Shown: positions 1-64,000 of the stretch, piece after piece
Position numbering within the stretch: position 1 is the stretch's first letter
How the letters are laid out: every line of letters begins with the position of its first letter
Assembly (NCBI GenBank): GCA_021814695.1
Contig: JAKAHY010000002.1
Location: 8,920 to 72,919, forward strand
DNA length: 64,000 nt
From: a bacterium
Lineage (GTDB): Bacteria > Patescibacteriota > Minisyncoccia > UBA6257 > JAGOQP01
Reading direction: 5' to 3'
The notes under the pieces: generated by a model
The model's input: only the letters and a program-made list of their open reading frames with translations
Told to the model about the DNA's origin: nothing
Database searches by the model: none
Made by a program: the position numbers and the translations under genes

Positions 1-705
1 AAAATAATAACTATTGAAGATCCAATTGAATACCATCTGGAAGGGATAGAACAAACTCAAGTTGACGAAGAGGCGGGATATACGTTTGCCGGAGGTTTGC
101 GTTCGCTGATGAGACAGGACCCGGACGTAATACTCGTTGGTGAAATCAGAGACAGAGAAACTGCCGAGATATCTGTCCAAGCGGCTCTTACGGGACACTT
201 GGTCCTTTCAACTATTCACGCCAATGAAGCTTCCGGAGCCATTCCTCGGCTTTTGGATTTGGGAGTGAAAAATGTCAGTCTTGCTCCTGCGTTAAATCTT
301 TTGATTGCCCAACGTTTGGTGAGGCGTTTGTGCAAATATTGTAAAACGGAATCCGAAATATCCGATGAATTAAGAAAAAATATCGAAACTTTTGTAAATG
401 CAATGCCCGATAGAGTCGATAAAAAACATTATCTGGAGAACATGAAGACGTACAAAGTGGTCGGGTGTGAAAAATGCAACATGACCGGATATAAAGGCAG
501 GGTTGGAATTTATGAATTATTGGAGATAAGCAAAAAAATGCAGGACATGATAGTCCAAGGTTCGGGTCAGCTGGCGATAGAAGAGGAGATAAAAAATACC
601 GATTTTGTAAACGTGCAGCAGGATGGGGTATTGAAATTTATTTCGGGAATAACCACTCTTGAAGAAGTTGAAGGGGTGGCGGGTAAAATAAACTGGAAGG
701 CATAA
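1..705 (+). CDS. Type II/IV secretion ATPase (GspE/PilB family), C-terminal part; gene starts upstream of window
   Basis: Frame-1 translation from nt 1 reads KIITIEDPIEYHLEG...RQDPDVILVGEIRDRETAE...LTGHLVLSTIHAN (GspE Asp/His boxes) plus a C-terminal tetracysteine CKYC...CEKC motif; no start codon in window. Confidence 0.85.
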   Translation, partial: KIITIEDPIEYHLEGIEQTQVDEEAGYTFAGGLRSLMRQDPDVILVGEIRDRETAEISVQAALTGHLVLSTIHANEASGAIPRLLDLGVKNVSLAPALNLLIAQRLVRRLCKYCKTESEISDELRKNIETFVNAMPDRVDKKHYLENMKTYKVVGCEKCNMTGYKGRVGIYELLEISKKMQDMIVQGSGQLAIEEEIKNTDFVNVQQDGVLKFISGITTLEEVEGVAGKINWKA

Positions 706-737
706 AAAAATCCCGACTTTCGTCGGGATTTTTTATT
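706..737. terminator. Bidirectional rho-independent terminator between the PilB-like gene (+) and rplT (-)
   Basis: aaaaaaaTCCCGACtttcGTCGGGAttttttat: 7-bp GC stem flanked by an A-run and a T-run. Confidence 0.6.
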
Positions 738-1077
738 TGACAGCCTTTACTATTTCGGAGAAAACTTTCGGATACTTATTGGCAATTTCGGCCAACACTT
801 TTCTGTCCAGAGCGATGTTGTTTTTCTTTAGGGCATCTATAAATTTACTGTAAGTTGTTCCTTCGGCTCTGACTGCGGCGTTAAGCTGGGTTTGCCATAA
901 TGCGCGGTAGTTCCTTTTGTTTTCTTTTCTTCCTTTGAACATCCGGCTTTGAGCGTGCAGCAAAGCCTCTTTTGCCGCGCGTTCTTTTGACTTGCGGCCC
1001 CATCGGTACCCCTTAACTTTTTTTAGCAGCTTCTCTCTCTTTTTATGGGCGAGAGCTCCTCTTTTGACTCTTGTCAT
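733..1077 (-). CDS. rplT: 50S ribosomal protein L20
   Basis: MTRVKRG..HKKR..LKK.KGYRG....LW...LNAA.R, a canonical bL20 sequence; last gene of the infC-rpmI-rplT operon. Confidence 0.95.
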   Translation of the reverse strand: MTRVKRGALAHKKREKLLKKVKGYRWGRKSKERAAKEALLHAQSRMFKGRKENKRNYRALWQTQLNAAVRAEGTTYSKFIDALKKNNIALDRKVLAEIANKYPKVFSEIVKAVK

Positions 1078-1103
1078 AGCGTTTAGTAATTAGTAAATAA
1101 AAA

Positions 1104-1286
1104 TTATAAACTTCCGGGCTTTTTGAAAATTCTTTCCGAAATGGCGCGAGCTGCCGGATTCATTCCTTGCAATCTGTGAATCTGAGTTGAACTCTTTTTT
1201 GAGCGAAAATGGCACTGTGCCATAGTGCGTCTCATTACCTTTCCGTTTTTTGTTACCCTGAATCTGGTTGTAATTGATTTTTTCAT
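1104..1286 (-). CDS. rpmI: 50S ribosomal protein L35
   Basis: 60-aa basic protein between infC and rplT; the RFRVTKNGKVMRR..HFRSKKS block fits bL35. Confidence 0.8.
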   Translation of the reverse strand: MKKSITTRFRVTKNGKVMRRTMAQCHFRSKKSSTQIHRLQGMNPAARAISERIFKKPGSL

Positions 1287-1289
1287 ATT

Positions 1290-1751
1290 CTATTTTCCTT
1301 TCATTATTTGCATTATGAGGCCTCTTCCTCCCGGTCTTATTGTTGTTGTAACCTGATAATCTGCACTGATCATTTTTATAAAATCGTTGAATCTTTTTCT
1401 GGCCCAATCCTGATTGTATTTCTCCCTGCCCCTTAAGGCCATCATTATTTCAACTTTATTTCCTTTCTCAAGAAATTCTTCCGCCTGGAGTGCTCTGATT
1501 TTAAGATCGTTATCGGCAGCTCTTGGAGTTATTCTTACCTGTTTTAACTCTCCGGTTGGTTTGTGCGCACGCTTCTTCTCCTCTTTTCTTTGTTGATATC
1601 GGAATTTATCGTAGCTGATTATTTTTACTACCGGCGGTTTGATATTAGGTGCGATTTCAACCACATCCAGCCCTTTTTCTTCGGCTAGTGCAAGTGCCTC
1701 AGAGAGTTTCATAACGCCCAAATTAGCTCCTGCTTCGTCAACCACGCGCAC
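1290..1751 (-). CDS. infC: Translation initiation factor IF-3; the true start is probably a non-AUG codon (AUU/AUC) some 10-15 codons upstream (to about 1796)
   Basis: VRVVDEAGANLGVM..LALAEEKGLDVVEIAPN..PPVVKI is conserved IF-3 sequence. The upstream in-frame extension ...YVRINQRITASEV continues the IF-3 N-domain, and the codon at 1749-1751 is GTG. Confidence 0.9.
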   Translation of the reverse strand: MRVVDEAGANLGVMKLSEALALAEEKGLDVVEIAPNIKPPVVKIISYDKFRYQQRKEEKKRAHKPTGELKQVRITPRAADNDLKIRALQAEEFLEKGNKVEIMMALRGREKYNQDWARKRFNDFIKMISADYQVTTTIRPGGRGLIMQIMKGK

Positions 1752-1873
1752 TTCTGATGCCGTAATTCTTTGGTTGATTCTGACGTAGTTATCGATGGTG
1801 AGTGGCGTTACTGTTTTTAACGTCCATTAGATTAACACACAAATAAGCCGTTTGCAATACTTTTGCGGCTGAT

Positions 1874-1902
1874 AAAAAAAGCCCACCGGTGTTCTGGTGG
1901 GG
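1874..1902 (-). terminator. Rho-independent terminator of the GC-rich small gene
   Basis: Minus strand CCCACCagaacaccGGTGGGcttttttt. Confidence 0.6.
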
Positions 1903-1930
1903 CGCCTCGTTGGAGGCGGTTGGGAAGCGC

Positions 1931-2152
1931 TTAGCCGCGCTTCGCTTTGGAGGATGCCGAGACCTTGTGAGTCCCGGCGACGGCCACGCCGCGGTTGGCG
2001 GTGGCCAGGTCGGCCTGAGTCCTCCGCTTGGCCGCCCGGTTCGCGTGCTTGACGCTGTGACGGTCCTTGGGCGCGGTCTTGCCGCAGCGCCCGTTGGGGT
2101 GGCGGTTGCCGCCACCCGAAACCCGACAGTGACACAGTTCGCACACGGCCAT
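1931..2152 (-). CDS. Small basic Cys-containing protein (73 aa) encoded by a 65% GC, GC3-rich ORF; resembles ribosomal protein bL28 (GK...SV.H..R..KRR ... V.V.GT.K....SSKAK)
   Basis: Strong SD GGGAGGTG lies 6 nt upstream of the ATG, with its own promoter and terminator. The sequence MAVCELCHC..CGKTAPKDRHSVKHANRAAKRR..GVAVAGTHKVSASSKAKRG fits bL28 loosely. Two other-frame ORFs over the same DNA are GC-rich artefacts. Confidence 0.5.
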   Translation of the reverse strand: MAVCELCHCRVSGGGNRHPNGRCGKTAPKDRHSVKHANRAAKRRTQADLATANRGVAVAGTHKVSASSKAKRG

Positions 2153-2190
2153 ATTACACCTCCCTTGTCGTTTGATTTACCGCTTTTTAT

Positions 2191-2219
2191 AACATAGCAT
2201 AACTAACTACATTTGTCAA
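2191..2219 (-). promoter_or_regulatory. Sigma70-like promoter (TTGACA-17-TATGTT) for the GC-rich small gene
   Basis: Minus strand reads TTGACAaatgtagttagttatgcTATGTT, about 40 nt upstream of the SD/ATG. Confidence 0.45.
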
Positions 2220-2246
2220 TATTTATGGGAAAACAAAATCACCCGC

Positions 2247-2275
2247 AAGGGGTGATCTTATTTTTGTGGAGATGG
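2247..2275. terminator. Terminator hairpin downstream of the GIY-YIG gene
   Basis: ATCACCCgcaaGGGGTGAT flanked by T-runs on both strands. Confidence 0.5.
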
Positions 2276-2290
2276 GAGAGTTGGCTCCGA

Positions 2291-2530
2291 CTAAACTAAA
2301 TGCTTGTTTCTAAAAGCTATTCCCGAACCACTTTTCAGATATTTTTCAAAGTTGATCGCCTGTTCCTTGTTATGAAAAGTGCAGTGCCAAGCAATAATAA
2401 ATGGCGCTCTACTTGAGCTATATTTGGAACCATAACTATTATGTTCCAATAGTCTTTTCTTAATATCAATTGTGATGCCCGTATAGAAACTCCCATCTTT
2501 TAAACTGCGAAGAATATAGACAAAATACAT
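2291..2530 (-). CDS. GIY-YIG nuclease family protein (small, stand-alone)
   Basis: MYFVYILRSLKDGSFYTGITIDIKKRLLEHN matches the GIY-YIG motif arrangement; 79 aa. Confidence 0.8.
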   Translation of the reverse strand: MYFVYILRSLKDGSFYTGITIDIKKRLLEHNSYGSKYSSSRAPFIIAWHCTFHNKEQAINFEKYLKSGSGIAFRNKHLV

Positions 2531-2596
2531 ATTATCTATAATTATATGGCCCTCCTTCGCATAAAGCTACGGAGGACTCACTACTCGCACCATAAA

Positions 2597-2622
2597 ACTC
2601 CCCAGATGGGGAGTTTTATTGC
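2597..2622 (-). terminator. Rho-independent terminator of the tmRNA
   Basis: Minus strand AAAACTCCCCAtctGGGGAGTTTTAT. Confidence 0.55.
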
Positions 2623-2672
2623 AATGCTTCTTGTGCAAGGAGTGCTTGCACTACGAAGCCTTGGCGAAGTAG

Positions 2673-2988
2673 TGGAGATGGCGAGAGTTGAACTCGCGTC
2701 CAGAAAGAGGGATTGAAAGCGTCTACGGGCGTATCTTCTTTTGGAAGCTGATTTGCTTTCTGATTGTCCCTACGGATACGAAAGCGCTTTCCGTGGGTAA
2801 GCCTCAAATATAACACCGGCGATTTCCCCATGAGACATCGGGAGCCGATGGCTTACGCACGAACTAAAAAGTTCTTAAGCGTATGCAAGTGCTACATTTC
2901 TGTTAGCAGATTTGTTTTGGCGGATTTACAAGTCGCCGCTTGACCCGCAACTTTCAAAGAACTCTATCTGTCAAAGCCCAGCATCCCC
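2673..2988 (-). ncRNA. ssrA: tmRNA (SsrA), about 316 nt, encoding the tag ANRNVALAYA*
   Basis: 5' GGGGAUG pairs with 3' CAUCUCC-A and includes the G3·U Ala identity pair. T-arm is GCGAG-TTCAACT-CTCGC. 5' domain reads CUGGGCUUUGACAG. Tag ORF is GCU AAC AGA AAU GUA GCA CUU GCA UAC GCU UAA, followed by the hairpin GAACUuuuuaGUUC. It lies immediately 3' of smpB. Confidence 0.85.
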
Positions 2989-3426
2989 TTAGGCAATATG
3001 TTTTCTTACTTGGCGCTCGGTTTCCCTTTTTTTAATCGTTTCTCTCTTATCCGTTTTCTTCTTGTGAACGCCCAGTCCTATTTCAAGCTTTATTTTACCG
3101 CGCTTGTTATACAGCTTAAGGGGCACCAGAGTCAAGTTTTTGGATGATGCTTGACCGACAAGAGCGATAATTTCCGACTTTTTTGCCAAAAGTCGGCGCG
3201 ATCGGCGAGGATCGAAATCTTTGGGTGTATTTTTCTCCTGGTAGGGGCCAATTGTTGCGCCAACCAGCCAAAGCTGTCCTCCATAAATTTTAACCAACGA
3301 CCCGACAACACTGGCTTTACCGGAGCGGATAGCTTTAGCCTCATGGCCCAAAAGTTCAATTCCGGCATTTAAAGTGTCGGAAATTTCGTAATCAAAATAG
3401 GCTTTTTTGTTTTGGATTGATTCCAT
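2989..3426 (-). CDS. smpB: SsrA-binding protein SmpB
   Basis: YFDYEI.....GIEL.G.E.K......ASV.GS ... C-terminal basic tail; adjacent to the tmRNA. Confidence 0.95.
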   Translation of the reverse strand: MESIQNKKAYFDYEISDTLNAGIELLGHEAKAIRSGKASVVGSLVKIYGGQLWLVGATIGPYQEKNTPKDFDPRRSRRLLAKKSEIIALVGQASSKNLTLVPLKLYNKRGKIKLEIGLGVHKKKTDKRETIKKRETERQVRKHIA

Positions 3427-3470
3427 CTGTTTATTTATGATAGTGCCTTGTGGGATTTTTTTGCAAGCGA

Positions 3471-3481
3471 TGTGATATAAT
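3471..3481 (+). promoter_or_regulatory. Extended -10 promoter TGTGATATAAT, copy 1 of 4 of a shared motif
   Basis: ttgcaagcgaTGTGATATAATgaaacaaataaaaaactATG, nearly identical to the motifs at 5688, 8367 and 52583. Confidence 0.45.
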
Positions 3482-3498
3482 GAAACAAATAAAAAACT

Positions 3499-5643
3499 AT
3501 GAAAAAATCTTCATTAATCGTGGTCATTTTGCTTGTTGTGGCAAGCGTAGGAATGACCGTCATCTTTTCAAATCAAGTGTCGATAAAGGGATTTCTATCG
3601 AGCGTTTATTCTACTGCATCAGGCAGAAATCATATACAGCTGGCAAACGCTCAGTCCTTGGGACAGGGGGTTGTAGTTTTTAAAGCGCAATTTGGCCATT
3701 TGGAAGCAACCGGCCAAGTTGTCTCCGGTATTTCCGGACTAGCGGGGCTGCCGGTGACAAAATTTGTTCCCGACAGAGACCTTTCGGATTCTGAAAAAAA
3801 GCAGGTTGAAGTAAACATCACCGAAGAGAACACCGTTTTCGGATTTATTGTGGCAAAAAACGTTTCATTAGGGCAGGGAATCGGTTTTAACATTCCCCAA
3901 GGAGAAGTTTATAACTACGGTTTTTATGTGAATTCCGACATCCTTCCTCAAGGATGGACATATAACTCTTCTTGCGTAGAGACGGGAGGAAATATTAAAT
4001 TATCTGCCGGCCAACAAAGCGAATGCACGATAGGTTTTTATCTGAAACCAACGCCTGCGCCGGTTACTCCTCCCGCTTCGACGTCCACTCCCGTCTCACC
4101 TCAGGAAGGAGCGTCAGGTACCGTTATTAGTGAAGATTCCGGTTCTGGATCGCTGCAGTTTGTAAAAAATATTTTGGACTTAAGTACGGGGTGGAAAAAC
4201 CCCGGATCGGATAAAATATTGGACGCAAAAATCGTTGAATTATACGGAAAGAAATTTCTTATTGTTTCGACTCAAAACAAACATTTGCTTGTTTACGATG
4301 CTTCAAACCAGTTTTCGCCGGTTCTTTTGAAAGATAATGATTTATCAGGCAGTAACGTGTCGGCGTTTTATCTTGTGGTTTTAGATAATTTCAATTACGT
4401 ATTTGCCTGGGGAGGAAACTCTGCCAACTACGGATCTTTTAAGATTGAACAAGACGGATCTGCGTCTCTGGTAAAAAGTTACAAACCTGACCAATATAGC
4501 GTTACTCAACCGAATTTGGTTTTCGGGTTGTTTAGAGGGTTAGACGGTAAAGCGTATGGATTTGGAGGGAACGGGGGCGATGGATGGCTAACTATTTATG
4601 ACGTGTCCGATCCGGCAAACATCAGCGAAATTGGATCATATCAAGATGGCTTAGTCGGGAATCACTGCGGCAATTATGGTCTGATTGGATTGGACAGGCC
4701 GCTTCAATGGAATACTTCTCAACAAGGGAACAAGCTTTATCTGGTAACTCATGCGGACCAGTGCGTCCAGCGGCTGCATACTTCCGGAGACGCCAGAATT
4801 TATATTTTTGACGTTTCTGATCCAAAAAATCCGCAGCTTTCCCATCAATATGAGCTTTCCGGTTCTTTTAACCACATACCTTCGGACGCGACTAAGGCCG
4901 AACAGACATTTCTTTTTGGCGGGATCGCCGACATTGCCGTTGATTCAAATTCGGGTAAGGTTTTTGATTTTTACAGGACGGTTTTTGATTGGCAGGGGCC
5001 ATCCTGGTCTCAGATAGCAAACATAGTGCATGGTACTTTGTTTAGATACAGAACCGGACTGGTCACTCTTTCACTGCAATCGGACGGTTCTCTAAAAGAA
5101 TTGTCGCGGGCTTTATTGTGCGAACAAAAGGGCCCAATGTATGATGGTGGCGGTCCGCAATATTATCGATGCGGCGACGTGGATGGAAACGACAAAAATA
5201 CCCAAGGCGGATATGATTATTCGGCAAGAAATTCTCAACAAAATTACAACGGAGTTTTTCTCCTCAGTGGGCCGGGAAATAGCGGTCAGGTGGGCTTACT
5301 AAGGAGTGATAATAGTTTTGTTGTCATTCCCGATACCGCCGGAGAGATGACTAAATTTAAGACGGCTATTAAAGATTCATCTTATTATTCGAATATCTAT
5401 AATCCCGCTATCAATGGTGTTGTGACCCAGGTTGACAGTAAAACATTTGCCATCTATCAATTTGATAGTTATTCGTTAAGCGTCGTTAAGGTTTTGTTGT
5501 CGCAATCTCTTGTGGGGGGATCGAAAAATCCCTCTCCTCCAGTGACCGGAGTTGCGCCTTCGGCAAACGTACCACTAACATCACCCGCATTTTCATTTAA
5601 TGCGCTCCTGAACATCTTCAGAAGGATACTTAACAACTACTAA
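3499..5643 (+). CDS. Cell-surface protein, paralog A: N-terminal signal-anchor, P/T-rich linker, LVIVD-like beta-propeller repeats, conserved C-terminal tail
   Basis: Repeats of the type LTIYDVSDPANISEIGSY and IYIFDVSDPKNPQLSHQY; N-terminal TM MKKSSLIVVILLVVASVGMTVIF; C-terminus ...SPAFSFNALLNIFRRILNNY. Confidence 0.8.
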   Translation: MKKSSLIVVILLVVASVGMTVIFSNQVSIKGFLSSVYSTASGRNHIQLANAQSLGQGVVVFKAQFGHLEATGQVVSGISGLAGLPVTKFVPDRDLSDSEKKQVEVNITEENTVFGFIVAKNVSLGQGIGFNIPQGEVYNYGFYVNSDILPQGWTYNSSCVETGGNIKLSAGQQSECTIGFYLKPTPAPVTPPASTSTPVSPQEGASGTVISEDSGSGSLQFVKNILDLSTGWKNPGSDKILDAKIVELYGKKFLIVSTQNKHLLVYDASNQFSPVLLKDNDLSGSNVSAFYLVVLDNFNYVFAWGGNSANYGSFKIEQDGSASLVKSYKPDQYSVTQPNLVFGLFRGLDGKAYGFGGNGGDGWLTIYDVSDPANISEIGSYQDGLVGNHCGNYGLIGLDRPLQWNTSQQGNKLYLVTHADQCVQRLHTSGDARIYIFDVSDPKNPQLSHQYELSGSFNHIPSDATKAEQTFLFGGIADIAVDSNSGKVFDFYRTVFDWQGPSWSQIANIVHGTLFRYRTGLVTLSLQSDGSLKELSRALLCEQKGPMYDGGGPQYYRCGDVDGNDKNTQGGYDYSARNSQQNYNGVFLLSGPGNSGQVGLLRSDNSFVVIPDTAGEMTKFKTAIKDSSYYSNIYNPAINGVVTQVDSKTFAIYQFDSYSLSVVKVLLSQSLVGGSKNPSPPVTGVAPSANVPLTSPAFSFNALLNIFRRILNNY

Positions 5644-5656
5644 AAATTTAAAATAA

Positions 5657-5685
5657 AGCCCCCTGTAAATACAGGGGGCTTTTTG
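5657..5685 (+). terminator. Rho-independent terminator
   Basis: GCCCCCTGtaaataCAGGGGGCttttt. Confidence 0.7.
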
Positions 5686-5687
5686 AA

Positions 5688-5698
5688 TGTGATATAAT
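5688..5698 (+). promoter_or_regulatory. Extended -10 promoter TGTGATATAAT (copy 2)
   Basis: gaaTGTGATATAATgaaacaaATGaaaaaaac. The first ATG (5697) lies inside the -10 box, so the start at 5709 is preferred. Confidence 0.45.
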
Positions 5699-5708
5699 GA
5701 AACAAATG

Positions 5709-8321
5709 AAAAAAACATTACTCATCGGGTTTATTGTGGTCGGCATTGTAAGCTTTTCGGCATTTACCGCGCATGCTCAGTCGGTCAATTATCTTAGTAA
5801 ATTTTTTGCAGATGTCTACGGAGCGTTTTTTGGGAATTCCCAAACGCAAAAAGTTGACGCCCAAACAGTGGGTAATGGAACACTTACTATTCATGCTCAG
5901 ATATGTCAGACGCTCGGGAATTTCGAAAATCCAAGCAGTGCGACCTGTTCTGGTACTCCTCGCGACCCCAATTCTACGGAGTCTCCGTTATTTGTTTATG
6001 ATGTCCAGCGCATAGTTGGGAATGGAGCGAGCGCTCAAGTTACCACAGTTCTTTCAGGTATCGGTCCCGGACAAAGTTATTCGTTACCGGCGAATACTCC
6101 AAACGCTAGTAATAATAACAGAGATGAGTACGTGATTGTGTTTAAGGGGGCACCGACAAATTATTTGTACGTGAGACAAGGAGGAAATTTTGATTTGCCC
6201 TATAAATTTTCAATTTCTTCCGGACAAAATACTCAAGTAAATATTCCTTATGTTATTTATACGGCGATTGAATCAACGGGTCCTGTTGGCACTACTGTTA
6301 CCGCCGATATTGTTGATGGCAATGGAAATTTTGTCAGAGCGCTGACGGCTTCAGAAATTCAATCGGTATCCTTTGACATCCAGCATTCGGTTCCGGCCAC
6401 CGGAGGATATGTCGGATCGCATGCGAACAATTTTGATACTCAAGTTTCTTCGGGAAAATTAAATACTTCATATCAGCTTGCGACCTATGTCCATTCCGGT
6501 TCAATTTTGACAAATATTAAGCCACCATCCGGTTACGTAGTCAGATCAATTAAGCCGGGAACATATTTTGATCCTACTGATGACGTTACTATTCATTTTA
6601 CCAAGTCTCCTGTTTCGTCTCAGGTTCAAAAAGTTGATCAAATGCTCTATGTTCCTAATGGAATTAGCTATGTAAAAAAAATAGCTCAAACATATTCGGA
6701 CAATGAATACAAATATTCGAATCTTGACGTTGATTTATTTGCTTATTATGGAAACAATAATCGTCCTTTTCCCTTGAACTGGACAGTTGCCAAATATTCG
6801 GGAGTTCCTTATTTGTTTATGAATGGAGCAGGAAAGATAGTTATTTATAATATTTCCGATCCTAAAAATCCCAAACAAGTTAGTGAATATGTTCTTTCCG
6901 GTTTGGAAAAATTTAATCAATACAAAGATCGTCAGGGAAATACTTATGGACAGTGTTCTCCTAACCAAGAAGGTACTCATGATTTTATAACTGGAGCCGG
7001 TAAAGTTTTTGCTCTTGATGATTCCCCTTATCTTTTGATTGACATTCAGAGACCGGGTGGGCCAGGCCCTGGAGGGACGGCAGTTTTGTCCTTAGATCCT
7101 TCAACTATGGCCATAACCGCCTATCCTCAATGGACCGAGTGTAACAGTGGTCAAGATACTCCCGGAACCGCTTTCGGAATGTATAAAGGAAGTGACGGAA
7201 ATACTTATTTTATTTCCCAATTCCCGAATAATGCATATGATACGGGTGGAGTAGATACCGGGAATATTGGTATTTACACAATCAATTCTGCTGGTATTGC
7301 CAATAAAGTTGTCGTTCTCAGCGGAATGTCCGGGATTGCTCCGAGTTTGGATTATTCTAATGGAACAATCTCTGTTGTTTCCGTTGGAAGTAAAAAATAT
7401 CTTATTGGTAATGGAAAATCATCTATCGCAAACATAAATTCGACCAGTGCACCAATTTATATTTACGATATTTCCAATCCAAAAAATATAATCAAAATCA
7501 ATCAACAGATCACGGTGTCTACGTCTGGGTCCGGCAGATTAAAAATTGACGAACAAGCCAATCGTATGTATGTTCAGTCATCCATTCCAAATCCTGCCGC
7601 AACATCAACTTCGTACACCATCCCCAAAACATTACCTATTTGGCAGGTATATGACTTGAGTGTTTTGCCCAGTACTCCAAAATTAATTGCTACTTATAAC
7701 AAACCAACCGACCTACTTAATTCAAGTCAAGTGAATGCTGATTTTTCTCAAATTACCAAGAGATTAAATATTGCATCGTCAGGTAATCTTGTGGATATAA
7801 ATAATTCTTCTTTCACTTACGGCGCCTACGGATATTCTTCTTCACTCCAGTTGATAAATGTTTCAAATAATTTAGCTTATATATCACTGTATACAAACGG
7901 AAAAAACCCTTGGGATACGATTGCCAATCAAGCCGGAGTAACGGACGGAAGCGAATACGGGACCAATGCTATTCAATTTATAGTTGACGTGTCCAATGCG
8001 TCCAGTCCCAAAATACTTGGAATGATATTCGGGCATACGGAATATTCTGCTTACGGACTTTCCGCCGGCGGATGGTTTGATGTTCCTCTTTACGGAAGTA
8101 TCTATAACTATAACGGATATATTTACCGAGCCAATTTCCGCATCGCTGATGTATGGAAATTGGGGAATCCTCCGGCCCAAAGTACGGGAGGTGCTGGAAG
8201 TGGGGCTGGTGCGAGCGGCACTGGAACTACCGAAGGAGGATCTGCGCCATCATCAGTTCAATCTCCATTTTCTTTCAGTTCTCTTTTGAAGATATTCCAG
8301 AGAGTGTTTAATAATCAATAA
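5709..8321 (+). CDS. Cell-surface protein, paralog B: cleavable signal peptide, LVIVD-like repeats, conserved C-terminal tail (the ORF track starts at 5697)
   Basis: Signal peptide MKKTLLIGFIVVGIVSFSAFTAHA|QS; repeats IVIYNISDPKNPKQVSEY and IYIYDISNPKNIIKI; G/S/T-rich linker; C-terminus ...SPFSFSSLLKIFQRVFNNQ. Confidence 0.8.
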   Translation, partial: KKTLLIGFIVVGIVSFSAFTAHAQSVNYLSKFFADVYGAFFGNSQTQKVDAQTVGNGTLTIHAQICQTLGNFENPSSATCSGTPRDPNSTESPLFVYDVQRIVGNGASAQVTTVLSGIGPGQSYSLPANTPNASNNNRDEYVIVFKGAPTNYLYVRQGGNFDLPYKFSISSGQNTQVNIPYVIYTAIESTGPVGTTVTADIVDGNGNFVRALTASEIQSVSFDIQHSVPATGGYVGSHANNFDTQVSSGKLNTSYQLATYVHSGSILTNIKPPSGYVVRSIKPGTYFDPTDDVTIHFTKSPVSSQVQKVDQMLYVPNGISYVKKIAQTYSDNEYKYSNLDVDLFAYYGNNNRPFPLNWTVAKYSGVPYLFMNGAGKIVIYNISDPKNPKQVSEYVLSGLEKFNQYKDRQGNTYGQCSPNQEGTHDFITGAGKVFALDDSPYLLIDIQRPGGPGPGGTAVLSLDPSTMAITAYPQWTECNSGQDTPGTAFGMYKGSDGNTYFISQFPNNAYDTGGVDTGNIGIYTINSAGIANKVVVLSGMSGIAPSLDYSNGTISVVSVGSKKYLIGNGKSSIANINSTSAPIYIYDISNPKNIIKINQQITVSTSGSGRLKIDEQANRMYVQSSIPNPAATSTSYTIPKTLPIWQVYDLSVLPSTPKLIATYNKPTDLLNSSQVNADFSQITKRLNIASSGNLVDINNSSFTYGAYGYSSSLQLINVSNNLAYISLYTNGKNPWDTIANQAGVTDGSEYGTNAIQFIVDVSNASSPKILGMIFGHTEYSAYGLSAGGWFDVPLYGSIYNYNGYIYRANFRIADVWKLGNPPAQSTGGAGSGAGASGTGTTEGGSAPSSVQSPFSFSSLLKIFQRVFNNQ

Positions 8322-8333
8322 TAATTTGAAACA

Positions 8334-8359
8334 ATCCCCCTAGCTGGGGGATTTTTTTG
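8334..8359 (+). terminator. Rho-independent terminator
   Basis: ATCCCCCtagctGGGGGATttttttt. Confidence 0.7.
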
Positions 8360-8366
8360 CAAGCAA

Positions 8367-8377
8367 TGTGATATAAT
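8367..8377 (+). promoter_or_regulatory. Extended -10 promoter TGTGATATAAT (copy 3)
   Basis: tttttttgcaagcaaTGTGATATAATaaaacaaataaaaataaccATG. Confidence 0.45.
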
Positions 8378-8396
8378 AAAACAAATAAAAATAACC

Positions 8397-10580
8397 ATGA
8401 AAAAATATTCATTAATTGTGATTATCTTACTTGTTGTTGCAAGTATAGGGATTACCGCTATCTTTTCAAGTCAAGTGTCGATAACCGGATTTCTTTTGAG
8501 CGTTTACTCAACTGTTTCGGGGAGCAATCAAATACAGAGAGTAAATGCACAAACGACAGGCCAAGGAACCATATTATTCCAAGGCCAATTCGGTCATCTT
8601 GAATCGACCGGAAAGGTCACTACCGGAATTTCGGGCTTATCCGGACTTCCGGTGATGAAATTTGTTAAAGACCGTGACCTATCTAGCGATGAAAAAAATC
8701 AGATTAGAGTGGATGTTATTGAACATAACACTCCTTTTGAATTTGTAGTTGCAAAAAATATTTCGCTTGGAGAGGGTGTTAATTTTAATATTCCCGTAGG
8801 TTCGACATATAGATATAGTTTTTATGTTCACCCCGACTCGATTCCCTCCGGATGGGTTTATTATTCCGGTTGTTTAGAGACCGATGGGAATGTTTCGGTA
8901 CTGGCCGGTCAGCAAAGTACTTGCAGCATAGGATTTTATTTAAAGCCCGAAACAATCTCACCCCCTCCGGTCACATCAACATCTACGATCACGTCTACTC
9001 CTTCGGTAGGTGTTTCGGGAACTGTTGTCGGTGAAGATGCCAGCGCAGGATCGTTGCAGTTTGTAAAAAACGTTTTGGATTTAAGCTCACAAAGAAAGGG
9101 CATTATTTATGGAGTTTTGGACGCAAGAACCGTTAATTTGTATGGAAAAAATCTTCTGATAGTTGCTAGAGGTGGAGCTTACTCTGCTACCACTCCAACC
9201 TGGCATATGCTTGTTTATGATATAACCGATCCGCTTGCCCCGGTTCTTTTGAAGGATAATGATATGTCCGGAAGTGGCATAATCTATAGTTCTCCAATGA
9301 CCGGTTTGGCAGTGCTTGATGGCTTTAATTATGTATTTGTCCGTGGAAATGTCGGTTACGGTTCGTTTAAAATTAATCAGGACGGAACTGCGTCTCTTGT
9401 GAAAAGCTATAAATATTCTGAAGTTCAGCAGATACAGACAGATTTAATCAGGGGATTGTTCAACGGTCTGGATGGAAATATATACGGCTACGGAGGGTTT
9501 GTGCAGGATGGAGGACTCGTGCTTTATAACGTTTCCGATCCCGCTAATATTATTCAAGTTGGAACGTATACTAATGGTCTTGAACCAGCGATTGCCATCT
9601 ATGGACAAATTGGATTGAATCGCCAGAGCACTTGGGGCGTTGTTAAAGAAGGAGGCAAACTTTATCTTATTGCTCATGCGGACCAGTTGGTTCTGCGCCT
9701 TCATACGGATTATGATGGAATGATTTATGTTTTTGATGTGTCCAATCCGGCAAGTCCGCAGCTTTCACATATCTATAAAATGTCCAGCTCCTTTAATCAC
9801 CTTCCTTCCGATATGACTTCGTATGAGAAGATGTTTCTTTACGGAGGAGAAGCTAATATATCGGTTGATCCAATATCAAATAGAGTATTTGATTTTTACA
9901 GAACGGTTTTTGATTGGCAGGGACCCAATCAGCTTAAGATAAAAGACATTCCTAAAGGAGCCTTGTTTCGTTATAGAAATGGAATAGCCGTTCTTTCAAT
10001 AGGAATCGATGGTTCTTTGAAATCAAGTTCCAGTAACATATTATTGTGCGAAAGAATAGCCATTCAAGATAATGGGACGTCAGGCGAAGATAAATGTGAT
10101 ACAAAGAGTCCCGAAACGGTTGGGGGATATTATAGTTCCAGTCTTTATGGAAACAGGAATCCTCAAGAAAATTATAACGGAGTATTTCTTCTTGGCGACG
10201 TGAATAATGTCGGACATGTAGGGCTGTTAAAAAGCGATGGTAGTTTTGTTATCATACCCGATCCAACCGGAGAAATGCTTAAATTCAAATCTGTCTTGGC
10301 TGACCCGTCGTATTATTCCGATCCTGGTTTTCGTTCGTCTCCAATCAATGGCATTGTCACTCAAGTTGATAGCAAAACCTTTGCAATATTTCAGATTGAT
10401 AATTATTCCATAAGTGTTACAAAGCTAAATCTATCACAATCCATAACGAGCGTAACACAAAAATCTTCGCCACCTACCACAAATGCCCCTAGTTCATTAA
10501 ATACATCATCTCCTACTCAGACTCCATTTTCCTTCAGCTCGCTCCTGAGAATATTTCAGAGGGTGTTCAATAGTCAGTAA
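8397..10580 (+). CDS. Cell-surface protein, paralog C (close paralog of A)
   Basis: N-terminal 230 aa nearly collinear with paralog A; repeats VLYNVSDPANIIQVGTY and IYVFDVSNPASPQLSHIY; C-terminus ...TPFSFSSLLRIFQRVFNSQ. Confidence 0.8.
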   Translation: MKKYSLIVIILLVVASIGITAIFSSQVSITGFLLSVYSTVSGSNQIQRVNAQTTGQGTILFQGQFGHLESTGKVTTGISGLSGLPVMKFVKDRDLSSDEKNQIRVDVIEHNTPFEFVVAKNISLGEGVNFNIPVGSTYRYSFYVHPDSIPSGWVYYSGCLETDGNVSVLAGQQSTCSIGFYLKPETISPPPVTSTSTITSTPSVGVSGTVVGEDASAGSLQFVKNVLDLSSQRKGIIYGVLDARTVNLYGKNLLIVARGGAYSATTPTWHMLVYDITDPLAPVLLKDNDMSGSGIIYSSPMTGLAVLDGFNYVFVRGNVGYGSFKINQDGTASLVKSYKYSEVQQIQTDLIRGLFNGLDGNIYGYGGFVQDGGLVLYNVSDPANIIQVGTYTNGLEPAIAIYGQIGLNRQSTWGVVKEGGKLYLIAHADQLVLRLHTDYDGMIYVFDVSNPASPQLSHIYKMSSSFNHLPSDMTSYEKMFLYGGEANISVDPISNRVFDFYRTVFDWQGPNQLKIKDIPKGALFRYRNGIAVLSIGIDGSLKSSSSNILLCERIAIQDNGTSGEDKCDTKSPETVGGYYSSSLYGNRNPQENYNGVFLLGDVNNVGHVGLLKSDGSFVIIPDPTGEMLKFKSVLADPSYYSDPGFRSSPINGIVTQVDSKTFAIFQIDNYSISVTKLNLSQSITSVTQKSSPPTTNAPSSLNTSSPTQTPFSFSSLLRIFQRVFNSQ

Positions 10581-10598
10581 AAATTAAAAATAAAATTG

Positions 10599-10630
10599 CT
10601 CCCATTTTAACGGATGGGGGCTGTTTTTTT
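10599..10630 (+). terminator. Rho-independent terminator
   Basis: CTCCCATtttaacggATGGGGGctgttttttt. Confidence 0.65.
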
Positions 10631-10668
10631 ATCTTTAAATCTCAAAAAAATTGTGATAAAGTAACTTA

Positions 10669-13600
10669 ATGTTGAGAAATCTTAAACACTTTAATCCGCC
10701 GGAAATTGAGGAAAAAGTTTTACAGCTTTGGAAAGAAAAAGGGATATTTCAAAAAACACTCAAAGTTCCAAAAGGAAAAAAGGCCCTGCCTACCGGCAGG
10801 CAGGCAAAAATATTTCGGTTTTGGGAAGGTCCACCGACAGCCAATGGCCGTCCCGGAATTCATCATATTTTAGCCCGTTCTTTTAAGGACGTTGTTTTGC
10901 GTTTTAAAACGATGCAAGGGTATACGGTTCCCCGTAAGGGTGGTTGGGATACTCATGGATTGCCCGTTGAAATCCAGGTTGAAAAGCAGCTCGGATTTAA
11001 AACAAAAAAAGATATAGAAGATTACGGAATAGCCGCATTCAACCAAAAATGTAAAGAATCAGTCTGGCTTTATCAAAGCGAATGGGAAAAATTGACCGAA
11101 CGCATGGGTTTTTGGCTGGATTTGAAAAATCCTTATGTCACATACCACAAAGATTACATAGAGTCGCTTTGGTGGATCATCAAACAAGTTTGGGATAAAG
11201 GGTTGATGTATCAAGGGCATAAAGTGGTTCCTTGGTGTACTCGCTGCGGGACAGCTCTTTCTTCCCATGAATTGGCTCAAGGATACAAAGAGCTTACCGA
11301 TACTTCTGTTTACATAAAATTTAAACTTCTTCCAAAACAAAAAATCGGTTCTTTTATAACCGATGATAAAACATACATCTTATCCTGGACGACGACTCCT
11401 TGGACTTTGCCCGGAAACGTCGCTTTGGCAGTCGGAAATAAAATCAAATATATTGCGGCAAAAATCGGAGGAGAGACTTTTATTATTGCGGAAGATCTTG
11501 CCGGATCGGTTTTGGGATCGGAAAATCATAAAGTTATCAATGAATTTAAAGGCGAGTCGATTTCAGGGAAAGAATACGCCCCACTTTTTGAAATTGCGGC
11601 ATTAAAAAAACCGGAATCGTACAAGGTATATCCGGCTAAATTTGTGACAACCACCGATGGAACGGGGGTGGTGCACACGGCCGTAATGTACGGAGAGGAC
11701 GATTATAACCTGGGAAAAGAAGTCGGACTTCCTCAGCATCATACGGTTACCGAACAAGGAACTTTCACAAAAGACGTTAAAGGATTTGAAGGGATGTACG
11801 TCAAAGCCAAGGAGACCGAGGATAAGATACTAGATTATCTAAAGAAAAATAATTTCCTTTTGCAAACACAGGCTTATACCCATGAATATCCTCATTGCTG
11901 GAGATGTGGAACTCCGCTTTTGTATTACGCGCGCAGTTCATGGTTTGTAGCGATGTCGAAACTGAAAGATAATCTGATCGAAAGCAACCAGGGAACCAAC
12001 TGGGTTCCGGCACATATCAAAGAGGGCAGATATGGAGAATGGCTCTCCGAAATTAAAGATTGGAATTTTTCACGGGAAAGATATTGGGGCACCCCACTGC
12101 CGATCTGGACGTGCGAGAATTGTGGAAACCATAAAGCTGTTGGAAGTTATAAAGAGCTTTCGGAACATCTTCCTTCTAGTACCAACAGATATATTCTTGT
12201 CCGTCATGGAGAAGCGGGGCAAAATGTTTCCAATATAATCAACTGCGACCCCAAAGATAAGGATAAATACCCGTTAACAACCAATGGAATAATCCAGGCG
12301 AAGAGAACTTCCCTGAGCCTCAAGAAAAAAATAAAAAAAATAGACGCGATTATCTCGTCGGATTTTATTCGGACAAAGGAAACCGCAAAAATTATCGGCG
12401 ATGAATTTGGAATAAAGAAAATAATCACCGATCCGCTTTTGAGGGAAGTTAACATGGGAGATTTTAACGGGGACAATGTTTCTCGTTACCACGAGTACTT
12501 TTCTTCGCTTGAAGAAAAATTTATGAAACGGACCCCTAACGGAGAAAACCTCAGAGATCTGGCCGCAAGAAGCTACGATTTTATACAAAAATGTGAAAAA
12601 AAATACAGCGGGAAAACTATTGTTGTGGTAGGGCATGAATATCCGCTGTGGATGGCGGAGACCGTTCTTTCTGGATGGAGTCAGGAAGAATCGGTGTCGG
12701 AAAAAGAAAAAAGAGGTCCCGATTTTATAGAAGTCGGAGGATTTGATTCCGTTACTTTTGTTCCGGCATCAAGAGATGAACAGGGAATCTGTGATTATCA
12801 TAAGCCATATGTGGATTCAATCAGCATCCCTTGCGAAAAATGCGGAAAAAAGATGAATCGAGTTAAAGAAGTTGCCGACGTATGGTTTGATTCGGGGTCA
12901 ATGCCATTTGCCCAAGATCATTATCCTTTTGAGAAGGGTGATAAAGTCGGGAAAGCGCCCCAATCGTTTCCGGCCGATTATATCTGTGAGGCAGTCGATC
13001 AGACCCGCGGGTGGTTTTACACTCTTATGGCCGTCTCTACATTATTGGATTATGAAACGCCGTATAAAAACGTCGTTTGCCTAGGGCATATAAACGACAA
13101 GCATGGACAGAAAATGTCCAAATCAAAAGGGAACATTGTTGATCCATGGATGATAATAGATAAATATGGCATTGATGCCGTTAGGTGGTATTTTTACACC
13201 GTTAATGCTCCGGGGGAGCCGAAGAATTTTGACGAGAATGAGGTTGCTAAAGTACTGAGAAAATTCAGCATGACTCTTTATAATTCGTTCGCGTTTTTGG
13301 CGCTTTATGGAAAACAGAAGGTAAGTATCCAAAAGAAACCTTCATCGCCGAATATTTTGGACAGGTGGATTTTGGCAAGGCTAAATCAAACAACTGTCGG
13401 AGTTTCGGACAAAATGGACGCATATGATTTCTTGGCTACCGGACAAATAATAGAATCGTTTATTGACGATCTTTCCAGATGGTACATTCGCCGATCGAGA
13501 AAGAGATTCCAAAAAATTTCGGATAAATCGGATTGGGGTACGGCGACCGGTGTTTTGGCGTATGTTTTGGCCGAATTTTCAAAAGTGATCGCTCCCTTTA

Positions 13601-14223
13601 CTCCATTTTTCGCCGAAGCTCTTTACAGATCCATAGCCGAATTTTGTTCGTTTAGCGCAAAAGAATCCGTTCATCTCGAATCATGGCCGGAGGGCAGGGT
13701 TTTTAATGACGATGCGGTTATGTCGGAAGCCATGAAACAGATAAGAGACTACGCCAGTGCTGTTTTGGCAAAAAGAGCCGAAGTTGGAATCAAAGTGCGG
13801 CAGCCTTTGAGCTTGTTGAAAATAAGAAGCATTAAGTCTAAAGAAAAAGACTCTAAACAATTATTAGAAGTGTTAAGGGATGAAGTTAACGTCAAAGAAG
13901 TTGTGATTGATCCAAAAATAGAAAATGAATTTGAGTTGGATATCAACATCACTCCGGAACTTAAAGCCGAAGGAATTTTGAGGGAAATAGCCCGGACAAT
14001 TCAGGAATTGAGACAAAGTTCGGCATGTGTTCCCAAGGATAAAATAGAAGTTCGCATTTCCGGACCTGCCGACATTGAAGCGGTGGTCAAAAACGGACAA
14101 GCCACGCTTTGCCAATACGTTAACGCCAAAAATATTCTTTTCGGTAAGAGCGGTAAATTTGATTCCGAAATTGAAACCAAAATTGATTCGTCAAAAATTT
14201 GGATAGGTTTAAGAAAAATATAA
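10669..14223 (+). CDS. ileS: Isoleucyl-tRNA synthetase (1184 aa) with an inserted histidine-phosphatase-like domain
   Basis: HIGH region PTANGRPGIHHILARS; KMSKS motif QKMSKSKGN; CP1/editing region; CxxC..CxxC zinc motifs (CENCG ... CEKCG); about 205 extra residues between the zinc knuckles. Confidence 0.95.
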   Translation: MLRNLKHFNPPEIEEKVLQLWKEKGIFQKTLKVPKGKKALPTGRQAKIFRFWEGPPTANGRPGIHHILARSFKDVVLRFKTMQGYTVPRKGGWDTHGLPVEIQVEKQLGFKTKKDIEDYGIAAFNQKCKESVWLYQSEWEKLTERMGFWLDLKNPYVTYHKDYIESLWWIIKQVWDKGLMYQGHKVVPWCTRCGTALSSHELAQGYKELTDTSVYIKFKLLPKQKIGSFITDDKTYILSWTTTPWTLPGNVALAVGNKIKYIAAKIGGETFIIAEDLAGSVLGSENHKVINEFKGESISGKEYAPLFEIAALKKPESYKVYPAKFVTTTDGTGVVHTAVMYGEDDYNLGKEVGLPQHHTVTEQGTFTKDVKGFEGMYVKAKETEDKILDYLKKNNFLLQTQAYTHEYPHCWRCGTPLLYYARSSWFVAMSKLKDNLIESNQGTNWVPAHIKEGRYGEWLSEIKDWNFSRERYWGTPLPIWTCENCGNHKAVGSYKELSEHLPSSTNRYILVRHGEAGQNVSNIINCDPKDKDKYPLTTNGIIQAKRTSLSLKKKIKKIDAIISSDFIRTKETAKIIGDEFGIKKIITDPLLREVNMGDFNGDNVSRYHEYFSSLEEKFMKRTPNGENLRDLAARSYDFIQKCEKKYSGKTIVVVGHEYPLWMAETVLSGWSQEESVSEKEKRGPDFIEVGGFDSVTFVPASRDEQGICDYHKPYVDSISIPCEKCGKKMNRVKEVADVWFDSGSMPFAQDHYPFEKGDKVGKAPQSFPADYICEAVDQTRGWFYTLMAVSTLLDYETPYKNVVCLGHINDKHGQKMSKSKGNIVDPWMIIDKYGIDAVRWYFYTVNAPGEPKNFDENEVAKVLRKFSMTLYNSFAFLALYGKQKVSIQKKPSSPNILDRWILARLNQTTVGVSDKMDAYDFLATGQIIESFIDDLSRWYIRRSRKRFQKISDKSDWGTATGVLAYVLAEFSKVIAPFTPFFAEALYRSIAEFCSFSAKESVHLESWPEGRVFNDDAVMSEAMKQIRDYASAVLAKRAEVGIKVRQPLSLLKIRSIKSKEKDSKQLLEVLRDEVNVKEVVIDPKIENEFELDINITPELKAEGILREIARTIQELRQSSACVPKDKIEVRISGPADIEAVVKNGQATLCQYVNAKNILFGKSGKFDSEIETKIDSSKIWIGLRKI
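10785..10804. repeat. 20-nt GC-rich near-perfect palindrome CCTGCCTACCGGCAGGCAGG inside ileS (encodes ..ALPTGRQAK..)
   Basis: Inverted-repeat arms CCTGCCTA/CAGGCAGG around CCGG; the same palindrome recurs at 36984..37003 in csaA. Confidence 0.6.
12175..12790 (+). other. Inserted histidine phosphatase (phosphoglycerate-mutase-like, branch 1) domain within IleRS
   Basis: YILVRHGEAGQN (RHG catalytic motif with N at +7) ... VVGHEYPLW (second His); inserted between WTCENCG and YHKPYVDSISIPCEKCG. Confidence 0.6.
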
Positions 14224-14224
14224 A

Positions 14225-15139
14225 ATGACTCCATTTTTTATATCGGTTCCCGTATTCCTGGTGATAATAGCCGGGTGGTTGTTTAAGAAGTACAAAATAG
14301 TAGACGAAGTCTGGATTCATGTTTTAAACCGATTTGTCTATCACGTTTCTCTTCCGGCGCTTATCATTGCCAGTTTTTGGAGTATCAATTTTAGCGACAA
14401 AATTTCATTAATGACCGTTGTATGGAGCGCGTCCTTTATGATTGCTTTTATGATATTAGTCGCAATCGTTTTGTCTTTTTTAAGTCTTCCTCATAAAACA
14501 AAAGCGGCCGCATTTCTAATTATTTGCACAGGAAATACTATTTACATGGGCTTTCCGATAATATCGGATGCATTCGGTGGTGGAGCGATGCCGATGGGGT
14601 CGTTAATAGCCGTTCTATATCTCATTTTACCGATATTGGCGTCGATTTTCATGATCAGAATTTGGGCCAACAGCCATCTTTCGTTATCATCCCAATTTAT
14701 TGAATTTATAAAAAATCCACTTATGATTTCGGCTGTTGCCGGGGTGATGGCAAGTTTTATTCCAAGACAGGCAGTTGGCGTGGAGTTGCTTTATAAAGCA
14801 TTGATTTTGGTTGGAGCGACGGCCTCACCGGTGGCGCTTTTTGCACTGGGGAGCTTTTTGTATAAAAGATTTCTAAAAAGTAATTTTAAACTGGTTTTTT
14901 GGTCGTCTTTTTCAAAAGTTGCCGTATTTCCGGTTGCGGTATTTATTGCAGGAAAACTAATGGGAATTGCCAAGCCGGACTTTGGGCTGATGGTCTTGCT
15001 TGCGGTCATGCCCTCTGCAGTGACTACCTTTATTATCGCCGAGAAATTTTCATTAGATGAAATAGCCGTAGGGAACGCTATATTGCTTTCAACAATCCTT
15101 TCGTTTTTTGTGATTCCTCTGGCGGCTTTAATTATTTAA
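14225..15139 (+). CDS. AEC-family (auxin efflux carrier / malate permease-like) membrane transporter
   Basis: 10-TM profile; N- and C-terminal halves are similar, typical of PF03547-like permeases. Confidence 0.7.
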   Translation: MTPFFISVPVFLVIIAGWLFKKYKIVDEVWIHVLNRFVYHVSLPALIIASFWSINFSDKISLMTVVWSASFMIAFMILVAIVLSFLSLPHKTKAAAFLIICTGNTIYMGFPIISDAFGGGAMPMGSLIAVLYLILPILASIFMIRIWANSHLSLSSQFIEFIKNPLMISAVAGVMASFIPRQAVGVELLYKALILVGATASPVALFALGSFLYKRFLKSNFKLVFWSSFSKVAVFPVAVFIAGKLMGIAKPDFGLMVLLAVMPSAVTTFIIAEKFSLDEIAVGNAILLSTILSFFVIPLAALII

Positions 15140-15142
15140 CAG

Positions 15143-16384
15143 ATGTTTTTGAGATTTCCAAAAGATTTTTTTTGGGGAACAGCCACTTCCGCTCATCAGG
15201 TGGAGGGAAATAACCGCAACGACTGGACCGAATGGGAAAAAGATAATGCTTCTTGCCTTGCCGATGAGTCTCATAGAAAGTGGCAATCTTGGCAGCAAAA
15301 AAAATTTCCGGAAATGTTTAATCCGGACAATTATATTTCGGGAAAAGCCTGTGACCATTACAATCTTTTTGAGAAAGATTTCGATATTGCAAAAAAATTG
15401 GGCCATAATGCCCATAGATTTTCCATTGAGTGGTCTCGGATAGAGCCGGAAGAGGGGAGGTTTAACGAAAAAGAGATTGAGCATTACCGCAAGGTTATTA
15501 CTGCTCTAAAAAAAAGAGAAATGGAGCCGTTAGTAACTTTGTGGCAATTTACCCTGCCGATGTGGATCGCAAATAATGGCGGAGTCAGCCACAGAAAATT
15601 TACGTCGTATTTTGCTCGATATGCGTCAAAAATTGCCAGCGCCTTTCCGGAGGTTAAGTTATGGATTACTTTAAATGAACCAGACGTCTTTGCCGGCCGC
15701 GCCTATCTTAAAGGGTTTTGGCCGCCCGAAAAACATAACGCCTTCTCATATCTGAGGGCGCTTAACAATCTTGTACAAGCTCACAAAGCGGCGCATAAGG
15801 AAATAAAAAAGGTGAATTTGTCGGCGAGGGTTGGGATTGCTAAACACAACGTCTATTTCGAGATGGCAAAAGATACGGCACTGAACCGAATTTTAAAATT
15901 TGGGGCGGATTTATGGTGGAACCGGTACTTCCTGTGGCGGATAAAAAATTATCAGGATTTTATCGGGCTTAACTATTACAATCGTAACCTGATTAATAAC
16001 GGATATTACAAAAATAAAAATATAAAATTAACCGACTTCGGTTGGGAATATTGGCCCTCATCTTTGTACGGCGCTCTAATGGATTTAAAGATGTATAATC
16101 TTCCCGTGTATATAACCGAGAATGGAATTGCCGATTCCGACGACAACCAACGGTCCGAGTTTTTATCAATCACTCTTGAGTCAGCGGCAAAAGCCATTCG
16201 GGACGGAATTGACGTCCGCGGATATTTTTATTGGTCTTTATTGGATAATTTTGAATGGGACAAAGGTTTTTGGCCGAGGTTCGGGTTGGTTGAGGTTGAT
16301 TATAAAACTCAAAAGAGAACTATTCGCAAAAGCGCCGCGTACTATAGAGACATAATTTTAAAAAATGGAGTAGAATTGGGATAA
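15143..16384 (+). CDS. Glycoside hydrolase family 1 beta-glucosidase
   Basis: FPKDFFWGTATSAHQVEG; catalytic acid/base TLNEP and nucleophile ITENG. Confidence 0.9.
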   Translation: MFLRFPKDFFWGTATSAHQVEGNNRNDWTEWEKDNASCLADESHRKWQSWQQKKFPEMFNPDNYISGKACDHYNLFEKDFDIAKKLGHNAHRFSIEWSRIEPEEGRFNEKEIEHYRKVITALKKREMEPLVTLWQFTLPMWIANNGGVSHRKFTSYFARYASKIASAFPEVKLWITLNEPDVFAGRAYLKGFWPPEKHNAFSYLRALNNLVQAHKAAHKEIKKVNLSARVGIAKHNVYFEMAKDTALNRILKFGADLWWNRYFLWRIKNYQDFIGLNYYNRNLINNGYYKNKNIKLTDFGWEYWPSSLYGALMDLKMYNLPVYITENGIADSDDNQRSEFLSITLESAAKAIRDGIDVRGYFYWSLLDNFEWDKGFWPRFGLVEVDYKTQKRTIRKSAAYYRDIILKNGVELG

Positions 16385-16385
16385 T

Positions 16386-17696
16386 ATGATAATTCGTAAT
16401 TACAAATCTCTGGCAACAACGAAACTTCGCAGAGACGGGCTAAAAATTATCGAGAGCGCTTATGAGGCGATTGATATCGAAAAACTTATTAAAAGACGTT
16501 TTTTGCTCAATGGACGAACTCTCGAGGTAAGGGACTTGGCCCAAAAAAACAAAATATTATTGGATAAATATAAGCGGGTTTTTGTAATTGGTTTTGGAAA
16601 GGGGTCATACGCGGCGGTTTCCAAAATGTCGGATATTTTGGGAAAGAAACTTTACGGAGCGATATCGCTTGATATTAATTCTTCGTACAAACCAAAAAGA
16701 CCAAATAAAAAAGTTACAGCTTTTTGGGGGACTCATCCTACGCCATCTAAGGAAAATGTAGAGGCGACAACGACAATAACTTCAATTGCCAGAGATGCGA
16801 ATAAAGACGATTTGATAATTTATTTTATAGGAGGGGGAGGCTCATCTCTTTTGTGCGGTTCTTTGGGAGAGTTGGATTATTCAGGATGGCTTTTTAAAAA
16901 ACTAACCAAGAAGGGAGCGACGATAGAGGAAATCAATACGGTCAGAAAACACATCTCGGAGGTTAAGGGCGGTAATCTGGCCAAGCTTACATATCCGGCA
17001 GACTCCTTTTCACTCATAGTTTCCGATGTTTGCGGCAATTCTTTGGGAACGATCGCTTCGGGCCCCACAATCTATGATAAATCAAAAGTTGAAGATGCTC
17101 TGATGGTGTTGAAAAAATATAAAATACCTGTCGGAAATATCATTTTCACAAAAACTCCCAAAGAAAAGAAATATTTTTCTAAATGTAAGTATTTTCTTCT
17201 GGCTTGTAATCAAGACGCTGTTTTAGCGATGGTAAATACGGCGAGAAAAATCGGATACGATGCTTCCATAGGCTCTCTTCTTGTTAATGGTGAGGCAAGG
17301 AAAGCTATTTTCCCTTTCATTAAAAAAACTAAAGTTGGTCAGGCAACAATTCTTGCCGGTGAAACAACGGTAGTGATAAGAGGAAGGGGAAAGGGCGGCA
17401 GAAATCAGGAGTTGGTACTTTCGGTTATCGCGGCGGCAAGTGATAAAAAAATAGATATGACAGGAACGTTTCTGGCCAGCTTTAATTCGGATGGATTTGA
17501 TAATACTCCGGTTGCCGGAGCGATTGCCGACGATGTTTCGTTTAAAAATTGTAAAAAAAGGAAACTTAATCCTGCCAAATATTTGAATAATAACGACTCG
17601 TTTACTTTCTTCCAAAAAACCGGAGATTTCATCCGGACAGAGAGGAGAGCATTTAATGTTGCCGATTTGATGCTGATTTTGATATCAGATAAATAA
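16386..17696 (+). CDS. Glycerate kinase (MOFRL family, glycerate 2-kinase)
   Basis: IGFGKGSYAAV...YFIGGGGSSLL...EINTVRKHISEVKGGNLAK (MOFRL/DUF4147 signature). Confidence 0.8.
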   Translation: MIIRNYKSLATTKLRRDGLKIIESAYEAIDIEKLIKRRFLLNGRTLEVRDLAQKNKILLDKYKRVFVIGFGKGSYAAVSKMSDILGKKLYGAISLDINSSYKPKRPNKKVTAFWGTHPTPSKENVEATTTITSIARDANKDDLIIYFIGGGGSSLLCGSLGELDYSGWLFKKLTKKGATIEEINTVRKHISEVKGGNLAKLTYPADSFSLIVSDVCGNSLGTIASGPTIYDKSKVEDALMVLKKYKIPVGNIIFTKTPKEKKYFSKCKYFLLACNQDAVLAMVNTARKIGYDASIGSLLVNGEARKAIFPFIKKTKVGQATILAGETTVVIRGRGKGGRNQELVLSVIAAASDKKIDMTGTFLASFNSDGFDNTPVAGAIADDVSFKNCKKRKLNPAKYLNNNDSFTFFQKTGDFIRTERRAFNVADLMLILISDK

Positions 17697-17711
17697 AAAA
17701 ATCGCTTAGTT

Positions 17712-17834
17712 CCGTGGACAACTGTGTGGATGTGAGACCTTTGCCAACAGCAAAGGAGTTCAGAATCTTTCAGAGGTGCACCTCAGCCGGAACCGAGATA
17801 TCCTATGCGTAGAAAAATTCCAAGATTGTCCACG
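17712..17834 (+). ncRNA. Putative structured RNA in the glycerate-kinase/ruvB intergenic region (identity unknown)
   Basis: Closing helix CCGUGGACAA...UUGUCCACG encloses two perfect hairpins, CCUUUGCcaacaGCAAAGG and GAGGUGCACCUC; no ORF with an RBS. Confidence 0.25.
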
Positions 17835-17980
17835 AAACCAAACGATCTTCTATAAGCTAAATATTATCATAAATAATGGAATTTGTCAAGCATGGGAACA
17901 TTCCATTATCTTTAAAATATTTACTTTTATAATGAGCTCTTTTTTGATACAGTTAGGAATAATAGTGGCATAAGTAAATC

Positions 17981-18979
17981 ATGTCAAGTGGAAAAACTGT
18001 GAACAATTCAACACTTCTGTCAAGAGATGAAACTGTAGATTCGGCATTGAGGCCGCTTAATTTTGGCGATTATATAGGACAGGATAGGGTGAAGGGAAAT
18101 CTTAGGATGATGATAGAAGCGGCCAAAAAAAGAACCGAGCCGATAGATCACCTGCTTTTTTACGGTCAGGCGGGGCTTGGCAAAACTACGCTGGCAATGA
18201 TTGTTGCCAAAGAAATGAATGCAAATATAAAAGTTACTTCTGGTCCCGTTCTGGAAAAAACCGGAGATTTGGCAGCGATTCTGTCGACTTTGGACGAAGG
18301 GGATATTCTTTTTATAGACGAAGCTCATAGAATAAACAGAACTATTGAAGAGATGCTTTATCCGGCGATGGAATCAAGAAAGCTTCACTTGGTTATTGGT
18401 AAGGGTCCGGCAGCTCGGATGATGACTCTGGATTTACCGCAATTTACTCTTATTGCGGCGACGACTCGGGTTAATCTTTTAACGTCTCCGCTTCGTTCCC
18501 GATTCGGGGGATTGTTTAAGCTTGATTACTATAATCCGGTAGATATCGAAAAAATTATCGAACGTTCGGCCAAGATATTGGGAGTTTCTATTAGCCCGGA
18601 GGCGATTACCATACTCGCGTCTGCGTCGCGATTTACGCCAAGAATAGCAAACCGTCTTTTAAAACGCGTTCGCGATCTGGTTGAGGTAAGCGATCGAAGA
18701 GTGGTCGACGAAAATGCGGCGCACAAAGTCCTTTCCATGTTTGAGATAGATGAGCTCGGACTCGAAGAGCATGACCGAAAGCTTCTTTACACTATTATAG
18801 AAAGATTTAATGGAGGCCCTGTCGGTCTGGGGTCAATCTCGGCGGCTTTAGGCGAAGACAGGGGGACTATAGAAGACGTCTACGAGCCCTATCTGCTTAA
18901 AATAGGACTTCTCTCCAGGACTTCTCAGGGAAGGATAGCTACAAAAGAGGCTTATAATCATTTAAAAAAAGACAGATAA
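17981..18979 (+). CDS. ruvB: Holliday junction branch migration helicase RuvB
   Basis: Walker A GQAGLGKTTLA; DEAH-like ILFIDEAH; AAA+ sensor motifs. Confidence 0.95.
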   Translation: MSSGKTVNNSTLLSRDETVDSALRPLNFGDYIGQDRVKGNLRMMIEAAKKRTEPIDHLLFYGQAGLGKTTLAMIVAKEMNANIKVTSGPVLEKTGDLAAILSTLDEGDILFIDEAHRINRTIEEMLYPAMESRKLHLVIGKGPAARMMTLDLPQFTLIAATTRVNLLTSPLRSRFGGLFKLDYYNPVDIEKIIERSAKILGVSISPEAITILASASRFTPRIANRLLKRVRDLVEVSDRRVVDENAAHKVLSMFEIDELGLEEHDRKLLYTIIERFNGGPVGLGSISAALGEDRGTIEDVYEPYLLKIGLLSRTSQGRIATKEAYNHLKKDR

Positions 18980-19041
18980 TTCCCCGTTCGAGGCCTCTTG
19001 TGATACAATATAAGCGTTATTAATAACGTTTTTTATTTATT

Positions 19042-21477
19042 ATGGCAAAACCTTTTATTCGTGAGATGGCTTCATTAACAATTAAAGATGTTCCTGAAGC
19101 AGGAGGGAAAAATGCATCACTTGGAGAAATGCTTAAGGTCTTGAGGCCCAAAGGAGTTAACATTCCCGATGGCTTTGTGGTTACAGCCACGGCTTATAGG
19201 CATTTTATAAACGAAGGGATGGTTGTAACCAACGGAGAAAAAGTTAACTTAAAGAAATTTATCAAGGATACCCTTAAAGGACTGGACACTAAAAATGTCA
19301 GGGATTTGTATGCTCGTGGAAAATCAATCAGACAAGCAATTGTTTCGGCGGAACTACCTAAAGATCTACAGCGCCAGATTGTAAATTTTTACAGAAAAAT
19401 GGAAAAACAGTATTTTCCCAACGTCGACGTTGCTGTTCGTTCTTCGGCCACGGCCGAAGATCTTCCAGGGGCATCCTTTGCCGGACAGCAGGAAACTTAT
19501 TTGAACGTAGTCGGAGATGAGAAGTTGCTTGAGGCTGTTAAAAAATGCATCGCTTCTCTTTTTACCGACAGAGCCATATCTTACAGGCAGGATAAGGGAT
19601 TTGATCATCTTAAAATTGCGCTCTCGGTCGGGGTTCAAAAAATGGTTCGTTCGGACAAGGCGGCGTCGGGAGTTATGTTTACTGTCGACACCGAATCGGG
19701 GTTTAAAGACATAGTTATTGTCACGGCTACCTTTGGTTTGGGCGAGTTGATTGTTCAGGGAGAAATAGTCCCGGACGAATATCTGGTACACAAATCTTTT
19801 TTGGGCAAAAAAGACATCGTCCCGATAATCAGCAAAAAACACGGCTCAAAGGACAGAAAAATGATTTATTCGTTTGGCGGAAATAAATCCACAAAAATTA
19901 TCGATACGACTCCTAAAGAGAGAGACTCGTACGTCTTGACCGACGAAGAAATCCTAACTCTTTCAAAGTGGGCAACTCTTGTGGAAGAACATTACACGCG
20001 CGTCAGGAAAACGTGGACGCCCATGGACCTTGAGTGGGCCAAAGACGGCAAAAGCGGGAAACTTTATATAGTTCAGGCAAGGCCCGAGACGGTTCAGGCC
20101 GGGAGAGACTTTTCTAAAATTAAGGAATTTGAACTGTTGGGAAAAGGAAGTTTGCTTTGTAAGGGAACTTCCGTGGGAAGCCAAATTGCATCAGGCAAGG
20201 CCCAGATTATTCTTGATGTAAAACATATTGAATCGTTCAAAGCGGGGGAGGTATTGGTAACGGACATGACCGATCCGGACTGGGAGCCAATAATGAAGAT
20301 TGCGTCGGCAATAATTACGGATAAAGGCGGGCGTACTTCGCATGCGGCAATAGTTTCCCGGGAACTAGGAATTCCCTGTATTGTCGGGACGGAAAATGCC
20401 ACTAAAAAAATAAAAACTGGGCAAGCCGTAACGGTGGATACTACCGGAGGCGAGGGGTATGTGTATGATGGATTGATTAAATTTAAAGTTATCGAGCATG
20501 ACGTAAAACACATCCCTAAACTTAAAACGAAGATAATGATGAACATAGCTACTCCTGATACTGCTTTTGAAAAATCATTTTTACCCAATAGCGGGGTAGG
20601 ATTGGCTCGTGAAGAATTTATTATAGCTTCCGATATCGGAATTCATCCGATGGCCCTGCTCGAATTTCCGGAATTGGAAAAAAGAGCCAAGCGGGATCCA
20701 AAAATAAAGAAAATAGTGACGGAAATAGAAAAGCGGACTCGGGGATGGAAAGATAAAAAGAAATATTATGTTGAGAATTTGGCTTATGGGATTGCAAAAA
20801 TCGCCACAGCTTTTTACCCCAAGGATATTATTGTCAGATTCTCGGATTTTAAGACCAATGAGTATAGGCAACTTGTGGGCGGAGAATTATATGAACCACA
20901 CGAAGAAAATCCGATGATAGGATGGCGCGGAGCTTCCCGATATTATAATCCTTCGTTTGCCCCGGCATTTGCTCTTGAAGTAAAAGCCATAAATAAAGTC
21001 AGGGAGGAAATGGGACTCTCTAATGTCCAGGTGATGATTCCTGTATGCCGAACTGTGGATGAGGGTAAAAAAGTTGTTGCGTTGATGGCAAAATACGGCC
21101 TCAAAAAACACGATGGATTTAAAATCTACGTAATGTGTGAAATTCCATCAAATGTTATCTTGGCGGATGATTTTCTGGATATTTTTGATGGTATGAGCAT
21201 TGGCTCCAACGATCTCACCCAAATGACTTTGGGTCTGGACAGAGACGGAAATGAGCGCATCAGAGGTATTGGGAATGAAAAGAACGAAGCGGTAAAGACT
21301 CTGATTTCTCAGGTAATAAAGCGCTGCAATGCCAGAAAAAAATATATAGGCATCTGCGGACAAGCCCCCAGCGATTATCCTGATTTCGCCAAGTTCCTGG
21401 TGGATGAAGGAATTCAAAGCATGTCACTTAATCCCGACTCAATCGTAAAAACAATTTTGTATTTGGCCAAAAAATAA
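19042..21477 (+). CDS. ppsA: Phosphoenolpyruvate synthase (pyruvate, water dikinase)
   Basis: N-terminal PEP/pyruvate-binding domain; phospho-His domain GGRTSHAAIVSRELGIPCIVG; C-terminal PEP-utilizing TIM barrel. Confidence 0.9.
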   Translation: MAKPFIREMASLTIKDVPEAGGKNASLGEMLKVLRPKGVNIPDGFVVTATAYRHFINEGMVVTNGEKVNLKKFIKDTLKGLDTKNVRDLYARGKSIRQAIVSAELPKDLQRQIVNFYRKMEKQYFPNVDVAVRSSATAEDLPGASFAGQQETYLNVVGDEKLLEAVKKCIASLFTDRAISYRQDKGFDHLKIALSVGVQKMVRSDKAASGVMFTVDTESGFKDIVIVTATFGLGELIVQGEIVPDEYLVHKSFLGKKDIVPIISKKHGSKDRKMIYSFGGNKSTKIIDTTPKERDSYVLTDEEILTLSKWATLVEEHYTRVRKTWTPMDLEWAKDGKSGKLYIVQARPETVQAGRDFSKIKEFELLGKGSLLCKGTSVGSQIASGKAQIILDVKHIESFKAGEVLVTDMTDPDWEPIMKIASAIITDKGGRTSHAAIVSRELGIPCIVGTENATKKIKTGQAVTVDTTGGEGYVYDGLIKFKVIEHDVKHIPKLKTKIMMNIATPDTAFEKSFLPNSGVGLAREEFIIASDIGIHPMALLEFPELEKRAKRDPKIKKIVTEIEKRTRGWKDKKKYYVENLAYGIAKIATAFYPKDIIVRFSDFKTNEYRQLVGGELYEPHEENPMIGWRGASRYYNPSFAPAFALEVKAINKVREEMGLSNVQVMIPVCRTVDEGKKVVALMAKYGLKKHDGFKIYVMCEIPSNVILADDFLDIFDGMSIGSNDLTQMTLGLDRDGNERIRGIGNEKNEAVKTLISQVIKRCNARKKYIGICGQAPSDYPDFAKFLVDEGIQSMSLNPDSIVKTILYLAKK

Positions 21478-22746
21478 ATGATTCTTTCGGAAACAAAAAT
21501 CGTAGCCATTAAAGATTCAAGAGGCAGTCAAACGCTTGAAGCGCACATCACAGCCCATGAAGGCGATAGTAAGGAAATTTCCGTTGTGGCAAGCGTTCCT
21601 GCCGGGAAAAGTACCGGAATTCACGAAGTAAAGTCGTTGAGTCCGGCTCTTGCATTTGAACAGTTTGAAAAAATAAAACGCAATATCATCGGAGTTAACT
21701 TTCATGACCAGCAGGAATTTGATGCTTTGTTGATCGCATTAGACGGAAGTTTGGATAAGCATGTTTTGGGAGGTAATTTAATCCTTGTTTTGTCGGAAGG
21801 ATTTGCGCGGGCTTTTGCTGCAACCCGAGATCTAGGGCTTAACCAATACCTTCATCAGCTGCTTGGGTCAAAACATAAAATTCCGGACCGGTTTCCCAGA
21901 CCTTTATTTAATATAATAAACGGAGGGGCTCATGTGACGATTCCCTCGGACTGGGATAAAAAATTCGGAGTTTCAAAATCTCTGGATATCCAGGAATTTC
22001 AGGTGGTTCCAGCGACAGATGATTTTGCTTTAGGATTAAGTGTGGGAAAAGAATTTTATTCAAAACTTGGATATGAGCTTGGAAAAATATATGGAGCAGA
22101 AAATGTAATCTTAGGGGATGAGGCGGGATATGTCTGTCCGTTTAAAACAAATGAAGAAGCGCTCGAAATTATCCAAGAGCTGATTAATCGGTATTTATAT
22201 CCACTCAAAATAGGGCTGGATGCGGCAGCATCCCAATTTCATAATGATGCCGACGATTCTTATATGATAGAAGGAGCCGAAAGGACCCCAGAAGAGTTGA
22301 CGATGCTTTATTACGACCTTGCTCATGCTTACGAATTGATATCGCTTGAGGATCCTTTTAACGAAGAGGCATTTGATGATTTTGCCGGTCTTCAAGAAAA
22401 AATTCCCAAGACTATTCTTATTACCGACGATCTTACGACAACCAATCCCGAAAGATTATCCAAGGCGATTTCTAAAAAATCGGCCAATGCCATACTTATT
22501 AAACCCAATCAAATCGGAACAATAACAGAAACGATTGATGTTATTTCTATGGCTTATGAAAACGGATGGAAGACAATAGTCAGTCACCGGAGCGGTGAAA
22601 CCAAAGATGATTTTATCGCCGACTTAGCTGTTGGTGTCGGAGCTTGGGGATTAAAATCCGGAGCGCCGGCGACAGAATACAGAATGGCAAAATATTCCAG
22701 GGCTCTCGATCTATGGCAAAAAATTAACCCTTCCGGCCCCTTTTAA
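21478..22746 (+). CDS. eno: Enolase
   Basis: SHRSGETKDDFIADLAVG and IKPNQIGTITE motifs; the ATG overlaps the ppsA stop (TAAATG). Confidence 0.95.
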   Translation: MILSETKIVAIKDSRGSQTLEAHITAHEGDSKEISVVASVPAGKSTGIHEVKSLSPALAFEQFEKIKRNIIGVNFHDQQEFDALLIALDGSLDKHVLGGNLILVLSEGFARAFAATRDLGLNQYLHQLLGSKHKIPDRFPRPLFNIINGGAHVTIPSDWDKKFGVSKSLDIQEFQVVPATDDFALGLSVGKEFYSKLGYELGKIYGAENVILGDEAGYVCPFKTNEEALEIIQELINRYLYPLKIGLDAAASQFHNDADDSYMIEGAERTPEELTMLYYDLAHAYELISLEDPFNEEAFDDFAGLQEKIPKTILITDDLTTTNPERLSKAISKKSANAILIKPNQIGTITETIDVISMAYENGWKTIVSHRSGETKDDFIADLAVGVGAWGLKSGAPATEYRMAKYSRALDLWQKINPSGPF

Positions 22747-22774
22747 ATATTTTCAGGTATGAGGCGACGGATTT

Positions 22775-22806
22775 CTGCCCTAGCTTTTTTATTGCAAAAG
22801 CTGTTT
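22775..22806. terminator. Bidirectional terminator between eno (+) and gpmI (-)
   Basis: AGCTTTTttattgcAAAAGCT with flanking T/A runs. Confidence 0.5.
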
Positions 22807-24330
22807 TATCAGGCTCTCTCCGGTCATGTCTTGAGGTTTAGGAAGTTCCATTAGTTCAAGAATTGTCGGTCCTATATCGGCCAACATTCCGGACATAAAA
22901 CGCTCCCTTTCTTTTACATCAAATGGATTTTGGGGTTTTTTGTATTTGCTTCCCACTAAGTAAATCGGCACCGGACTCGTGTCATGTTTAGTCTCCGGCT
23001 CTCCGGTAAGAGGATTAAAAAGCCGTTCTATGTTGCCATGGTCGGACGTTATAATAGCCGTTGAATTGTGCTGAAGTATCGTTTGGACGATTTTTCCTAT
23101 TTGCTCATCAATTACTTCGATAGCTTTCATAGAGGCGTCAAAATTTCCGGTATGTGCAACCATATCGGCATTGGCATAGTTAACCAATATAAAATCGAAA
23201 GTTTCTTCTTCAATTGCCTGTAGCAGGCGAGTTGTTATTTCGGGAGCCATCATTACCGGATCCTGGTCCTGCTGAGGGACGATTCTCGATGGAATCAAAA
23301 TTCTATATTCATTTTGAAACGCCTTATCGTTAAGACCATTGAAAAAGAAAGTAACATGAGCATATTTTTGAGTTTCGGCCATTCTGAGCTGGCTTTTCTG
23401 GTTGTCAGCGATAACTTTTCCTACGGGATTATTCACTCGTTGGGGTGGAAAAGCTACGGGGATGGTAAAATCTTCCCTGAGCTGAGTCATGGAAGCGACC
23501 AAAAGATTATCGAACTTTTTTATAGGAAATTGGGTAAATGACGGATTAATAAACCCTTCGGCCAGTTGTCTGGTTCGGTCTTCCCTAAAATTAAAAAAGA
23601 AAATCGAATCTCCGTCTTTGATGGCATTGTCGGCCGAACCAATAAGCGCCGGTAATATAAACTCATCATCCAATTTTTTATCGTAGGCTTGTTGAAGATG
23701 GTTTTTTATCTCCGTAATAGGCATTATTGTTCCGTTACCGACAAGCATTTCATAAGCCCGCTGGGTCAGGTCCCACCTGCTGTCTCTGTCCATTGCATAA
23801 AATCTTCCCGCAATACTTCCGATTTTATCTTGGGGAAGTTTTTCTATAAGTGAAAAGGCCGATTGGGGAGCGCTGTCACGACCGTCGGTTATGACATGAA
23901 TTCTGTAGTCAATTTTGCGCCTATTTGCCAGATCTATTAAAGCTTGGAGGTGTTCCATTGAAGAATGAACATTGGCTTCTCCAACGAGGCCTATTAAATT
24001 TATTTTGGAGTTGTTTTTTTGGGCATGGTCAAAAGCGCCGTTAATCGTCGGATTAGAAAAAAAAGAACCGTCCCGAATCGCCAAGCTTATGCGGGGATAG
24101 TGTTGGTAAATTATTTTCCCCGCCCCCATTGTCAAATGGCCCACTTCGCTGTTACCCTCCTCTCCCCAAGGGAGGCCTACGGCAATGCCGGATGCCTGCA
24201 AGGCTCCGGAAGGAAAGTTGTTTTTTACATATTCTATATTTTTAGGCTTGGCAACATGAATCGGGTTCGAGTCGCCCTCCACTCCAATTCCCCAGCCATC
24301 AAGAACTATAAGAACTACGGTATTTCGCAT
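22789..24330 (-). CDS. gpmI: 2,3-bisphosphoglycerate-independent phosphoglycerate mutase
   Basis: VVLIVLDGWG, metal ligands, and the C-terminal alkaline-phosphatase-like core ITSDHGN. Confidence 0.95.
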   Translation of the reverse strand: MRNTVVLIVLDGWGIGVEGDSNPIHVAKPKNIEYVKNNFPSGALQASGIAVGLPWGEEGNSEVGHLTMGAGKIIYQHYPRISLAIRDGSFFSNPTINGAFDHAQKNNSKINLIGLVGEANVHSSMEHLQALIDLANRRKIDYRIHVITDGRDSAPQSAFSLIEKLPQDKIGSIAGRFYAMDRDSRWDLTQRAYEMLVGNGTIMPITEIKNHLQQAYDKKLDDEFILPALIGSADNAIKDGDSIFFFNFREDRTRQLAEGFINPSFTQFPIKKFDNLLVASMTQLREDFTIPVAFPPQRVNNPVGKVIADNQKSQLRMAETQKYAHVTFFFNGLNDKAFQNEYRILIPSRIVPQQDQDPVMMAPEITTRLLQAIEEETFDFILVNYANADMVAHTGNFDASMKAIEVIDEQIGKIVQTILQHNSTAIITSDHGNIERLFNPLTGEPETKHDTSPVPIYLVGSKYKKPQNPFDVKERERFMSGMLADIGPTILELMELPKPQDMTGESLIKQLLQ

Positions 24331-24513
24331 TCATTAAGTATAACAAATAAAGACTATTTTTCATTATATTGACGTCGCTATTCCACAATAGTATTATAGA
24401 TTTGTGAAACTAAATTAACTTTTGACTTGAGATGAATTCTCGGATTTTATTTGGTCAGCCAATTTCAAAACTGAATAAAGCAGAAGGGAAGAGTCTGCAA
24501 GCCAGCAAAACGT

Positions 24514-26040
24514 ATGAACACGATAGATTTTATGTATCTTGGAATAGCCCTACTTGCGGGAGCGGTAGTCGGCTACATTGTTAGGCAAAACGTCGTTTCA
24601 AAACAAGCGGCGTCGGTCGAAGAAAAAATAAAGCATCAACTTGAGGAAAGTAGGGCCAAATCGAAAGAGGTCATCTTGGAGGCACAGCAAAAATCAGCTC
24701 AAATTCTTGAAGATATAAAACGCGACGAGCGTGACAGGAAGTTGCAGCTGGATAAAGTAGAAGAGAGACTTTTAAAAAAAGAAGAACTCTTGGAACGCGA
24801 AGGGCTTGAGTTGAAGGACAAGGAAAAATCCATACAGACGGATGTCCAAAAATTAATCGACGCCAAAGCTCATATTGAAGAGCTTAAGTCGAATGTTATC
24901 AAGGAGTTGGAAAAAGTATCCGGTCTCAGCGCTGAAGAGGCTAAAAAAATCATTTTAAAGGACGTTGAACAAAAATATCAGCAGGATTTGGCCGAATACG
25001 TCAAAAAAATGATGGGCGAAAGACGGGAAGAAATCGAAAAACAGGCAATCGGAATTTTATCCACGGCAATCCAGCGCTACAGCCGCTCATCGGCAGCTGA
25101 ATTGACAACTACCACCGTTCAGTTACCCGACGAAGAATTTAAGGGTAAAATTATCGGAAAAGAGGGCAGAAACATCCGGACGTTCGAAAAAGTTACGGGC
25201 GTTGAGCTCGTTATCGACGAAACTCCAGATAGTATAGTTATTTCTTCGTTTGATCCGGTCAGAAGAGAAGTGGCCAGGATGGCATTGGAGAAACTTATAA
25301 AAGACGGAAGAATCCAGCCGGCAAAAATCGAGGAAAAAGTGGAAGAGGCTACTCAGGAAATAAACAAAAAAATCGGAGAAGCCGGAGAAGCGGCAGCTTA
25401 TGAAGTCGGAGTTTATGACTTACCCAAAGAAATAATCCAACTTCTCGGTCGGCTTAATTTCAGAACCAGCTATGGTCAAAATGTTCTCAGGCATTCAACG
25501 GAAGTTGCTCATTTTGCCGGAATGATTGCCGAAGAGCTTGGTCTTAATGCCGATATCGCCAAAAAAGGAGCGCTTCTGCATGATATCGGAAAATCGATTG
25601 ACCACGAGGTTGCCGGAAGCCACGTAGACATAGGAAGAAAAATCTTAAAAAAATATGGAGTCAGTGATGTCGTTATCCAGTCAATGGAGGCTCATCATGA
25701 GGAATATCCTTTTGCAATACCCGAAGCGTATGTAGTAGCTGCAGCTGATGCATTATCTGCGGCCAGGCCGGGAGCCAGAAGGGATACTCTTGAAAACTAC
25801 ATCAAACGCCTGGGAGATTTGGAAAATATCGCTTCCGGATTTGAAGGAGTTAAGAATGCATATGCCATTTCTGCGGGAAGAGAGCTTAGGATATTCGTCA
25901 CTCCGGAAAAAATAGACGATTTCGGATCACTCCAATTGGCCCGTGAAATCGCAAAGAAAATAGAGTCGGAATTGAAATATCCCGGAGAAATCAAGGTTGT
26001 AGTTATGAGGGAGACCAGGGCGGTAGAATACGCCAAATAA
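24514..26040 (+). CDS. rny: Ribonuclease Y
   Basis: N-terminal TM, coiled coil, KH domain (GKIIGKEGRNIR), HD domain (LLHDIGK). Confidence 0.9.
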   Translation: MNTIDFMYLGIALLAGAVVGYIVRQNVVSKQAASVEEKIKHQLEESRAKSKEVILEAQQKSAQILEDIKRDERDRKLQLDKVEERLLKKEELLEREGLELKDKEKSIQTDVQKLIDAKAHIEELKSNVIKELEKVSGLSAEEAKKIILKDVEQKYQQDLAEYVKKMMGERREEIEKQAIGILSTAIQRYSRSSAAELTTTTVQLPDEEFKGKIIGKEGRNIRTFEKVTGVELVIDETPDSIVISSFDPVRREVARMALEKLIKDGRIQPAKIEEKVEEATQEINKKIGEAGEAAAYEVGVYDLPKEIIQLLGRLNFRTSYGQNVLRHSTEVAHFAGMIAEELGLNADIAKKGALLHDIGKSIDHEVAGSHVDIGRKILKKYGVSDVVIQSMEAHHEEYPFAIPEAYVVAAADALSAARPGARRDTLENYIKRLGDLENIASGFEGVKNAYAISAGRELRIFVTPEKIDDFGSLQLAREIAKKIESELKYPGEIKVVVMRETRAVEYAK

Positions 26041-26076
26041 AATAATAAGAAAATAAGCCAATTTTGTGTGAATAAC

Positions 26077-26109
26077 CAAAAAACCGGACATTAATTCCGG
26101 TTTTTTGTT
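26077..26109 (+). terminator. Rho-independent terminator after rny
   Basis: AACCGGAcattaatTCCGGTTttttg. Confidence 0.7.
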
Positions 26110-26258
26110 ATAAAAAAGTGAGTATTTAAGCGGTTTTTTGCTATTTCACAGGAAATGCACAAAACACCGCATATTTGCTTGTTTTTTTAAAACAGTATCT
26201 GCTACAATTATCTAAAGTAATAAAAGGTCGTTTATTTAGCGCGTAAAATGTGTTTAAT

Positions 26259-26534
26259 ATGAAAAAGCCAGAATTAGTAGAAGCAGTAATGAAAGCGGCT
26301 GGACTCGAAGTGAAAAAGCAAGCGACAGAAGCCGTTGAAGCTGTATTCGATACTATCTCAAAGGTTTTGAGCAAGGGAGAAGAGGTTGCTATTTCGGGAT
26401 TTGGAACTTTTAAAGTCGCCAAGAGAGCGGCTCGCGAAGGAATCAATCCTCGAACCGGAGAAAAAATCCAGATTGCAGCTTCAATCAAGCCCAAGTTCAG
26501 AGCAGCAAAAGCACTTAAGGAAGCTGTCAAATAA
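26259..26534 (+). CDS. hup: DNA-binding protein HU
   Basis: MKKPELVEAV...ISGFGTF.V..R.AR.GRNP.TGE.I.I; the ORF track's start at 26250 adds MFN. Confidence 0.9.
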   Translation: MKKPELVEAVMKAAGLEVKKQATEAVEAVFDTISKVLSKGEEVAISGFGTFKVAKRAAREGINPRTGEKIQIAASIKPKFRAAKALKEAVK

Positions 26535-26610
26535 TCGTTTCTATAGAAATATAAAAATAACCCTAAGGTGAGGTCTTTGGGGTTATTTTTTATATACAAA
26601 GACAAACAAA

Positions 26611-26640
26611 AAACCGCTTTCAGCGGCTTTTTAGAAAAGA
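26611..26640. terminator. Bidirectional terminator
   Basis: aaaaaaCCGCTttcAGCGGcttttt. Confidence 0.6.
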
Positions 26641-26643
26641 TGT

Positions 26644-27585
26644 TTATTGAAGATATTTTTTAACGTTGACGCTCATATTGATGAATGTATCGTAAGCGTT
26701 CTTTATGTTGTTGTATGCTTCCGAAACGGTGTTTGCGATGTAAGAATCTATATCATCCTGGGTAACTCTAATGGTTGAGGTGTCCGTAAGGGGATACTGA
26801 GCTTCAATTGAGGATATTTTTTGGGAAAGTATTTTTTCCTTAAGTGTAGCCACAAATTCGTCAGTTGAGGTGGTGGTTGTGCTCGTATAAAGATTCAGTA
26901 TTGCCTGGCTTGAATCGTCGTTGAGTGCGTGGGCATTCTTTAGATTTTCGGCCGCTTGATTATAAAGGTTTCTGAGCGCCTGATTTTGGGTCAATTTATT
27001 CGAATAAATTCTATTAACGTCGATTCCTACCTTGGACAATCTGTCATCGGCCACCGAAAGGACGCTATTTATATTAACTGCCGCCAAGACATTGTTGGCT
27101 CTCGCTACGTCTTTGTCTATGTTGTTGGATTTCATCGCCTCAAGAGCTCTGGCAAAGCTTTTCAGATCCGCAGCCGTCATATCCTGATTATCTTGGAGTG
27201 AGGATTGGGTATTGTCGTAGTAGGATGAGTCTTGATTTAAAATGTTCAAAAGGTAATTACGAACGTTATTCCATTCGTCGTTTTTCGGAAGAGTGCTGCT
27301 GGAAAGTTGATTCTGGACATCTGAAAGTTGGGATTGAGCGACATCAATTACATTGGATATGATTTCGCGCCTGAGATCAATTTCCATCTTTTGTTTAGGT
27401 CCCGTGGGGATAGTCATGTCGTCCTGAATCTTGAGAAGCTTGGCTACATCATCTTTAGTCTGGGAAAGCTTTGCGTTTATTGAGTCGTCGGCAAACGCCG
27501 ATTTTGTACCGGCTAAGGTCGTTAAAATTAATACTGTCACGAACAATACGACCAGGACATGTTTTGTTTTATAAAAAATTTTCAT
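26644..27585 (-). CDS. Secreted hypothetical protein (signal peptide, Q/N/D-rich helical); last gene of the ECF sigma operon
   Basis: Signal peptide MKIFYKTKHVLVVLFVTVLILTTLAGTKSAFA|DD. Confidence 0.65.
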   Translation of the reverse strand: MKIFYKTKHVLVVLFVTVLILTTLAGTKSAFADDSINAKLSQTKDDVAKLLKIQDDMTIPTGPKQKMEIDLRREIISNVIDVAQSQLSDVQNQLSSSTLPKNDEWNNVRNYLLNILNQDSSYYDNTQSSLQDNQDMTAADLKSFARALEAMKSNNIDKDVARANNVLAAVNINSVLSVADDRLSKVGIDVNRIYSNKLTQNQALRNLYNQAAENLKNAHALNDDSSQAILNLYTSTTTTSTDEFVATLKEKILSQKISSIEAQYPLTDTSTIRVTQDDIDSYIANTVSEAYNNIKNAYDTFINMSVNVKKYLQ

Positions 27586-27587
27586 AT

Positions 27588-28133
27588 TTATTTAGTAATT
27601 GAATTTAAAATATCATTCACGTCGCTTGTAGTAGATGACGTCGAATCGGATGGATTTGCCGAATTTATCTTTGTTTGCTCCCCTTTAATCACGGACTCGC
27701 TTAAATGAGCGGGGGTGTTGGCAGCTACCTCTTTAAGGGCTGACGCGCTTTCGCTCGCGTCTTGTTCAAAGCGTTGTATATGTGAAAGTTGAACGTCTAT
27801 TGATGCGTTTATCATATCGGCCTCCGCTACAACTCCGCGCTGGTTTAATCCGGGCAAAAATAGGGGAGAAAGCTGGGAGGTGGCCAAATAAATTATTATA
27901 AATAAGCCGACGGTTGCAGTTGCAACGGCTAATCCGCGCCACACATTTTGGAACAAAGAAGTGAATGAAATCGTTCTCAAATCTGCGGTAGCAGCGGCAA
28001 ATGACGGGCTTTCCTGGATAGTGGGTGTAAATGGAGTAGCCAGAATTATATTTTTGGAACGCTCCGAATACGCCTTATCGGGCGTTATGGTTCTGAATTG
28101 TTCCAATATTTTTATAATTTGATTATGCTTCAT
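27588..28133 (-). CDS. Putative anti-sigma factor (single-pass membrane protein)
   Basis: Translationally coupled to the ECF sigma (overlap 28123-28133); central TM GLAVATATVGLFIIIYLA. Confidence 0.55.
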   Translation of the reverse strand: MKHNQIIKILEQFRTITPDKAYSERSKNIILATPFTPTIQESPSFAAATADLRTISFTSLFQNVWRGLAVATATVGLFIIIYLATSQLSPLFLPGLNQRGVVAEADMINASIDVQLSHIQRFEQDASESASALKEVAANTPAHLSESVIKGEQTKINSANPSDSTSSTTSDVNDILNSITK

Positions 28134-28683
28134 ATTTTTCCAGTTCCTTTTTCAGTTGCCGGAGCGCCCTGAATTGCAGCACGCGTACGGCGCCATGGTT
28201 TTTTCCGGTGATTTTAGCTATTTCTTTGGGAGATAGTCCTTCTACGAACCTCATAAGTATAATTTCCTGATAATCCGATGGTAGTCGCTTGATTGTTTTG
28301 TAAACCGTTTCCACCTCTAATTTATTGGAGAGCATTTCCTCGCTGCTTTTTGTGGTCAGTGACAAAACTTCATCGGGGATATCATCAATGTTGGTTATTT
28401 GTTTTTTTGTCCTATAAAAATCAATGACCTTATTTCTGGCAATTTTATATAACCAACTTGCCATAGGAAGGCCCTGATCCTGAAACATCTCAATGTTCTG
28501 CCAAGCACTTAAAAATACCTGATGGGTGAGGTCCTCAGCTTCCTCACGCTGGCTTACTTTTAGGAATATAAACCGAAATAGTTTCGGTTGATATTTGTCG
28601 TAAAGCAAGCCAAAAGCCGAGGCCTCACCCCGGATAGCGCGCTCTAGTAAGTCTCTTTCGTTGTCTATGCGCTCATCTTTCAT
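28123..28683 (-). CDS. ECF (sigma-70 family, group 4) RNA polymerase sigma factor
   Basis: Region 2 LTHQVFLSAWQN..F.....WLYKIARNKVIDFYR and region 4 HTH EIAKITGKNHGAVRV. Confidence 0.9.
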   Translation of the reverse strand: MKDERIDNERDLLERAIRGEASAFGLLYDKYQPKLFRFIFLKVSQREEAEDLTHQVFLSAWQNIEMFQDQGLPMASWLYKIARNKVIDFYRTKKQITNIDDIPDEVLSLTTKSSEEMLSNKLEVETVYKTIKRLPSDYQEIILMRFVEGLSPKEIAKITGKNHGAVRVLQFRALRQLKKELEKYEA

Positions 28684-28846
28684 AATAAACGAATAAGAAT
28701 GCCTTGTGTTTCAGTTGTTTTAGCAGGCATTCTCGTAGTTTTAAGCCCCCTTTTCTGGGGGCATACCACATTATGGCATATATCCTTGAGAAAGGGAAGG
28801 AATATTCAAAGGATGGCTACTTTAGTAACCGAACGGAATAGTAGTA

Positions 28847-28875
28847 TTGACTAATATGTTATATTATGTTAATAT
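28847..28875 (+). promoter_or_regulatory. Sigma70-like promoter TTGACT-17-TAATAT for the GC-rich small membrane-protein gene
   Basis: TTGACTaatatgttatattatgtTAATAT; SD AAAGGAG lies 7 nt before the ATG at 28898. Confidence 0.45.
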
Positions 28876-28897
28876 TATGGCAGAAAGGAGATTGCCC

Positions 28898-29116
28898 ATG
28901 AACAGCACGAATAAGCGGAGGGGTTGGATCGGCGTGATCGGGGCGGCGGGGTTGGCGGTTCTGTTATACGCCAACACTCTCAATGTTGTGGCTCATATGG
29001 CCAGCGGCCGCGGCTCGTTGGGTTTGGGCATCCCGCTCGCCCTCATATTCGGTGGCGGGACCTACTTCTTCGGGGACATCGCGCTCAAGAAGGCGAGGTA
29101 TCTCGCCAGCCACTAG
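28898..29116 (+). CDS. Small 2-TM membrane peptide (72 aa) encoded by about 63% GC, GC3-rich DNA (the ORF track's longer ORF starts inside the promoter)
   Basis: MNSTNKRRGWIGVIGAAGLAVLLYANTL...GLGIPLALIFGGGTYFFGDIALKKARYLASH; own promoter, SD and terminator. Confidence 0.5.
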   Translation: MNSTNKRRGWIGVIGAAGLAVLLYANTLNVVAHMASGRGSLGLGIPLALIFGGGTYFFGDIALKKARYLASH

Positions 29117-29140
29117 CAGTTCTTTGTTTCGTTCGACGTG

Positions 29141-29170
29141 AACGGTTCTACGGAGCCGTTCCTTTTTTTA
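29141..29170 (+). terminator. Rho-independent terminator
   Basis: AACGGttctacggagCCGTTccttttttta. Confidence 0.65.
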
Positions 29171-29233
29171 TCCCACACCTTTTATTTGCAAATAAAAGAT
29201 GCGGGATTTTATAAACCCTGGTAATATGAGGCA

Positions 29234-30157
29234 ATGCTTTTTTCGCGAATAACAAAAAAAGATATTTTGATATTTATCGTCGTTTTCCTGGTTTTGGGCG
29301 CTATTTTTGTTTTACATAAGCCCACATCGTTTATCGGAGATAATTATGCCGTTGTGGAAAATTCGAGCATCCCCAAACTTCAGGTGGCTACCTCATTTCC
29401 ATTGGCGGCTGATTGGATAAATTCCGTCGGCAAAGACCGGGTTCAGGTACAGGTTTTTGCATCACCCACGGATGATGGGCTGATTCAGTGGCTAAAAAAG
29501 CCCTCTTCGGATGCTCCACAGGAGACCAAAGTTTTTGTTTCTATGGGAAATAATTTTGACCAATGGGCCCAAGAACTGTCCGGGGGAGATCCCAAAATAA
29601 AAATTGATGTTATGATTTTGAGTAATTTTGCGTCTCCGGTTAAAACATATCCTACTTTATCGGGTTCTTCTAAGAACGCTGAAAATTCCTCACCTTACTA
29701 TTGGCTTTCACTTGAGAATGTCCGGGAGTCAGTTCAGGGCATTGCCCGGGAATTTGGAAAAGTTGATGCTGCCGATAGGGAATATTTTATAAACAATGCA
29801 TATGAATATTCTGTCAGACTCGATTCGCTGCTGCACGAAACTGTGGATGTTTTGGGAAGTATCAGAAATACCGCAGTGGCACTTGATGGCGCCAGATGGG
29901 CTCCTTTTGTAGACAGTTTGCAGTTGCGGGTTGTCGGGTTGTTTGATTCAAACTCCACAGAAGACATCAAGGCTATTCTTAAAAAAAATAAAATCACCAC
30001 AGTTGTGACCGATAGCGATTCGAACGGCCGATTTTTGGAACCGGCATTATCCGGGACGACCGTATCGGTTGCTGTCATAGATCCCTGGGGACTTAATAGC
30101 AATAACTACGTGGATTTTATGCGCTCTAATATTTCGGAACTGATGAAAGCGCTTTAG
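29234..30157 (+). CDS. ZnuA/TroA-family substrate-binding protein homolog with degenerate metal site
   Basis: Collinear with the ZnuA at 43054 (ATSFPLAADWINSVG ~ ATTIFPVFDIARNIVG; SPYYWLSLEN ~ DPHYWLALNN), but His/Asp ligands are replaced (DPH to SPY). Confidence 0.65.
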   Translation: MLFSRITKKDILIFIVVFLVLGAIFVLHKPTSFIGDNYAVVENSSIPKLQVATSFPLAADWINSVGKDRVQVQVFASPTDDGLIQWLKKPSSDAPQETKVFVSMGNNFDQWAQELSGGDPKIKIDVMILSNFASPVKTYPTLSGSSKNAENSSPYYWLSLENVRESVQGIAREFGKVDAADREYFINNAYEYSVRLDSLLHETVDVLGSIRNTAVALDGARWAPFVDSLQLRVVGLFDSNSTEDIKAILKKNKITTVVTDSDSNGRFLEPALSGTTVSVAVIDPWGLNSNNYVDFMRSNISELMKAL

Positions 30158-30227
30158 TTTTTATAAAAAAGTTTATTAACATGATGGACTTTTTTTAAAA
30201 ATCACGATAACATAAACTCACAAATTT

Positions 30228-30299
30228 GCGGGTATCGTATAGCGGCTATTATACTTCCTTGCCAAGGAAGAGATACGGGTCCGACTCCCGTTACCCGCT
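30228..30299 (+). tRNA. tRNA-Gly (GCC)
   Basis: Acceptor GCGGGTA/TACCCGC; anticodon arm CTTCC-TTGCCAA-GGAAG; T-arm ACGGG-TCCGACT-CCCGT. Confidence 0.9.
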
Positions 30300-30302
30300 C
30301 AA

Positions 30303-30337
30303 AAACAAAAATTACCCAAACGGGTAATTTTTGTTTT
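30303..30337. terminator. Perfect 11-bp hairpin terminator after tRNA-Gly
   Basis: AAAAATTACCCaaaCGGGTAATTTTTgtttt. Confidence 0.6.
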
Positions 30338-30466
30338 GGGTGTTGACGGGGTAGGATGCGGGGTGGTCGAGGGGCTGCAAGCCCCTCGTGTTGGAAATTA
30401 TTCAAAACCGAGGGTTTTGAAGGAGCGAATATAATGAGCGACGTCCGATTTCCCGTTACCCGCTCA
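30336..30466 (+). repeat. tRNA-trailer structured element, copy E1, ending in a duplicate of the tRNA-Gly(GCC) 3' end
   Basis: GGGGTGGTCGAGGGGctgcaaGCCCCTCGTGTTGGAAATTA-TTCAAAACCgagGGTTTTGAAGGAG-CGAATATAATGAGCGACGTCCGATTTCCC followed by GTTACCCGCTCA (= tRNA 3' end). Confidence 0.6.
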
Positions 30467-30502
30467 AAAACAAAAAGCACCACAAGGGTGTTTTTTGTTT
30501 TC

Positions 30503-30650
30503 TGTCCGCCCGGAAGGGAGTCTCACGTCGCTCCGACATTGCGTCGGAGCTCCCAAGACACCCTCGGTTTCTTGACGCTCCTCCGGAGCTTTTTCCTACA
30601 CGGGAGATTAAGCATCTCCCGACCCCTCTCTATTCAATTCCTTGTTGACG
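30503..30650 (-). repeat. tRNA-trailer structured element, copy E2 (minus strand), fused to a duplicate of the tRNA-Lys 3' end
   Basis: Minus strand GGAATTGAATAGAGAG-GGGTCGGGAGATgcttaATCTCCCGTGTAGGAAAAAG-CTCCggaGGAG-CGTCAAGAAACCGAGGGTGTCTTGGGAG-CTCCGACgcaatGTCGGAG-CGACGTGAGACTCCC-TTCCGGGCGGACA. Confidence 0.6.
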
Positions 30651-30689
30651 AACAAAACAAAAAATATTCACAAAGGATATTTCTTATTT

Positions 30690-30826
30690 TGTCCGCCCGG
30701 AAGGGAATCTCACGTCGCTCCGACCTTGCGTCGGAGCTCCTTAAAACCATTCGGTTTTAATATTTCCTCCACGGAAAACCTTCGGTTTCCCGACCCCATC
30801 CGATTTGATTCCTTTACTGACGAATA
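30690..30826 (-). repeat. tRNA-trailer structured element, copy E3 (minus strand), fused to a second duplicate of the tRNA-Lys 3' end
   Basis: Minus strand GGAATCAAATCGGAT-GGGGTCGGGAAACCgaagGTTTTCCGTGGAGGAAATA-TTAAAACCgaatGGTTTTAA-GGAG-CTCCGACgcaagGTCGGAG-CGACGTGAGATTCCC-TTCCGGGCGGACA. Confidence 0.6.
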
Positions 30827-30865
30827 TAAAACAAAAAGCACCACAAGGGTGTTTTTTGTTTTCTG

Positions 30866-30938
30866 TCCGCCCGGAAGGGATCGAACCTTCGACCGTCTCC
30901 TTAAGAGGGAGCTGCTCTACCAGCTGAGCTACGGGCGG
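30866..30938 (-). tRNA. tRNA-Lys (CTT)
   Basis: Minus strand CCGCCCG-TA-GCTCAGCTGGTAGAGC-A-GCTCC-CTCTTAA-GGAGA-CGGTC-GAAGG-TTCGATC-CCTTC-CGGGCGG-A. Confidence 0.9.
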
Positions 30939-30978
30939 TACGAAACCATTCTGCCATCAAAAAAATAATTTTGCAATC

Positions 30979-31920
30979 TTATGGCTGAAAAATCGGTTGG
31001 GTTTGTCCATCAATTGAAAGCGTTATGGATTTTATTGTTGGAAATTGAAGGAGTGTTTGTTTTATTTGTGCCACACGCATTGCCATGGAACATGAACCGC
31101 CCCCAGATTCTGTTAGCGAATTAAAATCGGCATGCGCATTGTCGTTGCTGTCTATGGAAAGAGAATTTAAATCAGAACCTGGTGGCAAGGAGCTTGTATA
31201 TCCGGAATCACTTTCGTCTTGAGTTGGCCCGGCAAAAAGCAATTCCAGTGCTGCCGTCGCTATTTTGGGAGTGGTTATTATCTGTCTTTCTACGGGAACA
31301 ACTTCTTTGCAGGTTTTTTCCGGCTTTATTTTATTGTTGGCAAAATAAACCTTGATTGAAACGAATTCCGGCATGGACGATTTGGAAGAGCTTACTTGTA
31401 AAGATTGGATAATTTTTAATGATTCATCAACCGGTTTCTTCAGATGAGCAATGACAAAACCGGGTGTTTGGGCAAAAATTATCCATTCGTCGGTAATATT
31501 TGAATAAGTAGCAACATCATTCGTCTTATAAGAAAAATTATTTAAAGAAGGTAAACAATCCGGACATTGTGACTTATATTGATTTTCCCAAAAATCTTTT
31601 GCCGAAGGGAAACCGGCAGCACCGTTATAGAAAAAAGAAACCGTATTTATCTGATTATTTGAAAGATTTTCTATGGTAACAAGCGATGGCAATGTAACTT
31701 TTGACTTAAGAGAAAATTTATCTTTGGGGTATGAAAATTGGTAAGCGATATTTTGAAAATCGCCTTCATATCCGACAACGTAAGAGTTTGAGAAGGTTGC
31801 CAGTTCCGGAGAAGGAGATGGGGCATTAACGGTTGAAATGGGATTATTTTTTATGAATCCAAAATAAGCGGCTATTGTCGCCAATAAAAATAATAAAATA
31901 AAAATAATTGTTTTCTTCAT
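30979..31920 (-). CDS. Secreted or lipoprotein-like protein with C-terminal GerMN-like (sporulation/germination, Gmad2-type) domain
   Basis: Signal peptide MKKTIIFILLFLLATIAA; C-terminal LLFAGPTQDE..GYTSSLPPG...AHADFNSLTESGGGSCSMAMRVAQIKQTLLQFPTIKSITLSIDGQ. Confidence 0.65.
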   Translation of the reverse strand: MKKTIIFILLFLLATIAAYFGFIKNNPISTVNAPSPSPELATFSNSYVVGYEGDFQNIAYQFSYPKDKFSLKSKVTLPSLVTIENLSNNQINTVSFFYNGAAGFPSAKDFWENQYKSQCPDCLPSLNNFSYKTNDVATYSNITDEWIIFAQTPGFVIAHLKKPVDESLKIIQSLQVSSSKSSMPEFVSIKVYFANNKIKPEKTCKEVVPVERQIITTPKIATAALELLFAGPTQDESDSGYTSSLPPGSDLNSLSIDSNDNAHADFNSLTESGGGSCSMAMRVAQIKQTLLQFPTIKSITLSIDGQTQPIFQP

Positions 31921-31925
31921 TGTTG

Positions 31926-31997
31926 TGCCCCCGCCAGGATTTGAACCCGGAATTCATGGTTCGAAGCCATGCGTGATATCCATTTCACTACAGGGGC
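31926..31997 (-). tRNA. tRNA-Arg (TCG)
   Basis: Minus strand GCCCCTG...CATGG-CTTCGAA-CCATG...CCGGG-TTCAAAT-CCTGG-CGGGGGC-A. Confidence 0.85.
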
Positions 31998-32149
31998 AAA
32001 TTTCGGCGGGCAGGGAAGCCAGATATTCTACCTGCCCCGTTAAAATTGCTATGCAATTTTTTCGGGGTCCGTTGAAATAAGGGGGCTTATTTTTTTCAGT
32101 AATTTTACTATGCCAGTATGGTATGATTTAATCAATACCTCTTATTAAT

Positions 32150-33643
32150 ATGGATACTAACCTGAAAATTCCCAAAGAAATTTTAGAAATAGTAGGAACG
32201 CTCGGAAAAGCGGGTTTTGAGGCATATCCGGTAGGAGGATGTGTTAGGGATTTACTTATTAAAAAAGAACCTAAAGATTGGGATGTTGCCACCAATGCCA
32301 GACCAGAGGAAATCCAAAAAATATTTCCGGATAGTGTTTATGAGAATAATTTTGGCACTGTTGGAATCAAAACCAGATCCGATGAATCATCCTTAAAAAT
32401 CGTTGAGGTTACTACATTCAGAATTGAAGGGGGGTATAGCGATAGCCGTCACCCGGATTTGGTTAAATTTGCGGACAATTTACAAGACGACCTTTCCAGG
32501 CGTGACTTTACAATAAATGCGCTTGCATTGGAAATTCAAAATGAAAATATCAGAAATAAAAATAGTAATCAAAAATTCAAAATTATTGATCCGTATGAAG
32601 GGGGGACGGATATAAAGAATAAAATCATTAAAGCCGTAGGAGACCCGAATAAAAGGTTTGGAGAGGATGCTTTAAGAATGCTTAGAGCTGTCAGACTTGC
32701 TTGTCAGCTTGAGTTTGATATAGAGAAAAAAACGGAAGAAGAGATAAGGGAAAATGCTCACCTACTCAAAAAAATATCTAAAGAAAGAATAAGGGATGAA
32801 TTTTCTAAAATCATAATGACCGATTATGCCGAGCGGGGAGTTCGAATGCTCCAAAATCTTGGATTGATGAAATTTATTATCCCCGAGTTAATTGAGGGCG
32901 TCGGCGTTGCACAAAATAAACACCATATTTATACGGTTTGGGAACATAACGTTTTGGCATTGGGATACTCTGTTGCCAAGAGATATTCGTTTGAAGTCAG
33001 ATTGGCATCTCTTTTGCACGATGTCGGCAAACCGAGAACAAAACAAGGAGAGGGGCCCGATTCCACTTTTTATCAGCATGAATATGTCGGGGCCAAGATG
33101 ACAAGAAAAATTTTGGAAGATCTTAAATTTCCAAAACACATTGTTGATTATGTAACTCATCTGGTTAAATCACATCTTTTTTATTACAATGTCGGCGAAG
33201 TAACCGAGGCCGGAGTCAGAAGATTTTTGGCCAGAGTTGGACCGGAAAATGTTGACGACCTTATAAAGGTCAGAGAGGCGGACAGAATCGGTTCGGGCGT
33301 CCCCAAAGCATTCCCTTATAAATTGAGACATCTCCTTTTTATGATAGACAAGGTTAGACGGGACCCGATTTCTCCAAAAATGCTTAAAATAAACGGCAAT
33401 GATTTGATGAAAATCCTATCAATCGATCCCGGACCAAAAATCGGCCACATTCTCAATGCTCTTTTGGAAGAAGTTATTGAAGACCCGGAAAAAAACTCAA
33501 AAAAATATCTGGAAAAAAGAGCCGGAGAGTTAAATCGGCTTTCTGTTAAAGAACTTGAAAATTTGAGAAAAAGAGCAGAGAATGCCAAAGAAGAATTTGA
33601 GACGGGTATTGAAAAGGAAATGAAGCGCAGACATCACGTTTAA
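32150..33643 (+). CDS. cca: CCA-adding tRNA nucleotidyltransferase with HD domain
   Basis: Pol-beta nucleotidyltransferase head GGCVRDLLIKKEPKDWDVAT; HD motif LLHDVGK. Confidence 0.9.
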   Translation: MDTNLKIPKEILEIVGTLGKAGFEAYPVGGCVRDLLIKKEPKDWDVATNARPEEIQKIFPDSVYENNFGTVGIKTRSDESSLKIVEVTTFRIEGGYSDSRHPDLVKFADNLQDDLSRRDFTINALALEIQNENIRNKNSNQKFKIIDPYEGGTDIKNKIIKAVGDPNKRFGEDALRMLRAVRLACQLEFDIEKKTEEEIRENAHLLKKISKERIRDEFSKIIMTDYAERGVRMLQNLGLMKFIIPELIEGVGVAQNKHHIYTVWEHNVLALGYSVAKRYSFEVRLASLLHDVGKPRTKQGEGPDSTFYQHEYVGAKMTRKILEDLKFPKHIVDYVTHLVKSHLFYYNVGEVTEAGVRRFLARVGPENVDDLIKVREADRIGSGVPKAFPYKLRHLLFMIDKVRRDPISPKMLKINGNDLMKILSIDPGPKIGHILNALLEEVIEDPEKNSKKYLEKRAGELNRLSVKELENLRKRAENAKEEFETGIEKEMKRRHHV

Positions 33644-33677
33644 ATCTTTTTATTAAATTAAATACAAAATATAGATT

Positions 33678-33956
33678 ATGAAATATGCCAGGCATTTTAT
33701 AGTTACATTGTTGATTTTTTTGGCTCTTTTGGTTGCCGGAATTTTTCTGACCAACCAACCGTCAGTTAGTTATTCCATGTCGCCTGTTTATTCAAAACCG
33801 GTAACAATTGATGTTTGTAATCAAAATATTACAAGGAGCTGGACTGGGGCTTATGAATCGCAAGGATGCGCTACCACGGTTGGTCACGATTGGAACTATT
33901 ATTATCAAAGCACCGTAAACAACGGTTCCGGAACTTATGTTCCGTATATGAATTAA
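33678..33956 (+). CDS. Small secreted hypothetical protein (92 aa, Cys/Tyr-rich)
   Basis: Signal-anchor MKYARHFIVTLLIFLALLVAGIFL; no homology recognised. Confidence 0.45.
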   Translation: MKYARHFIVTLLIFLALLVAGIFLTNQPSVSYSMSPVYSKPVTIDVCNQNITRSWTGAYESQGCATTVGHDWNYYYQSTVNNGSGTYVPYMN

Positions 33957-34022
33957 TGACCGCTCCGGCGGTCTTCTTTTTTTGATCTTTAAATTTTAAA
34001 CTTTCCGCCCTATACTTTATCT

Positions 34023-34340
34023 ATGTTTGATTTTCTTAACTTTCACATTGCTCAACAATGGAGTGAATTTAACTTCATAACTGCAATGCTGGTGTTTGTC
34101 GTCTATATTTTTATTGACGCGCTTTATTCGGGCTATACTTTGAGTGTTGCCGGACACAAACCTTACGCCGCTGCTACTATGGGCTCTTTAATTTATTTTT
34201 TTACCGCGCTCGGAGTAATAAGTTACACACAAAATTATTTGTATATTATTCCCATAGCTGCTGGTTCATGGGTCGGTACGTTTGCGGTAGTATACAACGC
34301 CAGAAAGCATTCAATCAAAAAGAATATAACTGAAAAATAA
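34023..34340 (+). CDS. Small membrane protein (3 TM), hypothetical
   Basis: Hydrophobicity profile; ends one codon before murI. Confidence 0.5.
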   Translation: MFDFLNFHIAQQWSEFNFITAMLVFVVYIFIDALYSGYTLSVAGHKPYAAATMGSLIYFFTALGVISYTQNYLYIIPIAAGSWVGTFAVVYNARKHSIKKNITEK

Positions 34341-34341
34341 C

Positions 34342-35154
34342 ATGCTGGGATTTTTTGATTCGGGACTTGGGGGACTGGCGGTTTTAAAAGAGGTTGAAAA
34401 AGCAATGCCGCAGTATTCGTATATTTATCTTGGAGATAATGCCAGGACTCCTTATGGTTCACATAGCCACGACACGATTTATAAATTTACCAGGCAAGGG
34501 GTGGCTTATTTATTTAAAAAAGGGGCCGAAGTCGTGATATTGGCGTGTAACACGGCATCCTCATCGGCGCTGAGAAGAATCCAGCAGGAATTTTTGCCGA
34601 AATATTATCCCAAAAATAAAGTATTGGGAATTATTATACCGACAGCAGAAGAGGTAATATCCAAAACCAAAACCGGAGAAATCGGAATTTTGGCGACCGA
34701 AGCAACAGTCCACTCCTTTGCTTATCCGAAAGAAATAACCAAGATGGACGAATCTTTAAGAGTTCATCAGCAAGCCGGAACTTTGTTGGTCCCTATAATT
34801 GAGGCGGGAGAATTGGATTGGGACGGACTTGATTCGATTATAAAAAAATACCTAAACGAATTATTTGAAAGAAGTAAAAAAATAGATACTTTAGTTTTGG
34901 CTTGCACTCACTACGCTTTAATTGAAGATAAAATAAGAAAGCATACGCCATCCAAAGTCCAAATTATATCCCAAGGCCAAATTGTTGCACAAAAATTGAA
35001 AGAATATCTTGAAAGGCATCCGGAAATTGAATCCCGATTAAAAAAAAGTAACAGGAGAGATTTTTATTCTACCGAAGATTCCTGGAGAGTAAGAAATCTT
35101 TTTAAGCTTTTTTACGGCAGGCCGGTTGAGATAAAAAAGATTTCTCTTGAGTGA
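34342..35154 (+). CDS. murI: Glutamate racemase
   Basis: FDSGLGGL...LACNTAS...LACTHY (both catalytic Cys motifs). Confidence 0.95.
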   Translation: MLGFFDSGLGGLAVLKEVEKAMPQYSYIYLGDNARTPYGSHSHDTIYKFTRQGVAYLFKKGAEVVILACNTASSSALRRIQQEFLPKYYPKNKVLGIIIPTAEEVISKTKTGEIGILATEATVHSFAYPKEITKMDESLRVHQQAGTLLVPIIEAGELDWDGLDSIIKKYLNELFERSKKIDTLVLACTHYALIEDKIRKHTPSKVQIISQGQIVAQKLKEYLERHPEIESRLKKSNRRDFYSTEDSWRVRNLFKLFYGRPVEIKKISLE

Positions 35155-35394
35155 TTTGATATTTGACGAAGTCAATATATTCTGTTTTTATATTCTTTCG
35201 GACTGGTAATGTGGACAGTTTTCTGAAACAATAAATATGACACTGTGTGGGTGTCGAGCGTTCACGTTCTTTGTTTTAATTATCTATCGGTCTTGAGCCG
35301 AAGAGTTTTTTACACGCATTTATTTGTTTATTTGAATTAAAATTGGAAATTGGTATTTTTTCTTGTATTTCACCCGTGGTGAGGCATAGTATGT

Positions 35395-35425
35395 CGGTAG
35401 TACGTGCATTCGTTACGTTAGATAA
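35395..35425 (+). other. Degenerate partial copy of the tRNA-Pro 5' half (D-arm plus altered anticodon arm) immediately upstream of the tRNA
   Basis: TAGTATGTCGGTAGTACGTGCATTCGTTACGT versus tRNA TAGTATACCGGTAGTACGTGCGCTTCGGGTGCGT. Confidence 0.3.
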
Positions 35426-35429
35426 ATAT

Positions 35430-35500
35430 CGGGCTGTAGTATACCGGTAGTACGTGCGCTTCGGGTGCGTAAAGACCGGGTTCGATTCCCGGCAGCCCGA
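35430..35500 (+). tRNA. tRNA-Pro (CGG)
   Basis: CGGGCTG-TA-GTAT-ACCGGTA-GTAC-G-TGCGC-TTCGGGT-GCGTA-AAGA-CCGGG-TTCGATT-CCCGG-CAGCCCG-A. Confidence 0.9.
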
Positions 35501-35544
35501 CTAAAATAGAAATCCCATTCGGGATTTTTATTTTTGCTTGGACT

Positions 35545-35680
35545 CCGGAAATTGAATCAGAAGGGGTCGGGGAACCTGTGGTTCCCCGTGTAGGAAAAAG
35601 TCCGCCCTGGGCGGACGTCAAGAAACCGAGGGTGTTTTGGGAGGAGTGAAACGACGACGTGAGATTCCCGGCAGCCCGAC
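35545..35680 (+). repeat. tRNA-trailer structured element, copy E4, fused to a duplicate of the tRNA-Pro 3' end (GATTCCCGGCAGCCCGAC)
   Basis: GGAAATTGAATCAGAAG-GGGTCGGGGAACCtgtGGTTCCCCGTGTAGGAAAAAG-TCCGCCCtggGGCGGA-CGTCAAGAAACCGAGGGTGTTTTGGGAGGAGTGAAACGACGACGTGAGATTCCC-GGCAGCCCGAC. It is followed by a second copy of the tRNA flank and the first 16 nt of a further element (GGAATTGAATCGGAAG). Confidence 0.6.
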
Positions 35681-35772
35681 GAAAATAAAATTCCCCTTTA
35701 GGGGAGTTTTATTTATGTTTGGGTTTCAGGGGAATTGAATCGGAAGAAAAATGTTCTTAAATTTGATATACT

Positions 35773-36822
35773 TTGTTTATGTCTTCGAATAAATCTCAAT
35801 CTATTCTGATAGTTCTTTTGCTGGTTTTTTTGCTGGCTATTTCTTTTTTTGTTATTGAACCATATTTAACCTCTATAATATTGGCAACGGTTTTTGCCAT
35901 TGTTTTTTGGCCGGTTTACAGACGGCTTTCTGGAATTATCAAGCTCGGGGGATTTGATGCGTTGATAATGGTCTTTCTTGTACTTGTCGTTTTTTTAATA
36001 CCTCTTACTTTTGTCGGTTCGAGGGTTTTAAGTGAAGCTTACAGCGCCTATAATTCAATTTTTAATGCAAACGGAAATGCTCAAATAACCTCCACTATCA
36101 GCTGGCTAAATCAAAAGATAAATGAATCAGCCCCGACTTTTATCGGTCCAATTGATTTGACTGGATATGCCAAGTCAATATTGGAATGGTTTTTGGGAAA
36201 TCTTGGCACAATCTTTACTGGAGTTGCCAGGGGATTATTTACTTTTGTTCTAAGCTTGTTTATGCTCTTTTATTTTTTCAGGGATGGAAACAAAATAAAA
36301 AAATTTCTTATTGAACATAGTCCGCTGAACGAACCTTACAATACCCGGCTTATAGAAAAAATACGGGAAGCAATTAATTCGGTAGTGAGAGGATCGCTTA
36401 TTGTGGCTTTGCTTCAAAGTATCGTGAGCGGAATCGGATTTTATATATTTGGAGTTCCCAATCCGTCTTTATGGGGAGGTCTGACTTTTGTTGCCGCTTT
36501 CGTTCCAACACTCGGGACTTCTTTAGTAATCGTTCCGGTGATTGTTTATATGTTTTTTGCATCAAACACTCTGATGGCCTTAGGTCTTGCCGTCTGGGGA
36601 ATACTTGCCGTTGGTTTGATAGATAATACTTTAGGGCCGATACTTGTCGGAAGGGGAATGAAAATCCATCCCTTGGTTGTCTTTATTGGAGTTTTGGGAG
36701 GAGTCAGTTTGTTTGGGCCGATAGGTTTTATTGTGGGACCGATAGTTTTTGCTCTTCTATACGCAGTATCGGATATTTATTTTGAATTTATAAAAAAAGA
36801 CAATCAATCCTCCGAAACTTGA
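35773..36822 (+). CDS. AI-2E family transporter (PerM/YhhT-like, UPF0118)
   Basis: 8-TM topology with the characteristic long first periplasmic loop. Confidence 0.8.
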   Translation: MFMSSNKSQSILIVLLLVFLLAISFFVIEPYLTSIILATVFAIVFWPVYRRLSGIIKLGGFDALIMVFLVLVVFLIPLTFVGSRVLSEAYSAYNSIFNANGNAQITSTISWLNQKINESAPTFIGPIDLTGYAKSILEWFLGNLGTIFTGVARGLFTFVLSLFMLFYFFRDGNKIKKFLIEHSPLNEPYNTRLIEKIREAINSVVRGSLIVALLQSIVSGIGFYIFGVPNPSLWGGLTFVAAFVPTLGTSLVIVPVIVYMFFASNTLMALGLAVWGILAVGLIDNTLGPILVGRGMKIHPLVVFIGVLGGVSLFGPIGFIVGPIVFALLYAVSDIYFEFIKKDNQSSET

Positions 36823-36855
36823 TTTTGCCCTTAAATTCAATAGAATTGAAACGTT

Positions 36856-37200
36856 ATGATAAATTATGAAACTTTTAAACAAGTTGAGTTAAAAGTCGCT
36901 AAAGTTTTAGAGGCCGAAAGAGTTGAGGGTTCCGAGAAGCTTTTAAAACTCAGGGTGTCTTTGGGAGCGGAGGAAGAAGCGGACCTGCCTGCCGGCAGGC
37001 AGGTTATTGCCGGTGTCGGAATCAAGTATCAGCCGGAAAATTTGGTCGGCAAAAACATTATTATTGTCGCCAACTTGGAACCGAGAAAGCTTATGGGATT
37101 GGAAAGCCAGGGGATGCTTTTGGCGGCAAGCAACGAAAATGAAGGGCCGATATTGTTGACGACAATGGAAGATATTTTGCCCGGTTCAAATATAAATTGA
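36856..37200 (+). CDS. csaA: tRNA-binding protein (CsaA/Trbp111-type OB-fold domain)
   Basis: FKQVELKVAKVLEAERVEGSEKLLKLRVSLG....IAGVGIKYQPENLVGKNIIIVANLEPRKLMG.ESQGMLLAA. Confidence 0.85.
   Translation: MINYETFKQVELKVAKVLEAERVEGSEKLLKLRVSLGAEEEADLPAGRQVIAGVGIKYQPENLVGKNIIIVANLEPRKLMGLESQGMLLAASNENEGPILLTTMEDILPGSNIN
36984..37003. repeat. 20-nt perfect GC-rich palindrome CCTGCCTGCCGGCAGGCAGG inside csaA (encodes ..DLPAGRQVI.., an apparent 5-7-aa insertion relative to the family consensus)
   Basis: Exact inverted repeat, 22 nt with the A/T flank; the same element occurs at 10785..10804 in ileS. Confidence 0.6.
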
Positions 37201-37281
37201 TCCAGAAATTACTAAATTCCGATTATAAAAATTTTGGTATTTGAATATTGAAGTTTGGAATTTGCCACATTTGTGGCTTTT

Positions 37282-37355
37282 GGGCCTGTAGTAAAACGGT
37301 ATTACGCAGCATTCGCATTGCTGAAGTAGGGGTTCAATTCCCCTCAGGTCCACCA
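37282..37355 (+). tRNA. tRNA-Ala (CGC), CCA encoded
   Basis: GGGCCTG (G3·U70) ... CAGCA-TTCGCAT-TGCTG ... AGGGG-TTCAATT-CCCCT-CAGGTCC-A-CCA. Confidence 0.9.
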
Positions 37356-37359
37356 AAAT

Positions 37360-37406
37360 TATAGTGACATTGCATGAGTGTGGGTTCGGTTCTCGCTGGA
37401 TCTACC
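37360..37406 (+). other. tRNA-like 3' fragment (T-arm-like plus ..CTACCA) immediately downstream of tRNA-Ala(CGC)
   Basis: ATAGTGACATTGCATGAGTGTGGGTTCGGTTCTCGCTGGATCTACCA, which is not the 3' end of the adjacent tRNA. Confidence 0.3.
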
Positions 37407-37491
37407 AAAAACAAATCCCCCCTTAGTTATCTAGTTGACTTTCGGATAACTTTTGATTACTATATCAATATAAATTGATATAGTTTATCAT

Positions 37492-37833
37492 TTGCATATG
37501 AATAAAATAAAAAAATTAACTTCTGCGACAGTCATGTCGGAATGCTGCCTTCCTGGAAAAACTTTAAAAAAAGTCAAAAAAACATCCGATCTTTTGAAAA
37601 TAATTTCCGAAGCCAATCGTCTGAAGATTCTGTGTATTCTAAAAAGGGGTGAGCGATGTGCCTGCGATATTGCTCGTGATATTGGTGTTTCTCAAAATCT
37701 GGCATCGCACCACTTAAAGACATTAAAAGAAGGGGGGGTGGTTGAATCGCGTCGAAAGGGTCTCGAAATTATTTATCGCTTAAGAAAAGAATCACTAAAC
37801 AAATTTAATTCAATATTAAACAATCTTTTTTAA
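37492..37833 (+). CDS. ArsR/SmtB family metalloregulator
   Basis: wHTH block ILKRGERCACDIARDIGVSQNLASHHLKTLKEGGVV with a Cys pair in helix a3. Confidence 0.85.
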   Translation: MHMNKIKKLTSATVMSECCLPGKTLKKVKKTSDLLKIISEANRLKILCILKRGERCACDIARDIGVSQNLASHHLKTLKEGGVVESRRKGLEIIYRLRKESLNKFNSILNNLF

Positions 37834-37837
37834 TTTT

Positions 37838-38086
37838 ATGGAAAATAACATTATTCAGGTTCTGGGTTCCGGTTGTCCCACTTGCCAAAAACTTTATGAA
37901 ATAACTAAAAAAACAGTAGGCGAGCTTGGGCTGAATATAGAAGTTGATTATATTACCGACGTTCAAAAAATATTGGATATGGGGCTTATGCAAAGTCCGG
38001 TTTTGGCGATAAATGGCAAGCCGGCTATGGTTGGCTTTACACCCGATATGGCGAAAATAAAAAAAATAATTAAGGACAACCTATAG
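37838..38086 (+). CDS. Thioredoxin-fold protein (redox-active disulfide protein 2 family)
   Basis: QVLGSGCPTCQKLYE (CPxC) in an 82-aa protein; typical partner of ArsR/permease operons. Confidence 0.75.
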   Translation: MENNIIQVLGSGCPTCQKLYEITKKTVGELGLNIEVDYITDVQKILDMGLMQSPVLAINGKPAMVGFTPDMAKIKKIIKDNL

Positions 38087-38090
38087 TTTT

Positions 38091-38990
38091 ATGGAAAATC
38101 ATAAACACACATCTTCTCCAAAAAATCTCGTTGTCGCAATCGTCATAAATGCTGTAATTGTTGTGACAGAAATCATCTTCGGTGTAATTGCCAGAAGCAT
38201 GGCTTTAATTTCCGAAGCACTGCACAATTTTACCGATATCGGTTCTATGACCTTAAGTTGGTATGGTGAAAAGGTGACTAACAGGCCAAAAACAAGCACA
38301 AAAACTTACGGCTATAAACGTGCGGAAGTTATTATTGCTTTTGTTAATGGTGGCGTACTTTTGGGGGTGAGTGGCTGGGTTTTGATTGAATCGGTCATGA
38401 GAATATTTAACCCGGAACCGGTTGGCGGATTTATTATGCTCGTCGTGGCCATTATATCGCTTTTAGGCAACGGTCTGGCCGCATATATTCTTGAGAGAGA
38501 TTCTAAAAAGAACCTGAATCTAAAAAGTACCTGGCTTCATTCATTGCAAGACGCTCTGTTTTCACTTGGCGTTGTCATGGCGGCCGTTATTATCTACTAC
38601 ACCGGATGGAATATTGTTGACCCCATTGTTTCCATCGTGGTGTCGCTATTTCTGCTCAAGGAGGTTTACAAAATTTTGTCAGAGTCGGTTAGTATGCTTT
38701 TGGACTCGGTACCGGACGATTTGGATTTTGAGGAGATTAAAGAAGCCCTGAAAAAATTTGATGGAGTGACAAATATCAATGATTTACATATATGGCAGAC
38801 GGGATCGCATGATCGTTTTTTGAGCGTGCACATGGTCATTAGCGAAATGCCGGAAGCGGAAAGAGTAAAAATTCTGGCTAAGGTCATGGTTTTACTAAAA
38901 GATAAATACAACATCCAACATCCAACGCTTCAGATGGTATCGGCACGGGAAATAAAAGAGATCGGACTGGAACGTGAGCATTGCAATTAG
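38091..38990 (+). CDS. Cation diffusion facilitator family transporter (CzcD-like)
   Basis: 6 TM; HxxxD-type motifs in TM2/TM5 (EALHNFTD; LHSLQDALFS); C-terminal cytoplasmic domain. Confidence 0.9.
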   Translation: MENHKHTSSPKNLVVAIVINAVIVVTEIIFGVIARSMALISEALHNFTDIGSMTLSWYGEKVTNRPKTSTKTYGYKRAEVIIAFVNGGVLLGVSGWVLIESVMRIFNPEPVGGFIMLVVAIISLLGNGLAAYILERDSKKNLNLKSTWLHSLQDALFSLGVVMAAVIIYYTGWNIVDPIVSIVVSLFLLKEVYKILSESVSMLLDSVPDDLDFEEIKEALKKFDGVTNINDLHIWQTGSHDRFLSVHMVISEMPEAERVKILAKVMVLLKDKYNIQHPTLQMVSAREIKEIGLEREHCN

Positions 38991-39019
38991 AATTAACATT
39001 AATTTGACTGATAAGGATT

Positions 39020-39799
39020 ATGTCTCTTATTACAATTATTATTTTAAGCTCAATCGTTGGTATTATCACCGCCGGTCTTTCTATTAGATTTGACCGATTT
39101 TTTGTCATGCTTCTGCTATTGTTTTTGGCTGGTGTGGAAATAAAAAATGCAGTTAATATTTTTTTGATAATTATTTTTTTGGGTGCGGCGATGATCTTAG
39201 TTGAAAACAAGGAAAATTTAAGAAAAATACCGGCTGAAAATATAACTAAATTTTTGACAATTATACCAATGCTTACATGGCTCTTCTCTTTTTTAGGGAC
39301 GTGGGCATTTATGAGCGTTTCCTCGGTAACATTAATCGCAACGTTTGGTGTGCTGACTTTTTTTTATGGCCTGCGCATGACTCTCATACATTTCAAGGAG
39401 GAAGAAAAAAATCACATACACGGAATGCCGGTAATGCAAAAATTTTGCGGATTGGCTGGACCTATGATCAGCGGATTTTTTGTGGGTTTTATTGGCACCT
39501 CGCTTAAATCGCTTAAGATCCCATTTGCGGTAAAGTTTGGGAAAATGAATTTGTCGCAAGTATATATCGGAAACGCTATTACGGCTGCATATGCGTCTTT
39601 GTTTGCTATTATGTGGCGTTTTGTTTTTGGTATTGGCAATGTTTTATTTCTGTTATATGGCGTGGCGATTTGGGGTACGATCCATGGAGTTTCGGATTTA
39701 GTCTCGCCGGTATTCCCAGGGCGTTGGAAAAAGGGTTTTCAAATTATCGTCGGTCTAGCTTTGTTAATCGCGGCAGTTAAGGTTTTCAAACTGATATAA
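39020..39799 (+). CDS. Polytopic membrane protein, hypothetical
   Basis: 8 predicted TM segments. Confidence 0.55.
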   Translation: MSLITIIILSSIVGIITAGLSIRFDRFFVMLLLLFLAGVEIKNAVNIFLIIIFLGAAMILVENKENLRKIPAENITKFLTIIPMLTWLFSFLGTWAFMSVSSVTLIATFGVLTFFYGLRMTLIHFKEEEKNHIHGMPVMQKFCGLAGPMISGFFVGFIGTSLKSLKIPFAVKFGKMNLSQVYIGNAITAAYASLFAIMWRFVFGIGNVLFLLYGVAIWGTIHGVSDLVSPVFPGRWKKGFQIIVGLALLIAAVKVFKLI

Positions 39800-39813
39800 A
39801 ATTAAAAATAACT

Positions 39814-40239
39814 ATGGAAAAGATATTTAATGTAAGAGTAAGGCAAATAAATGGAGGTCGAGTCGAATCCGAAGCGCATGGACAGAAAATAATTCTTTCT
39901 ACAAATGGCAATGATCCAAATTTGGGGATTACAGCTCCGGAAACTGTTTTGGCGGCTTTGGGAACTTGTATTGTCTCTAATATAAATAAAATTGCCAGTG
40001 AGTTGGGATTAAAAATTGACGACGTAGTCATTACGTTTGAGGCAAAAAAACGTTTGGATCCTTTGGGAATTAAAGATTTATACTACACGGTTAAAATTCA
40101 AAGTCCGGAACCGGTAGAAAAATTGCAGACATTGTATGAAATGGCGACTACTAATGGGACCGCTACCAATGCTCTCTTGGAGGGGATTGAGCCTATTGGA
40201 AAATTATTAATAAATGTAGCAAGTAATGCCGTGCAATAA
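39814..40239 (+). CDS. OsmC/Ohr family peroxiredoxin-like protein
   Basis: Length, ...LAALGTC... and the second Cys region fit the OsmC family. Confidence 0.7.
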   Translation: MEKIFNVRVRQINGGRVESEAHGQKIILSTNGNDPNLGITAPETVLAALGTCIVSNINKIASELGLKIDDVVITFEAKKRLDPLGIKDLYYTVKIQSPEPVEKLQTLYEMATTNGTATNALLEGIEPIGKLLINVASNAVQ

Positions 40240-40254
40240 TAGCACAACGTAGTT

Positions 40255-41457
40255 ATGAAAAAACCAACCCTATCGGAACTTTTTAAAACAGCTCTTTATA
40301 TAGGTGCTATCGGCTACGGCGGAGCAGCAAATTTGGCACTGATGAAAAAGACCTTTGTACATGAAAAGGAATGGATCTCAGAAAAGGATTTTATGGAAGC
40401 GCTTAGTTTATCGCAGATTATTCCAGGTTCTACGGGGGTTAGTTTGATGGGAAATATTGGATTTAGATTTCACCGCATATTGGGTGGCATTTTAATCCCA
40501 CTTGCATTTATGTTCCCGGCAACTATCGCGATTCTTATTCTTTCGTGGGCATATTTTTATTTTGGCAACACTTCATTTGTTCAGTCGTTATTTCTCGGTT
40601 TGGGCGCGCTGGTAGTAGCGCTTCTGGTTAATGCGACGTGGATGTTGGGTAAATCGGTTTTTAAAAAGGTATCTATTAATGATTGGAAAGGTTTCTTTAT
40701 TACTATAATTACCTTTGTTGGTGTTTTTTTTATTAAGGTTAATGTGATTTATCTTATTCTAACCGCTGGATTGTTGGGTTTTGTATTTTATTATTTTACT
40801 AAAGAATTTGAAGGTGAAAAGACAAAAGAGGGAAAATCAATTTTATCCGAACCGACGATATCGGCATGGAAATTAATGAGTGTTGAAGATTGGGGTGCGT
40901 TGTCCATATTACTCATTCTTGTTGTTATTGGATTTATCTTTCCATTAGTTAGTAAATTGTTTGCGACATTCGTTAAAATCGGGCTCTTTGCTTTTGGTGG
41001 AGGATTTGCGGTTATCCCTCTTATTCAGAATCAGGTTGTTGCCGTTCATGGCTGGATGACCACTAAAGAATTTATCGACGGAATCGCGCTGGGACAAGTA
41101 ACGCCGGGACCGGTATTGGTAACCGCAACGTTTGTGGGGTATCGCGTGGCCGGAATTTTGGGTGCGCTGTTTTCTACATTGGCTATATTTTTGATTCCGA
41201 TTCTTTCAGTGATCGCTCTCGCCGATATTCATGCAAAAGTCCGTAATTTAAAAGCGGTAAAAGTTGTCGTAAAGGGATTTTTGTCTGGTTTTATTGGATT
41301 ATTGATTGCCATAACTTTACAATTTGCCTCCAAATCTTTATTGGGTTGGCAAACGTGGCTAATTTTTATCGCGTCATTGGTGTGGATCATGTATTTAAAA
41401 AAAGATTCCATTTGGGCGATATTGGGAACGATCGCGCTATCGTTATTAATATTTTAA
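40255..41457 (+). CDS. chrA: Chromate transporter (ChrA, CHR family, two-domain form)
   Basis: Duplicated CHR halves: GYGGAANLALMKKTFVHEKEWISEKDF... and FGGGFAVIPLIQNQVVAVHGWMTTKEF... Confidence 0.85.
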   Translation: MKKPTLSELFKTALYIGAIGYGGAANLALMKKTFVHEKEWISEKDFMEALSLSQIIPGSTGVSLMGNIGFRFHRILGGILIPLAFMFPATIAILILSWAYFYFGNTSFVQSLFLGLGALVVALLVNATWMLGKSVFKKVSINDWKGFFITIITFVGVFFIKVNVIYLILTAGLLGFVFYYFTKEFEGEKTKEGKSILSEPTISAWKLMSVEDWGALSILLILVVIGFIFPLVSKLFATFVKIGLFAFGGGFAVIPLIQNQVVAVHGWMTTKEFIDGIALGQVTPGPVLVTATFVGYRVAGILGALFSTLAIFLIPILSVIALADIHAKVRNLKAVKVVVKGFLSGFIGLLIAITLQFASKSLLGWQTWLIFIASLVWIMYLKKDSIWAILGTIALSLLIF

Positions 41458-41467
41458 AAATAATTTT

Positions 41468-42436
41468 ATGGACATTTTTTATCCTTTACAGGCGCTTGCC
41501 GATTGGCTGACTTATTCGGTTTTCGGTATTATTCCCAAAACGCTTCTGGCCAGCGCGGTAAATTTTTTTATTTTTGACACGACAAAGATATTAGTTCTTT
41601 TGTCGGTGATTATATTTTTTGTTTCAATTATCCGCTCATATCTGCCACCGGAAAAAATCAGGGCTGTTTTGGCACACAAAAATGAATTTGTTGGGAATAT
41701 TTTAGCGTCTCTCTTGGGGATAATTACTCCGTTTTGTTCCTGCTCGGCCATCCCGCTTTTTTTGGGATTTGTTCAGGCTGGAGTTCCATTGGGGACAACT
41801 TTTTCTTTTTTGGTTTCTTCGCCTATGGTCAACGAGGTGGCCTTGGTAATGCTTCTTGGACTTTTTGGCTGGAAAATTGCCCTAATTTATATTATCAGCG
41901 GACTGATTATTGCCATTTTTTCCGGAATTGTTATTGGAAAAATGAAAATGGAAAATTTAGTTGAGCCATTTGTTTATCAGAACGCTCTTAGTGGTGACAG
42001 CATTGATTTTCCGAGAATGTCTTGTAAGGAAAGAATAATTTACGCCAAAGATTACACGTTGGATATTTTAAAAAAAGTTTGGTTGTATGTTTTAATCGGT
42101 ATTGGTATGGGAGCTTGGATACATGGTTATGTGCCAGCAGATTTTTTGGCACAATACGCCGGATCGGGAAAGTGGTATGCAGTTCCATTGGCGGTACTGA
42201 TTGGCATTCCGCTTTATTCCAATGCCGCCGGAGTAATTCCACTGGTTAGTGCTTTAACCGAAAAAGGAGTGGCAATGGGAACAACGTTGGCTTTCATGAT
42301 GTCGGTAACGGCACTTTCGTTGCCGGAGTTTATGATTTTAAAAAAAGTTATGAAAGTCAGGTTAATTTTGATTTTTGCTGGAATTGTTGGTATTGGAATT
42401 ATGCTCATCGGATTTTTGTTTAACTGGATTTTGTAA
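41468..42436 (+). CDS. Predicted permease (DUF318/COG0701 family, often linked to ArsR and thioredoxin-like genes)
   Basis: ITPFCSCSAIPLFLGF motif; 8-TM inverted-repeat topology. Confidence 0.7.
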   Translation: MDIFYPLQALADWLTYSVFGIIPKTLLASAVNFFIFDTTKILVLLSVIIFFVSIIRSYLPPEKIRAVLAHKNEFVGNILASLLGIITPFCSCSAIPLFLGFVQAGVPLGTTFSFLVSSPMVNEVALVMLLGLFGWKIALIYIISGLIIAIFSGIVIGKMKMENLVEPFVYQNALSGDSIDFPRMSCKERIIYAKDYTLDILKKVWLYVLIGIGMGAWIHGYVPADFLAQYAGSGKWYAVPLAVLIGIPLYSNAAGVIPLVSALTEKGVAMGTTLAFMMSVTALSLPEFMILKKVMKVRLILIFAGIVGIGIMLIGFLFNWIL

Positions 42437-42519
42437 TTTAATTAAATTTTAAACCCTTGCCAGTCGTTCATTTTTGACGTATTGTTTGGTTAGTATTTTT
42501 CAAACGAAAGGAGACAATA

Positions 42520-43005
42520 ATGGACGCCGACGATGTTGTTATCAATGATAGTATGGAAGTCGTTTATGAAGATGATTATCACATCAAGAAATGCCCGACT
42601 GATGGATTTATCCAATTCAGCGAAGTGGTTGAATTAGAAGACCAGAAAATTTACAGATCGGTTCTTTTGGATGAATCTAAAAAAGAGATAGCGGTCGGAT
42701 TTTTCCACCGTTCGGAAATTAAACCATTTGATGCGGTTTATGTAAAAATCATGGACGAAAAAAAGGGTGGATATTTGGTTTATTACAATGCCACATCCCA
42801 AAGCTATGGGTTTATGCAGGGGGGCGCTGTCTGGATTCCCAAGGATTTGTTATCGGTAATGACAAATCGCACAATCAGAGGTATTGTCGATGGCAGAATG
42901 GTAACTCTCAAGTGCAAATGCGGGGAAGAACTGGTGATGGCTGCTGGCCTGCCGAGAACTTTGGCCGCGTGTCCCAAGTGCAAACGTGCTGATCATGTTG
43001 TTTAA
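42520..43005 (+). CDS. Hypothetical protein with C-terminal zinc ribbon
   Basis: SD GAAAGGAG; C-terminal CKCG...CPKCK. Confidence 0.55.
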   Translation: MDADDVVINDSMEVVYEDDYHIKKCPTDGFIQFSEVVELEDQKIYRSVLLDESKKEIAVGFFHRSEIKPFDAVYVKIMDEKKGGYLVYYNATSQSYGFMQGGAVWIPKDLLSVMTNRTIRGIVDGRMVTLKCKCGEELVMAAGLPRTLAACPKCKRADHVV

Positions 43006-43053
43006 TTAATATATTTTTGGGCGCGAAGCGCCCTTTTTTGTTACAATAAAATA

Positions 43054-43938
43054 ATGAGAAAAACATTTTATATTATCTTAATCATACTGCCGGTTGTATT
43101 CGCAGTAGCCATTTATTTATTTTCAAGAAGTTCCACTTCAAAAGAAAGCGGATTAAAAATAGCGACGACTATTTTCCCTGTTTTTGACATCGCAAGAAAT
43201 ATTGTTGGCGATAAAATTCAGGTTATTCAGGTAGTTCCTCCGGGAGCCAGTCCGCATACTTTTGAGGTAACTCCCCAAACGGCATTGGAACTGCAAGGCG
43301 TCAAGGCGATATTTAAAATAGGAAATGGGCTTGATGACTGGATTGACGGCGTTGCCCAAAGCGGCGCCCCAAACGCTCGGATTTTTACGCTCTCGCAAGG
43401 AATAGATTTGAGGAAATTTTCAGACGGCAGTGTTGATCCTCACTACTGGCTGGCGTTAAATAATGCGCAAATAATCGCTCAAAATATTTTTCAGGATGTT
43501 TTGGAAATTGATCCTGCCAATAAAGATTATTATCAATCTAATCTGGATGCTTACTTGAAAAAACTTGATACTGCCGACAAAAAGATATCGGCAACTTTGG
43601 CCGACGTTTCTCAAAAAAACATCGCCACTTTCCATGATGCTTGGTATTATTTTGCCCAAAGATATGGACTTAACGTTATCACCGCTTTTGAGCCGTTTCC
43701 CGGAAAAGAACCCACCCCCCAATATCTTTCGCAATTTATAAACGATATAAAAAAATATAATTTGAAAGTTGTTTTTATAGAACCTCAATTTTCGTCTCAA
43801 AGTTTGGAACAAATCGCTAAAGACCAGGGAGTTAATTTGGTCTTAATCAATCCGGCTGATGGCGGAGCTTCGGGAAATGACGATTTGATAACGCTGCTTG
43901 AAAATGATGCTCAAATAATGGCTTCCGTGCTAAAATAG
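43054..43938 (+). CDS. znuA: Zinc/manganese ABC transporter substrate-binding protein
   Basis: TroA-like: TTIFPVFDIARNIVGDKI..V..PGASPHTFE, DPHYWL, FHDAWYYF. Confidence 0.85.
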   Translation: MRKTFYIILIILPVVFAVAIYLFSRSSTSKESGLKIATTIFPVFDIARNIVGDKIQVIQVVPPGASPHTFEVTPQTALELQGVKAIFKIGNGLDDWIDGVAQSGAPNARIFTLSQGIDLRKFSDGSVDPHYWLALNNAQIIAQNIFQDVLEIDPANKDYYQSNLDAYLKKLDTADKKISATLADVSQKNIATFHDAWYYFAQRYGLNVITAFEPFPGKEPTPQYLSQFINDIKKYNLKVVFIEPQFSSQSLEQIAKDQGVNLVLINPADGGASGNDDLITLLENDAQIMASVLK

Positions 43939-43942
43939 AAAA

Positions 43943-44653
43943 ATGGATCCGCTACTGGATGTTAAAAATTTATCGGTAAAATTTGGTGATGTTTCCGTCT
44001 TGGAAAACGTCAATTTTTCTTTGAACAAGGGAGATATCTTGACGATTATCGGTCCTAACGGAGCCGGCAAAACGGTATTGGTAAAATCCATACTCGGATT
44101 AATTAGTCACGAGGGAATAGTTGAATTTAACGGCCGACCGGTTTTGTCCCAACTTTCAAAAATAGGTTATGTTCCTCAGCGGCTTGATTTTGACCGGACA
44201 TTTCCGATTACCGCCAAAGAATTACTGGATTTGGTTTCAAAAAAAACAACTTCCGAAGAAACAAAAACCGTTTGTCAGCATCTTGAAATAGAAAATATTC
44301 TTTCAAAAAAGATTGGAACGCTTTCAGGTGGTCAAATGCAAAGAGTTTTAATCGCTCGGGCGGTTATGGGTGGTCCCGAACTTTTGATTATGGATGAGCC
44401 GACGGCGGGAGTGGATATCGGCGGCGTTAAAAATTTTTACGACATAGTCGGTCATTTAAACAAAGAACACGGGATGACGATTATATTAATATCCCATGAA
44501 ATAAATATGGTCTATTCGCTGGCAAGCAAGGTTTTGTGTTTGAATAAACAAATGCTTTGCGTTGGAACTCCCAAGCAGGCGATTACCAGAAAAATTTTGG
44601 ATAAGCTTTATGGAGGAAGTGTCGGCCCCAGGGAACATAATCACTTAAATTAG
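43943..44653 (+). CDS. znuC: Metal ABC transporter ATP-binding protein
   Basis: Walker A GPNGAGKT; signature LSGGQMQRV; Walker B LLIMDEP. Confidence 0.9.
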   Translation: MDPLLDVKNLSVKFGDVSVLENVNFSLNKGDILTIIGPNGAGKTVLVKSILGLISHEGIVEFNGRPVLSQLSKIGYVPQRLDFDRTFPITAKELLDLVSKKTTSEETKTVCQHLEIENILSKKIGTLSGGQMQRVLIARAVMGGPELLIMDEPTAGVDIGGVKNFYDIVGHLNKEHGMTIILISHEINMVYSLASKVLCLNKQMLCVGTPKQAITRKILDKLYGGSVGPREHNHLN

Positions 44654-44677
44654 CAAGCAATAATCGATATTCGATAA

Positions 44678-45487
44678 ATGGAAAACATAATCAATCTAAT
44701 TTCATATCCGTTTGTTTTGAGGGCAATATTTGCCGGAATTGTTACTGCGGCACTGCTGGCTTTCTTAGGGGTTTTTGTGGTGTTAAGAAAAATGTCTTTT
44801 TACAGCGACGGTATCGCGCATGCGTCTTTGGCCGGAGTGGCGGCGGGAATTTTGCTTTCCAGCCAGCCGCTTTTGTGGGCAATGATTGTTGGAATTATTT
44901 TTGCGATTTTGGTTTTTTGGCTGGAAAAAAGAACTTCGGTTTCGGTTGATGCGATTATCGGAGTTTTGTTTACCGCTAGTTTGGCCTTGGGTGTGGTTTT
45001 GATGAATTTCAAATCGGGATATCAGCCAGATTTAATCAGTTTTCTTTTTGGAAATATTCTGACGATTCAATATTCGGATATCTGGCTTATTTTAATTATC
45101 GCTTTAATTACCGGAATTTTTATGACAATTAATTACAAAAAATATTTGCTTTTATCGTTAAATAAGGACTTGGCTTATCTTTCGGGAATAAATCTTTCTT
45201 TATATCAATTGTTGTTTTATATCGCCTTATCGGTTTCGGTTATTTTGGGAATAAAAATTGTAGGAGTGGTTTTGGTTAGTGCTTTAGTGATTATTCCCGT
45301 TTCTATCGCGAAACTTTTTTCGGTCTCAGCAAAGTCCTTGGTAGTTTGGAGCATTGTCTTATCGGAAATAATTATGCTTTTAGGCGTAATGCTGTCTTTA
45401 ATATTTAATTTGCCTACCGGAGCGACAATCGTTCTTGTTGGAGCAGTTATATTTTTTGGAGGAGTTTTAATTTTAAAAAAATTATAA
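44678..45487 (+). CDS. znuB: Metal ABC transporter permease
   Basis: ABC-3 family, 8 TM. Confidence 0.9.
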   Translation: MENIINLISYPFVLRAIFAGIVTAALLAFLGVFVVLRKMSFYSDGIAHASLAGVAAGILLSSQPLLWAMIVGIIFAILVFWLEKRTSVSVDAIIGVLFTASLALGVVLMNFKSGYQPDLISFLFGNILTIQYSDIWLILIIALITGIFMTINYKKYLLLSLNKDLAYLSGINLSLYQLLFYIALSVSVILGIKIVGVVLVSALVIIPVSIAKLFSVSAKSLVVWSIVLSEIIMLLGVMLSLIFNLPTGATIVLVGAVIFFGGVLILKKL

Positions 45488-45539
45488 TTTTAACCGGCTG
45501 GAAATGCCGGAGCACAAGTGTATAATCAAGTTAATTTTT

Positions 45540-46055
45540 ATGAATAAGAAAAAATTTTTACCGGCAGCTATAGTGGCTTTTTTTGTGGGAATTTTCTGGG
45601 CATTTCCCGCTCAAGCCGTATGTCCCGTTTGCACCGTTGCCGTTGGGGCGGGCGTGGGATTGGCGAGGTATCTTGGAGTTGACGATACAATTACCGGAAC
45701 TTGGATAGGAGGATTAATGATTTCGTTAATATTTTGGACTCTCAGTTGGTTTGATAAAAAAAAGATATTCTTTAAAGGCAAAGTCGCACTAACGGTAGTC
45801 TTGTATTACGGATTGGTTGTCGTTCCTCTCGTCTGGATAGATGTCATTGGCCACCCTCTCAATAAATTATGGGGTTTTGACAAATTATTGCTTGGGATAA
45901 CATTCGGCAGCGCGGTATTTCTCGCGGCGAATTATTTGTACGAAATATTAAAAAGAAAAAACGGAGGGAGGGCTTGGTTTCCATTCCAAAAAATAATTAT
46001 GCCTGTTTTAGCTCTTATAATAACAAGCGGAATATTTTATTTTATAACCAAATAA
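45540..46055 (+). CDS. Membrane protein, hypothetical (signal peptide plus 4 TM); the ORF track starts at 45504
   Basis: MNKKKFLPAAIVAFFVGIFWAFPAQA signal-like N-terminus. Confidence 0.55.
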   Translation: MNKKKFLPAAIVAFFVGIFWAFPAQAVCPVCTVAVGAGVGLARYLGVDDTITGTWIGGLMISLIFWTLSWFDKKKIFFKGKVALTVVLYYGLVVVPLVWIDVIGHPLNKLWGFDKLLLGITFGSAVFLAANYLYEILKRKNGGRAWFPFQKIIMPVLALIITSGIFYFITK

Positions 46056-46059
46056 ATCT

Positions 46060-46590
46060 ATGAATAATCCGATAAAAAACGTTGACGAGTTCATAAAAAA
46101 AGTCGGTGAAATGAAAAAACAAGACAAGTTCGATTTGTCTTCGGACGAAGACCTGTCTATTGCGGTCATGAATCTGGTTAGTATAGAGGAGCATTTTTTC
46201 TTTACGGCCGAGAAAACCGGCAGGAGTGAATATTTTGACCTGCTCAAGGAGGTGAGAGAAATGCGCAAAGAACTCCTTAAGAAATTAATAAAAGAATATG
46301 AAGGCGAAGTCTGGTGTATTTCAAAACATTTATTGGCTGCTTCTATGCGATTAATGGAGGTTGGCACAAAACAGCTTGGGGCCGGAAATAAAAAGGAGGC
46401 AAGAGAACTTTTTGAAAAGGCCTACAATCTTTATTCGTTGTTCTGGGGAGTAAATATGAAATTAATCGGTTCCAAGGATTTGAAAAAAATAGACGATAAC
46501 GCCTTAAATCGTCATGATTCCAAAAAAAGCGGATTCATGGGCAAACTAGGAGAATTGGTCAAAAAAGCGATTGATTGTTGCATTGAATAA
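46060..46590 (+). CDS. Hypothetical cytoplasmic protein
   Basis: ORF with reasonable codon usage; no recognised motif. Confidence 0.5.
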   Translation: MNNPIKNVDEFIKKVGEMKKQDKFDLSSDEDLSIAVMNLVSIEEHFFFTAEKTGRSEYFDLLKEVREMRKELLKKLIKEYEGEVWCISKHLLAASMRLMEVGTKQLGAGNKKEARELFEKAYNLYSLFWGVNMKLIGSKDLKKIDDNALNRHDSKKSGFMGKLGELVKKAIDCCIE

Positions 46591-46672
46591 AACCTCCAGT
46601 GAGTAGCCACAGATAAATACGGATTAAACAGATTTATGCGGATAATAAAAAAGAGTCGCTAACAGCGATTCT

Positions 46673-46993
46673 TTATTTTTTGGATTTATTTGCGGCTCGG
46701 CGCAGCTGCCAATTGATGTGACGGTAAAAACGGGGAAGGTGCTTACGATCAGTTGCGCGAAGCAAGGATTCCAACCCCCGTTTATCAAGAGACAATCCCA
46801 AGCATCTGAATTTATTCAGCAAAGCGGCATCTTCCTTATAGCCGCACGGATAAAAATTTAATACGCGCTTGAATTGTTTAAATGTTTCAACAAGTTCAAT
46901 GAGCCGTATGATTCTTGGGTCGTTTTTGTCCAATAACGGGATTTGGCTTGTGTGGATATTGCGCAGTTGTTTTCCGAAGGCAGTAGGAACCAC
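46673..46993 (-). CDS. Hypothetical basic protein (106 aa)
   Basis: ORF in the higher-GC islet; no recognised motif. Confidence 0.45.
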   Translation of the reverse strand: MVPTAFGKQLRNIHTSQIPLLDKNDPRIIRLIELVETFKQFKRVLNFYPCGYKEDAALLNKFRCLGLSLDKRGLESLLRATDRKHLPRFYRHINWQLRRAANKSKK

Positions 46994-47125
46994 AAGACCT
47001 CCTTGTGATAAGTTCTAACGGGTAGTATCTGATATTTTTGGATATGAATCAAGTATTTGGTCCAATTGTTTATCGGGATAATTATTGACATTATTCTTTT
47101 ATAGTGGTATAAAATAATCAGCAGC

Positions 47126-47791
47126 TTGATTCAAATACGGCTGCGGAAAAGGACGGACATACACATGTCCGAAGAAGCTATCCGCATCAGCAACACCGCA
47201 GGGATTTTTCTGGTTATTCTTCCATCTTCAGGCGAGACGGAAGTGAAGACGGTATTGGTATTGGGAAAGTCTGAATTGGTAGAGCAGAGCAACGGCACTG
47301 TTTTTTCCAAGCCGCGCATGTGGGGATTGCCCAAGGGAAGGATGAAGTCCGATACGGATGAAGACGTTGTCACAACCGCCCTCCGAGAGTTTCAGGAGGA
47401 AACCGGAATCACCGAGATTTCCAAGGGTATGATCAATTGGGAGTTGTCCGTAACGGAGAAGGAATGTTCACTCCGTCCGGGCTCAGACGAACATCACAAG
47501 ACGTTTTTCCTGGTGGTTATGAAGAAAACGCCCAAGATCGGAATTCCTGTCGATCCCAAGATTGAGAAAGCCCAGATTTTTTCCATCAGCGAACTTCCCA
47601 TCACGGGCGGAACAAAGTTGGCCAAAAGTCATGCTCGGGCCATGAGCGCACTTCTGGAAAAGTGCCGGCCACAGCTTTTGGCAGAAGGCGTCCATCCCAT
47701 GGTTTTGGCTATGTGCGAGGTAGGCCTGTCCCACAAGCCGGGAGAAAATAAACCCGATGACGAAAAGAACAATTTCCGCAATCAGCGGTAA
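47126..47791 (+). CDS. NUDIX hydrolase
   Basis: Nudix box GLPKGRMKSDTDEDVVTTALREFQEETGI; about 52% GC; the start may be the internal Met at 47165. Confidence 0.8.
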   Translation: MIQIRLRKRTDIHMSEEAIRISNTAGIFLVILPSSGETEVKTVLVLGKSELVEQSNGTVFSKPRMWGLPKGRMKSDTDEDVVTTALREFQEETGITEISKGMINWELSVTEKECSLRPGSDEHHKTFFLVVMKKTPKIGIPVDPKIEKAQIFSISELPITGGTKLAKSHARAMSALLEKCRPQLLAEGVHPMVLAMCEVGLSHKPGENKPDDEKNNFRNQR

Positions 47792-47792
47792 C

Positions 47793-47819
47793 TCCGAGCA
47801 TGTCTCGGAGATTTTTTTA
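47793..47819 (+). terminator. Rho-independent terminator
   Basis: CTCCGAGcatgtCTCGGAGattttttt. Confidence 0.7.
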
Positions 47820-47832
47820 ATCAAAAAATAAT

Positions 47833-47960
47833 ATTTGAAAATATCCCGACAAGTGAGGGGATTTTGTATAGTCCTTCTTCGCATAAAGCTTCGAAGGACA
47901 CTTTTCGTCTGGCTTGCACTTCGTAGCTCGCCAGGGCGAAGAAGTGAGCGGGTAAGGGGA
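47833..47960. repeat. Direct repeat copy a (about 128 bp): tRNA-Gly(TCC) downstream flank plus the 16-nt tRNA 3' end
   Basis: Near-identical to 48061..48188 (offset 228 bp); ends in ..GTGAGCGGGTAAGGGGA, the reverse complement of the tRNA 3' end. Confidence 0.8.
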
Positions 47961-48061
47961 AGTCTTACGCTCACCCCCGACCCCCGCTTAAGAAACCTTC
48001 GGGTTTCTTACGTCCCTATTTTCCAACACGGGGGTTCGCATTCGACTCCCAAACTCACCCA
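47961..48061 (-). repeat. Divergent copy (E5) of the tRNA-trailer element between the two direct repeats
   Basis: Minus strand GGGAGTCGAATGCGAACCCCCGTGTTGGAAAATAGG-GACGTAAGAAACCcgaagGGTTTCTTAAG-CGGGGGTCGGGGGTGAGCGTAAGACTTCCCC followed by TTACCCGCTCA. Confidence 0.45.
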
Positions 48062-48188
48062 CAAAAAAATATCCCGACAAGTGAGGGGATTTTGTATAGT
48101 CCTTCTTCGCATAAAGCTTCGAAGGACACTTTTCGTCTGGCTTGCACTTCGTAGCTCGCCAGGGCGAAGAAGTGAGCGGGTAAGGGGA
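48061..48188. repeat. Direct repeat copy b (overlaps the 3' end of the intact tRNA-Gly(TCC))
   Basis: See copy a. Confidence 0.8.
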
Positions 48189-48245
48189 GTCGGACCCCTC
48201 TCATCAGCTTGGAAAGCTGAGGTAATACCGATATACGATACCCGC
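48175..48245 (-). tRNA. tRNA-Gly (TCC)
   Basis: Minus strand GCGGGTA-TC-GTAT..-TCAGC-TTTCCAA-GCTGA-TGAG-AGGGG-TCCGACT-CCCCT-TACCCGC-T. Confidence 0.85.
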
Positions 48246-48307
48246 TTAATGTGAATAAAGGTAACAAATTTTCTTGATTTTTTCAATAACTCAGGTAATC
48301 TGAGCGT

Positions 48308-48922
48308 ATGTTTTTGGACAGGTTCGATAGATTGCCTAAAAAAATTAGAAGGACCGCATGGGTTGTTATCGGATTGGTGGTTTTGATGTTGATTGCATAT
48401 TTGGCGTGGAGTTACTTCGGTTCCCATGTGCCGGGAGATTTCAACGAGGCCAGGATAGCGGCGTCCGTGGAAGCTAAAACGATTGCCGATACCCTGAAAG
48501 ATTCTCCTGAGAATCTTCAAAAAATACAACAACTTCAGGAAAAGTGGAAAGACGATCAGGCGCTGACACTTTTGGTTGCGGAGTTCCAAAAAAACCAGGC
48601 AGCCAGAGATGCATCGGTTAAACTTGCGGGAGAACTGGAAAGAATGGCTCAGGCCATTCCCGACATTCGTCCCAAAAAATCCGCCGAAAATGCTTTAGTT
48701 GCAATAACTACCGAAACTCAGTTGATTTATAAACTGGTCTCGTTTAATGATGATATGAGTCAGTTGCTTAAGTTGATGCAGGATAAAATTACGAATAAAA
48801 TCTACGGGGTGGATAAAGTAAATCAATTAGTGGATGCCATTAATTCCGAAGTCGATTCGATAAATCAGCTCAATAATCAGTTTGAAGATTATCTGAAAAC
48901 GTTTGACGGGTCGTTTAATTAA
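48308..48922 (+). CDS. Membrane-anchored coiled-coil hypothetical protein
   Basis: N-terminal TM RRTAWVVIGLVVLMLIAYLAW; helical remainder. Confidence 0.6.
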   Translation: MFLDRFDRLPKKIRRTAWVVIGLVVLMLIAYLAWSYFGSHVPGDFNEARIAASVEAKTIADTLKDSPENLQKIQQLQEKWKDDQALTLLVAEFQKNQAARDASVKLAGELERMAQAIPDIRPKKSAENALVAITTETQLIYKLVSFNDDMSQLLKLMQDKITNKIYGVDKVNQLVDAINSEVDSINQLNNQFEDYLKTFDGSFN

Positions 48923-48941
48923 TTTAGGTTTTTATAAAATT

Positions 48942-49014
48942 GGGCCGTTAGCTTAGTTGGTAGAGCGCCTCGTTTGCAACGAGGAGGTCACCGGTTCGAA
49001 TCCGGTACGGTCCA
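48942..49014 (+). tRNA. tRNA-Ala (TGC)
   Basis: GGGCCGT (G3·U70)-TA-GCTT-AGTTGGTA-GAGC-G-CCTCG-TTTGCAA-CGAGG-AGGTC-ACCGG-TTCGAAT-CCGGT-ACGGTCC-A. Confidence 0.9.
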
Positions 49015-49020
49015 CATAAC

Positions 49021-49047
49021 AAAAAAATTGCCTAGCGCAATTTTTTT
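49021..49047. terminator. Hairpin terminator after tRNA-Ala
   Basis: AAAAAAATTGCctagcGCAATTTTTTT. Confidence 0.55.
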
Positions 49048-49054
49048 GTTATGA

Positions 49055-49184
49055 TGAATCAGGGTCGGTTTGAATATTTAGGGGTCGGGGTATTTGTAAA
49101 TACCCCGAGTAAGAAAATTTGAGAAACCGTGGGTTTCTCACGAACGAATGAAATGAGTGAGGTGAGATTCCGGTACGGTCCACA
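49055..49184 (+). repeat. tRNA-trailer structured element, copy E6, fused to a duplicate of the tRNA-Ala(TGC) 3' end
   Basis: GGTTTGAATATTTAG-GGGTCGGGGTATTTgtaAATACCCCGAGTAAGAAAAT-TTGAGAAACCgtgGGTTTCTCA-CGAACGAATGAAATGAGTGAG-GTGAGATTCC-GGTACGGTCCACA. Confidence 0.6.
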
Positions 49185-49188
49185 AAAT

Positions 49189-49500
49189 ATGAAAAAATCA
49201 GAATATCTTTTGAGAAGTTTTATAAATGCGGCTGGAGTATTTGTTTATGTAGCATTGATTGCCTGGCTGGGTTTTAACAGCAAAACAATTTTTGGAGAAG
49301 CTCCAAGTTTTATTGCGCCATTGTTTATGCTTCTTTTGTTTGTCGTGTCGGCTTGTATAACGGGCCTATTGGTCTTGGGTAAGCCAATTCTTATGTATTT
49401 GAACAATCAGAGAAGAGAGGCCATTGTTTTATTTTCGGTTACTCTTAGCTGGCTCGTATTGTTTTTGGCGATTATCGCGACTGCTCTTGCCTTAAGATAA
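49189..49500 (+). CDS. Small membrane protein (3 TM); the ORF track's longer ORF (49129) runs through the repeat element
   Basis: MKKSEYLLRSFINAAGVFVYVALIAWLGF... Confidence 0.55.
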   Translation: MKKSEYLLRSFINAAGVFVYVALIAWLGFNSKTIFGEAPSFIAPLFMLLLFVVSACITGLLVLGKPILMYLNNQRREAIVLFSVTLSWLVLFLAIIATALALR

Positions 49501-49569
49501 ATTAATATAGAAGGCGGTTAATTTGCATTTGGAAAAAAGTGCGCTATTTTATAACCAGAACGCAAAGAG

Positions 49570-50097
49570 GTGAGCGTGCGCGCTCTTTCCCATCCGATAT
49601 CCGTTTTTGTTTGCGGTTTTGAGGAACTGGACGAACAGGAGCAGGCGTTACTGCTTGTAGCGGCGGATGCTATGACTAAGGCTCAAGCGCCGTATTCGCA
49701 TTATCTGGTTGGTGCTGCCGTGTTGGATGGTGACGGCCACATAACTGCCGGATGTAACGTTGAGCGGTGTACGTATACGCAGACGACGCATGCGGAACAG
49801 GCGGCCGTGGATGCGATGGTTGTTCATGGCAAATCCAGAAAAATTCAAGCGGTTGCGGTTGTCGGGGGACCGGATGGCACGATCAATGGACCCATTGAGA
49901 GATTTCCCAAAGGAGAAGTTGTTGCTTCTTTTGATGAAATTCCGGCGCCATCTTGCGGGCATTGCCTTCAGATTATCTGGGAGAATTGCCGGGGCGATAA
50001 CAAGGTTAAGTTGTATTCCTGGGCCGATGGCTGGGTTTACATCACGACCATTGGTGATGCGCTTCCGATGAAGTTCGGGCCCAATGATTTGTTGTAA
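49570..50097 (+). CDS. Cytidine/deoxycytidylate deaminase-fold zinc enzyme (cytidine deaminase-like)
   Basis: HAEQAAV ... PCGHCLQ zinc-binding motifs; about 55% GC. Confidence 0.75.
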   Translation: MSVRALSHPISVFVCGFEELDEQEQALLLVAADAMTKAQAPYSHYLVGAAVLDGDGHITAGCNVERCTYTQTTHAEQAAVDAMVVHGKSRKIQAVAVVGGPDGTINGPIERFPKGEVVASFDEIPAPSCGHCLQIIWENCRGDNKVKLYSWADGWVYITTIGDALPMKFGPNDLL

Positions 50098-50104
50098 TTT
50101 GCGA

Positions 50105-50140
50105 GTGCTCTTGTTTGGAGCACTTTTTCTTTGACTGAAT
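50105..50140 (+). terminator. Rho-independent terminator
   Basis: GAGTGCTCttgtttgGAGCACTttttctttg. Confidence 0.6.
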
Positions 50141-50171
50141 TTCGGGTATCGTGTATAAAAGTAACATTACT

Positions 50172-50258
50172 GGAGGGGTGTGTGAGTGGTTGAAACAAAC
50201 GGTCTTGAAAACCGTTATGCCCGCAAGGGCATCGCGAGTTCGAATCTCGCCCCCTCCG
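50172..50258 (+). tRNA. tRNA-Ser (TGA), class II long variable arm
   Basis: GGAGGGG...ACGGT-CTTGAAA-ACCGT-TATGCCCGCAAGGGCAT-CGCGAG-TTCGAAT-CTCGC-CCCCTCC-G. Confidence 0.9.
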
Positions 50259-50342
50259 CTTTGTGCGGAAAATAAAATATCACCATTTTTTTGACAGTTG
50301 TATTTTATATGATATCTTTTTGTCAGTACTAAAAAACATGGA

Positions 50343-50960
50343 GTGACCGTGCCTGACAACTGCGTGTTTTGCGATCGGGTGAAGGTTGAAGAAAGAATCG
50401 TCGGAGAGACTGCCGATTTCTTTATTGTTGCAACTATTGGCCAGATCAGTGACGGGGGATATCTTCTTTTGATCCCCAAGCGTCATGTGGCATGCATTGC
50501 CGCAATGAGTGAACCGGAAATTCGTCTTGCTTATTACGCGATTCAAGAAGTGCGCACGGCAGTTTCATGGGAATATTCATTCGCGCCAGTGACGATTTTT
50601 GAACATGGGATTGTCGGACAAACGGTAGAGCATGCGCACATTCATTTTGTTCCTGCTGCGTGCGACATTACCGCCAGAGTTAGAAAGGATTTTCCGGATT
50701 GCAGAATCATCTCTCCGATAACGCTGGAGGAAATCCGACATTCTTATTTGATTGATCCTCGTCCGTATTTGATGTGGCGGGACCAGAATTTTAACATCAG
50801 TGTTTGCTGGAATCCTCCTGCTCCGCCAATGTACTTTAGGATTGTTGTCGCCGAAGCGCTTGGGCGTCCCGAAAGAGCCAACTGGCGCACGATGGACAGG
50901 GAAGTCGATAATCGTCTGGTCTCTGAAACTATTGCCCATTTGAAGCCGTATTTTTCATAA
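50343..50960 (+). CDS. HIT (histidine triad) family hydrolase; GTG start
   Basis: N-terminal CVFC zinc motif; HIT motif EHAHIHFVP. Confidence 0.8.
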   Translation: MTVPDNCVFCDRVKVEERIVGETADFFIVATIGQISDGGYLLLIPKRHVACIAAMSEPEIRLAYYAIQEVRTAVSWEYSFAPVTIFEHGIVGQTVEHAHIHFVPAACDITARVRKDFPDCRIISPITLEEIRHSYLIDPRPYLMWRDQNFNISVCWNPPAPPMYFRIVVAEALGRPERANWRTMDREVDNRLVSETIAHLKPYFS

Positions 50961-50990
50961 GCCCGCATATTTGGGGCTTTTATTTTAGAG
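50961..50990 (+). terminator. Rho-independent terminator
   Basis: AAGCCCgcatatttgGGGCTTttatttt. Confidence 0.6.
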
Positions 50991-51099
50991 CCATAATATT
51001 TGACAAAAATATAAATATGTATTATCTTATAAATATCTTTAGTGAGAATCCTGCACATAGTAGCAATAAAAGGTTCTTACCCGAGGATTTTTTATTTCT

Positions 51100-52479
51100 A
51101 TGAACAACAGATTCGGCAACAAAAGGCCCGTTCACGGGCACAGTAATCACGCAGGCTCGTCTCATTCTTCCAGCTCATATCCGCAGCATAATGCCGGCGG
51201 CAGTTCGAGGCGGAGAAATTTCGGTCGTGGCCGCGGCGCATCGTCAAAAAGCCAAAGGATCAATGAAACGCGATTTATAAACAAATCAAGCGTTGTAAAC
51301 TCGACTCTTGCTTATGAACCCAAAAATTCTTTTGCCGATTTTGAAATCGACGGCCGCTTAAAAGAAAATATTGCCAAAAAAGGATTTACAAAACCGACTT
51401 CAATCCAGGACAAAACCATCCCGGAGATTTTATCCGGCAAGGATGTTGCGGGACTGGCAGATACCGGCACCGGAAAAACCGCAGCTTTTCTTATTCCATT
51501 AATAAATAAAATACTTAAAGATAAAAACCAGAGAATATTGATTTTGGCTCCGACAAGAGAGTTGGCGTTACAGATAAATGCCGAGTCAATGGATTTTTGC
51601 AGAGGGTTGGGAATTTATTCAGTTGAGGCTGTGGGAGGCGAAAGCATCCGCGAACAAATATACCAGATAAGGAGGGGATTCAACCTGCTTATAGGCACTC
51701 CCGGAAGACTTCGGGATTTGGCCGACCGCAAAGCGGTGAACTTGGGAATTTTTCAAAACGTTGTATTGGATGAAGCCGATAGAATGTTGGATATGGGATT
51801 TTTGCCGGATGTTAAATTTTTACTCGGCTTATTGAGAAAGGAGCGGCAAACCGTATTTTTCTCGGCGACATTTTCTCAGGAGATTAGCGACCTGACCAAA
51901 CAATTTTCTCAAAATCCGATAAAGATAGAAACCAAGATCAGAGATACCTCATCCGATGTTGACCAGGATATAGTACGTGTCGGGCTTTCTGATAATAAAA
52001 TAGAGATATTGGAAGAATTATTGAACAAGAAAGAATTTCAAAAAGTTCTGATCTTCGGAAAAACAAAAGTCGGCGTTCAGCACGTGGCCGATGAATTGAA
52101 AAAACATGGATTTGCTGCAGAGGCTATTCATGGAGATAAGTATCAGGCCAGTAGAGAAAAAACCCTCCGCGCCTTCAAGCAGGGGAGATTTAACATTCTT
52201 GTAGCAACCGATGTGGCCGCCAGAGGACTGGATATTCCCGATGTCACTCATGTAATAAACTATGACATTCCATCGACATATGAAGATTATATTCATCGTA
52301 TCGGTAGAACTGGGCGTGCGGGTAAGAAAGGAATGGCGCTCACTTTTATCGGCGGGAAAGAGCATCGTCACGATCTAAGGGCTCAAGGGGGAAATAAAAA
52401 GTTTTTCGGATCAAGTCACGGGCATCCGGGAAGGCGGCCGTTTTCCAAAAGAGGCCGCAGAGATAGAAGGGGAAGATAG
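51100..52479 (+). CDS. DEAD-box ATP-dependent RNA helicase with R/G/S-rich N- and C-terminal tails
   Basis: Q-motif; Walker A AQTGTGKT variant (ADTGTGKTAAF); DEAD; SAT; HRIGRTGRAG. Confidence 0.9.
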   Translation: MNNRFGNKRPVHGHSNHAGSSHSSSSYPQHNAGGSSRRRNFGRGRGASSKSQRINETRFINKSSVVNSTLAYEPKNSFADFEIDGRLKENIAKKGFTKPTSIQDKTIPEILSGKDVAGLADTGTGKTAAFLIPLINKILKDKNQRILILAPTRELALQINAESMDFCRGLGIYSVEAVGGESIREQIYQIRRGFNLLIGTPGRLRDLADRKAVNLGIFQNVVLDEADRMLDMGFLPDVKFLLGLLRKERQTVFFSATFSQEISDLTKQFSQNPIKIETKIRDTSSDVDQDIVRVGLSDNKIEILEELLNKKEFQKVLIFGKTKVGVQHVADELKKHGFAAEAIHGDKYQASREKTLRAFKQGRFNILVATDVAARGLDIPDVTHVINYDIPSTYEDYIHRIGRTGRAGKKGMALTFIGGKEHRHDLRAQGGNKKFFGSSHGHPGRRPFSKRGRRDRRGR

Positions 52480-52515
52480 GCGCAAAGCCTTGCTGCGGGA
52501 GTCAGTATACCAAGG

Positions 52516-52550
52516 GTGGCGGGAATTTTTCCGCCACTTGTTTTTATCGG
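52516..52550 (+). terminator. Rho-independent terminator
   Basis: GTGGCGGgaatttttCCGCCACttgtttttat. Confidence 0.65.
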
Positions 52551-52582
52551 ATGAATTTTGACCTAAGCTATTAAGGCAATAA

Positions 52583-52593
52583 TGTGATATAAT
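52583..52593 (+). promoter_or_regulatory. Extended -10 promoter TGTGATATAAT (copy 4)
   Basis: aaggcaataaTGTGATATAATaataactt... 33 nt upstream of the ATG at 52626. Confidence 0.4.
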
Positions 52594-52625
52594 AATAACT
52601 TAGGATAATAATTAAAAAAACAAAC

Positions 52626-53384
52626 ATGAGAAACAAATTATTTGTATTATTCGTAGCAGTGGCTCTTGTTTTCGGTGGAATATACTATGCTTTCGCTCAA
52701 GAAAGCGGAGGAGCAAAAGTCCAACTACAAGGACAAGTCGAGACCCAAAACAGTGGGGGAGAAGTCCAGGTTCAGGTCCAATCCCGGAACGAGGTACAAA
52801 GTGGGAATGACAGCGAAAAGAATTCTACCGGCACCGAGTCCGAGATGAACCAGAAAAACGAAATTCAAGGCCAGAATGAGATTAAGGGAGAAAATGAAAT
52901 TGAAGCAACGAGCTCACAGGAAGGAACGAGCAGCGATCAGGAAGTCGAAAAAACCGAGCCGGTAAAAATGGCCGAGCAAACCAGAAGCGAAGTCGCTAAC
53001 GCAGTTCAGGAAATGCTTAGCGTTGCCGACAGAGCCGGAGGAATCGGAAGCGAAATCAAAGTTATTGCACAAGCCCAAAATGAAAATCAGCTGAAAATAG
53101 AAAACAGCATAAAAAATATTGAAGGGCGAAACGGCTTCGTTAAATTTTTGATAGGTCCGGACTACAATGAAGTTGATAATGCCCAAAAGGCCTTGAGCCA
53201 AAACAAGGAACAAATTACCCAACTCAACCAAATTAAGGCTAAAATTACCAATCAGGCCGATCAGCAGGTGTTGGCTAACCAAATCTCCATTCTTGAAAAA
53301 GCCAACGTGAATATTGAAACGTCTCTGAATCAATCGCAAGGAGGTTTTAGTCTTTTTGGCTGGCTGTTTAGGATAGTTAAATAA
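52626..53384 (+). CDS. Secreted low-complexity (Q/N/E/S-rich) hypothetical protein
   Basis: Signal peptide MRNKLFVLFVAVALVFGGIYYAFA|QE; repeated NEIQGQNEIKGENEIE; C-terminus GGFSLFGWLFRIVK. Confidence 0.65.
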   Translation: MRNKLFVLFVAVALVFGGIYYAFAQESGGAKVQLQGQVETQNSGGEVQVQVQSRNEVQSGNDSEKNSTGTESEMNQKNEIQGQNEIKGENEIEATSSQEGTSSDQEVEKTEPVKMAEQTRSEVANAVQEMLSVADRAGGIGSEIKVIAQAQNENQLKIENSIKNIEGRNGFVKFLIGPDYNEVDNAQKALSQNKEQITQLNQIKAKITNQADQQVLANQISILEKANVNIETSLNQSQGGFSLFGWLFRIVK

Positions 53385-53394
53385 TAGCGAACAA

Positions 53395-53440
53395 AAAAGC
53401 CGCGAAAGATAAATGTCCGAGCGGCTTTTTGTTTTATCGG
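53395..53440 (+). terminator. Rho-independent terminator
   Basis: AGCCGCgaaagataaatgtccgaGCGGCTttttgtttt. Confidence 0.6.
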
Positions 53441-53765
53441 CGGGTATTGTAATGAATATATGAAAAATATAATTATAAGCGTTGTTATAACGCCGTTGGT
53501 TGTGGCAGCGGGTTTTTCGCTTGGCAGTATTTTACAAATAAAAACCAAGCGCCGTTTATGATATAAACTCAAAAACTTATCAGACGCCAGAAACGTCATT
53601 TCCGATGGAACTTAAGACGGGGGCAATATCGGATGTGGTACTTTGTCCCAGCAGGTGGGAGTATATGAATACAAATTATATCTGGACAATATTCTCGTGG
53701 AGATTATTCCGTTTCGGGTTAAATAGATTATAATAAGCAAAAGGTCATAAAATTAGAAAAATAAT

Positions 53766-54158
53766 ATGAGTATTACAGATGCGATTTTTCTTATCGGCCG
53801 GATAATTTACGGCGGGTATCTTATAAAAAGTTCCTGGAACCATTTTGCCCATCATAAAGATTTGGTCGGATACGCTTCGTCAAAAAATGTCCCGATGCCA
53901 AATATTTCTGTCTTGTTAGCGGGGATATTTTTACTACTTGGTGGATTGGGAATAGTATTTGGGGTTTATGTGCAATGGGCGGTTATCTCTATCGCATTAT
54001 TCTTTATTCCGGTGACATTTATGATGCACCAATATTGGAAAGAGCAGGATGGCCAAAGAATGTCGGATAATGTCAATTTTTACAAAAACTTGGCATTGCT
54101 TGGAGCAGCGCTGATATTTTTGGCGATTCCGCTCCCTTGGCCGTTGGCGTTATTTTAA
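53766..54158 (+). CDS. DoxX family membrane protein
   Basis: 4-TM 130-aa protein; IIYGGYLIKSSWNHF...LLLGGLGIV fits the DoxX profile. Confidence 0.8.
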   Translation: MSITDAIFLIGRIIYGGYLIKSSWNHFAHHKDLVGYASSKNVPMPNISVLLAGIFLLLGGLGIVFGVYVQWAVISIALFFIPVTFMMHQYWKEQDGQRMSDNVNFYKNLALLGAALIFLAIPLPWPLALF

Positions 54159-54189
54159 AGCTGTCAGTTATCAGGATATTATGCGGATA

Positions 54190-54235
54190 AAAACACCCCA
54201 AATAATTTGGGGTGTTTTCCACTTTTTATTTTGTA
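54190..54235 (+). terminator. Rho-independent terminator
   Basis: ACACCCCAAAtaatTTGGGGTGTtttccactttttatttt. Confidence 0.65.
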
Positions 54236-54261
54236 TAAAAAGGTACAATTAAAGGAAAACT

Positions 54262-54495
54262 ATGTCTACTAAAAAAACAACAATTGTGATTATTCTCCTG
54301 GTTATACTGGTGGCAGCAGCCATTCTTGCATATTCCTGGTATACAAAGAAAGCTTCGGTTTCTACTACAGAAACATCTACCGCGCCCACATCCGGATTGG
54401 GTAGTCAATTATATCAGCAGACAGGAGCTCCGGCAGCCAGCCCGCTTCAAAATACCAACCCCTTCGACAAGGTAAAAACTAATCCTTTTGAGTAA
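54262..54495 (+). CDS. Small membrane-anchored protein (77 aa)
   Basis: TM TTIVIILLVILVAAAILAYSWY followed by an S/T-rich tail. Confidence 0.5.
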   Translation: MSTKKTTIVIILLVILVAAAILAYSWYTKKASVSTTETSTAPTSGLGSQLYQQTGAPAASPLQNTNPFDKVKTNPFE

Positions 54496-54496
54496 T

Positions 54497-56239
54497 ATGA
54501 AAAAAAATATCTTACGGCACCTTCCTCATTTGATTATTTTTTCCGCAATCATTATTTCGGGGATAATTATCGGAGGGGCTGCTTATGCTCAACAAGTAAG
54601 TTCGACATCGACATCAAATATAACTTTTCCGATAGCGGAATTGGGAAATTGTACTGATCAGGTAGCTTGTAAGGCGTATTGTGATATTGATGCCAATAAG
54701 ATTGCCTGCGTCAATTACGCTCAATCTCATGGACTAATGTCTTCTGATGATACCAATCGTGCCAAAAAATTTCTGCAGGCCGGTCCGGGACCGGGAGGCT
54801 GTACCGATGCCCAAACTTGTCGTTCGTATTGTTCCGATATTAATCATATCGATGAATGTTTAGCTTATGCCAAGAAAACGGGAATCCTTTCGAGTAGTGA
54901 ATTGGACGAAGCCCAAAAAATCGCCAGCGCACTTTCTCAAGGCGCACAACTTCCGGGCGGGTGCACCACTAAGGATCAATGCGAGGCTTATTGTAAAGAC
55001 TCGTCTCATTTAACCGAATGCGTTGCCTTTGCCGAAAAGGCGGGAATGATTTCCCAGCAAGAGGCCGACATAGTCCGTAAAACCGGAGGCAAGGGTCCCG
55101 GCGGATGTGATTCACAACAATCGTGTGATGCCTATTGTAACAATAAAGATAATGCCAATACGTGTTTCGCATTTGCCCAGGAACACGGATTGATATCACA
55201 AGATCAGATTGACCAAATGAAAGAAGGAATGACTCGTCTACGAGCGGGATTAACTCAGGCTCCTGAGGAAGTTGTCCAGTGTCTAAAAGATGCTTTGGGC
55301 TCGGATATTATAGGGAAAATAGAGTCGGGAAATTTTACTCCGACACAATCGGACGGACAGACAATCCAAAATTGCTTCAATCAGTTTAAGAGTCAATCAA
55401 CACAAAAAATGTTGGAAGGATTTAATCAGGTTCCTGGCGCTGAGGCGTGTATTCAAAATAAATTAGGCACCAGCACTCTTGACCAAATAAAACAGGGGAA
55501 TATGCCAAATGACCCCAATATTGGAGATCAAATCCGATCCTGTTTTGAAGAAAATGCAAAAGAGGCCCAACAAAAAGGATTGGAGCAGATAAAAAATGCC
55601 CTTGAAAACGCTCCCGAATCGGTCAAGGCGTGTCTTCAAGATGCGATAGGAGCTGACGGTCTTGCCAAAATTCAACAGGGAGATTCATCGGTTTTAACTC
55701 AAGATTCGGAAAATAAAATCAAACTGTGTTTTTCCCAGATGCAGCAACAGGGAGTTAACCAACTACAAAGCGCCCCCGCCGAGATTCAAAGTTGCCTCAA
55801 AGAACAAATGGGTAGTGAGAGATACGGCAGAATTATAAGCGGCCAGGGAACAGCCGAAGACCAAAAAGAAATGCCTCAGGCAATCCAGGAATGCACAAAA
55901 AAATATCAGGAACAAATGCAGAATCAGATTCAGGAAAGAATGCAGCAAATCCCCGGATCCGGAGAGGGATTGCCGGGAATGCCGATTAACGGACTTAATG
56001 TTATTCAGAATCAGGGAGGGTCCGGCACTCAGGGAATGATGCCTCCGCAAGGACAGCAAGGAATAACCGGCCAGCAAGTTCCTTCGTTTCCCAGTGGTGT
56101 AAAAGATTGTTTGGAACAAGTATATGGAAGCGATATAGTGGATAAAATTCAAAGCGGACAGTCTCAACTTCCGGCTGATTATATGCAAAAGATAGGCTCT
56201 TGCATGGCTCAAAAAATGGGAGCTCCGAGCGGTAATTAG
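54497..56239 (+). CDS. Secreted repetitive Cys-rich protein (four roughly 45-aa 4-Cys repeats plus five roughly 40-aa 2-Cys repeats); the ORF track's 54488 start is a TTG
   Basis: Signal peptide; repeats GGCTDAQTCRSYCSDINHIDECLAYAKKTGILS / GGCTTKDQCEAYCKDSSHLTECVAFAEKAGMIS / GGCDSQQSCDAYCNNKDNANTCFAFAQEHGLIS, then xCLKDALGSDIIGKIESG...QNCF-type repeats. Confidence 0.7.
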   Translation: MKKNILRHLPHLIIFSAIIISGIIIGGAAYAQQVSSTSTSNITFPIAELGNCTDQVACKAYCDIDANKIACVNYAQSHGLMSSDDTNRAKKFLQAGPGPGGCTDAQTCRSYCSDINHIDECLAYAKKTGILSSSELDEAQKIASALSQGAQLPGGCTTKDQCEAYCKDSSHLTECVAFAEKAGMISQQEADIVRKTGGKGPGGCDSQQSCDAYCNNKDNANTCFAFAQEHGLISQDQIDQMKEGMTRLRAGLTQAPEEVVQCLKDALGSDIIGKIESGNFTPTQSDGQTIQNCFNQFKSQSTQKMLEGFNQVPGAEACIQNKLGTSTLDQIKQGNMPNDPNIGDQIRSCFEENAKEAQQKGLEQIKNALENAPESVKACLQDAIGADGLAKIQQGDSSVLTQDSENKIKLCFSQMQQQGVNQLQSAPAEIQSCLKEQMGSERYGRIISGQGTAEDQKEMPQAIQECTKKYQEQMQNQIQERMQQIPGSGEGLPGMPINGLNVIQNQGGSGTQGMMPPQGQQGITGQQVPSFPSGVKDCLEQVYGSDIVDKIQSGQSQLPADYMQKIGSCMAQKMGAPSGN

Positions 56240-56279
56240 TGATGAGTAAAAAATATCCCGAATCGATTCGGGATATTTT

Positions 56280-56978
56280 TTATGCCTTTGCCACCACTAA
56301 GCCGATTATTTTTTGGGCGCCATATTTTTTAAGAAGAAGAGAAATTTCGTTAAGCGTTGCCCCTGATGTTGAAACGTCATCTATCAGGATAATGTTTTTG
56401 CCCGAAACCGACTCCGGGCCGGTAATTTGAAAACATTCGGAAATATTTTTTATTCTTTCGGAAAAATCTTTGGTTTTGGCCTGGGGTGGATTATTTTTTA
56501 CTCTTTTCAGGACATCAAGACAGGGGAGAGAAAAATAATCCGAAACAACAGAGGCAATAATTTGCGCCTGATTGAATCCTCGGGCGCGAAATTTGGATTT
56601 ATGAAGGGGAACGAATGTTATAACATATCGGCTCAAATCGATTCCGGTTTCTTTAAGATATGAAATTAACATGGCACATAATATTGTTCCTATGCCCTCT
56701 ATTTTTTTATATTTAAATGTATGGATCAGGGACGGTATGGGTGCTTCAAATCTGCTTGCGGGCGCCAAGACATAGCTTGTGTCGTGGCATTTATCTGTCC
56801 CCGGCAGGCGGGACATACACTTCGGGCAATAAAGAGCCGAGTTGAGACGTATTTCATCAAAGCATGATTGGCAAAGAAATTGTTTCTGATCGGGAATGGA
56901 GGATTTGCAGTTTACGCATACAGGAGGAAAAACGGTGTCCGAGGCTAATTTATTCAATTGAGCGATGATTTTTATCAT
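56280..56978 (-). CDS. comFC: ComF family protein (ComFC-like phosphoribosyltransferase with N-terminal 4-Cys zinc finger)
   Basis: CVNCKS...CQSC zinc finger; PRTase motif IILIDDVSTSGATL. Confidence 0.85.
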   Translation of the reverse strand: MIKIIAQLNKLASDTVFPPVCVNCKSSIPDQKQFLCQSCFDEIRLNSALYCPKCMSRLPGTDKCHDTSYVLAPASRFEAPIPSLIHTFKYKKIEGIGTILCAMLISYLKETGIDLSRYVITFVPLHKSKFRARGFNQAQIIASVVSDYFSLPCLDVLKRVKNNPPQAKTKDFSERIKNISECFQITGPESVSGKNIILIDDVSTSGATLNEISLLLKKYGAQKIIGLVVAKA

Positions 56979-57047
56979 AAATTCGGATATAATAATTATA
57001 AAAGATAGAGGTTACCGGTTTCCAGATCTTCGTGATCGGCAATCTTT

Positions 57048-58142
57048 TTGTCTTATACGACCATGTTTGATCTCTTAAAAAAAATTATTCCCGGACGATC
57101 TTCTTATCTTGGCGTTGATATCGGGACTACCTCAATTAAAGCTGTCGAACTTACCAAAGGAGCGCAAAATCCGACTCTGACGAATTACGGACTTTTGGAA
57201 AGTTATGGCCACTTTGAGCGTGCTAATAATGTCATACAGGCCAACGCCCTTAAGCTTTCAGAAAAAGAGACAACGTTTATGCTTAAGACTCTTGTAAAAC
57301 AATCGGGATTTAAAACCAGCGCGGCGATTGCATCCATTCCTTCGTTTGCTTCTTTCATAACAATGATTGAAATGCCCTCCATGTCAGAAGAAGAGACTAA
57401 TAAAGCTATGGGATTTCAGATAAGACAGAGCGTTCCTCTGCCCCTATCGGAAATTGCCGTAGATTGGATTAGGGTCGGCGAACGCAATGATGAAAACGGG
57501 TTTGCTAAACAGCAGATGGTTCTCATCGCAATTCCAAACGAAACGGTTTCCAGATATAAATCTATTTTCAAGGGAGCGGGACTTTCTTTAAAAGCGCTCG
57601 AAGTGGAAAGCCTGTCCTATATACGATCGGTTATTGGAGGAGATAAAACTCCTTCGATGATTATTGATATCGGTGCGCGCTCCACAAACATCACTGTCGT
57701 TGACCAGGGATTTTTGAAACATAATTCTCAGATAGATTATGCCGGAGATTCTTTAACGCAAGCGATTACCAAGGGACTGGGTATAAGCTACAAGAGAGCC
57801 GAGGAGCTCAAGAAACAACGGGGCATAAGCGGAGGGTCCGGAGAATATGAGTTATCCACATTGGAACTACCTTTCATAGATGTTATAATTAGTGAGGTAA
57901 ATAAGGTTAAGGACAATTTTGAGTCCAATTTTGGCTTAAAAATTCAGCGGGCCATACTCATAGGGGGAGGCTCAAGCTTGATAGGAATAGATAAATATTT
58001 TGAAAGCCAAATGCAAATAACCTCAGTGTTGGGCAATGGATTACTTTTTGTGAATACTCCAAGTCAGTTGAACGTTGTTGAAAAAGAGTTGCAGGTAAGA
58101 TTTGCGACAGCGATAGGGCTTGCGATAAAGAATTTCGTTTAG
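57048..58142 (+). CDS. pilM: Type IV pilus assembly protein PilM (actin-like ATPase)
   Basis: LGVDIGTTSIKAVEL...IIDIGARSTNI...LIGGGS. Confidence 0.85.
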   Translation: MSYTTMFDLLKKIIPGRSSYLGVDIGTTSIKAVELTKGAQNPTLTNYGLLESYGHFERANNVIQANALKLSEKETTFMLKTLVKQSGFKTSAAIASIPSFASFITMIEMPSMSEEETNKAMGFQIRQSVPLPLSEIAVDWIRVGERNDENGFAKQQMVLIAIPNETVSRYKSIFKGAGLSLKALEVESLSYIRSVIGGDKTPSMIIDIGARSTNITVVDQGFLKHNSQIDYAGDSLTQAITKGLGISYKRAEELKKQRGISGGSGEYELSTLELPFIDVIISEVNKVKDNFESNFGLKIQRAILIGGGSSLIGIDKYFESQMQITSVLGNGLLFVNTPSQLNVVEKELQVRFATAIGLAIKNFV

Positions 58143-58155
58143 TTTTAAATTTTTC

Positions 58156-58719
58156 ATGGCAGATTTAAATACAACAGTAAATCGAGCGCGAGCGGCAGGA
58201 GCGGCATCCGCCGGTTTTCCTTGGCGGCTTTTAATTATATCTTTCGTTGTGTTCGGGCTGACGATTCTTGTCTGGGCCGGAATTCAATTTGGATACATTC
58301 CGTTTTTGAATTCCCAGTTATCGAACGCTATGGCTAATTTTAATTCCCTTTCCGGAAAAATCAGCGAGCAACAGCAGAAAGACCTGACCGGTTTTTATTC
58401 TCAGCTCTATAATATTCAGTCTTTGCAAGCGTCACATATTTATTCCGCGAAACTGTTTGATTTTTTGGAGAAAAATATTTATCCCAACGTTGTTTTAACC
58501 AGTTTTCAGGCGAGCCTTACCGGAGGAAGTATCCGTTTTGATGGAATTGCTTCCGACTACTCTACCCTAACTAACGAGCTGGCAATACTTAAATCCGATC
58601 CGAACGTAACTTTGGTAACGCTGGATTCGTCGCGCCAAAAAGATGTTAAAGAAGGAGGGGGAGTGGCATTTACAATAAGCGTATCCATTTCGCCAAAATT
58701 ATTTGATTCCGCCCAATAA
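58156..58719 (+). CDS. pilN: PilN-like type IV pilus assembly protein
   Basis: Single N-terminal TM; position after pilM. Confidence 0.55.
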   Translation: MADLNTTVNRARAAGAASAGFPWRLLIISFVVFGLTILVWAGIQFGYIPFLNSQLSNAMANFNSLSGKISEQQQKDLTGFYSQLYNIQSLQASHIYSAKLFDFLEKNIYPNVVLTSFQASLTGGSIRFDGIASDYSTLTNELAILKSDPNVTLVTLDSSRQKDVKEGGGVAFTISVSISPKLFDSAQ

Positions 58720-59305
58720 TATGAAAACAAGCTCCAGAAGAATTCTATTTGTCATATTATCTCTAACCTTGGTTATTGCGGCTGCTTTTGTATATTCCTC
58801 TTTTATTTCTCCGGCCTATGACAATGTCATGACTTTAAGAAGCCAAATTGCGTCCCAGAACTCCGTTATTCAGAGATTCCAGATTACATTCGGAAAGGTG
58901 CAAAAACTTTTATCGGATCTTCAGACCGCTCCGGATGTCCAAAAACAGGTATCTCTGATTCTCCCGACGTCCCGTGACGTGAGTTATTTGGTCGGCCAGA
59001 TTTCAGGACTTGCCGAAGCAAACGGAATGACGCTTTCGCTTCTTTCAACAAATGTTCTTCCGGTTCAGCCGGCACAATCCAAAGTTATTCAGTCTGTGGG
59101 AAAATTGCGAGCGGATATCAAGTTGAACGGAAGTTATGCCGGATTCAAATCTTTTCTGAGGCAATTGCAATCAAATATTCTTCTGCTTGATGTGACGGAT
59201 ATTAAAATAGACAGCAGCGTGGTCAGTGGCACTACCGGTAGGGCCGGCTCAACATCTTTATCGTATTCCATATCTGTAAATAGTTATTATCAAACGAGTC
59301 AATAA
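58703..59305 (+). CDS. pilO: PilO-like type IV pilus assembly protein
   Basis: N-terminal TM, coiled coil; overlaps pilN by 17 nt. Confidence 0.5.
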   Translation: MIPPNNMKTSSRRILFVILSLTLVIAAAFVYSSFISPAYDNVMTLRSQIASQNSVIQRFQITFGKVQKLLSDLQTAPDVQKQVSLILPTSRDVSYLVGQISGLAEANGMTLSLLSTNVLPVQPAQSKVIQSVGKLRADIKLNGSYAGFKSFLRQLQSNILLLDVTDIKIDSSVVSGTTGRAGSTSLSYSISVNSYYQTSQ

Positions 59306-59308
59306 TTT

Positions 59309-59605
59309 ATGGCAATTTTTATTGAAGAAGAAAAAAAGGGAGGTGGCAGGTGGTTTGGTTTCGGGATAATATTTATTTCCCTCATAATTGTTGGGGCAGC
59401 GGTTTATTATCTGTTTTTTGTACAGACTCAATTATTCAACGTAGTCCTTCCGATAAAACTTCAATCCATTGACGAACTGACAAAGATCGCGAATTTTGAC
59501 CCTCAGACGGTTATCAACAGCGATTTTTATAAAAGTCTAAGACAGGTGATTCCGCCGCCGAGTCCTCCTCCGGCCGGCAACGCATCCCCATTTAATGTTT
59601 TTTAG
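59309..59605 (+). CDS. Small single-TM protein with proline-rich C-terminus within the pilus operon
   Basis: TM WFGFGIIFISLIIVGAAVYYLFF; C-terminus PPPSPPPAG. Confidence 0.45.
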   Translation: MAIFIEEEKKGGGRWFGFGIIFISLIIVGAAVYYLFFVQTQLFNVVLPIKLQSIDELTKIANFDPQTVINSDFYKSLRQVIPPPSPPPAGNASPFNVF

Positions 59606-59607
59606 AT

Positions 59608-61344
59608 ATGGAGAACAAAGTTCTCATTGACAAGTTAATTGCATCGGGCGCACTGAGTCAGGATAACGGGCAGAAGCTTCTTCAAGAAGCTTCTTTTGCC
59701 AAACGACCAGTGGAAGAACTCATGTACGAAAGGAGAATTATTCCCGAACAAGCGCTGATGGATGCAAAGAGCCAGCTTCTTAAAGCGCCGTATAAAAAAA
59801 TTGACCCGCAGTCTATTACCGACCAAGTTTTGAAAACAATTCCGGAAACTACCGTAAGAAATTTTAAAGTTGTTCCGATTGAGTTAAAAGAAGATCTGTT
59901 AGTTGTCGGTATGGTTAATCCCGACGATGAGAAGGCCCAGGATGCGCTAAAATTCATAGCCAGGCAACTGAGGGTGAATCTTGGAATATATCTTATTCCC
60001 ATGTCTTTGTGGGACACGATCCTGAGAAGATATTCTCCATACCGGAGTGAAGTTGAAGCGGCAGTGAAATCTATTTCGGCTTTTGGTAAAAAAATGACGC
60101 CGGCATCCCAGATTGTTCAATTGGAAGCTGGCCAGACCGGAGCGGAAGATGCTCCAATCATCCGCATAGTGGCATCAACTTTAAAAGAAGCGGTTTTTGA
60201 GCAGGCGTCAGATATACATATAGAGCCTCAGCGTAATCGACTGCGTATTCGTTTCAGGCTTGATGGGGAATTGAGGGAAGTGGCCTCAATGCCTCTTGAG
60301 CTTTATCAGCCAATCGTTTCGCGCATAAAAGTCCTTTCGGATTTGAAAATAGACGAGACTCGTGTTCCTCAAGATGGGCGCTTTAGGACAATGTTAATGG
60401 GAAGGGATATAGACTTTCGTGTTGCGACATTTCCGACTCCGGTAGGGGAAAAAGTAGCAATACGTGTTTTGGACCCGACTGTCGGGCTGAAGGGGCTTAA
60501 GGAGCTGGGGCTTATGGGAAGAAATTTGGATATTATTCAGCAGGGAATAGAAAAGCCTTACGGCATGGTACTTATCACCGGACCAACCGGTTCGGGTAAA
60601 ACAACGACGCTGTATGCTTTGATGCAGGGACTTAACAACGATTCGGTTAATATCGTCAGCTTGGAAGATCCTGTGGAATATTATATGGACGGATTAAACC
60701 AGTCCCAAGTACACCCCGAAATAGGATACGACTTTGCTTCCGGACTCAGACAGATTCTAAGACAAGATCCCGATATTATTATGGTCGGTGAAATTCGCGA
60801 TAATGAAACTGCGGCACTGGCCGTTCATGCGGCTCTGACCGGACACATTGTTCTATCGACGCTGCACACCAATAACGCAGTCGGAGTTATTCCTCGTCTT
60901 TTGGATATGAAAGTCGATTCATTCCTTATCCCGGCATCGCTAAACTTGATGGTTGGCCAGCGCCTGATTCCAAAACTTTGCCAGCAATGCAAAGAAGAGA
61001 AGCAACTCACTCCGGATTTAACCAGAGAAATGGAAGCTACTCTTAAGGAAATATCCGAAGAGGACAAAAAATCTTTTGGTATAGAAGCTCCTTATAAAGT
61101 TTACGAATCCAAGGGTTGCTCCGCGTGTAAGGGCAAAGGAATTTCCGGACGTATAGCAATGTTTGAAATATTAAGAATGACTCGGGAATTGGCGGAAGTC
61201 ATCAGTCGTAAGGGAACCGAGGGCGATATTGTTAAGGAGGCGGAGCGACAACATATGATTACTTTGCGCCAGGATGGGGTGATGAAGGCGGTTAAAGGTT
61301 TGGTATCTTTGGAAACCGTTCTTCGTGAAACGGAATTGATGTAA
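59608..61344 (+). CDS. pilB: Type IV pilus assembly ATPase PilB
   Basis: N-terminal GSPII_E_N domain; Walker A GPTGSGKTTT; Asp/His boxes; CQQC...CSAC zinc motif. Confidence 0.9.
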   Translation: MENKVLIDKLIASGALSQDNGQKLLQEASFAKRPVEELMYERRIIPEQALMDAKSQLLKAPYKKIDPQSITDQVLKTIPETTVRNFKVVPIELKEDLLVVGMVNPDDEKAQDALKFIARQLRVNLGIYLIPMSLWDTILRRYSPYRSEVEAAVKSISAFGKKMTPASQIVQLEAGQTGAEDAPIIRIVASTLKEAVFEQASDIHIEPQRNRLRIRFRLDGELREVASMPLELYQPIVSRIKVLSDLKIDETRVPQDGRFRTMLMGRDIDFRVATFPTPVGEKVAIRVLDPTVGLKGLKELGLMGRNLDIIQQGIEKPYGMVLITGPTGSGKTTTLYALMQGLNNDSVNIVSLEDPVEYYMDGLNQSQVHPEIGYDFASGLRQILRQDPDIIMVGEIRDNETAALAVHAALTGHIVLSTLHTNNAVGVIPRLLDMKVDSFLIPASLNLMVGQRLIPKLCQQCKEEKQLTPDLTREMEATLKEISEEDKKSFGIEAPYKVYESKGCSACKGKGISGRIAMFEILRMTRELAEVISRKGTEGDIVKEAERQHMITLRQDGVMKAVKGLVSLETVLRETELM

Positions 61345-61382
61345 ATTAGCCAATAAATATTCGATAAGTTATACTTAAATAT

Positions 61383-62453
61383 ATGACTGACTACAAACAG
61401 AAACTGAACGATCTTTTGTTGATGTGCGCCAAACAAGATGCTTCCGACCTGCATATTGCCGTTGGGCGCCACCCGACTTTGCGTATAGACGGAGCATTGG
61501 TTCCGCTGACAAAAGAATTAATATTGACACCCCAGGATGCCGAAGGCCTTGTTTTGGCTTTATTGACCGAATCTCAGAAGGGCGAACTTGCCTTGAAAAA
61601 ACAAGTCGACTTTTCTTATTCCTATGAAGACAAAGCGCGGTTCAGGGTAAATACTTATTATCAGCGCGGATATATGGCTGCGGCTTTGCGTTTAATTCCG
61701 GCCCAAATCAGAACAATTGAGGAACTTAAATTACCTCCGATACTGCATGATTTTGCCAATCTGTCACAGGGATTCGTGCTTGTTGTGGGTCCGGCGGGAC
61801 ACGGCAAGTCAACGACGCTGGCCGCCGTTTTGGATGAGGTAAACCATAATCGCACGGAACACATTGTCACCATTGAAGATCCGATAGAATATATTTTCGT
61901 TCAGGATAAAAGTATCGTTTCCCAAAGAGAGGTGCGGACCGATGCTATGGATTTTTCGCAGGCATTGAGATCGCTTCTCAGACAGGACCCGGACGTAGTT
62001 ATGATAGGAGAAATGCGCGATACGGAATCTATTGCAACTGCCTTAACCGCAGCCGAAACCGGACACTTGGTTCTTTCAACTCTTCACACCAACTCCGCTT
62101 CTCAAACAATCGACAGAATCATAGACAGCTTTCCGGCCGAACAGCAAAGTCAGATAGCTTCTCAACTTGCGGCAACGCTTGTGGGAATCGTTTCCGAGCG
62201 TCTTATTCCACGAATCGAAGGAGGCCGTGTTCCGACTTGTGAAATTATGATAGCCAATCCGGCCATAAGAAATTTAATTCGGGAAAGAAAAACCTATCAG
62301 ATAGATTTGGTTATAGAAACTAATGCTCAAGAAGGAATGATCACGCTCAATCGTTCGTTGGCGGATTTGGTGCGCCGCAGGGAAATAAGCTTGGAAAATG
62401 CCGAGTTGTACTCTCTCAATCCTTCCGAGTTAAGAATCCTTTTGGAAAAATAA
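61383..62453 (+). CDS. pilT: Twitching-motility/retraction ATPase PilT
   Basis: Walker A GPAGHGKSTT; PilT signature AIRNLIRE. Confidence 0.9.
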   Translation: MTDYKQKLNDLLLMCAKQDASDLHIAVGRHPTLRIDGALVPLTKELILTPQDAEGLVLALLTESQKGELALKKQVDFSYSYEDKARFRVNTYYQRGYMAAALRLIPAQIRTIEELKLPPILHDFANLSQGFVLVVGPAGHGKSTTLAAVLDEVNHNRTEHIVTIEDPIEYIFVQDKSIVSQREVRTDAMDFSQALRSLLRQDPDVVMIGEMRDTESIATALTAAETGHLVLSTLHTNSASQTIDRIIDSFPAEQQSQIASQLAATLVGIVSERLIPRIEGGRVPTCEIMIANPAIRNLIRERKTYQIDLVIETNAQEGMITLNRSLADLVRRREISLENAELYSLNPSELRILLEK

Positions 62454-62459
62454 ATAGAA

Positions 62460-63674
62460 ATGAAGTTCAAATATCAAGCCAGAAATAAAACAGGGGAATT
62501 ACAGGTGGGATTTGTTGAGGCTACCACGAGAGATGCGGCTTCCAACACCCTTACTTCCCATGACCTCTACGTTCTTAGCATTGAATCGGCGGAGAAAAAG
62601 AGCGTCTTTGACGCACTAACCAAAGTTTTCAAGAGAGTAAAAACAAAAGACCTGATGATATTTACCAGACAGCTGGCGACTCTTTTGGAATCCCAAATGC
62701 CTCTTAATAATGCACTGCAATCTTTGTATCAGCAGACTAATAACGAAACACTCAAAGAGTCGGTTTTTTTGATACTTCAGGACGTAGAAGCGGGACTTTC
62801 TTTGTCACAAGCTCTTGAGAGGCAGCGGCCGATATTTTCCGAATTTTATGTGAGCATGGTACGTTCGGCCGAAGTCACCGGACGTCTTGAGGAGGCGATG
62901 ACTTTTTTGGCTTATTACATAGAACGCGAAGCTAAATGGAAAGGAAAAATCGGCAATGCTCTTATTTATCCGGCAGTTCTTTTGGGTATGTTTGTCATAG
63001 TTGCCGGAATTATGGTTGCGGTGGTATTTCCTAAAATTCAGCCTGTTTTTACCGAAAGCAATGTCCAGCTTCCGTTTGTCACCCAGGCTTTAATGTCCGG
63101 GGGACAGTTAATTAGCAATTGGTGGTGGTTGGTGATTTTGGTTATGGCGGGCATAGTTTTTATTATCGTCGACTATCTTAGGAGCAATGAAGGAAAGGCG
63201 GTGGGCAACCAGCTGATATTGGTCATCCCCGTATTTGGAGAGCTTTTTAAAAAAATATATATCGCCCGTTTTTGCCAATCCCTTAGCGTTTTAATCAAAG
63301 GAGGCATTCCCATAACTCAGGCAATCGAAATAGCATCTTCTACTATTAACAACGTTATATACGAAGAAGTATTAAAACAAATAGCCGAAGGCGTCAGAGG
63401 TGGCGCGCTGTTTTCCCAGCTTCTGGGGGACAACATTAAATATTTTCCGATAATGGTCAGTCAAATGGCGGCAGTAGGAGAAACTACCGGCAGAGTGGAC
63501 GAAATGATGAATAAAATCGCGGATTTTTATGACAGCGAAGTAAACGATATGATGGCCAATCTTTCGGAATTAATTCAACCTATTTTAATTCTTATTATCG
63601 GCGTATTAATTGCCCTGCTATTTGCCGCCATTCTTCTTCCTATTTACAATATGGCCCAAACATTTAAAATATAA
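62460..63674 (+). CDS. pilC: Type IV pilus platform protein PilC (GspF family)
   Basis: Two T2SF domains; 3 TM. Confidence 0.9.
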   Translation: MKFKYQARNKTGELQVGFVEATTRDAASNTLTSHDLYVLSIESAEKKSVFDALTKVFKRVKTKDLMIFTRQLATLLESQMPLNNALQSLYQQTNNETLKESVFLILQDVEAGLSLSQALERQRPIFSEFYVSMVRSAEVTGRLEEAMTFLAYYIEREAKWKGKIGNALIYPAVLLGMFVIVAGIMVAVVFPKIQPVFTESNVQLPFVTQALMSGGQLISNWWWLVILVMAGIVFIIVDYLRSNEGKAVGNQLILVIPVFGELFKKIYIARFCQSLSVLIKGGIPITQAIEIASSTINNVIYEEVLKQIAEGVRGGALFSQLLGDNIKYFPIMVSQMAAVGETTGRVDEMMNKIADFYDSEVNDMMANLSELIQPILILIIGVLIALLFAAILLPIYNMAQTFKI

Positions 63675-63699
63675 TTATAAATTTATAAATAAAATAAGT

Positions 63700-64000
63700 A
63701 TGAAAAAAATATTTTTATCGGCATCGGGATTCACTTTGATCGAAATGATGGTCGTTATCGCAATTATCGCAATTTTGGCGTCCATCTTCCTGGTGGGACT
63801 GGGAGGATTTAGAAGCAGCGCTTACGACACCAGAAGGATTTCCGACTTACAACACGTCCAAAGCTATCTTGAGCTTTATTATAATAGCGCTCATCATTAT
63901 CCGTCATCTGTGGACTATACGGCTCTTGGCACGGATTTGATTGGGGCCGGAATTGGAGTTACGGCATTGCCTCAAGATCCTCAATACAGTAATGGAACCG
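63700..64000 (+). CDS. Type IV pilin (prepilin, class III signal); continues beyond the window
   Basis: MKKIFLSASG|FTLIEMMVVIAIIAILASI, a prepilin peptidase site with Glu+5. Confidence 0.8.
   Translation, partial: MKKIFLSASGFTLIEMMVVIAIIAILASIFLVGLGGFRSSAYDTRRISDLQHVQSYLELYYNSAHHYPSSVDYTALGTDLIGAGIGVTALPQDPQYSNGT

What the first reader, a model, noticed from the sequence alone, without database searches (positions are those of the whole stretch)
1868..2233. 65% GC, GC3-rich mini-gene (bL28-like zinc-ribbon protein) embedded in about 38% GC DNA with its own promoter, SD and terminator
Nucleotides 1931-2152 are strikingly GC-rich, with codon third positions almost all G/C, against an AT-rich background. 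The frame with a strong SD (GGGAGGTG, 6 nt before the ATG) encodes MAVCELCHC...CGKTAPKDRHSVKHANRAAKRR...GVAVAGTHKVSASSKAKRG. Its spacing of conserved residues resembles ribosomal protein bL28, but the C-terminal Cys pair is replaced by Ser (zinc-independent-like).

A near-consensus TTGACA-17-TATGTT promoter and a clean terminator flank it, and it sits directly upstream of infC-rpmI-rplT. It is either a recently acquired foreign ribosomal-protein paralog or another compact module. The composition contrast is extreme.
Basis: partly seen in the sequence, partly recalled or inferred. Interest (0 to 1): 0.65.

Follow-up and report, generated by a model that had tools for sequence, protein, structure and literature searches.

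The report
GC-rich zinc-knuckle mini-gene, not bL28
A real 73-codon gene for a very basic protein with a probable zinc-binding motif sits as a 70% GC island in 41% GC DNA; it is not ribosomal protein L28 and not a recent import, but belongs to an undescribed gene family seen so far only in Patescibacteria (CPR bacteria), whose members are GC-rich wherever they occur.

Summary
Window 2152-1931 (-) is a 73-codon ORF with 69% GC and GC3 0.85 in a 41% GC window. It is the strongest GC peak in 64 kb and has its own promoter, Shine-Dalgarno (SD) site and terminator, upstream of infC-rpmI-rplT.

The bL28 reading fails. Pfam, NCBIfam and PDB sequence searches give no L28 match, and hhalign gives about 1% probability. 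One related contig carries a canonical bL28 about 4 kb from its family member.

Recent foreign origin is not supported either. Four relatives (66-82% identity) keep the gene, three demonstrably just upstream of infC, with GC3 0.77-0.88, while flanking genes are near synonymous saturation.

Exhaustive searches found about 50 small basic proteins with CxxC-x10-H-x4-[C/H], GGGNRH and RGVAVAG motifs. All named hosts are Patescibacteria. In 22 of 22 loci the CDS is more GC-rich than its flanks, beyond what amino-acid content explains, and the 5' UTR stays AT-rich. Codon order makes the mRNA more stable than synonymous shuffles in 15 of 15 genes.

Best reading: a new family of probable zinc-knuckle, probable nucleic-acid-binding mini-proteins whose mRNA is held GC-rich and structured. 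Function is inferred, not shown.

The parts
2191..2219 (-). Sigma-70-type promoter: TTGACA (2219-2214), 17-nt spacer, TATGTT (2196-2191), with TG before the -10 hexamer. The transcription start is predicted near 2184.
   Evidence: Consensus scan, 10 of 12 matches. TTGACA and the -10 region are conserved in L001-L003. Near-consensus promoters also lie upstream of distant family members.
2153..2184 (-). AT-rich 5' UTR carrying the SD GGGAGGTG (2164-2157).
   Evidence: Sequence. The 60 nt before the ATG are 33% GC here and 41% on average over 22 loci, at or below flank GC. An SD-like GGAGG/GGGGG/AGGAG lies before the start codon in nearly all of the 22 loci.
1931..2152 (-). CDS of a 73-aa basic protein (pI 11.3). 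It has a predicted zinc knuckle C4-x2-C7-x10-H18-x4-C23, the motif GGGNRH (residues 13-18), the motif RGVAVAG (54-60) and a KVSASSK tail. Stop codon TAA is at 1933-1931.
   Evidence: ORF and GC3 0.85. Homologs at 66-82% identity. Family of about 50 proteins with C4, G15 and H18 invariant. dN/dS is 0.25-0.59, third positions change most often, and the one indel is in frame. It is the only copy in the window.
1903..1918 (-). GC-rich 3' UTR hairpin CGCCUC-CAAC-GAGGCG between the stop codon and the terminator.
   Evidence: Sequence and MFE fold. Conserved in L001 and L002 but not in L003 or L030. The 40 nt after the stop are 70% GC.
1872..1901 (-). Intrinsic terminator: stem CCCACC...GGTGGG followed by a T run.
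   Evidence: Terminator scan. Compensatory changes in the stem among relatives.
1290..1751 (-). infC, the downstream neighbour, followed by rpmI (1286-1104) and rplT (1077-733). These are context, not part of the module. A conserved infC promoter/leader lies at about 1800-1860.
   Evidence: ORFs. Pfam IF3_N/IF3_C, L35p and L20 on the identical locus L005 and on L002. The sequence downstream of the terminator is conserved in L001-L003.
2230..2262 (.). Hairpin terminator of the upstream gene, with A and T runs on both sides (stem 2238-2256). It insulates the mini-gene from the GIY-YIG gene (2530-2291) and tmRNA (2988-2670).
   Evidence: Terminator scan. tmRNA. GIY-YIG Pfam match, 5.4e-14.

Best explanation
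The 73-codon ORF is a real, independently transcribed gene. It encodes a very basic mini-protein of an undescribed family found so far only in Patescibacteria. The family shares an N-terminal CxxC-x10-H-x4-[C/H] knuckle enclosing an invariant GGNRH loop, a variable Lys/Arg-rich linker, a conserved RGVAVAG motif and a Ser/Lys-rich tail.

I infer that the protein binds one zinc ion and acts by binding nucleic acid, either RNA or the ribosome, or DNA. Neither point is shown.

The GC richness is a conserved property of the family and not a scar of recent transfer. It starts at the ATG, runs through the CDS and 3' UTR, and spares the promoter and 5' UTR. It is carried largely by synonymous sites, and the order of synonymous codons adds further folding stability. 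The most likely cause, again inferred, is selection on the message itself for a compact, GC-rich, heavily base-paired and probably long-lived mRNA behind an open AT-rich leader and a strong SD. This selection would work against the genome's AT-biased mutation pressure.
For: Coding and family:
- The frame is open in all relatives, the only indel is 6 nt, third positions change most, and dN/dS is 0.25-0.59.
- Profile searches recover about 50 proteins of 64-116 aa with invariant C4, G15 and H18 and near-invariant C7, V11, R17, R54, G55, V58 and G60.
- Median pI is 11.1.
- AlphaFold is confident only for the knuckle, with pLDDT about 75-80.
- All named hosts are Patescibacteria: Parcubacteria group, Saccharibacteria, Niyogibacteria and Paceibacterota.

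Vertical retention:
- infC or its leader lies directly downstream in L001, L002 and L003, and smpB lies upstream in L002 and L003.
- Flanking genes show pS 0.50-0.70 and dS 0.8-2.0, while the mini-gene shows pS 0.39-0.44 for the same genome pairs.
- GC3 is still 0.77-0.88 in these relatives.

Family-wide GC excess:
- CDS GC exceeds distant-flank GC in 22 of 22 loci, with means of 0.64 against 0.46. Mean GC3 is 0.76 and mean 5' UTR GC is 0.41.
- In the 13 loci tested, GC3 exceeds the expectation from local codon usage, with z from 2.3 to 7.9.

RNA level:
- The window CDS folds at -0.48 kcal/mol per nt, against -0.23 +/- 0.04 for 55 control gene segments from the window.
- Native CDSs are more stable than synonymous-codon shuffles of themselves in 15 of 15 family genes, mean z -1.63. 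Controls give mean z -0.32, sd 1.25. Welch t is about -4.3 by my arithmetic.
- The whole transcript folds with z = -3.2 against dinucleotide shuffles.

A second, unrelated mini-gene in the same window (28898-29116) and its 76%-identical homolog both have GC3 0.82 in 41% GC DNA.
Against: - No expression, zinc-binding or nucleic-acid-binding data exist, so the protein's function rests on composition and motif type only.
- No specific RNA structure is conserved. The 9-bp hairpin over the GGGNRH codons exists only in the closest relatives, and covariation appears only in the terminator.
- Codon order does not systematically open or close the SD (mean z 0.0 over 21 loci).
- The 15 shuffle tests are not phylogenetically independent.
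- Third-position singleton changes run 13 from G/C to A/T against 1 the other way. GC3 is therefore eroding in terminal branches, which also fits slow amelioration of an old import.
- Saccharibacteria members show a much weaker excess (GC3 0.55-0.62).
- The family looks sporadic. A motif scan found 5 hits among 185,579 species genomes, which argues against a core function.
- In E. coli, strong ORF-wide structure goes with lower, not higher, translation efficiency (from memory), so the benefit of such a message is unclear.
Confidence: 0.5

Rival explanations
1. Old horizontal acquisition from an unknown GC-rich donor (organism, plasmid or phage), now slowly ameliorating. On this view the GC richness is historical and has no function.
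For: - The composition is extremely atypical.
- Net G/C to A/T flux at third positions is 13:1 in terminal branches.
- Distribution is sporadic and neighbours vary outside the close clade.
- An IS481-type transposase lies next to the copy in L001, and a GIY-YIG gene lies next to it in the window.
- Saccharibacteria copies look more 'ameliorated'.
Against: - No homolog was found outside the family among 1.84 billion representatives.
- No family member was confirmed among viral-contig matches to the motif pattern.
- The GC-rich tract starts exactly at the ATG, while the promoter and 5' UTR are host-like and AT-rich.
- GC3 stays at 0.77-0.88 across lineages whose flanking genes have dS of about 1-2. 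A rough neutral two-state decay would predict about 0.5-0.6 (my estimate).
- Synonymous divergence is lower than in the neighbouring genes.
- Codon order adds structure beyond composition.
- A second, unrelated mini-gene shows the same trait.
Confidence: 0.2
2. GC-biased gene conversion or another DNA-level bias at a local recombination hot spot raises GC without any selection on RNA or protein.
For: The GC excess affects all three codon positions and the 3' UTR. The gene sits at a rearrangement-prone junction, with a GIY-YIG insertion in the window and an IS481 replacement in L001.
Against: - The boundaries coincide with the ATG and the terminator rather than tapering.
- The same excess follows the gene into unrelated genomic contexts in different Patescibacteria lineages.
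- The synonymous-shuffle signal is not predicted by a composition-only process.
Confidence: 0.1
3. It is a divergent or zinc-type paralog of ribosomal protein bL28.
For: There is a short local resemblance, C..(T/C)G..PV.G(N/G)NR(S)HA, to the bL28 N-terminus. The protein is small and basic and lies next to ribosomal and translation genes in this clade.
Against: - No Pfam or NCBIfam L28 match for any of 40 members.
- hhalign probability is 0.2-1.4%.
- No PDB ribosomal hit.
- A canonical bL28 co-occurs on contig L068.
- Outside the close clade the neighbours are unrelated to translation.
- The family is rare.
Confidence: 0.03
4. The functional product is a structured non-coding RNA, or a dual-function RNA, and the ORF is incidental or secondary.
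For: GC-rich islands in AT-rich genomes are classically RNA genes (general knowledge). The predicted fold is very stable, -142 kcal/mol for 311 nt with z = -3.2. Synonymous sites are constrained. The 3' UTR is GC-rich.
Against: - No Rfam match even at E <= 10 beyond noise.
- There is a clear coding signature and deep protein-level conservation at 30-45% identity with invariant Cys/His/Gly, where the DNA is no longer alignable.
- No compensatory pairs occur outside the terminator, and no hairpin is shared across the family.
- A strong SD is present in nearly all loci.
Confidence: 0.07
5. It is a hok-like type I toxin message: a stable, folded-back mRNA whose SD is sequestered until processing, controlled by an antisense RNA.
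For: The single-sequence MFE fold pairs the SD with a CUUCCC element just after the stop codon, while the five-sequence consensus fold pairs it with a CCUCC in the SASS codons. There is a weak plus-strand promoter-like site at 1832-1861 facing into the gene. The gene is monocistronic with a strong promoter.
Against: - The product is hydrophilic and basic, not a membrane peptide.
- Native codon order does not lower SD accessibility relative to synonymous shuffles (mean z 0.0, 21 loci).
- The anti-SD elements are not conserved in distant members.
- The plus-strand 'promoter' is the reverse complement of the conserved infC promoter region.
Confidence: 0.03

Closest known systems
Small zinc-finger mu-proteins of prokaryotes, for example the C(P)XCG proteins of Haloferax volcanii such as HVO_2753, and the related 'putative Zn-ribbon RNA-binding protein' family PRK14890 (PMC11241148)
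   Same: Similar size (under about 90 aa), a single Cys-knuckle-based predicted zinc site, little other fold, stand-alone genes, and function mostly unknown. Two of 40 family members give weak matches to NCBIfam HVO_2753 (E 2e-4) and PRK14890 (E 2e-3).
   Different: The window protein itself matches neither model. The second half-site is H-x4-[C/H] rather than a second C(P)XCG. The GGGNRH loop, the RGVAVAG motif and the Ser/Lys tail are specific to this family. It is bacterial, seen only in Patescibacteria so far, and GC3-anomalous.
Ribosomal protein bL28 (Pfam PF00830)
   Same: Small and basic, with an N-terminal Cys followed about 10-14 residues later by a G-N-x-R-x-H-like stretch. In this clade the gene lies beside infC-rpmI-rplT.
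   Different: There is no statistically supported similarity. The C-terminal beta-rich part of L28 is absent. A true bL28 co-occurs with a family member on one contig. The phyletic distribution is sporadic.
Zinc-knuckle ribosomal proteins such as bL36 (CxxC-x12-C-x4-H; pattern recalled from memory)
   Same: The same kind of two-half-site knuckle with a 4-residue second spacer, strong basicity, and low stand-alone fold confidence.
   Different: No sequence or profile match. The ligand order differs. This is an analogy only.
Compositionally atypical genes from horizontal transfer (genomic islets)
   Same: A sharp GC and GC3 discontinuity against the host genome.
   Different: The gene is retained with its GC3 across diverged relatives, three of them demonstrably next to infC. 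No donor lineage was found. The anomaly is bounded by the ATG and the terminator, and it is shared by all family members in hosts of 39-61% GC.

Membership tests
Ribosomal protein bL28 (PF00830) | Significant match to the curated family model | tested here: not met
   No Ribosomal_L28 hit in Pfam at E <= 10 for the window protein or its 3 closest relatives, and none at E <= 0.1 for 40 members. NCBIfam gave no hit at E <= 10 for the window protein and none at E <= 0.1 for 40 members. A true CPR bL28 fragment from L068 scores 28.8 bits against PF00830 in the same kind of search.
Ribosomal protein bL28 (PF00830) | Profile-level similarity to bona fide L28 sequences or solved L28 chains | tested here: not met
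   hhalign of A4 against B. subtilis and E. coli L28 gives probability 1.4% and 0.2% over 16-18 columns. PDB profile searches returned no ribosomal chain.
Ribosomal protein bL28 (PF00830) | It is the genome's L28, so no separate canonical rpmB exists | tested here: inconclusive
   On contig L068 a canonical bL28 lies about 4 kb from a family member, so the family does not replace bL28 there. No rpmB was found in this 64-kb window, and the rest of the genome is not available.
Ribosomal protein bL28 (PF00830) | Physical presence in the 50S subunit | not testable with these tools
   Needs ribosome proteomics or cryo-EM.
C(P)XCG / HVO_2753-type zinc-finger mu-proteins | Match to the NCBIfam HVO_2753 or PRK14890 model | tested here: not met
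   The window protein gives no hit. Only 2 of 40 relatives give weak hits, E 2e-4 and 2e-3.
C(P)XCG / HVO_2753-type zinc-finger mu-proteins | At least two C(P)XCG knuckles | tested here: not met
   There is one CxxC (often CxxCG) knuckle. The second half-site is H18-x4-C23/H (alignment A4).
C(P)XCG / HVO_2753-type zinc-finger mu-proteins | Binds zinc | not testable with these tools
   C4 and H18 are invariant, C7 is at least 90% conserved, and C23 is usually C and otherwise H. This is suggestive only.
Recently acquired foreign gene (horizontal-transfer islet) | Absent from close relatives at the same locus | tested here: not met
   Present directly upstream of infC or its leader in L001, L002 and L003, with smpB upstream in L002 and L003.
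Recently acquired foreign gene (horizontal-transfer islet) | Homologs in a donor lineage whose composition matches | tested here: not met
   The exhaustive HMM search and the word-indexed search found only family members, and their contigs are 39-61% GC. None of the 6 viral-contig matches to one family motif pattern is a family member.
Recently acquired foreign gene (horizontal-transfer islet) | Atypical composition including regulatory flanks | tested here: inconclusive
   The CDS and 3' UTR are atypical, but the promoter and 5' UTR are host-like, 33% GC here.
Structured non-coding RNA | Match to a described RNA family | tested here: not met
   Rfam found nothing at gathering thresholds. At E <= 10 only three sub-threshold chance-level hits appeared.
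Structured non-coding RNA | Covariation supporting a conserved secondary structure | tested here: inconclusive
   With five close sequences, compensatory changes appear only in the terminator and in a few scattered pairs. The coding-region hairpins are conserved but not covarying, and they are not shared by distant members.
Type I toxin mRNA (hok-like) | Small hydrophobic toxic peptide, with the SD sequestered by fold-back | tested here: not met
   The product is hydrophilic with pI 11.3. SD accessibility does not differ from synonymous shuffles.

The most novel reading that the evidence does not exclude
Some Patescibacteria carry a class of monocistronic mini-genes, at least this zinc-knuckle family and the unrelated 72-aa membrane mini-gene at 28898-29116. 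Their messages would be under selection for extreme GC content and base-pairing independent of the protein. They could be RNase-resistant long-lived mRNAs for a starved or episymbiotic lifestyle, or dual-function RNAs. The zinc-knuckle protein itself would be a lineage-specific ribosome- or nucleoid-associated factor.
Probability: 0.25. Interest if true: 0.75.

Novelty: new variant of a known kind. Interest (0 to 1): 0.52.

Why it matters
A GC3 of 0.85 that persists in a 41% GC genome, while neighbouring genes reach synonymous saturation, is a rare natural case. Synonymous sites of a protein gene seem to be held far from mutational equilibrium, the effect is confined to one small transcript, and it recurs in every member of the family.

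If selection on the mRNA is the cause, this gives a clean and experimentally recodable system for asking what message-level GC content and structure buy a bacterium with a minimal RNA-decay and translation apparatus.

It also flags an unannotated family of probable zinc-binding proteins in Patescibacteria. Small proteins of this group are almost unstudied, and in a GC-rich islet a gene caller could in principle pick a shadow ORF instead: the three shadow frames in the window are 102-108 aa, longer than the true 73-aa ORF.

Practically, the result removes a false 'extra ribosomal protein / recent HGT' annotation.

Tried and rejected
- **bL28 membership.** Rejected.
- **Known RNA family.** Rfam gave nothing at gathering thresholds or at E <= 10.
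- **Phage and defence libraries.** PHROGs gave only noise and PADLOC gave nothing.
- **Structure route.** Two AlphaFold runs on alignments of 16 and 40 sequences gave pLDDT 66 and 63. Only the knuckle was moderately confident, and Foldseek against PDB found nothing. I ran no further search on a low-confidence model.
- **P0006.** This 2171-aa hit with 10 matched stretches is a trimeric-autotransporter-type repeat protein. I read the match as spurious low-complexity similarity and discarded it.
- **The search for related loci.** It failed three times. Its tblastn confirmation with the 73-aa query was too strict in genome contigs and metagenome contigs, and alignment A4 was too diverse to yield a search pattern. 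A back-translated DNA pattern for C-x2-C-x3-V-x-GGG[ND]RH replaced it.
- **Overlapping or antisense genes.** Alternative frames are open only as expected for 70% GC. The same-register antisense frame is open in 14 of 15 genes simply because TTA, CTA and TCA codons are absent.
- **Conserved gene neighbourhood.** None was found beyond smpB in the close clade.
- **Conserved GGGNRH-codon hairpin.** It is present only in the nearest relatives.
- **SD sequestration or opening by codon choice.** No signal.
- **Host taxonomy.** Cluster look-ups of the window's own rplT and smpB returned no names. Assignment of the window to Patescibacteria therefore rests on the hosts of family members, not on a marker-gene placement.
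- **Literature.** Searches found no description of this family or of GC-rich mini-genes in CPR bacteria.
Full report
**1. Observation**

The minus strand of window 2152-1931 carries a 73-codon ORF, MAVCELCHCRVSGGGNRHPNGRCGKTAPKDRHSVKHANRAAKRRTQADLATANRGVAVAGTHKVSASSKAKRG. Its GC is 0.69, with GC1/2/3 = 0.64/0.60/0.85. Its neighbours infC, rpmI, rplT, smpB and a GIY-YIG gene have GC 0.34-0.44 and GC3 0.34-0.48.

The 64-kb window averages 41.4% GC. Over 200-nt windows the sd is 0.052 and the peak of 0.715 lies over this gene, at about 5.8 sd. The next island reaches 0.61. Redrawing synonymous codons from the window's own usage predicts GC3 0.41 +/- 0.06 and GC 0.54, against observed values of 0.86 and 0.71, so GC3 lies at z = 7.9. 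Roughly half of the GC excess therefore comes from Gly/Ala/Arg/Pro-rich protein composition and half from synonymous choice.

- TTGACA-17-TATGTT, with an upstream TG, at 2219-2191.
- SD GGGAGGTG at 2164-2157.
- A terminator at 1901-1872.
- infC-rpmI-rplT downstream; a GIY-YIG gene, tmRNA and smpB upstream.

**2. Is it coding?**

Yes.
- Four relatives (82, 82, 73 and 66% identity) keep the frame open, and the only indel is 6 nt.
- Substitutions concentrate at third positions, for example 12/8/23 and 17/21/31 by codon position, and dN/dS is 0.25-0.59.
- An exhaustive HMM search of 1.84 billion representatives, a second word-indexed profile search and back-translated motif scans recover about 50 proteins of 64-116 aa at 28-45% identity. 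At that distance the DNA can no longer be aligned.
- These proteins share CxxC-x10-H-x4-[C/H], GGGNRH, RGVAVAG and a Ser/Lys-rich tail. C4, G15 and H18 are invariant.
- The window contains one copy.
- Alternative frames are open only as expected at 70% GC.

**3. Is it bL28?**

No.
- No Pfam, NCBIfam or PDB-sequence match exists for the protein, for profiles of 4 or 40 sequences, or for the 40 members scanned singly.
- hhalign against B. subtilis and E. coli L28 gives 1.4% and 0.2% probability over 16-18 residues.
- Contig L068, which carries a family member, also encodes a canonical bL28 about 4 kb away (PF00830, 28.8 bits against a cut-off of 27).

The resemblance C...PV.G.NR.HA is a short motif-level similarity and does not amount to family membership.

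**4. Is it a recent import?**

The evidence points away from this.
- In L002 and L003 the gene lies between smpB/tmRNA and infC. In L001 the infC side is kept and an IS481-type transposase replaces the other side.
- For the same genome pairs the flanking genes have pS 0.50-0.70 (dS 0.8-2.0), while the mini-gene has pS 0.39-0.44. GC3 nevertheless remains 0.77-0.88 in all five close homologs.
- A rough two-state neutral decay towards 0.41 would give about 0.5-0.6 after that much divergence. This is my estimate, not a tool result.
- No homolog was found outside the family, and no family member was confirmed among viral-contig matches to the motif pattern.
- All hosts that carry names are Patescibacteria: Parcubacteria group, Saccharibacteria (three), Niyogibacteria and Paceibacterota.

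One caveat applies. Polarised third-position singletons run 13 from G/C to A/T against 1 the other way. Erosion is therefore visible in terminal branches, and an ancient transfer with slowed amelioration cannot be excluded.

**5. The GC anomaly is a family trait**

In 22 of 22 loci the CDS is more GC-rich than the distant flanks. The means are CDS 0.64, GC3 0.76 and flanks 0.46. The 60 nt before the ATG average 0.41, and 0.33 in the window. GC3 exceeds the expectation from local codon usage in all 13 loci tested, with z from 2.3 to 7.9. The effect is weakest in Saccharibacteria, where GC3 is 0.55-0.62.

The tract begins at the start codon and runs through the 3' UTR to the terminator. The promoter and leader are host-like. 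Most loci read show a near-consensus promoter and an intrinsic terminator, and nearly all show a strong SD. Neighbouring genes are not conserved outside the close clade.

**6. RNA-level signal**

- The window CDS folds at -0.48 kcal/mol per nt, against -0.23 +/- 0.04 for 55 control gene segments.
- When synonymous codons are permuted among positions of the same amino acid, keeping both protein and codon composition, the native sequence is more stable in 15 of 15 family genes, with mean z -1.63. Controls from the window give mean z -0.32 and sd 1.25. Welch t is about -4.3 by my arithmetic, and the family genes are not fully independent.
- The full transcript has z = -3.2 against dinucleotide shuffles.
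- No specific structure is shared. The 9-bp hairpin GGGUGGCGG/CCGCCACCC that encodes GGGNRHP exists only in the nearest relatives. Compensatory changes are seen essentially only in the terminator.
- Codon order neither opens nor closes the SD (mean z 0.0, 21 loci).

The signal is therefore generic stability and does not point to a defined RNA fold.

**7. Mechanism**

Shown:
- The gene is a separate transcription unit by sequence signals.
- It is a conserved coding gene.
- The product is very basic, with pI 11.3 and a family median of 11.1.
- It has a conserved C2HC-type motif. AlphaFold gives only that knuckle moderate confidence, with a helical or disordered remainder.

Inferred:
- The protein binds one zinc ion.
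- It binds nucleic acid, whether ribosome or RNA, or DNA.
- Its message is kept GC-rich and base-paired by selection, most plausibly for stability. The AT-rich leader and strong SD keep initiation efficient.

**8. Rivals**

- **Old transfer with slow amelioration (0.2).** Supported by the 13:1 flux, the sporadic distribution and the adjacent mobile genes. Weakened by the ATG-bounded tract, the lack of any donor, the reduced synonymous rate and the shuffle signal.
- **gBGC or another DNA-level bias (0.1).** It does not explain the sharp boundaries or why the trait follows the gene into unrelated loci.
- **ncRNA or dual-function RNA (0.07).** No Rfam match and no covariation, and the coding signal is strong.
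- **bL28 paralog (0.03) and hok-like toxin mRNA (0.03).** Each fails its defining tests.

**9. Comparison with known families**

The nearest known kind is the prokaryotic small zinc-finger mu-protein, such as the Haloferax C(P)XCG proteins including HVO_2753 (PMC11241148). Only 2 of 40 members give weak matches to those models, the window protein gives none, and the second half-site differs. No Pfam, NCBIfam, PHROG or PADLOC family covers the protein. Literature searches found no description of the family or of GC-rich mini-genes in CPR bacteria.

**10. A second case**

The second-highest GC3 among all ORFs of at least 40 aa in the window belongs to another monocistronic mini-gene at 28898-29116 (+). 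It encodes 72 aa that look like a two-span membrane protein, has GC3 0.82, and lies next to an ECF-type sigma factor gene. Its 76%-identical homolog in L071 also has GC3 0.82 in 41% GC DNA. In L019 another GC3-rich, Cys-rich 81-aa ORF lies directly upstream of the family gene. These cases hint that the trait may characterise a class of small genes in these genomes.

**11. Verdict**

The feature is real and the composition contrast is genuine and unusual. The bL28 and recent-HGT interpretation is wrong. The gene founds, or belongs to, an undescribed mini-protein family with a probable zinc knuckle, seen so far only in Patescibacteria, and it has a conserved and unexplained synonymous GC and structure bias. 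Interest is moderate. The protein alone would be a routine 'hypothetical' protein, but the persistent GC3 anomaly is a good and testable puzzle.

Noticed in passing
window 28898-29116 (+); promoter-like sequence about 28848-28880, terminator hairpin about 29136-29170; homolog L071 1319-1537: A second monocistronic GC-rich mini-gene of 72 aa that looks like a two-span membrane protein. GC is 0.61 and GC3 is 0.82, the second-highest GC3 of all ORFs of at least 40 aa in the window. It lies next to a divergently oriented sigma-70/ECF-type gene (28683-28123). A 76%-identical homolog in a 41% GC contig keeps GC3 0.82. It has no Pfam family.
   Followed up: partly
window 2291-2530 (-): A 79-aa stand-alone GIY-YIG domain gene (Pfam 5.4e-14) sits between tmRNA and the mini-gene in this genome. 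The spacing in relatives L002 and L003 leaves no room for it, so it looks like a lineage-specific insertion of a possibly mobile gene.
   Followed up: partly
L001 4280-5161 (-), directly upstream of the mini-gene homolog at 5281-5502: An IS481-type transposase (rve domains) replaces the smpB/tmRNA side of the locus in one relative, while the infC-side sequence is retained. This junction appears prone to rearrangement.
   Followed up: no
window 2670-2988 (-): A tmRNA whose ARAGORN-predicted tag peptide is EAYPRKALSYP. This does not end in the usual ...LAA-type motif, so either the tag is unusual or the resume codon is mispredicted.
   Followed up: no
window 3499-5643 (+) and 5697-8321 (+): Two adjacent large predicted surface proteins of 714 and 874 aa, the first with a faint LVIVD-repeat hit. 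They share a similar C-terminal motif (...SPAFSFNALLNIFRRILNNY and ...SPFSFSSLLKIFQRVFNNQ), which may be a common sorting or anchoring signal.
   Followed up: no
L019 2215-2460 (-), immediately upstream of the family gene: In a Saccharibacteria contig another small ORF of 81 aa precedes the family gene. It is Cys-rich (CGGCGEQENGFCKRYPDP...GHCP) and GC3-rich, with GC3 0.79 in a 46% GC contig. It may be a further GC-rich mini-gene.
   Followed up: no
window 1832-1861 (+): A weak plus-strand promoter-like site (TTAACA-18-AATACT, 9 of 12 matches) faces into the mini-gene antisense. It is the reverse complement of the conserved infC promoter region, so it is probably incidental.
   Followed up: partly
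L068 13604-13783 (+): A canonical Patescibacteria bL28 (MAKICEITGKTSLVGGRYSNRV...), cut off by the locus end, lies about 4 kb from the family member on a 402-kb contig.
   Followed up: yes

Follow-up and report, generated by a model that had tools for sequence, protein, structure and literature searches.

The three tandem genes A, B and C in the 64-kb window (the whole stretch of DNA that was analysed, taken from an uncultivated bacterium, probably with a tiny genome and, judged by gene content and a relative on a 562-kb contig, probably CPR/Patescibacteria-like) belong, in the reading that we consider probable, to a small multigene family, specific to its lineage, whose products are Sec-exported envelope proteins. 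Their architecture follows the order signal peptide, conserved N-peptide, one or more all-beta domains, linker, beta-propeller, linker and a cationic amphipathic helix. As proposed, each gene would be transcribed on its own from an extended -10 promoter, through a very short leader lacking a Shine-Dalgarno sequence, to an intrinsic terminator. After export the linker or stalk would hold the propeller outward, the C-terminal helix would tether the protein either in the outer leaflet of the cytoplasmic membrane, like PBP5, or on a specific envelope partner, and a face of the propeller would bind an external ligand or the surface of a partner cell; the function may be in adhesion, as a coat or in ligand capture. 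Published work on how ultra-small host-dependent bacteria form their surface and touch partner cells has concentrated on type IV pili, and the family provides concrete candidates for such surface or partner contact, being strongly promoted exported propellers with a recognisable tail. Paralogous LVIVD-type surface proteins of this general sort are common, and the find is incremental: the family is real, but as a lineage-specific group of surface proteins it is rather ordinary and gives no pointer to a new biochemical principle.

Gene A (3499–5643, forward strand) is an intact ORF of 714 aa consisting of a signal peptide (aa 1–24), the conserved N-peptide (25–52), an all-beta N-terminal domain (53–182), a P/T/S linker (183–215), a seven-bladed LVIVD-type propeller (~216–668), a second linker (669–697) and the tail (698–714). 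Gene B (5706–8321, forward strand) is an intact ORF of 871 aa (MKKTLL...) in which the signal peptide and conserved N-peptide are followed by a larger N-terminal all-beta region, the propeller (~aa 357–776), a G/S/T linker and the tail, while gene C (8397–10580, forward strand; intact, 727 aa) is a paralog of A with the same domain order. The three genes are bordered on the left by smpB (2989–3426) and the adjoining tmRNA gene ssrA (2670–2988), both within 2670–3426 on the reverse strand and kept as an anchor in related genomes, and on the right by ileS (10669–14223, forward strand), encoding an IleRS with an inserted His_Phos_1 domain. The coordinates of the initial annotation, which gave proteins of 714, about 869 and 727 aa, were borne out and its length for B was close. 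The start of B is almost certainly the ATG at 5706, where independent gene calls also place it, giving a product of 871 aa; a public protein collection contains the 871-aa form and lacks the 874-aa form, and the ATG at 5697 is not the start since it lies inside the -10 box. The possibility that the three ORFs are fragments of one frameshifted gene, which the same annotation had named as a reason to discard its reading, was checked and is excluded because A, B and C are intact and separate: a signal peptide, a promoter and a terminator belong to each of them, and each has full-length relatives in other sequences.

When analysing the upstream regions an identical sequence, TGTGATATAAT, representing a perfect extended -10 (TGnTATAAT), was identified ahead of A, B and C, starting at 3471, 5688 and 8367. 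The whole window has just one further exact copy, at 52583, making four. In the promoter segment of A (3449–3495, forward strand) it covers 3471–3481, with the TG at 3473–3474 and TATAAT at 3476–3481, and is preceded by a T-run and followed by an A-rich leader without a Shine-Dalgarno sequence. For B (5688–5698, forward strand; TATAAT 5693–5698) only 7 bases (5699–5705) separate the -10 from the ATG at 5706, and the mRNA is therefore probably leaderless or nearly so. The promoter segment of C (8345–8391, forward strand) contains the sequence at 8367–8377, and its 47 nt match the corresponding segment of A at 94% identity, as compared with 64% for the coding DNA of the two genes. All three genes are followed on the forward strand by a G+C-rich hairpin and a T-run: the putative intrinsic terminator of A (5655–5686) forms a hairpin at 5655–5682 with a 12-bp stem (AAAGCCCCCTGT/ACAGGGGGCTTT) and a 4-nt loop, and its T-run directly adjoins the promoter of B; that of B (8333–8360) consists of AATCCCCC-TAGCT-GGGGGATT (hairpin 8333–8353) and that of C (10598–10630) of GCTCCCATTT-TAAC-GGATGGGGGC (hairpin 10598–10621). 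The same layout of terminator, TGnTAtAAT, short leader and ATGAAAAAA recurs upstream of relatives in other genomes, with five further loci and a second genomic site showing it. With three copies of the extended -10 and three hairpins with T-runs in place, the proposal of a common promoter and a separate terminator for each gene agrees with the sequence, and A, B and C are predicted to be independent transcription units.

Full-length alignment of A and C gives 54% identity, and the similarity takes in the signal peptide, N-terminal domain and P/T linker. These shared parts had been noted before, but the domain measures ~130 aa (aa 53–182) and reaches the ~180 aa then assigned to it only if the leader is counted. 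BLAST gave only local matches between B and A, while profile comparison of B with the A/C type showed homology over 445 columns (hhalign 99.8%, E 2.5e-28), and B is by this comparison a distant paralog of A and C. The repeat motif h-h-Y-[DN]-[VI]-S-[DN]-P, on which membership of the LVIVD family had been proposed, is present in all three proteins and nowhere else in a six-frame translation of the window, but is degenerate, being kept in only two to three blades of each (two copies in A, two in B and three in C). Judged by the whole-protein score, for which the gathering cutoff of the Pfam LVIVD model (PF08309) is 20.2 bits, A (27.1 bits, E 2.5e-6) and C (21.3 bits, E 1.7e-4) are above the cutoff with two significant stretches each, and B gave no match at E ≤ 10. 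Three of the seven B-type members of our alignment A2 match the model at E ≤ 1 (best 5.9e-4), the B of the window not being among them. By sequence comparison LVIVD membership is thus direct for A and C, as proposed, and for B by homology only. When the A/C-type profile was searched against 1.84 billion proteins the weak matches were canonical LVIVD proteins, 10 out of 10 sampled (PF08309 E 1e-26 to 1e-139).

LVIVD repeats were defined in cell-surface proteins of Methanosarcina (Adindla et al. 2004, PMC2447325). The A/B/C proteins resemble members of PF08309 in their predicted export and in having a beta-propeller core whose blades carry the signature h-h-[YV]-D-[VI]-S-[DN]-P. Canonical members are made up of tandem repeats of ~42 residues, each with its signature, and the ten sampled reach 90–450 bits over the whole protein with 1–14 separately significant repeats (at least 5 in eight of the ten), whereas A, B and C keep the motif in two to three blades, and their blades are irregular in length with long insertions. 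The N-terminal domain, conserved leader and C-terminal tail of the present family are likewise not part of LVIVD proteins. In structure prediction the repeats are modelled as a degenerate seven-bladed LVIVD-type beta-propeller, in line with the fold proposed in the initial annotation; the AF2 models are moderate overall (mean pLDDT 56 and 51), with N-terminal domains and tails of low confidence, and the structural matches of the propeller are generic (6–12% identity).

BtuG is a surface propeller capturing vitamin B12, and an organism with a reduced genome relies on scavenging. A, B and C could accordingly be pictured as secreted or envelope binding proteins or enzymes for the capture of nutrients or cofactors and not as adhesins or a coat, and the conserved Cys pair of the A type, together with an invariant Glu (LCEQ.G...CG), could mark a binding site. 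We regard this as very unlikely, as unrelated WD40 propellers match by the dozen just as well as BtuG-like ones (Z differences <2, 6–12% identity), no transporter gene is adjacent to A, B or C, and the body, with 28% identity between close species, evolves faster than is usual where a conserved site binds a small molecule. The likeness to YncE/BtuG-type seven-bladed propellers, as to beta-propeller S-layer proteins, concerns the general fold only, and those proteins are lipoproteins or otherwise anchored, unlike A, B and C.

The reading as Sec-exported envelope proteins is in agreement with the N-termini. A, B and C and their relatives have hydrophobic N-termini with AxA-type sites, scored as Sec-type signal peptides by a heuristic and not a trained predictor, and the proteins are predicted to be extracytoplasmic, at the cell surface. 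The conserved Cys pair of the A type likewise speaks for export. In B the cleavage site AHA|Q is canonical and aligns with IFS|N of A. A signal anchor had been suggested for A and C, and the hydrophobic export signal is indeed present, but in view of this alignment the N-terminus, with two candidate cleavage sites at ~aa 24 and ~aa 51, may instead be a cleaved signal peptide. The leader, i.e. the conserved N-terminus, is 64–71% identical between species and is exchanged as a module between body types.

At the other end the proteins terminate in a cationic amphipathic helix of 16–20 aa with the consensus FSFxxLLxIFxRxL, located in A at 5590–5640 (FSFNALLNIFRRILNNY; muH 0.59, charge +2; tail HMM 31.6 bits), in B at 8268–8318 (FSFSSLLKIFQRVFNNQ; 28.3 bits) and in C at 10527–10577 (FSFSSLLRIFQRVFNSQ; 28.7 bits), all on the forward strand. 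Of the 34 members and fragments inspected 32 have it, in each case as the very last element of the protein and behind a linker consisting to 53–82% of S/T/P/G/N/Q/A. Every full-length member has a muH of 0.44–0.76 (0.24 for one 77-aa fragment); the charge is +2 to +4 and the mean hydrophobicity ~0–0.4, and AF2 placed helices, with low confidence, at 700–712 in A and 857–870 in B. The tail HMM matches 16 of 16 non-redundant family ORFs with 22–35 bits, ending 0–1 residues from the stop, the next best among 910 ORFs being 6.6 bits; Pfam and NCBIfam models gave no match to the tail. Between species it is 75% identical compared with 28% for the propeller and 7–18% for the linkers, with many synonymous and few amino-acid changes (8 synonymous and 1 non-synonymous in 14 codons between B and C), showing at the sequence level that tail and leader are under peptide-level purifying selection. 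These two elements, absent from the initial annotation, are the most distinctive features of the family. As a compact 17-residue module the tail is a possible search key for envelope proteins of these lineages and a possible localisation tag.

An envelope-anchoring role is suggested by the relative P0023, which has TIG and PG_binding_1 (E 5e-19) where the others have the tail, and the tail most likely tethers A, B and C to the cell envelope. A comparable element is the last 18 aa of the exported E. coli protein PBP5, an amphipathic helix that fixes the protein on the inner membrane at its outer face (PMC2909392). The tail has the same length and position as the anchor of PBP5/PBP6 (PMC2909392), is likewise amphipathic and cationic and lacks a transmembrane segment, but there is no sequence similarity, the protein bodies are unrelated, membrane binding would be by analogy, and the sequence is conserved far beyond the needs of plain lipid binding. 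Conservation of both tail and signal peptide beyond that of a generic membrane helix argues for a specific partner, although none was found.

The tail also resembles C-terminal sorting signals (LPXTG, PEP-CTERM, PGF-CTERM, GlyGly-CTERM) in being a short C-terminal signature after a low-complexity linker in paralogous surface proteins. Tail and leader could thus be signals for a system of the sortase/LPXTG or exosortase/PEP-CTERM kind, in which the tail would be recognised, perhaps removed, and the protein attached covalently to wall or lipid; the extreme C-terminal position combined with strict peptide conservation across bodies of ~25% identity, the modular exchange of the leader and the replacement of the tail by a wall-binding domain in P0023 would all fit. 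Nevertheless all described signals of the sortase, exosortase, archaeosortase and rhombosortase types are defined by a transmembrane helix, which the tail does not have; with 16–20 residues and a charge of +2 to +4 it is neither long nor hydrophobic enough to cross a membrane. No NCBIfam sorting-signal model matches it, no candidate enzyme is conserved beside the family genes at any locus examined, and neither the window nor ~300 kb of related loci (partial genomes) yielded a sortase-, exosortase- or rhombosortase-like gene; in this related sequence the tail is confined to the one protein family instead of occurring on diverse cargo. Such a dedicated sorting system is therefore quite improbable. 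We hold it unlikely, if somewhat less so, that the leader and FSFxxLLxIFxRxL constitute, in a clade of tiny-genome (CPR-like) bacteria, an undescribed sequence-specific system that targets propeller surface proteins to the envelope or anchors them there, with the tail docking on a dedicated receptor or processing factor and not just on lipid, and with these proteins as the main coat (S-layer) or partner-cell attachment proteins of the clade, encoded in a variable smpB–ileS expression island.

At the smpB–ileS site, a defined position in the chromosome, close relatives differ in the number and subtype of family genes. The site carries three of them in the window and in locus L004, two in L009 and L013 and one in L010; the genes are of different subtypes among related genomes, and further singletons exist at other loci. 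Between related genomes SmpB is 86% and IleRS 78% identical, as compared with 30–37% for the family proteins sandwiched between them, showing by sequence comparison that A/B/C-type genes change far more rapidly than the genes around them. S-layer proteins typically diverge quickly between species, and the combination of signal peptide, beta-rich domains, linker or stalk and C-terminal anchor is similar to known S-layer layouts. In a survey (bioRxiv 10.1101/2024.05.28.596244) S-layer proteins were reported from Patescibacteria, and one with a beta-propeller from Dehalococcoides. A, B and C might then form an S-layer or coat, an abundant self-assembling lattice of propellers and beta-sandwiches with linker and tail as the anchoring stalk, and the near-consensus extended -10 and strong own terminators of these monocistronic genes would suggest high expression. 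However, neither an SLH domain nor any other known S-layer anchoring domain was found in A, B or C with Pfam and NCBIfam, and a copy number of one to three at the site with singletons elsewhere fits families of adhesins or binding proteins more than a single lattice subunit, making a lattice an unlikely, minority reading. For the envelope protein family favoured here, the diversification proposed in the initial annotation is seen between species (28% identity of the body) and between paralogs. Within the strain there is no sign of ongoing hypervariation of the antigenic type, since three independent sequencing runs gave the A/B/C locus with 100% identity.

Three large open reading frames lie in tandem on the plus strand between smpB-ssrA (2670–3426, minus strand) and ileS (10669–14223): A (3499–5643, 714 aa), B (ending at 8321) and C (8397–10580, 727 aa). 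The first ATG of B, at 5697, was ruled out as a start since it sits within a TATAAT box (5693–5698) constituting the -10 element. ATG 5706 was chosen by independent gene callers and gives a protein of 871 aa, the sole version on record, and it is therefore taken as the start of B; the N-termini are then parallel (MKKTLL in B, MKKSSL in A and MKKYSL in C). Along their whole length A and C share 54% identity, with synonymous sites saturated (64% nucleotide identity), while BLAST of B against A gave only short matches at the repeat motif, the N-terminal signal region (leader) and the conserved C-terminal end (tail). Profile-profile comparison of an alignment of A/C-type proteins with one of seven B-type proteins did however reveal homology (99.8% probability, E 2.5e-28) over 445 columns spanning the leader, an R-x-L-[ST]-x-x-E motif of the N-terminal domain and the propeller blades, so that B is, judged by its profile, a distant paralog of A and C with a larger N-terminal region.

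A perfect extended -10 (TGnTATAAT) in the form of the 11-mer TGTGATATAAT was found in four copies in the 64-kb window, three of them 10–20 nt upstream of the start codons of A, B and C. Identity between A and C reaches 94% across the 47-nt promoter segments as compared to 64% for the coding DNA. A G+C-rich hairpin with a T-run lies downstream of each gene (5655–5682 for A, 8333–8353 for B and 10598–10621 for C), and among relatives at five other loci and a second genomic site the same order recurs, hairpin/T-run, TGnTAtAAT, a short A-rich leader and ATGAAAAAA, which independently supports monocistronic units. The initial annotation had proposed three large paralogous genes, each a separate unit with its own promoter and terminator, and both points were borne out. 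That the three are pieces of one frameshifted gene is excluded, each having its own signal peptide, promoter, terminator and full-length relatives. High expression of A, B and C would be expected from promoters so close to consensus. A missing Shine-Dalgarno sequence is not peculiar to these genes but genome-wide (nearly all of the 35 window genes checked), and -10-like boxes lie a few bases 5' of the ATG in several window genes, including B, ileS and comF; together this suggests that mRNAs of this genome have, as a rule, a very short leader or none.

To the Pfam model LVIVD (PF08309) A scored 27.1 bits and C 21.3 bits, both above the cutoff of 20.2, whereas B of the window gave no match at E <= 10; three of the seven aligned B-type proteins, B itself not among them, matched weakly. 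Strict copies of the repeat motif number two in A, two in B and three in C, with none elsewhere in the window. AlphaFold2 models were moderate overall (mean pLDDT 56 and 51) with well-formed cores, residues 216–668 (approximately) of A lying mostly at pLDDT 70–90. When 1.84 billion representative proteins were searched exhaustively with a profile, the result was about 25 full-length relatives, the family being small and lineage-restricted (4–7 matches in a word-indexed set of 5.8 billion), followed by weak multi-stretch matches, of which all ten sampled were canonical LVIVD proteins (E 1e-26 to 1e-139). Sequence searches of the PDB gave no match. Scores, motif copies, modelled cores and the nature of the weak matches together identify the core of the proteins as a degenerate LVIVD-type propeller. 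The LVIVD propeller assignment made earlier for all three proteins is thus supported, with the qualifications that B fails the Pfam model and that the repeats are degenerate. By fold and sequence the three belong, as divergent representatives, to the class of LVIVD propellers originally reported from surface proteins of Methanosarcina (PMC2447325), A and C directly and B via homology. A motif, LCEQ.G...CG (9–16 residues before the CG), was also noted at aa 541–558 of A (about 5119–5172) and in A-type relatives, in a propeller loop of low model confidence. Its Glu is invariant and its Cys pair conserved among 16 sequences only about 25% identical, and the motif may form a disulfide-bonded loop or mark a site of function.

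The conserved Cys pair and Glu of the A-type proteins are consistent with an extracytoplasmic location. An N-terminal hydrophobic segment is present in all members, in many directly followed by a canonical AxA/Q site (the slash marking the cleavage point). In B this is AHA/Q at residue 24, aligned to IFS/N in A, and a second conserved site, V-x-A/Q, at about residue 51–55 is the sole cleavage site in the short-leader relatives P0008 and P0009. Neither a lipobox nor a pilin-type signal was found in the N-termini of the family. Those of A, B and C are of exported type, either cleaved at one of the two candidate sites or kept as an anchor.

At the other end, 32 of the 34 members and fragments examined, comprising A/C-type, B-type and a third type (e.g. 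L009-699 and P0027), carry a low-complexity S/T/P/G/N/Q linker and then the tail, 16–20 residues with the consensus FSFxxLLxIFxRxL(N) and a net charge of +2 to +4. Neither long nor apolar enough for a transmembrane helix, the tail has a helical hydrophobic moment of 0.44–0.76 in every full-length member, against 0.24 in a single 77-aa fragment. An HMM built from 26 tails was searched against 910 ORFs (the window and about 300 kb of related loci) and recovered all 16 non-redundant members of the family with scores of 22–35 bits, the match always ending 0–1 residues from the stop, while no other ORF among the 910 exceeded 6.6 bits. One ORF (62460–63674) matched a loose regular expression for the tail but encodes a PilC-like membrane protein and was rejected. 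A search with the X-padded tail alone against 5.8 billion proteins gave 239 word-sharing candidates, none of which scored, the tail being too short for significance, and Pfam and NCBIfam, including the curated sorting-signal models, showed no match to it.

Between species, A and its relative P0004 are 75% identical in the tail and 64–71% in the signal/leader, compared to 29% in the N-domain, 28% in the propeller and 7–18% in the linkers. Tails differ at many synonymous sites, those of B and C for instance by eight synonymous changes and one non-synonymous over 14 codons, and among the leaders there are 9–11 differences in 40 codons, synonymous only. Codon comparison thus places the conservation at the peptide level, and the plentiful synonymous differences rule out recent gene conversion as its cause. 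The A/C-type leader is also present on B-type bodies (L009-713 and L010-869), so the termini behave as modules. In the relative P0023 (761 aa) the tail is lacking and a TIG-like and a PG_binding_1 domain (E 5e-19), plus a Cys-containing segment, stand in its place, a replacement which argues that the job of the tail is attachment to the cell envelope.

In the proposed mechanism the tail would, as a C-terminal cationic amphipathic helix, tether the mature protein to the envelope, the linker would hold the propeller outward, and the propeller would bind an external ligand or the surface of a partner cell; adhesion, as put forward in the initial annotation, is a candidate role. The closest working likeness, although putative and unrelated in sequence, is the amphipathic anchor of PBP5 in E. 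coli, an exported enzyme whose last 18 residues fasten it to the cytoplasmic membrane from outside (PMC2909392). The described classes of C-terminal sorting signals are defined by a transmembrane helix, which the tail lacks; no model matched it and no sorting enzyme was found in the window or beside relatives, and A, B and C fall outside every one of these classes. The unusually strict sequence of leader and tail nevertheless suggests a specific partner of both termini, and although none was found, two less likely variants stand for this reason besides simple tethering: that the termini are recognised by such a partner in sorting or docking, or that the proteins form an S-layer, both beta-propeller S-layer proteins and S-layer proteins of Patescibacteria having been reported (bioRxiv 10.1101/2024.05.28.596244). 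The 17-residue tail makes a neat testable module. This small LVIVD-type family has conserved ends not described before and a variable locus that is well delimited; it would hardly surprise a specialist, but it offers a way into the surface biology of bacteria with tiny genomes.

Comparing related genomes, the number and subtype of family genes at the smpB-ileS site vary. Where the window has A (714), B (871) and C (727), L004 has a B-type protein of 945 aa and A-type proteins of 724 and 737 aa, L009 has 699 and 713, L013 has 946 and 808, and L010 only 869. Singletons of the family occur at other sites, with RNase H and IMPDH as neighbours in L005–L008, L011 and L012, NAD kinase and murB in L016, and an integrase on one side in L018. 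Between the window and L004, SmpB is 86% and IleRS 78% identical but the proteins between them only 30–37%, which marks the site, on these identities, as a variable island whose genes diverge fast. Contigs of three independent runs match at 100% identity across the locus, which contains neither inverted nor template-like repeats, and within the strain there is thus no sign of ongoing hypervariation (DGR or shuffling). The diversification suggested in the initial annotation is seen between species and between paralogs. In L018 (region 8981–9889) the copy P0028 directly adjoins a gene for a tyrosine recombinase/integrase, some 7 kb downstream of ileS, which hints that some copies move by site-specific recombination.

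Of the flanking genes, the tmRNA gene (2670–2988, minus strand) begins right after the stop of smpB (2989–3426) and the two therefore probably share a transcript; the tag peptide that ARAGORN predicts, EAYPRKALSYP, is unusual. Within IleRS (1184 aa) an entire histidine-phosphatase domain (PF00300, E 4e-28) occupies aa 509–673 (about 12193–12687), an insert splitting the halves of the catalytic domain and present also in L009 and L018. The window further encodes lower glycolysis, RNase Y, metal ABC transporters, many small unannotated proteins, a ComF-like protein (56280–56978) and a type IV pilus cluster (57048–63674; PilM, PilN, PilB, PilT and PilC), with a second PilB-like ATPase gene at the left end (97–705) cut by the window edge. 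From this gene content, the rarity of Shine-Dalgarno sequences and the presence of one family member on the 562-kb contig AP024682.1, we infer a CPR/Patescibacteria-like organism.

The fourth copy of the 11-mer (52583) precedes an ORF (52626–53384) with its own terminator (region 52583–53432), encoding a 252-aa exported, low-complexity (Q/E/N/S-rich) protein. Its hydrophobic-cationic C-terminus, GGFSLFGWLFRIVK, resembles the family tail by eye but was not matched by the tail HMM and was therefore rejected as a tail; the product may be another strongly expressed envelope protein.

Follow-up and report, generated by a model that had tools for sequence, protein, structure and literature searches.

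A conserved C-terminal tail, predicted to be an amphipathic helix, on three beta-propeller proteins of a Patescibacteria locus: a candidate in-plane membrane anchor

The membrane-targeting sequences of MinD and FtsA are short C-terminal cationic amphipathic helices which bind the membrane in plane. The T9SS C-terminal domain (CTD) is a beta-sandwich domain of about 70-80 amino acids found in diderm bacteria. To our knowledge, little is known about the surface retention of proteins in Patescibacteria (CPR), and the literature searched contained no experimental work on this subject and nothing on amphipathic C-terminal anchors in these bacteria. In-plane membrane anchors are a recognised class (PMC1564421), and in E. 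coli PBP5 the last 18 residues form an amphipathic helix through which the protein, once exported, is tethered to the outer side of the inner membrane (PMC2909392). Tripartite sorting signals are defined by a hydrophobic segment of transmembrane (TM) length located after the motif (10.1101/2023.06.07.544157). The LVIVD repeat was defined from cell-surface proteins of archaea and bacteria (Adindla et al., 2004, PMC2447325).

The stretch of DNA analysed here (the window, 64,000 nucleotides) includes three tandem paralogous genes, A, B and C, and a fourth gene, ORF 52626 (Table 1). Type IV pilus genes are also present in the window. The envelope type of the organism was taken only from homologues named Paceibacterota / Patescibacteria. 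The extended -10 promoter 12-mer ATGTGATATAAT occurs four times in the window against 0.43 occurrences expected, and all four are located upstream of A, B, C and ORF 52626, in agreement with the preliminary description, which assigned the same promoter to these genes. The alternative ORF start of B at 5697 falls within the -10 box, leaving the ATG at 5706 as the start, and the B transcript may be leaderless. A unique 12-mer common to the four genes suggests their joint expression, and the shared element points to a small surface-protein regulon.

Table 1. Positions of genes, tails, linkers and putative expression signals within the window
Feature	Position	Strand	Basis
Promoter 12-mer ATGTGATATAAT (extended -10), upstream of A	3470..3481	+	motif search
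ORF A (paralogue A), 714 aa	3499..5643	+	translation, Pfam
S/T/P/G-rich linker preceding tail A (57% STPG)	5497..5586	+	composition
Tail A, AFSFNALLNIFRRILNNY, type 1 (also in L007 orthologue)	5587..5640	+	translation, tail comparison
Terminator-like hairpin 3' of A; palindromic stem, T-run downstream on +	5655..5682	.	sequence
12-mer ATGTGATATAAT, upstream of B, ending 8 nt before ATG 5706	5687..5698	+	motif search
ORF B (paralogue B), 871 aa, from MKKTLL	5706..8321	+	P0004 in profile search
S/T/G-rich linker preceding tail B (70% STPG)	8175..8264	+	composition
Tail B, PFSFSSLLKIFQRVFNNQ, type 2	8265..8318	+	translation, tail comparison
Terminator-like hairpin 3' of B	8333..8353	+	sequence
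12-mer ATGTGATATAAT, upstream of C	8366..8377	+	motif search
ORF C (paralogue C), 727 aa	8397..10580	+	translation
S/T/P-rich linker preceding tail C (67% STPG)	10434..10523	+	composition
Tail C, PFSFSSLLRIFQRVFNSQ, type 2; stop 10578-10580	10524..10577	+	within 10516-10580, the segment first noted
Terminator-like hairpin 3' of C	10598..10621	+	sequence
12-mer ATGTGATATAAT, upstream of ORF 52626	52582..52593	+	motif search
ORF 52626 (fourth protein), 252 aa	52626..53384	+	translation, homologue search
ORF 52626 tail, FSLFGWLFRIVK	53346..53381	+	homologue alignment

The product of A is composed of a putative N-terminal export signal, an N-domain, an internal S/T/P linker (aa 179-211), an LVIVD-type beta-propeller, a C-terminal linker and the tail. 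C shares 57% identity with A, and the body of B is only 26-28% identical to A and C. All three were initially called LVIVD proteins. The name holds for A and C, which score 27.1 and 21.3 bits with PF08309 (LVIVD; gathering cut-off for the whole-protein score 20.2 bits), but the Pfam scan has found no PF08309 match in B, so by this test B is not a member of the LVIVD repeat group. Just one repeat was detected per matching protein, and sequence search gave no relative of the A/B/C family with a solved structure. The N-termini of A, B and C carry a K-rich n-region followed by a hydrophobic h-region of 15-20 aa. B has the sequence AHA|QS, and A and C have no clear AXA site; beyond the N-terminal segment, none of the three has further TM-like windows. 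The 30 residues ahead of each tail contain 57-70% S, T, P and G versus 31-34% in the body, confirming the low-complexity linker initially proposed for all three proteins.

The translated ends are ...SPAFSFNALLNIFRRILNNY for A, ...SPFSFSSLLKIFQRVFNNQ for B and ...TPFSFSSLLRIFQRVFNSQ for C, each followed by the stop codon and identical to the tails quoted in the preliminary description. They share the pattern [ST]P(A)FSFxxLLxIFxR[IV][LF]N. B and C are 28% identical overall and identical at 16 of 18 positions in the last window, a level equalled by just 2 of 920 windows; the tail is the best-conserved window of this pair. Within the window of DNA, the expression FS[FL].{2,4}LL.I[FV].R matches only A, B and C out of 341 stop-to-stop ORFs, and the tail profile recovers B with an E-value of 1e-13 and A with 2e-10 against 1.84 billion proteins. 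The resemblance of the three tails exceeds chance.

Seven tails of the family (last 18 residues) could be compared: A, B, C, L007, P0005, P0003 and the L006 paralogue. The [ST]P(A)FSF motif is present in five of them and replaced by LYSI in two, leaving Ser as the only invariant residue within the motif; along the whole tail, all seven share S3, R13 and, gaps aside, N16. Diverged relatives have the looser form LYSI[RK]SI[IL]xx[LI][KR]R[IV]. The extreme ends are NNY, NNQ and NSQ in the A, B, C set and RRILNR in P0003, and the K/R residues sit inside the predicted helix, at positions 8-13.

When the tail profile was run exhaustively with HMMER against 1.84 billion representative proteins, it returned one small family: the three paralogues, the syntenic orthologue L007 and the metagenomic fragment P0005. 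Two genes in another metagenome-assembled genome (P0003 and its neighbour) carry the diverged form. The sole match outside the family, P0006, was rejected as a chance match on TPFSF repeats. The same search found no such tail on unrelated proteins, and the expectation that the motif would extend beyond shared ancestry was largely refuted. It was also expected to be enriched among secreted proteins, but such a tail is absent from the ~50 further ORFs with a hydrophobic segment at the N-terminus in the ~150 kb sampled (the window and related loci), and none was found beyond the three paralogues in the window with ~20 kb of added flanks. Word-indexed searches retrieve A, C and P0003 only, the GTDB genome scan contributes one further orthologue (L007), and a metagenome scan gave no new family members. 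The propeller family is very rare.

In the DNA encoding the tails, B and C have diverged at almost every synonymous site (pS 0.92, pN 0.05). As synonymous sites are saturated while the residues are kept, the tail is held by selection at the protein level and not by recent gene conversion, which was therefore ruled out as the source of the B/C identity. The tail is under strong purifying selection. It is also a modular unit: the L007 gene is a mosaic, with ends swapped as modules from one paralogue to another. A tail of the same character is still carried by relatives whose bodies are only 26-33% identical. Across the family the residues drift from FSFxxLLxIFxRV to the LYSI type, whereas the amphipathic character, the STP linker and the basic charge are retained, a pattern more in keeping with a physicochemical role than with a site recognised by an enzyme.

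Judging by its composition, the tail is not TM-like and is predicted to be a cationic, aromatic amphipathic helix. Residues other than K/R/D/E/Q/N/H run uninterrupted for at most 3-7 aa, and 17-aa averages on the Kyte-Doolittle scale peak at 0.40-1.15. Hydrophobic moments (muH, 100 deg) range from 0.38 to 0.68 when computed over 18 residues and from 0.50 to 0.78 for the last 16; for most tails no more than 5% of shuffles reach the observed value. The apolar face (F/L/F/V/F) is cleanly segregated from the polar one (S/K/R/N). Net charge is +2 to +4, acidic residues are absent in six of the seven tails, and the last 16 residues contain two or three aromatics in the five FSF-type tails and one in the two diverged tails. 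An AF2 model of A shows, with low confidence, residues 700-711 as a helix separate from the body; this model (4-sequence alignment, mean pLDDT 47.5) was too poor for a fold search or for any judgement on docking of the tail. The tails are comparable in hydrophobic moment to the anchor of PBP5 and to the membrane-targeting sequence of FtsA; in mean hydrophobicity (H about 0-0.15) they stay below the PBP5 anchor (0.38).

By analogy with such helices we tentatively propose, at somewhat below an even chance, that the C-terminal tail forms an amphipathic alpha-helix peculiar to this family and serves as an in-plane (monotopic) membrane anchor. The three beta-propeller proteins would be exported via Sec by their N-terminal signals, with the ~30-residue S/T/P/G linker acting as a flexible stalk and the last ~17 residues folding as a cationic, aromatic helix within the outer leaflet of the cytoplasmic membrane. 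The helix would hold the propeller at the cell surface, in the way that the C-terminal 18 residues of PBP5 hold that protein in E. coli, and would stay uncleaved on the mature product. Export, signal-peptide cleavage, helix formation, membrane binding and non-cleavage of the tail are all steps that we infer. Anchoring appears to be the best reading because of the flexible linker, the putative N-terminal export signals, the purifying selection and the cationic aromatic amphipathic helix; of the original proposal of a sorting or anchoring signal, we keep the second half only. If the N-terminal segments of A and C were themselves uncleaved anchors, a second anchor would seem redundant.

The fourth protein is organised differently: the ORF 52626 product has a signal peptide, a low-complexity region, a four-helix bundle and a short C-terminal helix, and ends with GGFSLFGWLFRIVK. 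Its family is widespread in Patescibacteria. About 100 homologues carry the FSLFGW tail, with at least 90% conservation across the 74 that were aligned. This tail was at first considered related to those of the propellers, but reciprocal local HMM tests gave no statistical relation. With the HMM of 79 ORF 52626-family tails, B and A scored 1.4 bits and 1.0 bit, no better than the background given by 613 ORF ends, and C was outside the best 30 listed; in the reverse test, the A/B/C-family HMM placed none of the ORF 52626-family tails above background. Homology between the two tail types was rejected on these grounds, P0106 (FSLFGFFRNIFRRNQNN), tried as a bridge between them, did not score, and what remains is a resemblance of type, not detectable homology. 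Fold and sequence searches with the ORF 52626 family gave generic helical bundles, none significant. The family has no conserved gene neighbourhood, its tail has no Pfam or NCBIfam model, and no paper in the literature searched contains 'FSLFGW'.

The [ST]P(A)FSF motif of five tails and the invariant S3, R13 and N16 exceed the needs of bulk amphipathicity and could mean recognition of a partner. The tail might then be a protein-protein docking or oligomerisation peptide, its partner being not lipid but an S-layer or other surface component, the ORF 52626 protein or the tail itself. The sharpness of the motif, with its Ser, Arg and (gaps aside) Asn constant across seven tails, and the a/d-like spacing of hydrophobic residues would suit such a peptide, as would the modular exchange of ends seen in L007 and the joint expression suggested by the unique 12-mer. 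However, about 2.5 heptads rich in Phe are atypical of coiled coils. The ORF 52626 family is widespread while the propellers are very rare, so there is no strict co-occurrence, and no ORF 52626-family homologue was reported on the contig with P0003. We consider docking unlikely.

A new non-TM C-terminal sorting signal, recognised and perhaps cleaved by dedicated machinery for attachment to the wall or S-layer, looks improbable. Its position at the extreme C-terminus, a signature-like motif past a linker, several copies per genome, basic residues and purifying selection could all be expected of such a signal. The second, distinct conserved tail FSLFGW in a large family also suggests that short C-terminal motifs may be a theme of Patescibacteria, but the FSF and FSLFGW tails are not detectably related. 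The carriers are mutually homologous, with no other exported-type ORF joining them in the ~150 kb sampled, and with stretches free of K/R/D/E/Q/N/H of 3-7 aa at most (maximal mean Kyte-Doolittle 0.4-1.15) there is no TM segment. Pfam and NCBIfam scans of A, B, C and ORF 52626 found no relevant sorting domain, and NCBIfam sorting-domain models gave no match at E <= 1. The Pfam matches listed for genes called in the fetched loci and for ten window ORFs include no sortase-, exosortase-, rhomboid- or CPBP-type gene and no other candidate processing enzyme. A general sorting signal is therefore unsupported, since carriers belong to one family and a TM-length stretch, an NCBIfam match and, among the genes scanned, a nearby sortase-like gene are all lacking; the suggested analogy with LPXTG, PEP-CTERM or T9SS CTD signals is likewise unsupported. 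A still longer shot is that PFSFxxLLxIFxR and FSLFGW represent an undescribed class of short non-TM C-terminal retention signals of Patescibacteria, which envelope machinery would read to place abundant surface proteins co-regulated through the shared promoter 12-mer.

It is very improbable that the tail is a membrane-active peptide inserting, like an antimicrobial peptide, into a host or partner membrane. A cationic, aromatic, amphipathic segment of 16-18 aa has the profile typical of such peptides, it sits on a putative adhesin-like propeller, type IV pilus genes lie in the window, and such a role would fit an episymbiont, but the case is purely analogical and no processing site or protease is evident. 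Just as poor are the prospects of a tail without specific function, kept by shared ancestry, concerted evolution of tandem paralogues or an overlapping DNA/RNA element: every carrier is homologous, and recombination is evident from the tandem arrangement and from the mosaic structure of the L007 gene, but this explanation is already disfavoured by the pS to pN ratio in the best-conserved B/C window and by the persistence of the tail at low body identity, saturated synonymous sites excluding both recent conversion and a nucleotide-level element.

As it stands, the main finding, an anchor-like tail, belongs to a familiar kind of feature, here in an unstudied family, and is not a new sorting system. 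A selected, modular candidate C-terminal tether on putative adhesin-like propellers nevertheless provides a concrete handle on surface retention in Patescibacteria. The FSLFGW tail, together with the shared promoter element, may matter more than the propeller tail.

Compared with the cell-surface proteins in which LVIVD repeats were defined, A and C pass the Pfam threshold with one repeat each and B fails it. The propellers do seem to be typically displayed at the surface via a C-terminal module, as suggested by the presence of T9SS CTDs at the same end of distant LVIVD-type relatives. With the TIGR04183 HMM (T9SS type A CTD, more than 23 bits at the C-terminus), matches of 29-40 bits were obtained in four of seven such relatives, which belong to other phyla and come from FCB-type metagenome-assembled genomes; one further relative has an end that looks dockerin-like by eye. 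A, B and C have no TIGR04183 match, and their tails of ~18 aa, predicted to be helical, differ from the much longer beta-sandwich CTD.

The tripartite signals (LPXTG/sortase, PEP-CTERM/exosortase, PGF-CTERM/archaeosortase, GlyGly-CTERM/rhombosortase, MYXO-CTERM) resemble the tails in their location at the extreme C-terminus, with a short motif ([ST]P(A)FSF in five of the seven tails) past a low-complexity linker, in basic residues and in the occurrence of several copies per genome. Unlike them, the A/B/C tails lack a TM-length segment, have their basic residues within the helix instead of in a terminal cluster and are carried by paralogues and orthologues of a single family. MinD and FtsA helices are of the type predicted for the tail, but they act at the cytoplasmic face on proteins that are not exported. 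The anchors of PBP5/DacA, PBP6 and DacD have no sequence similarity to the tails, and A, B and C, in which anchoring is predicted, differ from PBP5 by a 30-aa S/T/P/G stalk ahead of the helix, a beta-propeller cargo instead of a carboxypeptidase and a lower mean hydrophobicity. What the two groups have in common is the overall plan: an N-terminal signal, putative in A, B and C, combined with an aromatic, basic amphipathic C-terminal helix of ~18 residues, predicted in the tails, that is not of TM length.

The last 18 or so residues of the tandem paralogues A, B and C form a real, selected and modular C-terminal peptide. Their translations agree exactly with the tails quoted in the preliminary description, and among the 341 ORFs of the window the motif regular expression matches only these three. 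Over the whole proteins A and C are 57% identical, and B is just 26-28% identical to either of them. The tails of B and C share 16 of 18 residues, a match equalled in only 2 of 920 sliding windows. In the DNA coding for these two tails almost every synonymous site differs (pS 0.92), while non-synonymous differences occur at two sites only (pN 0.05); therefore the identity has been kept by selection on the peptide. Recent gene conversion and an overlapping nucleotide element are thereby ruled out as its source.

The three genes follow smpB, each with an extended -10 promoter and a terminator-like hairpin of its own. The G+C content of the window is 38-44% (4-kb windows), and its gene content includes type IV pilus genes, tmRNA and ribosomal protein genes. 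The mechanical ORF start of B, 5697, falls inside the promoter -10 box. Since this box stops 8 nt upstream of the ATG (5706) of MKKTLL (window 5687-5708), the B transcript may have little or no leader. The isoleucyl-tRNA synthetase gene codes for a protein with an unusual insertion, a PF00300 histidine-phosphatase match between two tRNA-synt_1 segments.

Coordinates of the features discussed (window positions unless a fetched locus is named)
Feature	Position	Strand	Length or remark
Gene A	3499-5643	+	714 aa
Gene B	5706-8321	+	871 aa
Gene C	8397-10580	+	727 aa
ORF 52626	52626-53384		
Tail of ORF 52626 protein	53346-53381		
12-mer ATGTGATATAAT	3470-3481		upstream of A
12-mer ATGTGATATAAT	5687-5698		upstream of B
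12-mer ATGTGATATAAT	8366-8377		upstream of C
12-mer ATGTGATATAAT	52582-52593		upstream of ORF 52626
[NDE]AQ[ST]xGxG regions	3499-3660, 5706-5880, 8397-8560		
KAQTGGG region	L006 7644-7760		
YSIR / YSIK in diverged tails	L006 12340-12409 and 9820-9890		
L007 orthologue	L007 2646-5255		
Dockerin-like repeats	L008 10403-10762		
Isoleucyl-tRNA synthetase	10669-14223		1184 aa
Type IV pilus cluster	57048-63674 and L019 11277-14935		

At the N-terminus of all three proteins a Lys-rich n-region leads into a hydrophobic segment of 15-20 residues; none of them has a second TM-like stretch. A beta-rich N-terminal domain and a beta-propeller-like body follow, with an internal S/T/P linker between them in A and C. 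The preliminary description called all three LVIVD proteins; A and C pass the Pfam LVIVD threshold, B does not. The low-complexity linker it placed before the tails is present in all of them (30 residues, 57-70% S/T/P/G). About 25 residues past the signal-peptide hydrophobic core, [NDE]AQ[ST]xGxG is conserved, preceded by an aromatic segment (GFLSSVYST or YLSKFFADVYGAFF). In a paralogue from another genome (L006) KAQTGGG directly continues the hydrophobic core, without the extra segment; this segment could be either an extension of the signal peptide or a pro- or anchor piece at the N-terminus.

The A/B/C family is tiny: from 5.8 billion proteins, word-indexed searching yielded only C, A and P0003, a 26% identical member from GCA_900175155.1. 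P0003 ends in an S/T/P linker followed by TLYSIRSILNNLRRILNR, and a further paralogue immediately upstream of it ends in SLYSIKSIIDFIKRVCRTCSQ. YSIR and YSIK occur within these diverged tails; their likeness to YSIRK, a signal-peptide motif at the N-terminus of Gram-positive surface proteins, is probably a coincidence. Scanning of 185,579 species-representative genomes added one member, the syntenic orthologue L007 (MAG WY3.bin111), and a metagenome scan gave no new one. The body of L007 is like B (68% identical), its first ~30 residues match A at 23 of 30 positions and its tail, AFSFQSLLNIFRRILNNR, resembles that of A (15 of 18 identical). This mosaic indicates that the ends were exchanged between paralogues as modules in past recombination. 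The decisive search, run exhaustively with HMMER and a tail profile of 30 positions over 1.84 billion cluster representatives, matched B, A and P0005, a fragment covering the C-terminal 208 aa of another family member, with the tail PFSFNSLLRVFRRVLNQQ; one extra match, on TPFSF repeats, was rejected as chance. The search for the motif on other proteins thus returned family members only, with no unrelated carrier at E ≤ 0.001. Nor was a further carrier seen in ~20 kb of this genome that adjoin the window.

The ORF 52626 protein ends in GGFSLFGWLFRIVK (translation). Its tail had been taken as related to that of A, B and C, a view not upheld here, as an HMM of either tail family scores the other within background. 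The protein has 103 matches at E ≤ 0.001, 102 besides itself (P0009-P0110), several of them named Paceibacterota, Pacebacteria or Patescibacteria, and nearly all these homologues terminate in (K/G)FSLFGW[LMAIV]x[KR][LMIF][FL]xK. Going by these names, the bacterium itself probably belongs to the Patescibacteria. Among 74 aligned sequences the conservation of F, S, L, F, W is 90% or more at each position and that of G is 100%, compared with a mean column identity of 23%. AF2, run with the homologue alignment, predicts a four-helix bundle (residues 112-238, pLDDT above 90) and, past it, a short separate C-terminal helix (residues 243-251). We found no significant PDB match by fold or sequence, no relevant Pfam or NCBIfam model, no literature mention of the FSLFGW family and no conserved gene neighbourhood. 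ORF 52626 is followed, 4 kb downstream, by a complete cluster of type IV pilus genes (PilM, PilN, a PilO-like gene, PilB, PilT, PilC, prepilin peptidase and several N-methyl pilin-like genes), and at another locus (L015) a homologue lies within 6-10 kb of pilM/pilO/pilB.

The promoter said to be common to the four genes was confirmed: the 12-mer ATGTGATATAAT, an extended -10 element, has four copies in the 64-kb window against 0.43 expected, one upstream of each of the genes A, B, C and ORF 52626. Its confinement to these upstream regions suggests a small co-expressed surface-protein set. In L007 and L006 the corresponding position of the orthologous genes is taken by TGCTATAAT. As leads, the shared promoter and the FSLFGW family seem to us more promising than the A/B/C tail.

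For the tails modelled as alpha-helices the hydrophobic moment is 0.38-0.68 (reached by ≤5% of shuffles for most tails); their net charge is +2 to +4 and six of the seven lack acidic residues; one helix face is apolar (F/L/F/V/F), the other polar (S/S/K/R/N/N). Since their longest run free of K/R/D/E/Q/N/H is 3-7 residues and their best Kyte-Doolittle mean over 17 residues is 0.40-1.15, they are unable to span a membrane. The AF2 model of A, a poor one (4-sequence alignment, pLDDT 47.5), draws residues 700-711 as an isolated helix. Among 53 ORFs with N-terminal hydrophobic segments, surveyed over roughly 150 kb (the window, two family loci from other MAGs and three loci around ORF 52626 homologues), a C-terminus that is strongly amphipathic, basic and aromatic is confined to members of the A/B/C and ORF 52626 families. 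The best explanation, a tentative one drawn from these sequence properties, is that the tail may be a PBP5-like in-plane membrane tether, which a flexible stalk would carry at its end; we infer all mechanistic steps past the properties themselves. That the helix instead docks a partner seems unlikely.

By definition, a prokaryotic C-terminal sorting signal has three parts: a signature motif, a hydrophobic segment of TM length and basic residues clustered at the terminus. Such signals have multiple unrelated carriers per genome and a cognate endopeptidase (10.1101/2023.06.07.544157). The A/B/C tail shares their C-terminal position and a motif-like start but has neither TM segment nor basic cluster, and every carrier is homologous to the others. 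The preliminary description stated that it matches none of the LPXTG, PEP-CTERM and T9SS motifs, and no curated sorting-domain HMM matches it either. No sortase-, exosortase-, rhomboid- or CPBP-type gene is among the Pfam matches listed for the fetched loci and the ten window ORFs scanned. On the absent segments, the homologous carriers and the lack of HMM matches, the proposal of a sorting or secretion signal is not supported, and a genuine new non-TM sorting signal is improbable. A membrane-active peptide aimed at another cell and a tail without function are each highly improbable.

Of seven distant propeller relatives in other phyla, four have a T9SS type A sorting domain at the C-terminus (L009, L010, L011 and L013; LVIVD-type, from KSB1, WOR-3, Cloacimonadota and other MAGs). 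This analogy of position supports a surface-retention role of the tail. An Ignavibacteria relative (L008) ends in GDVDxSGxVDIDD repeats, dockerin-like by eye. In-plane membrane anchors have been described as a class (PMC1564421). E. coli PBP5, an enzyme exported through Sec, is tethered to the inner membrane, on its outer face, by an 18-residue C-terminal amphipathic helix that it needs for localisation (PMC2909392); this anchor is the closest functional analogue of the A/B/C tail.
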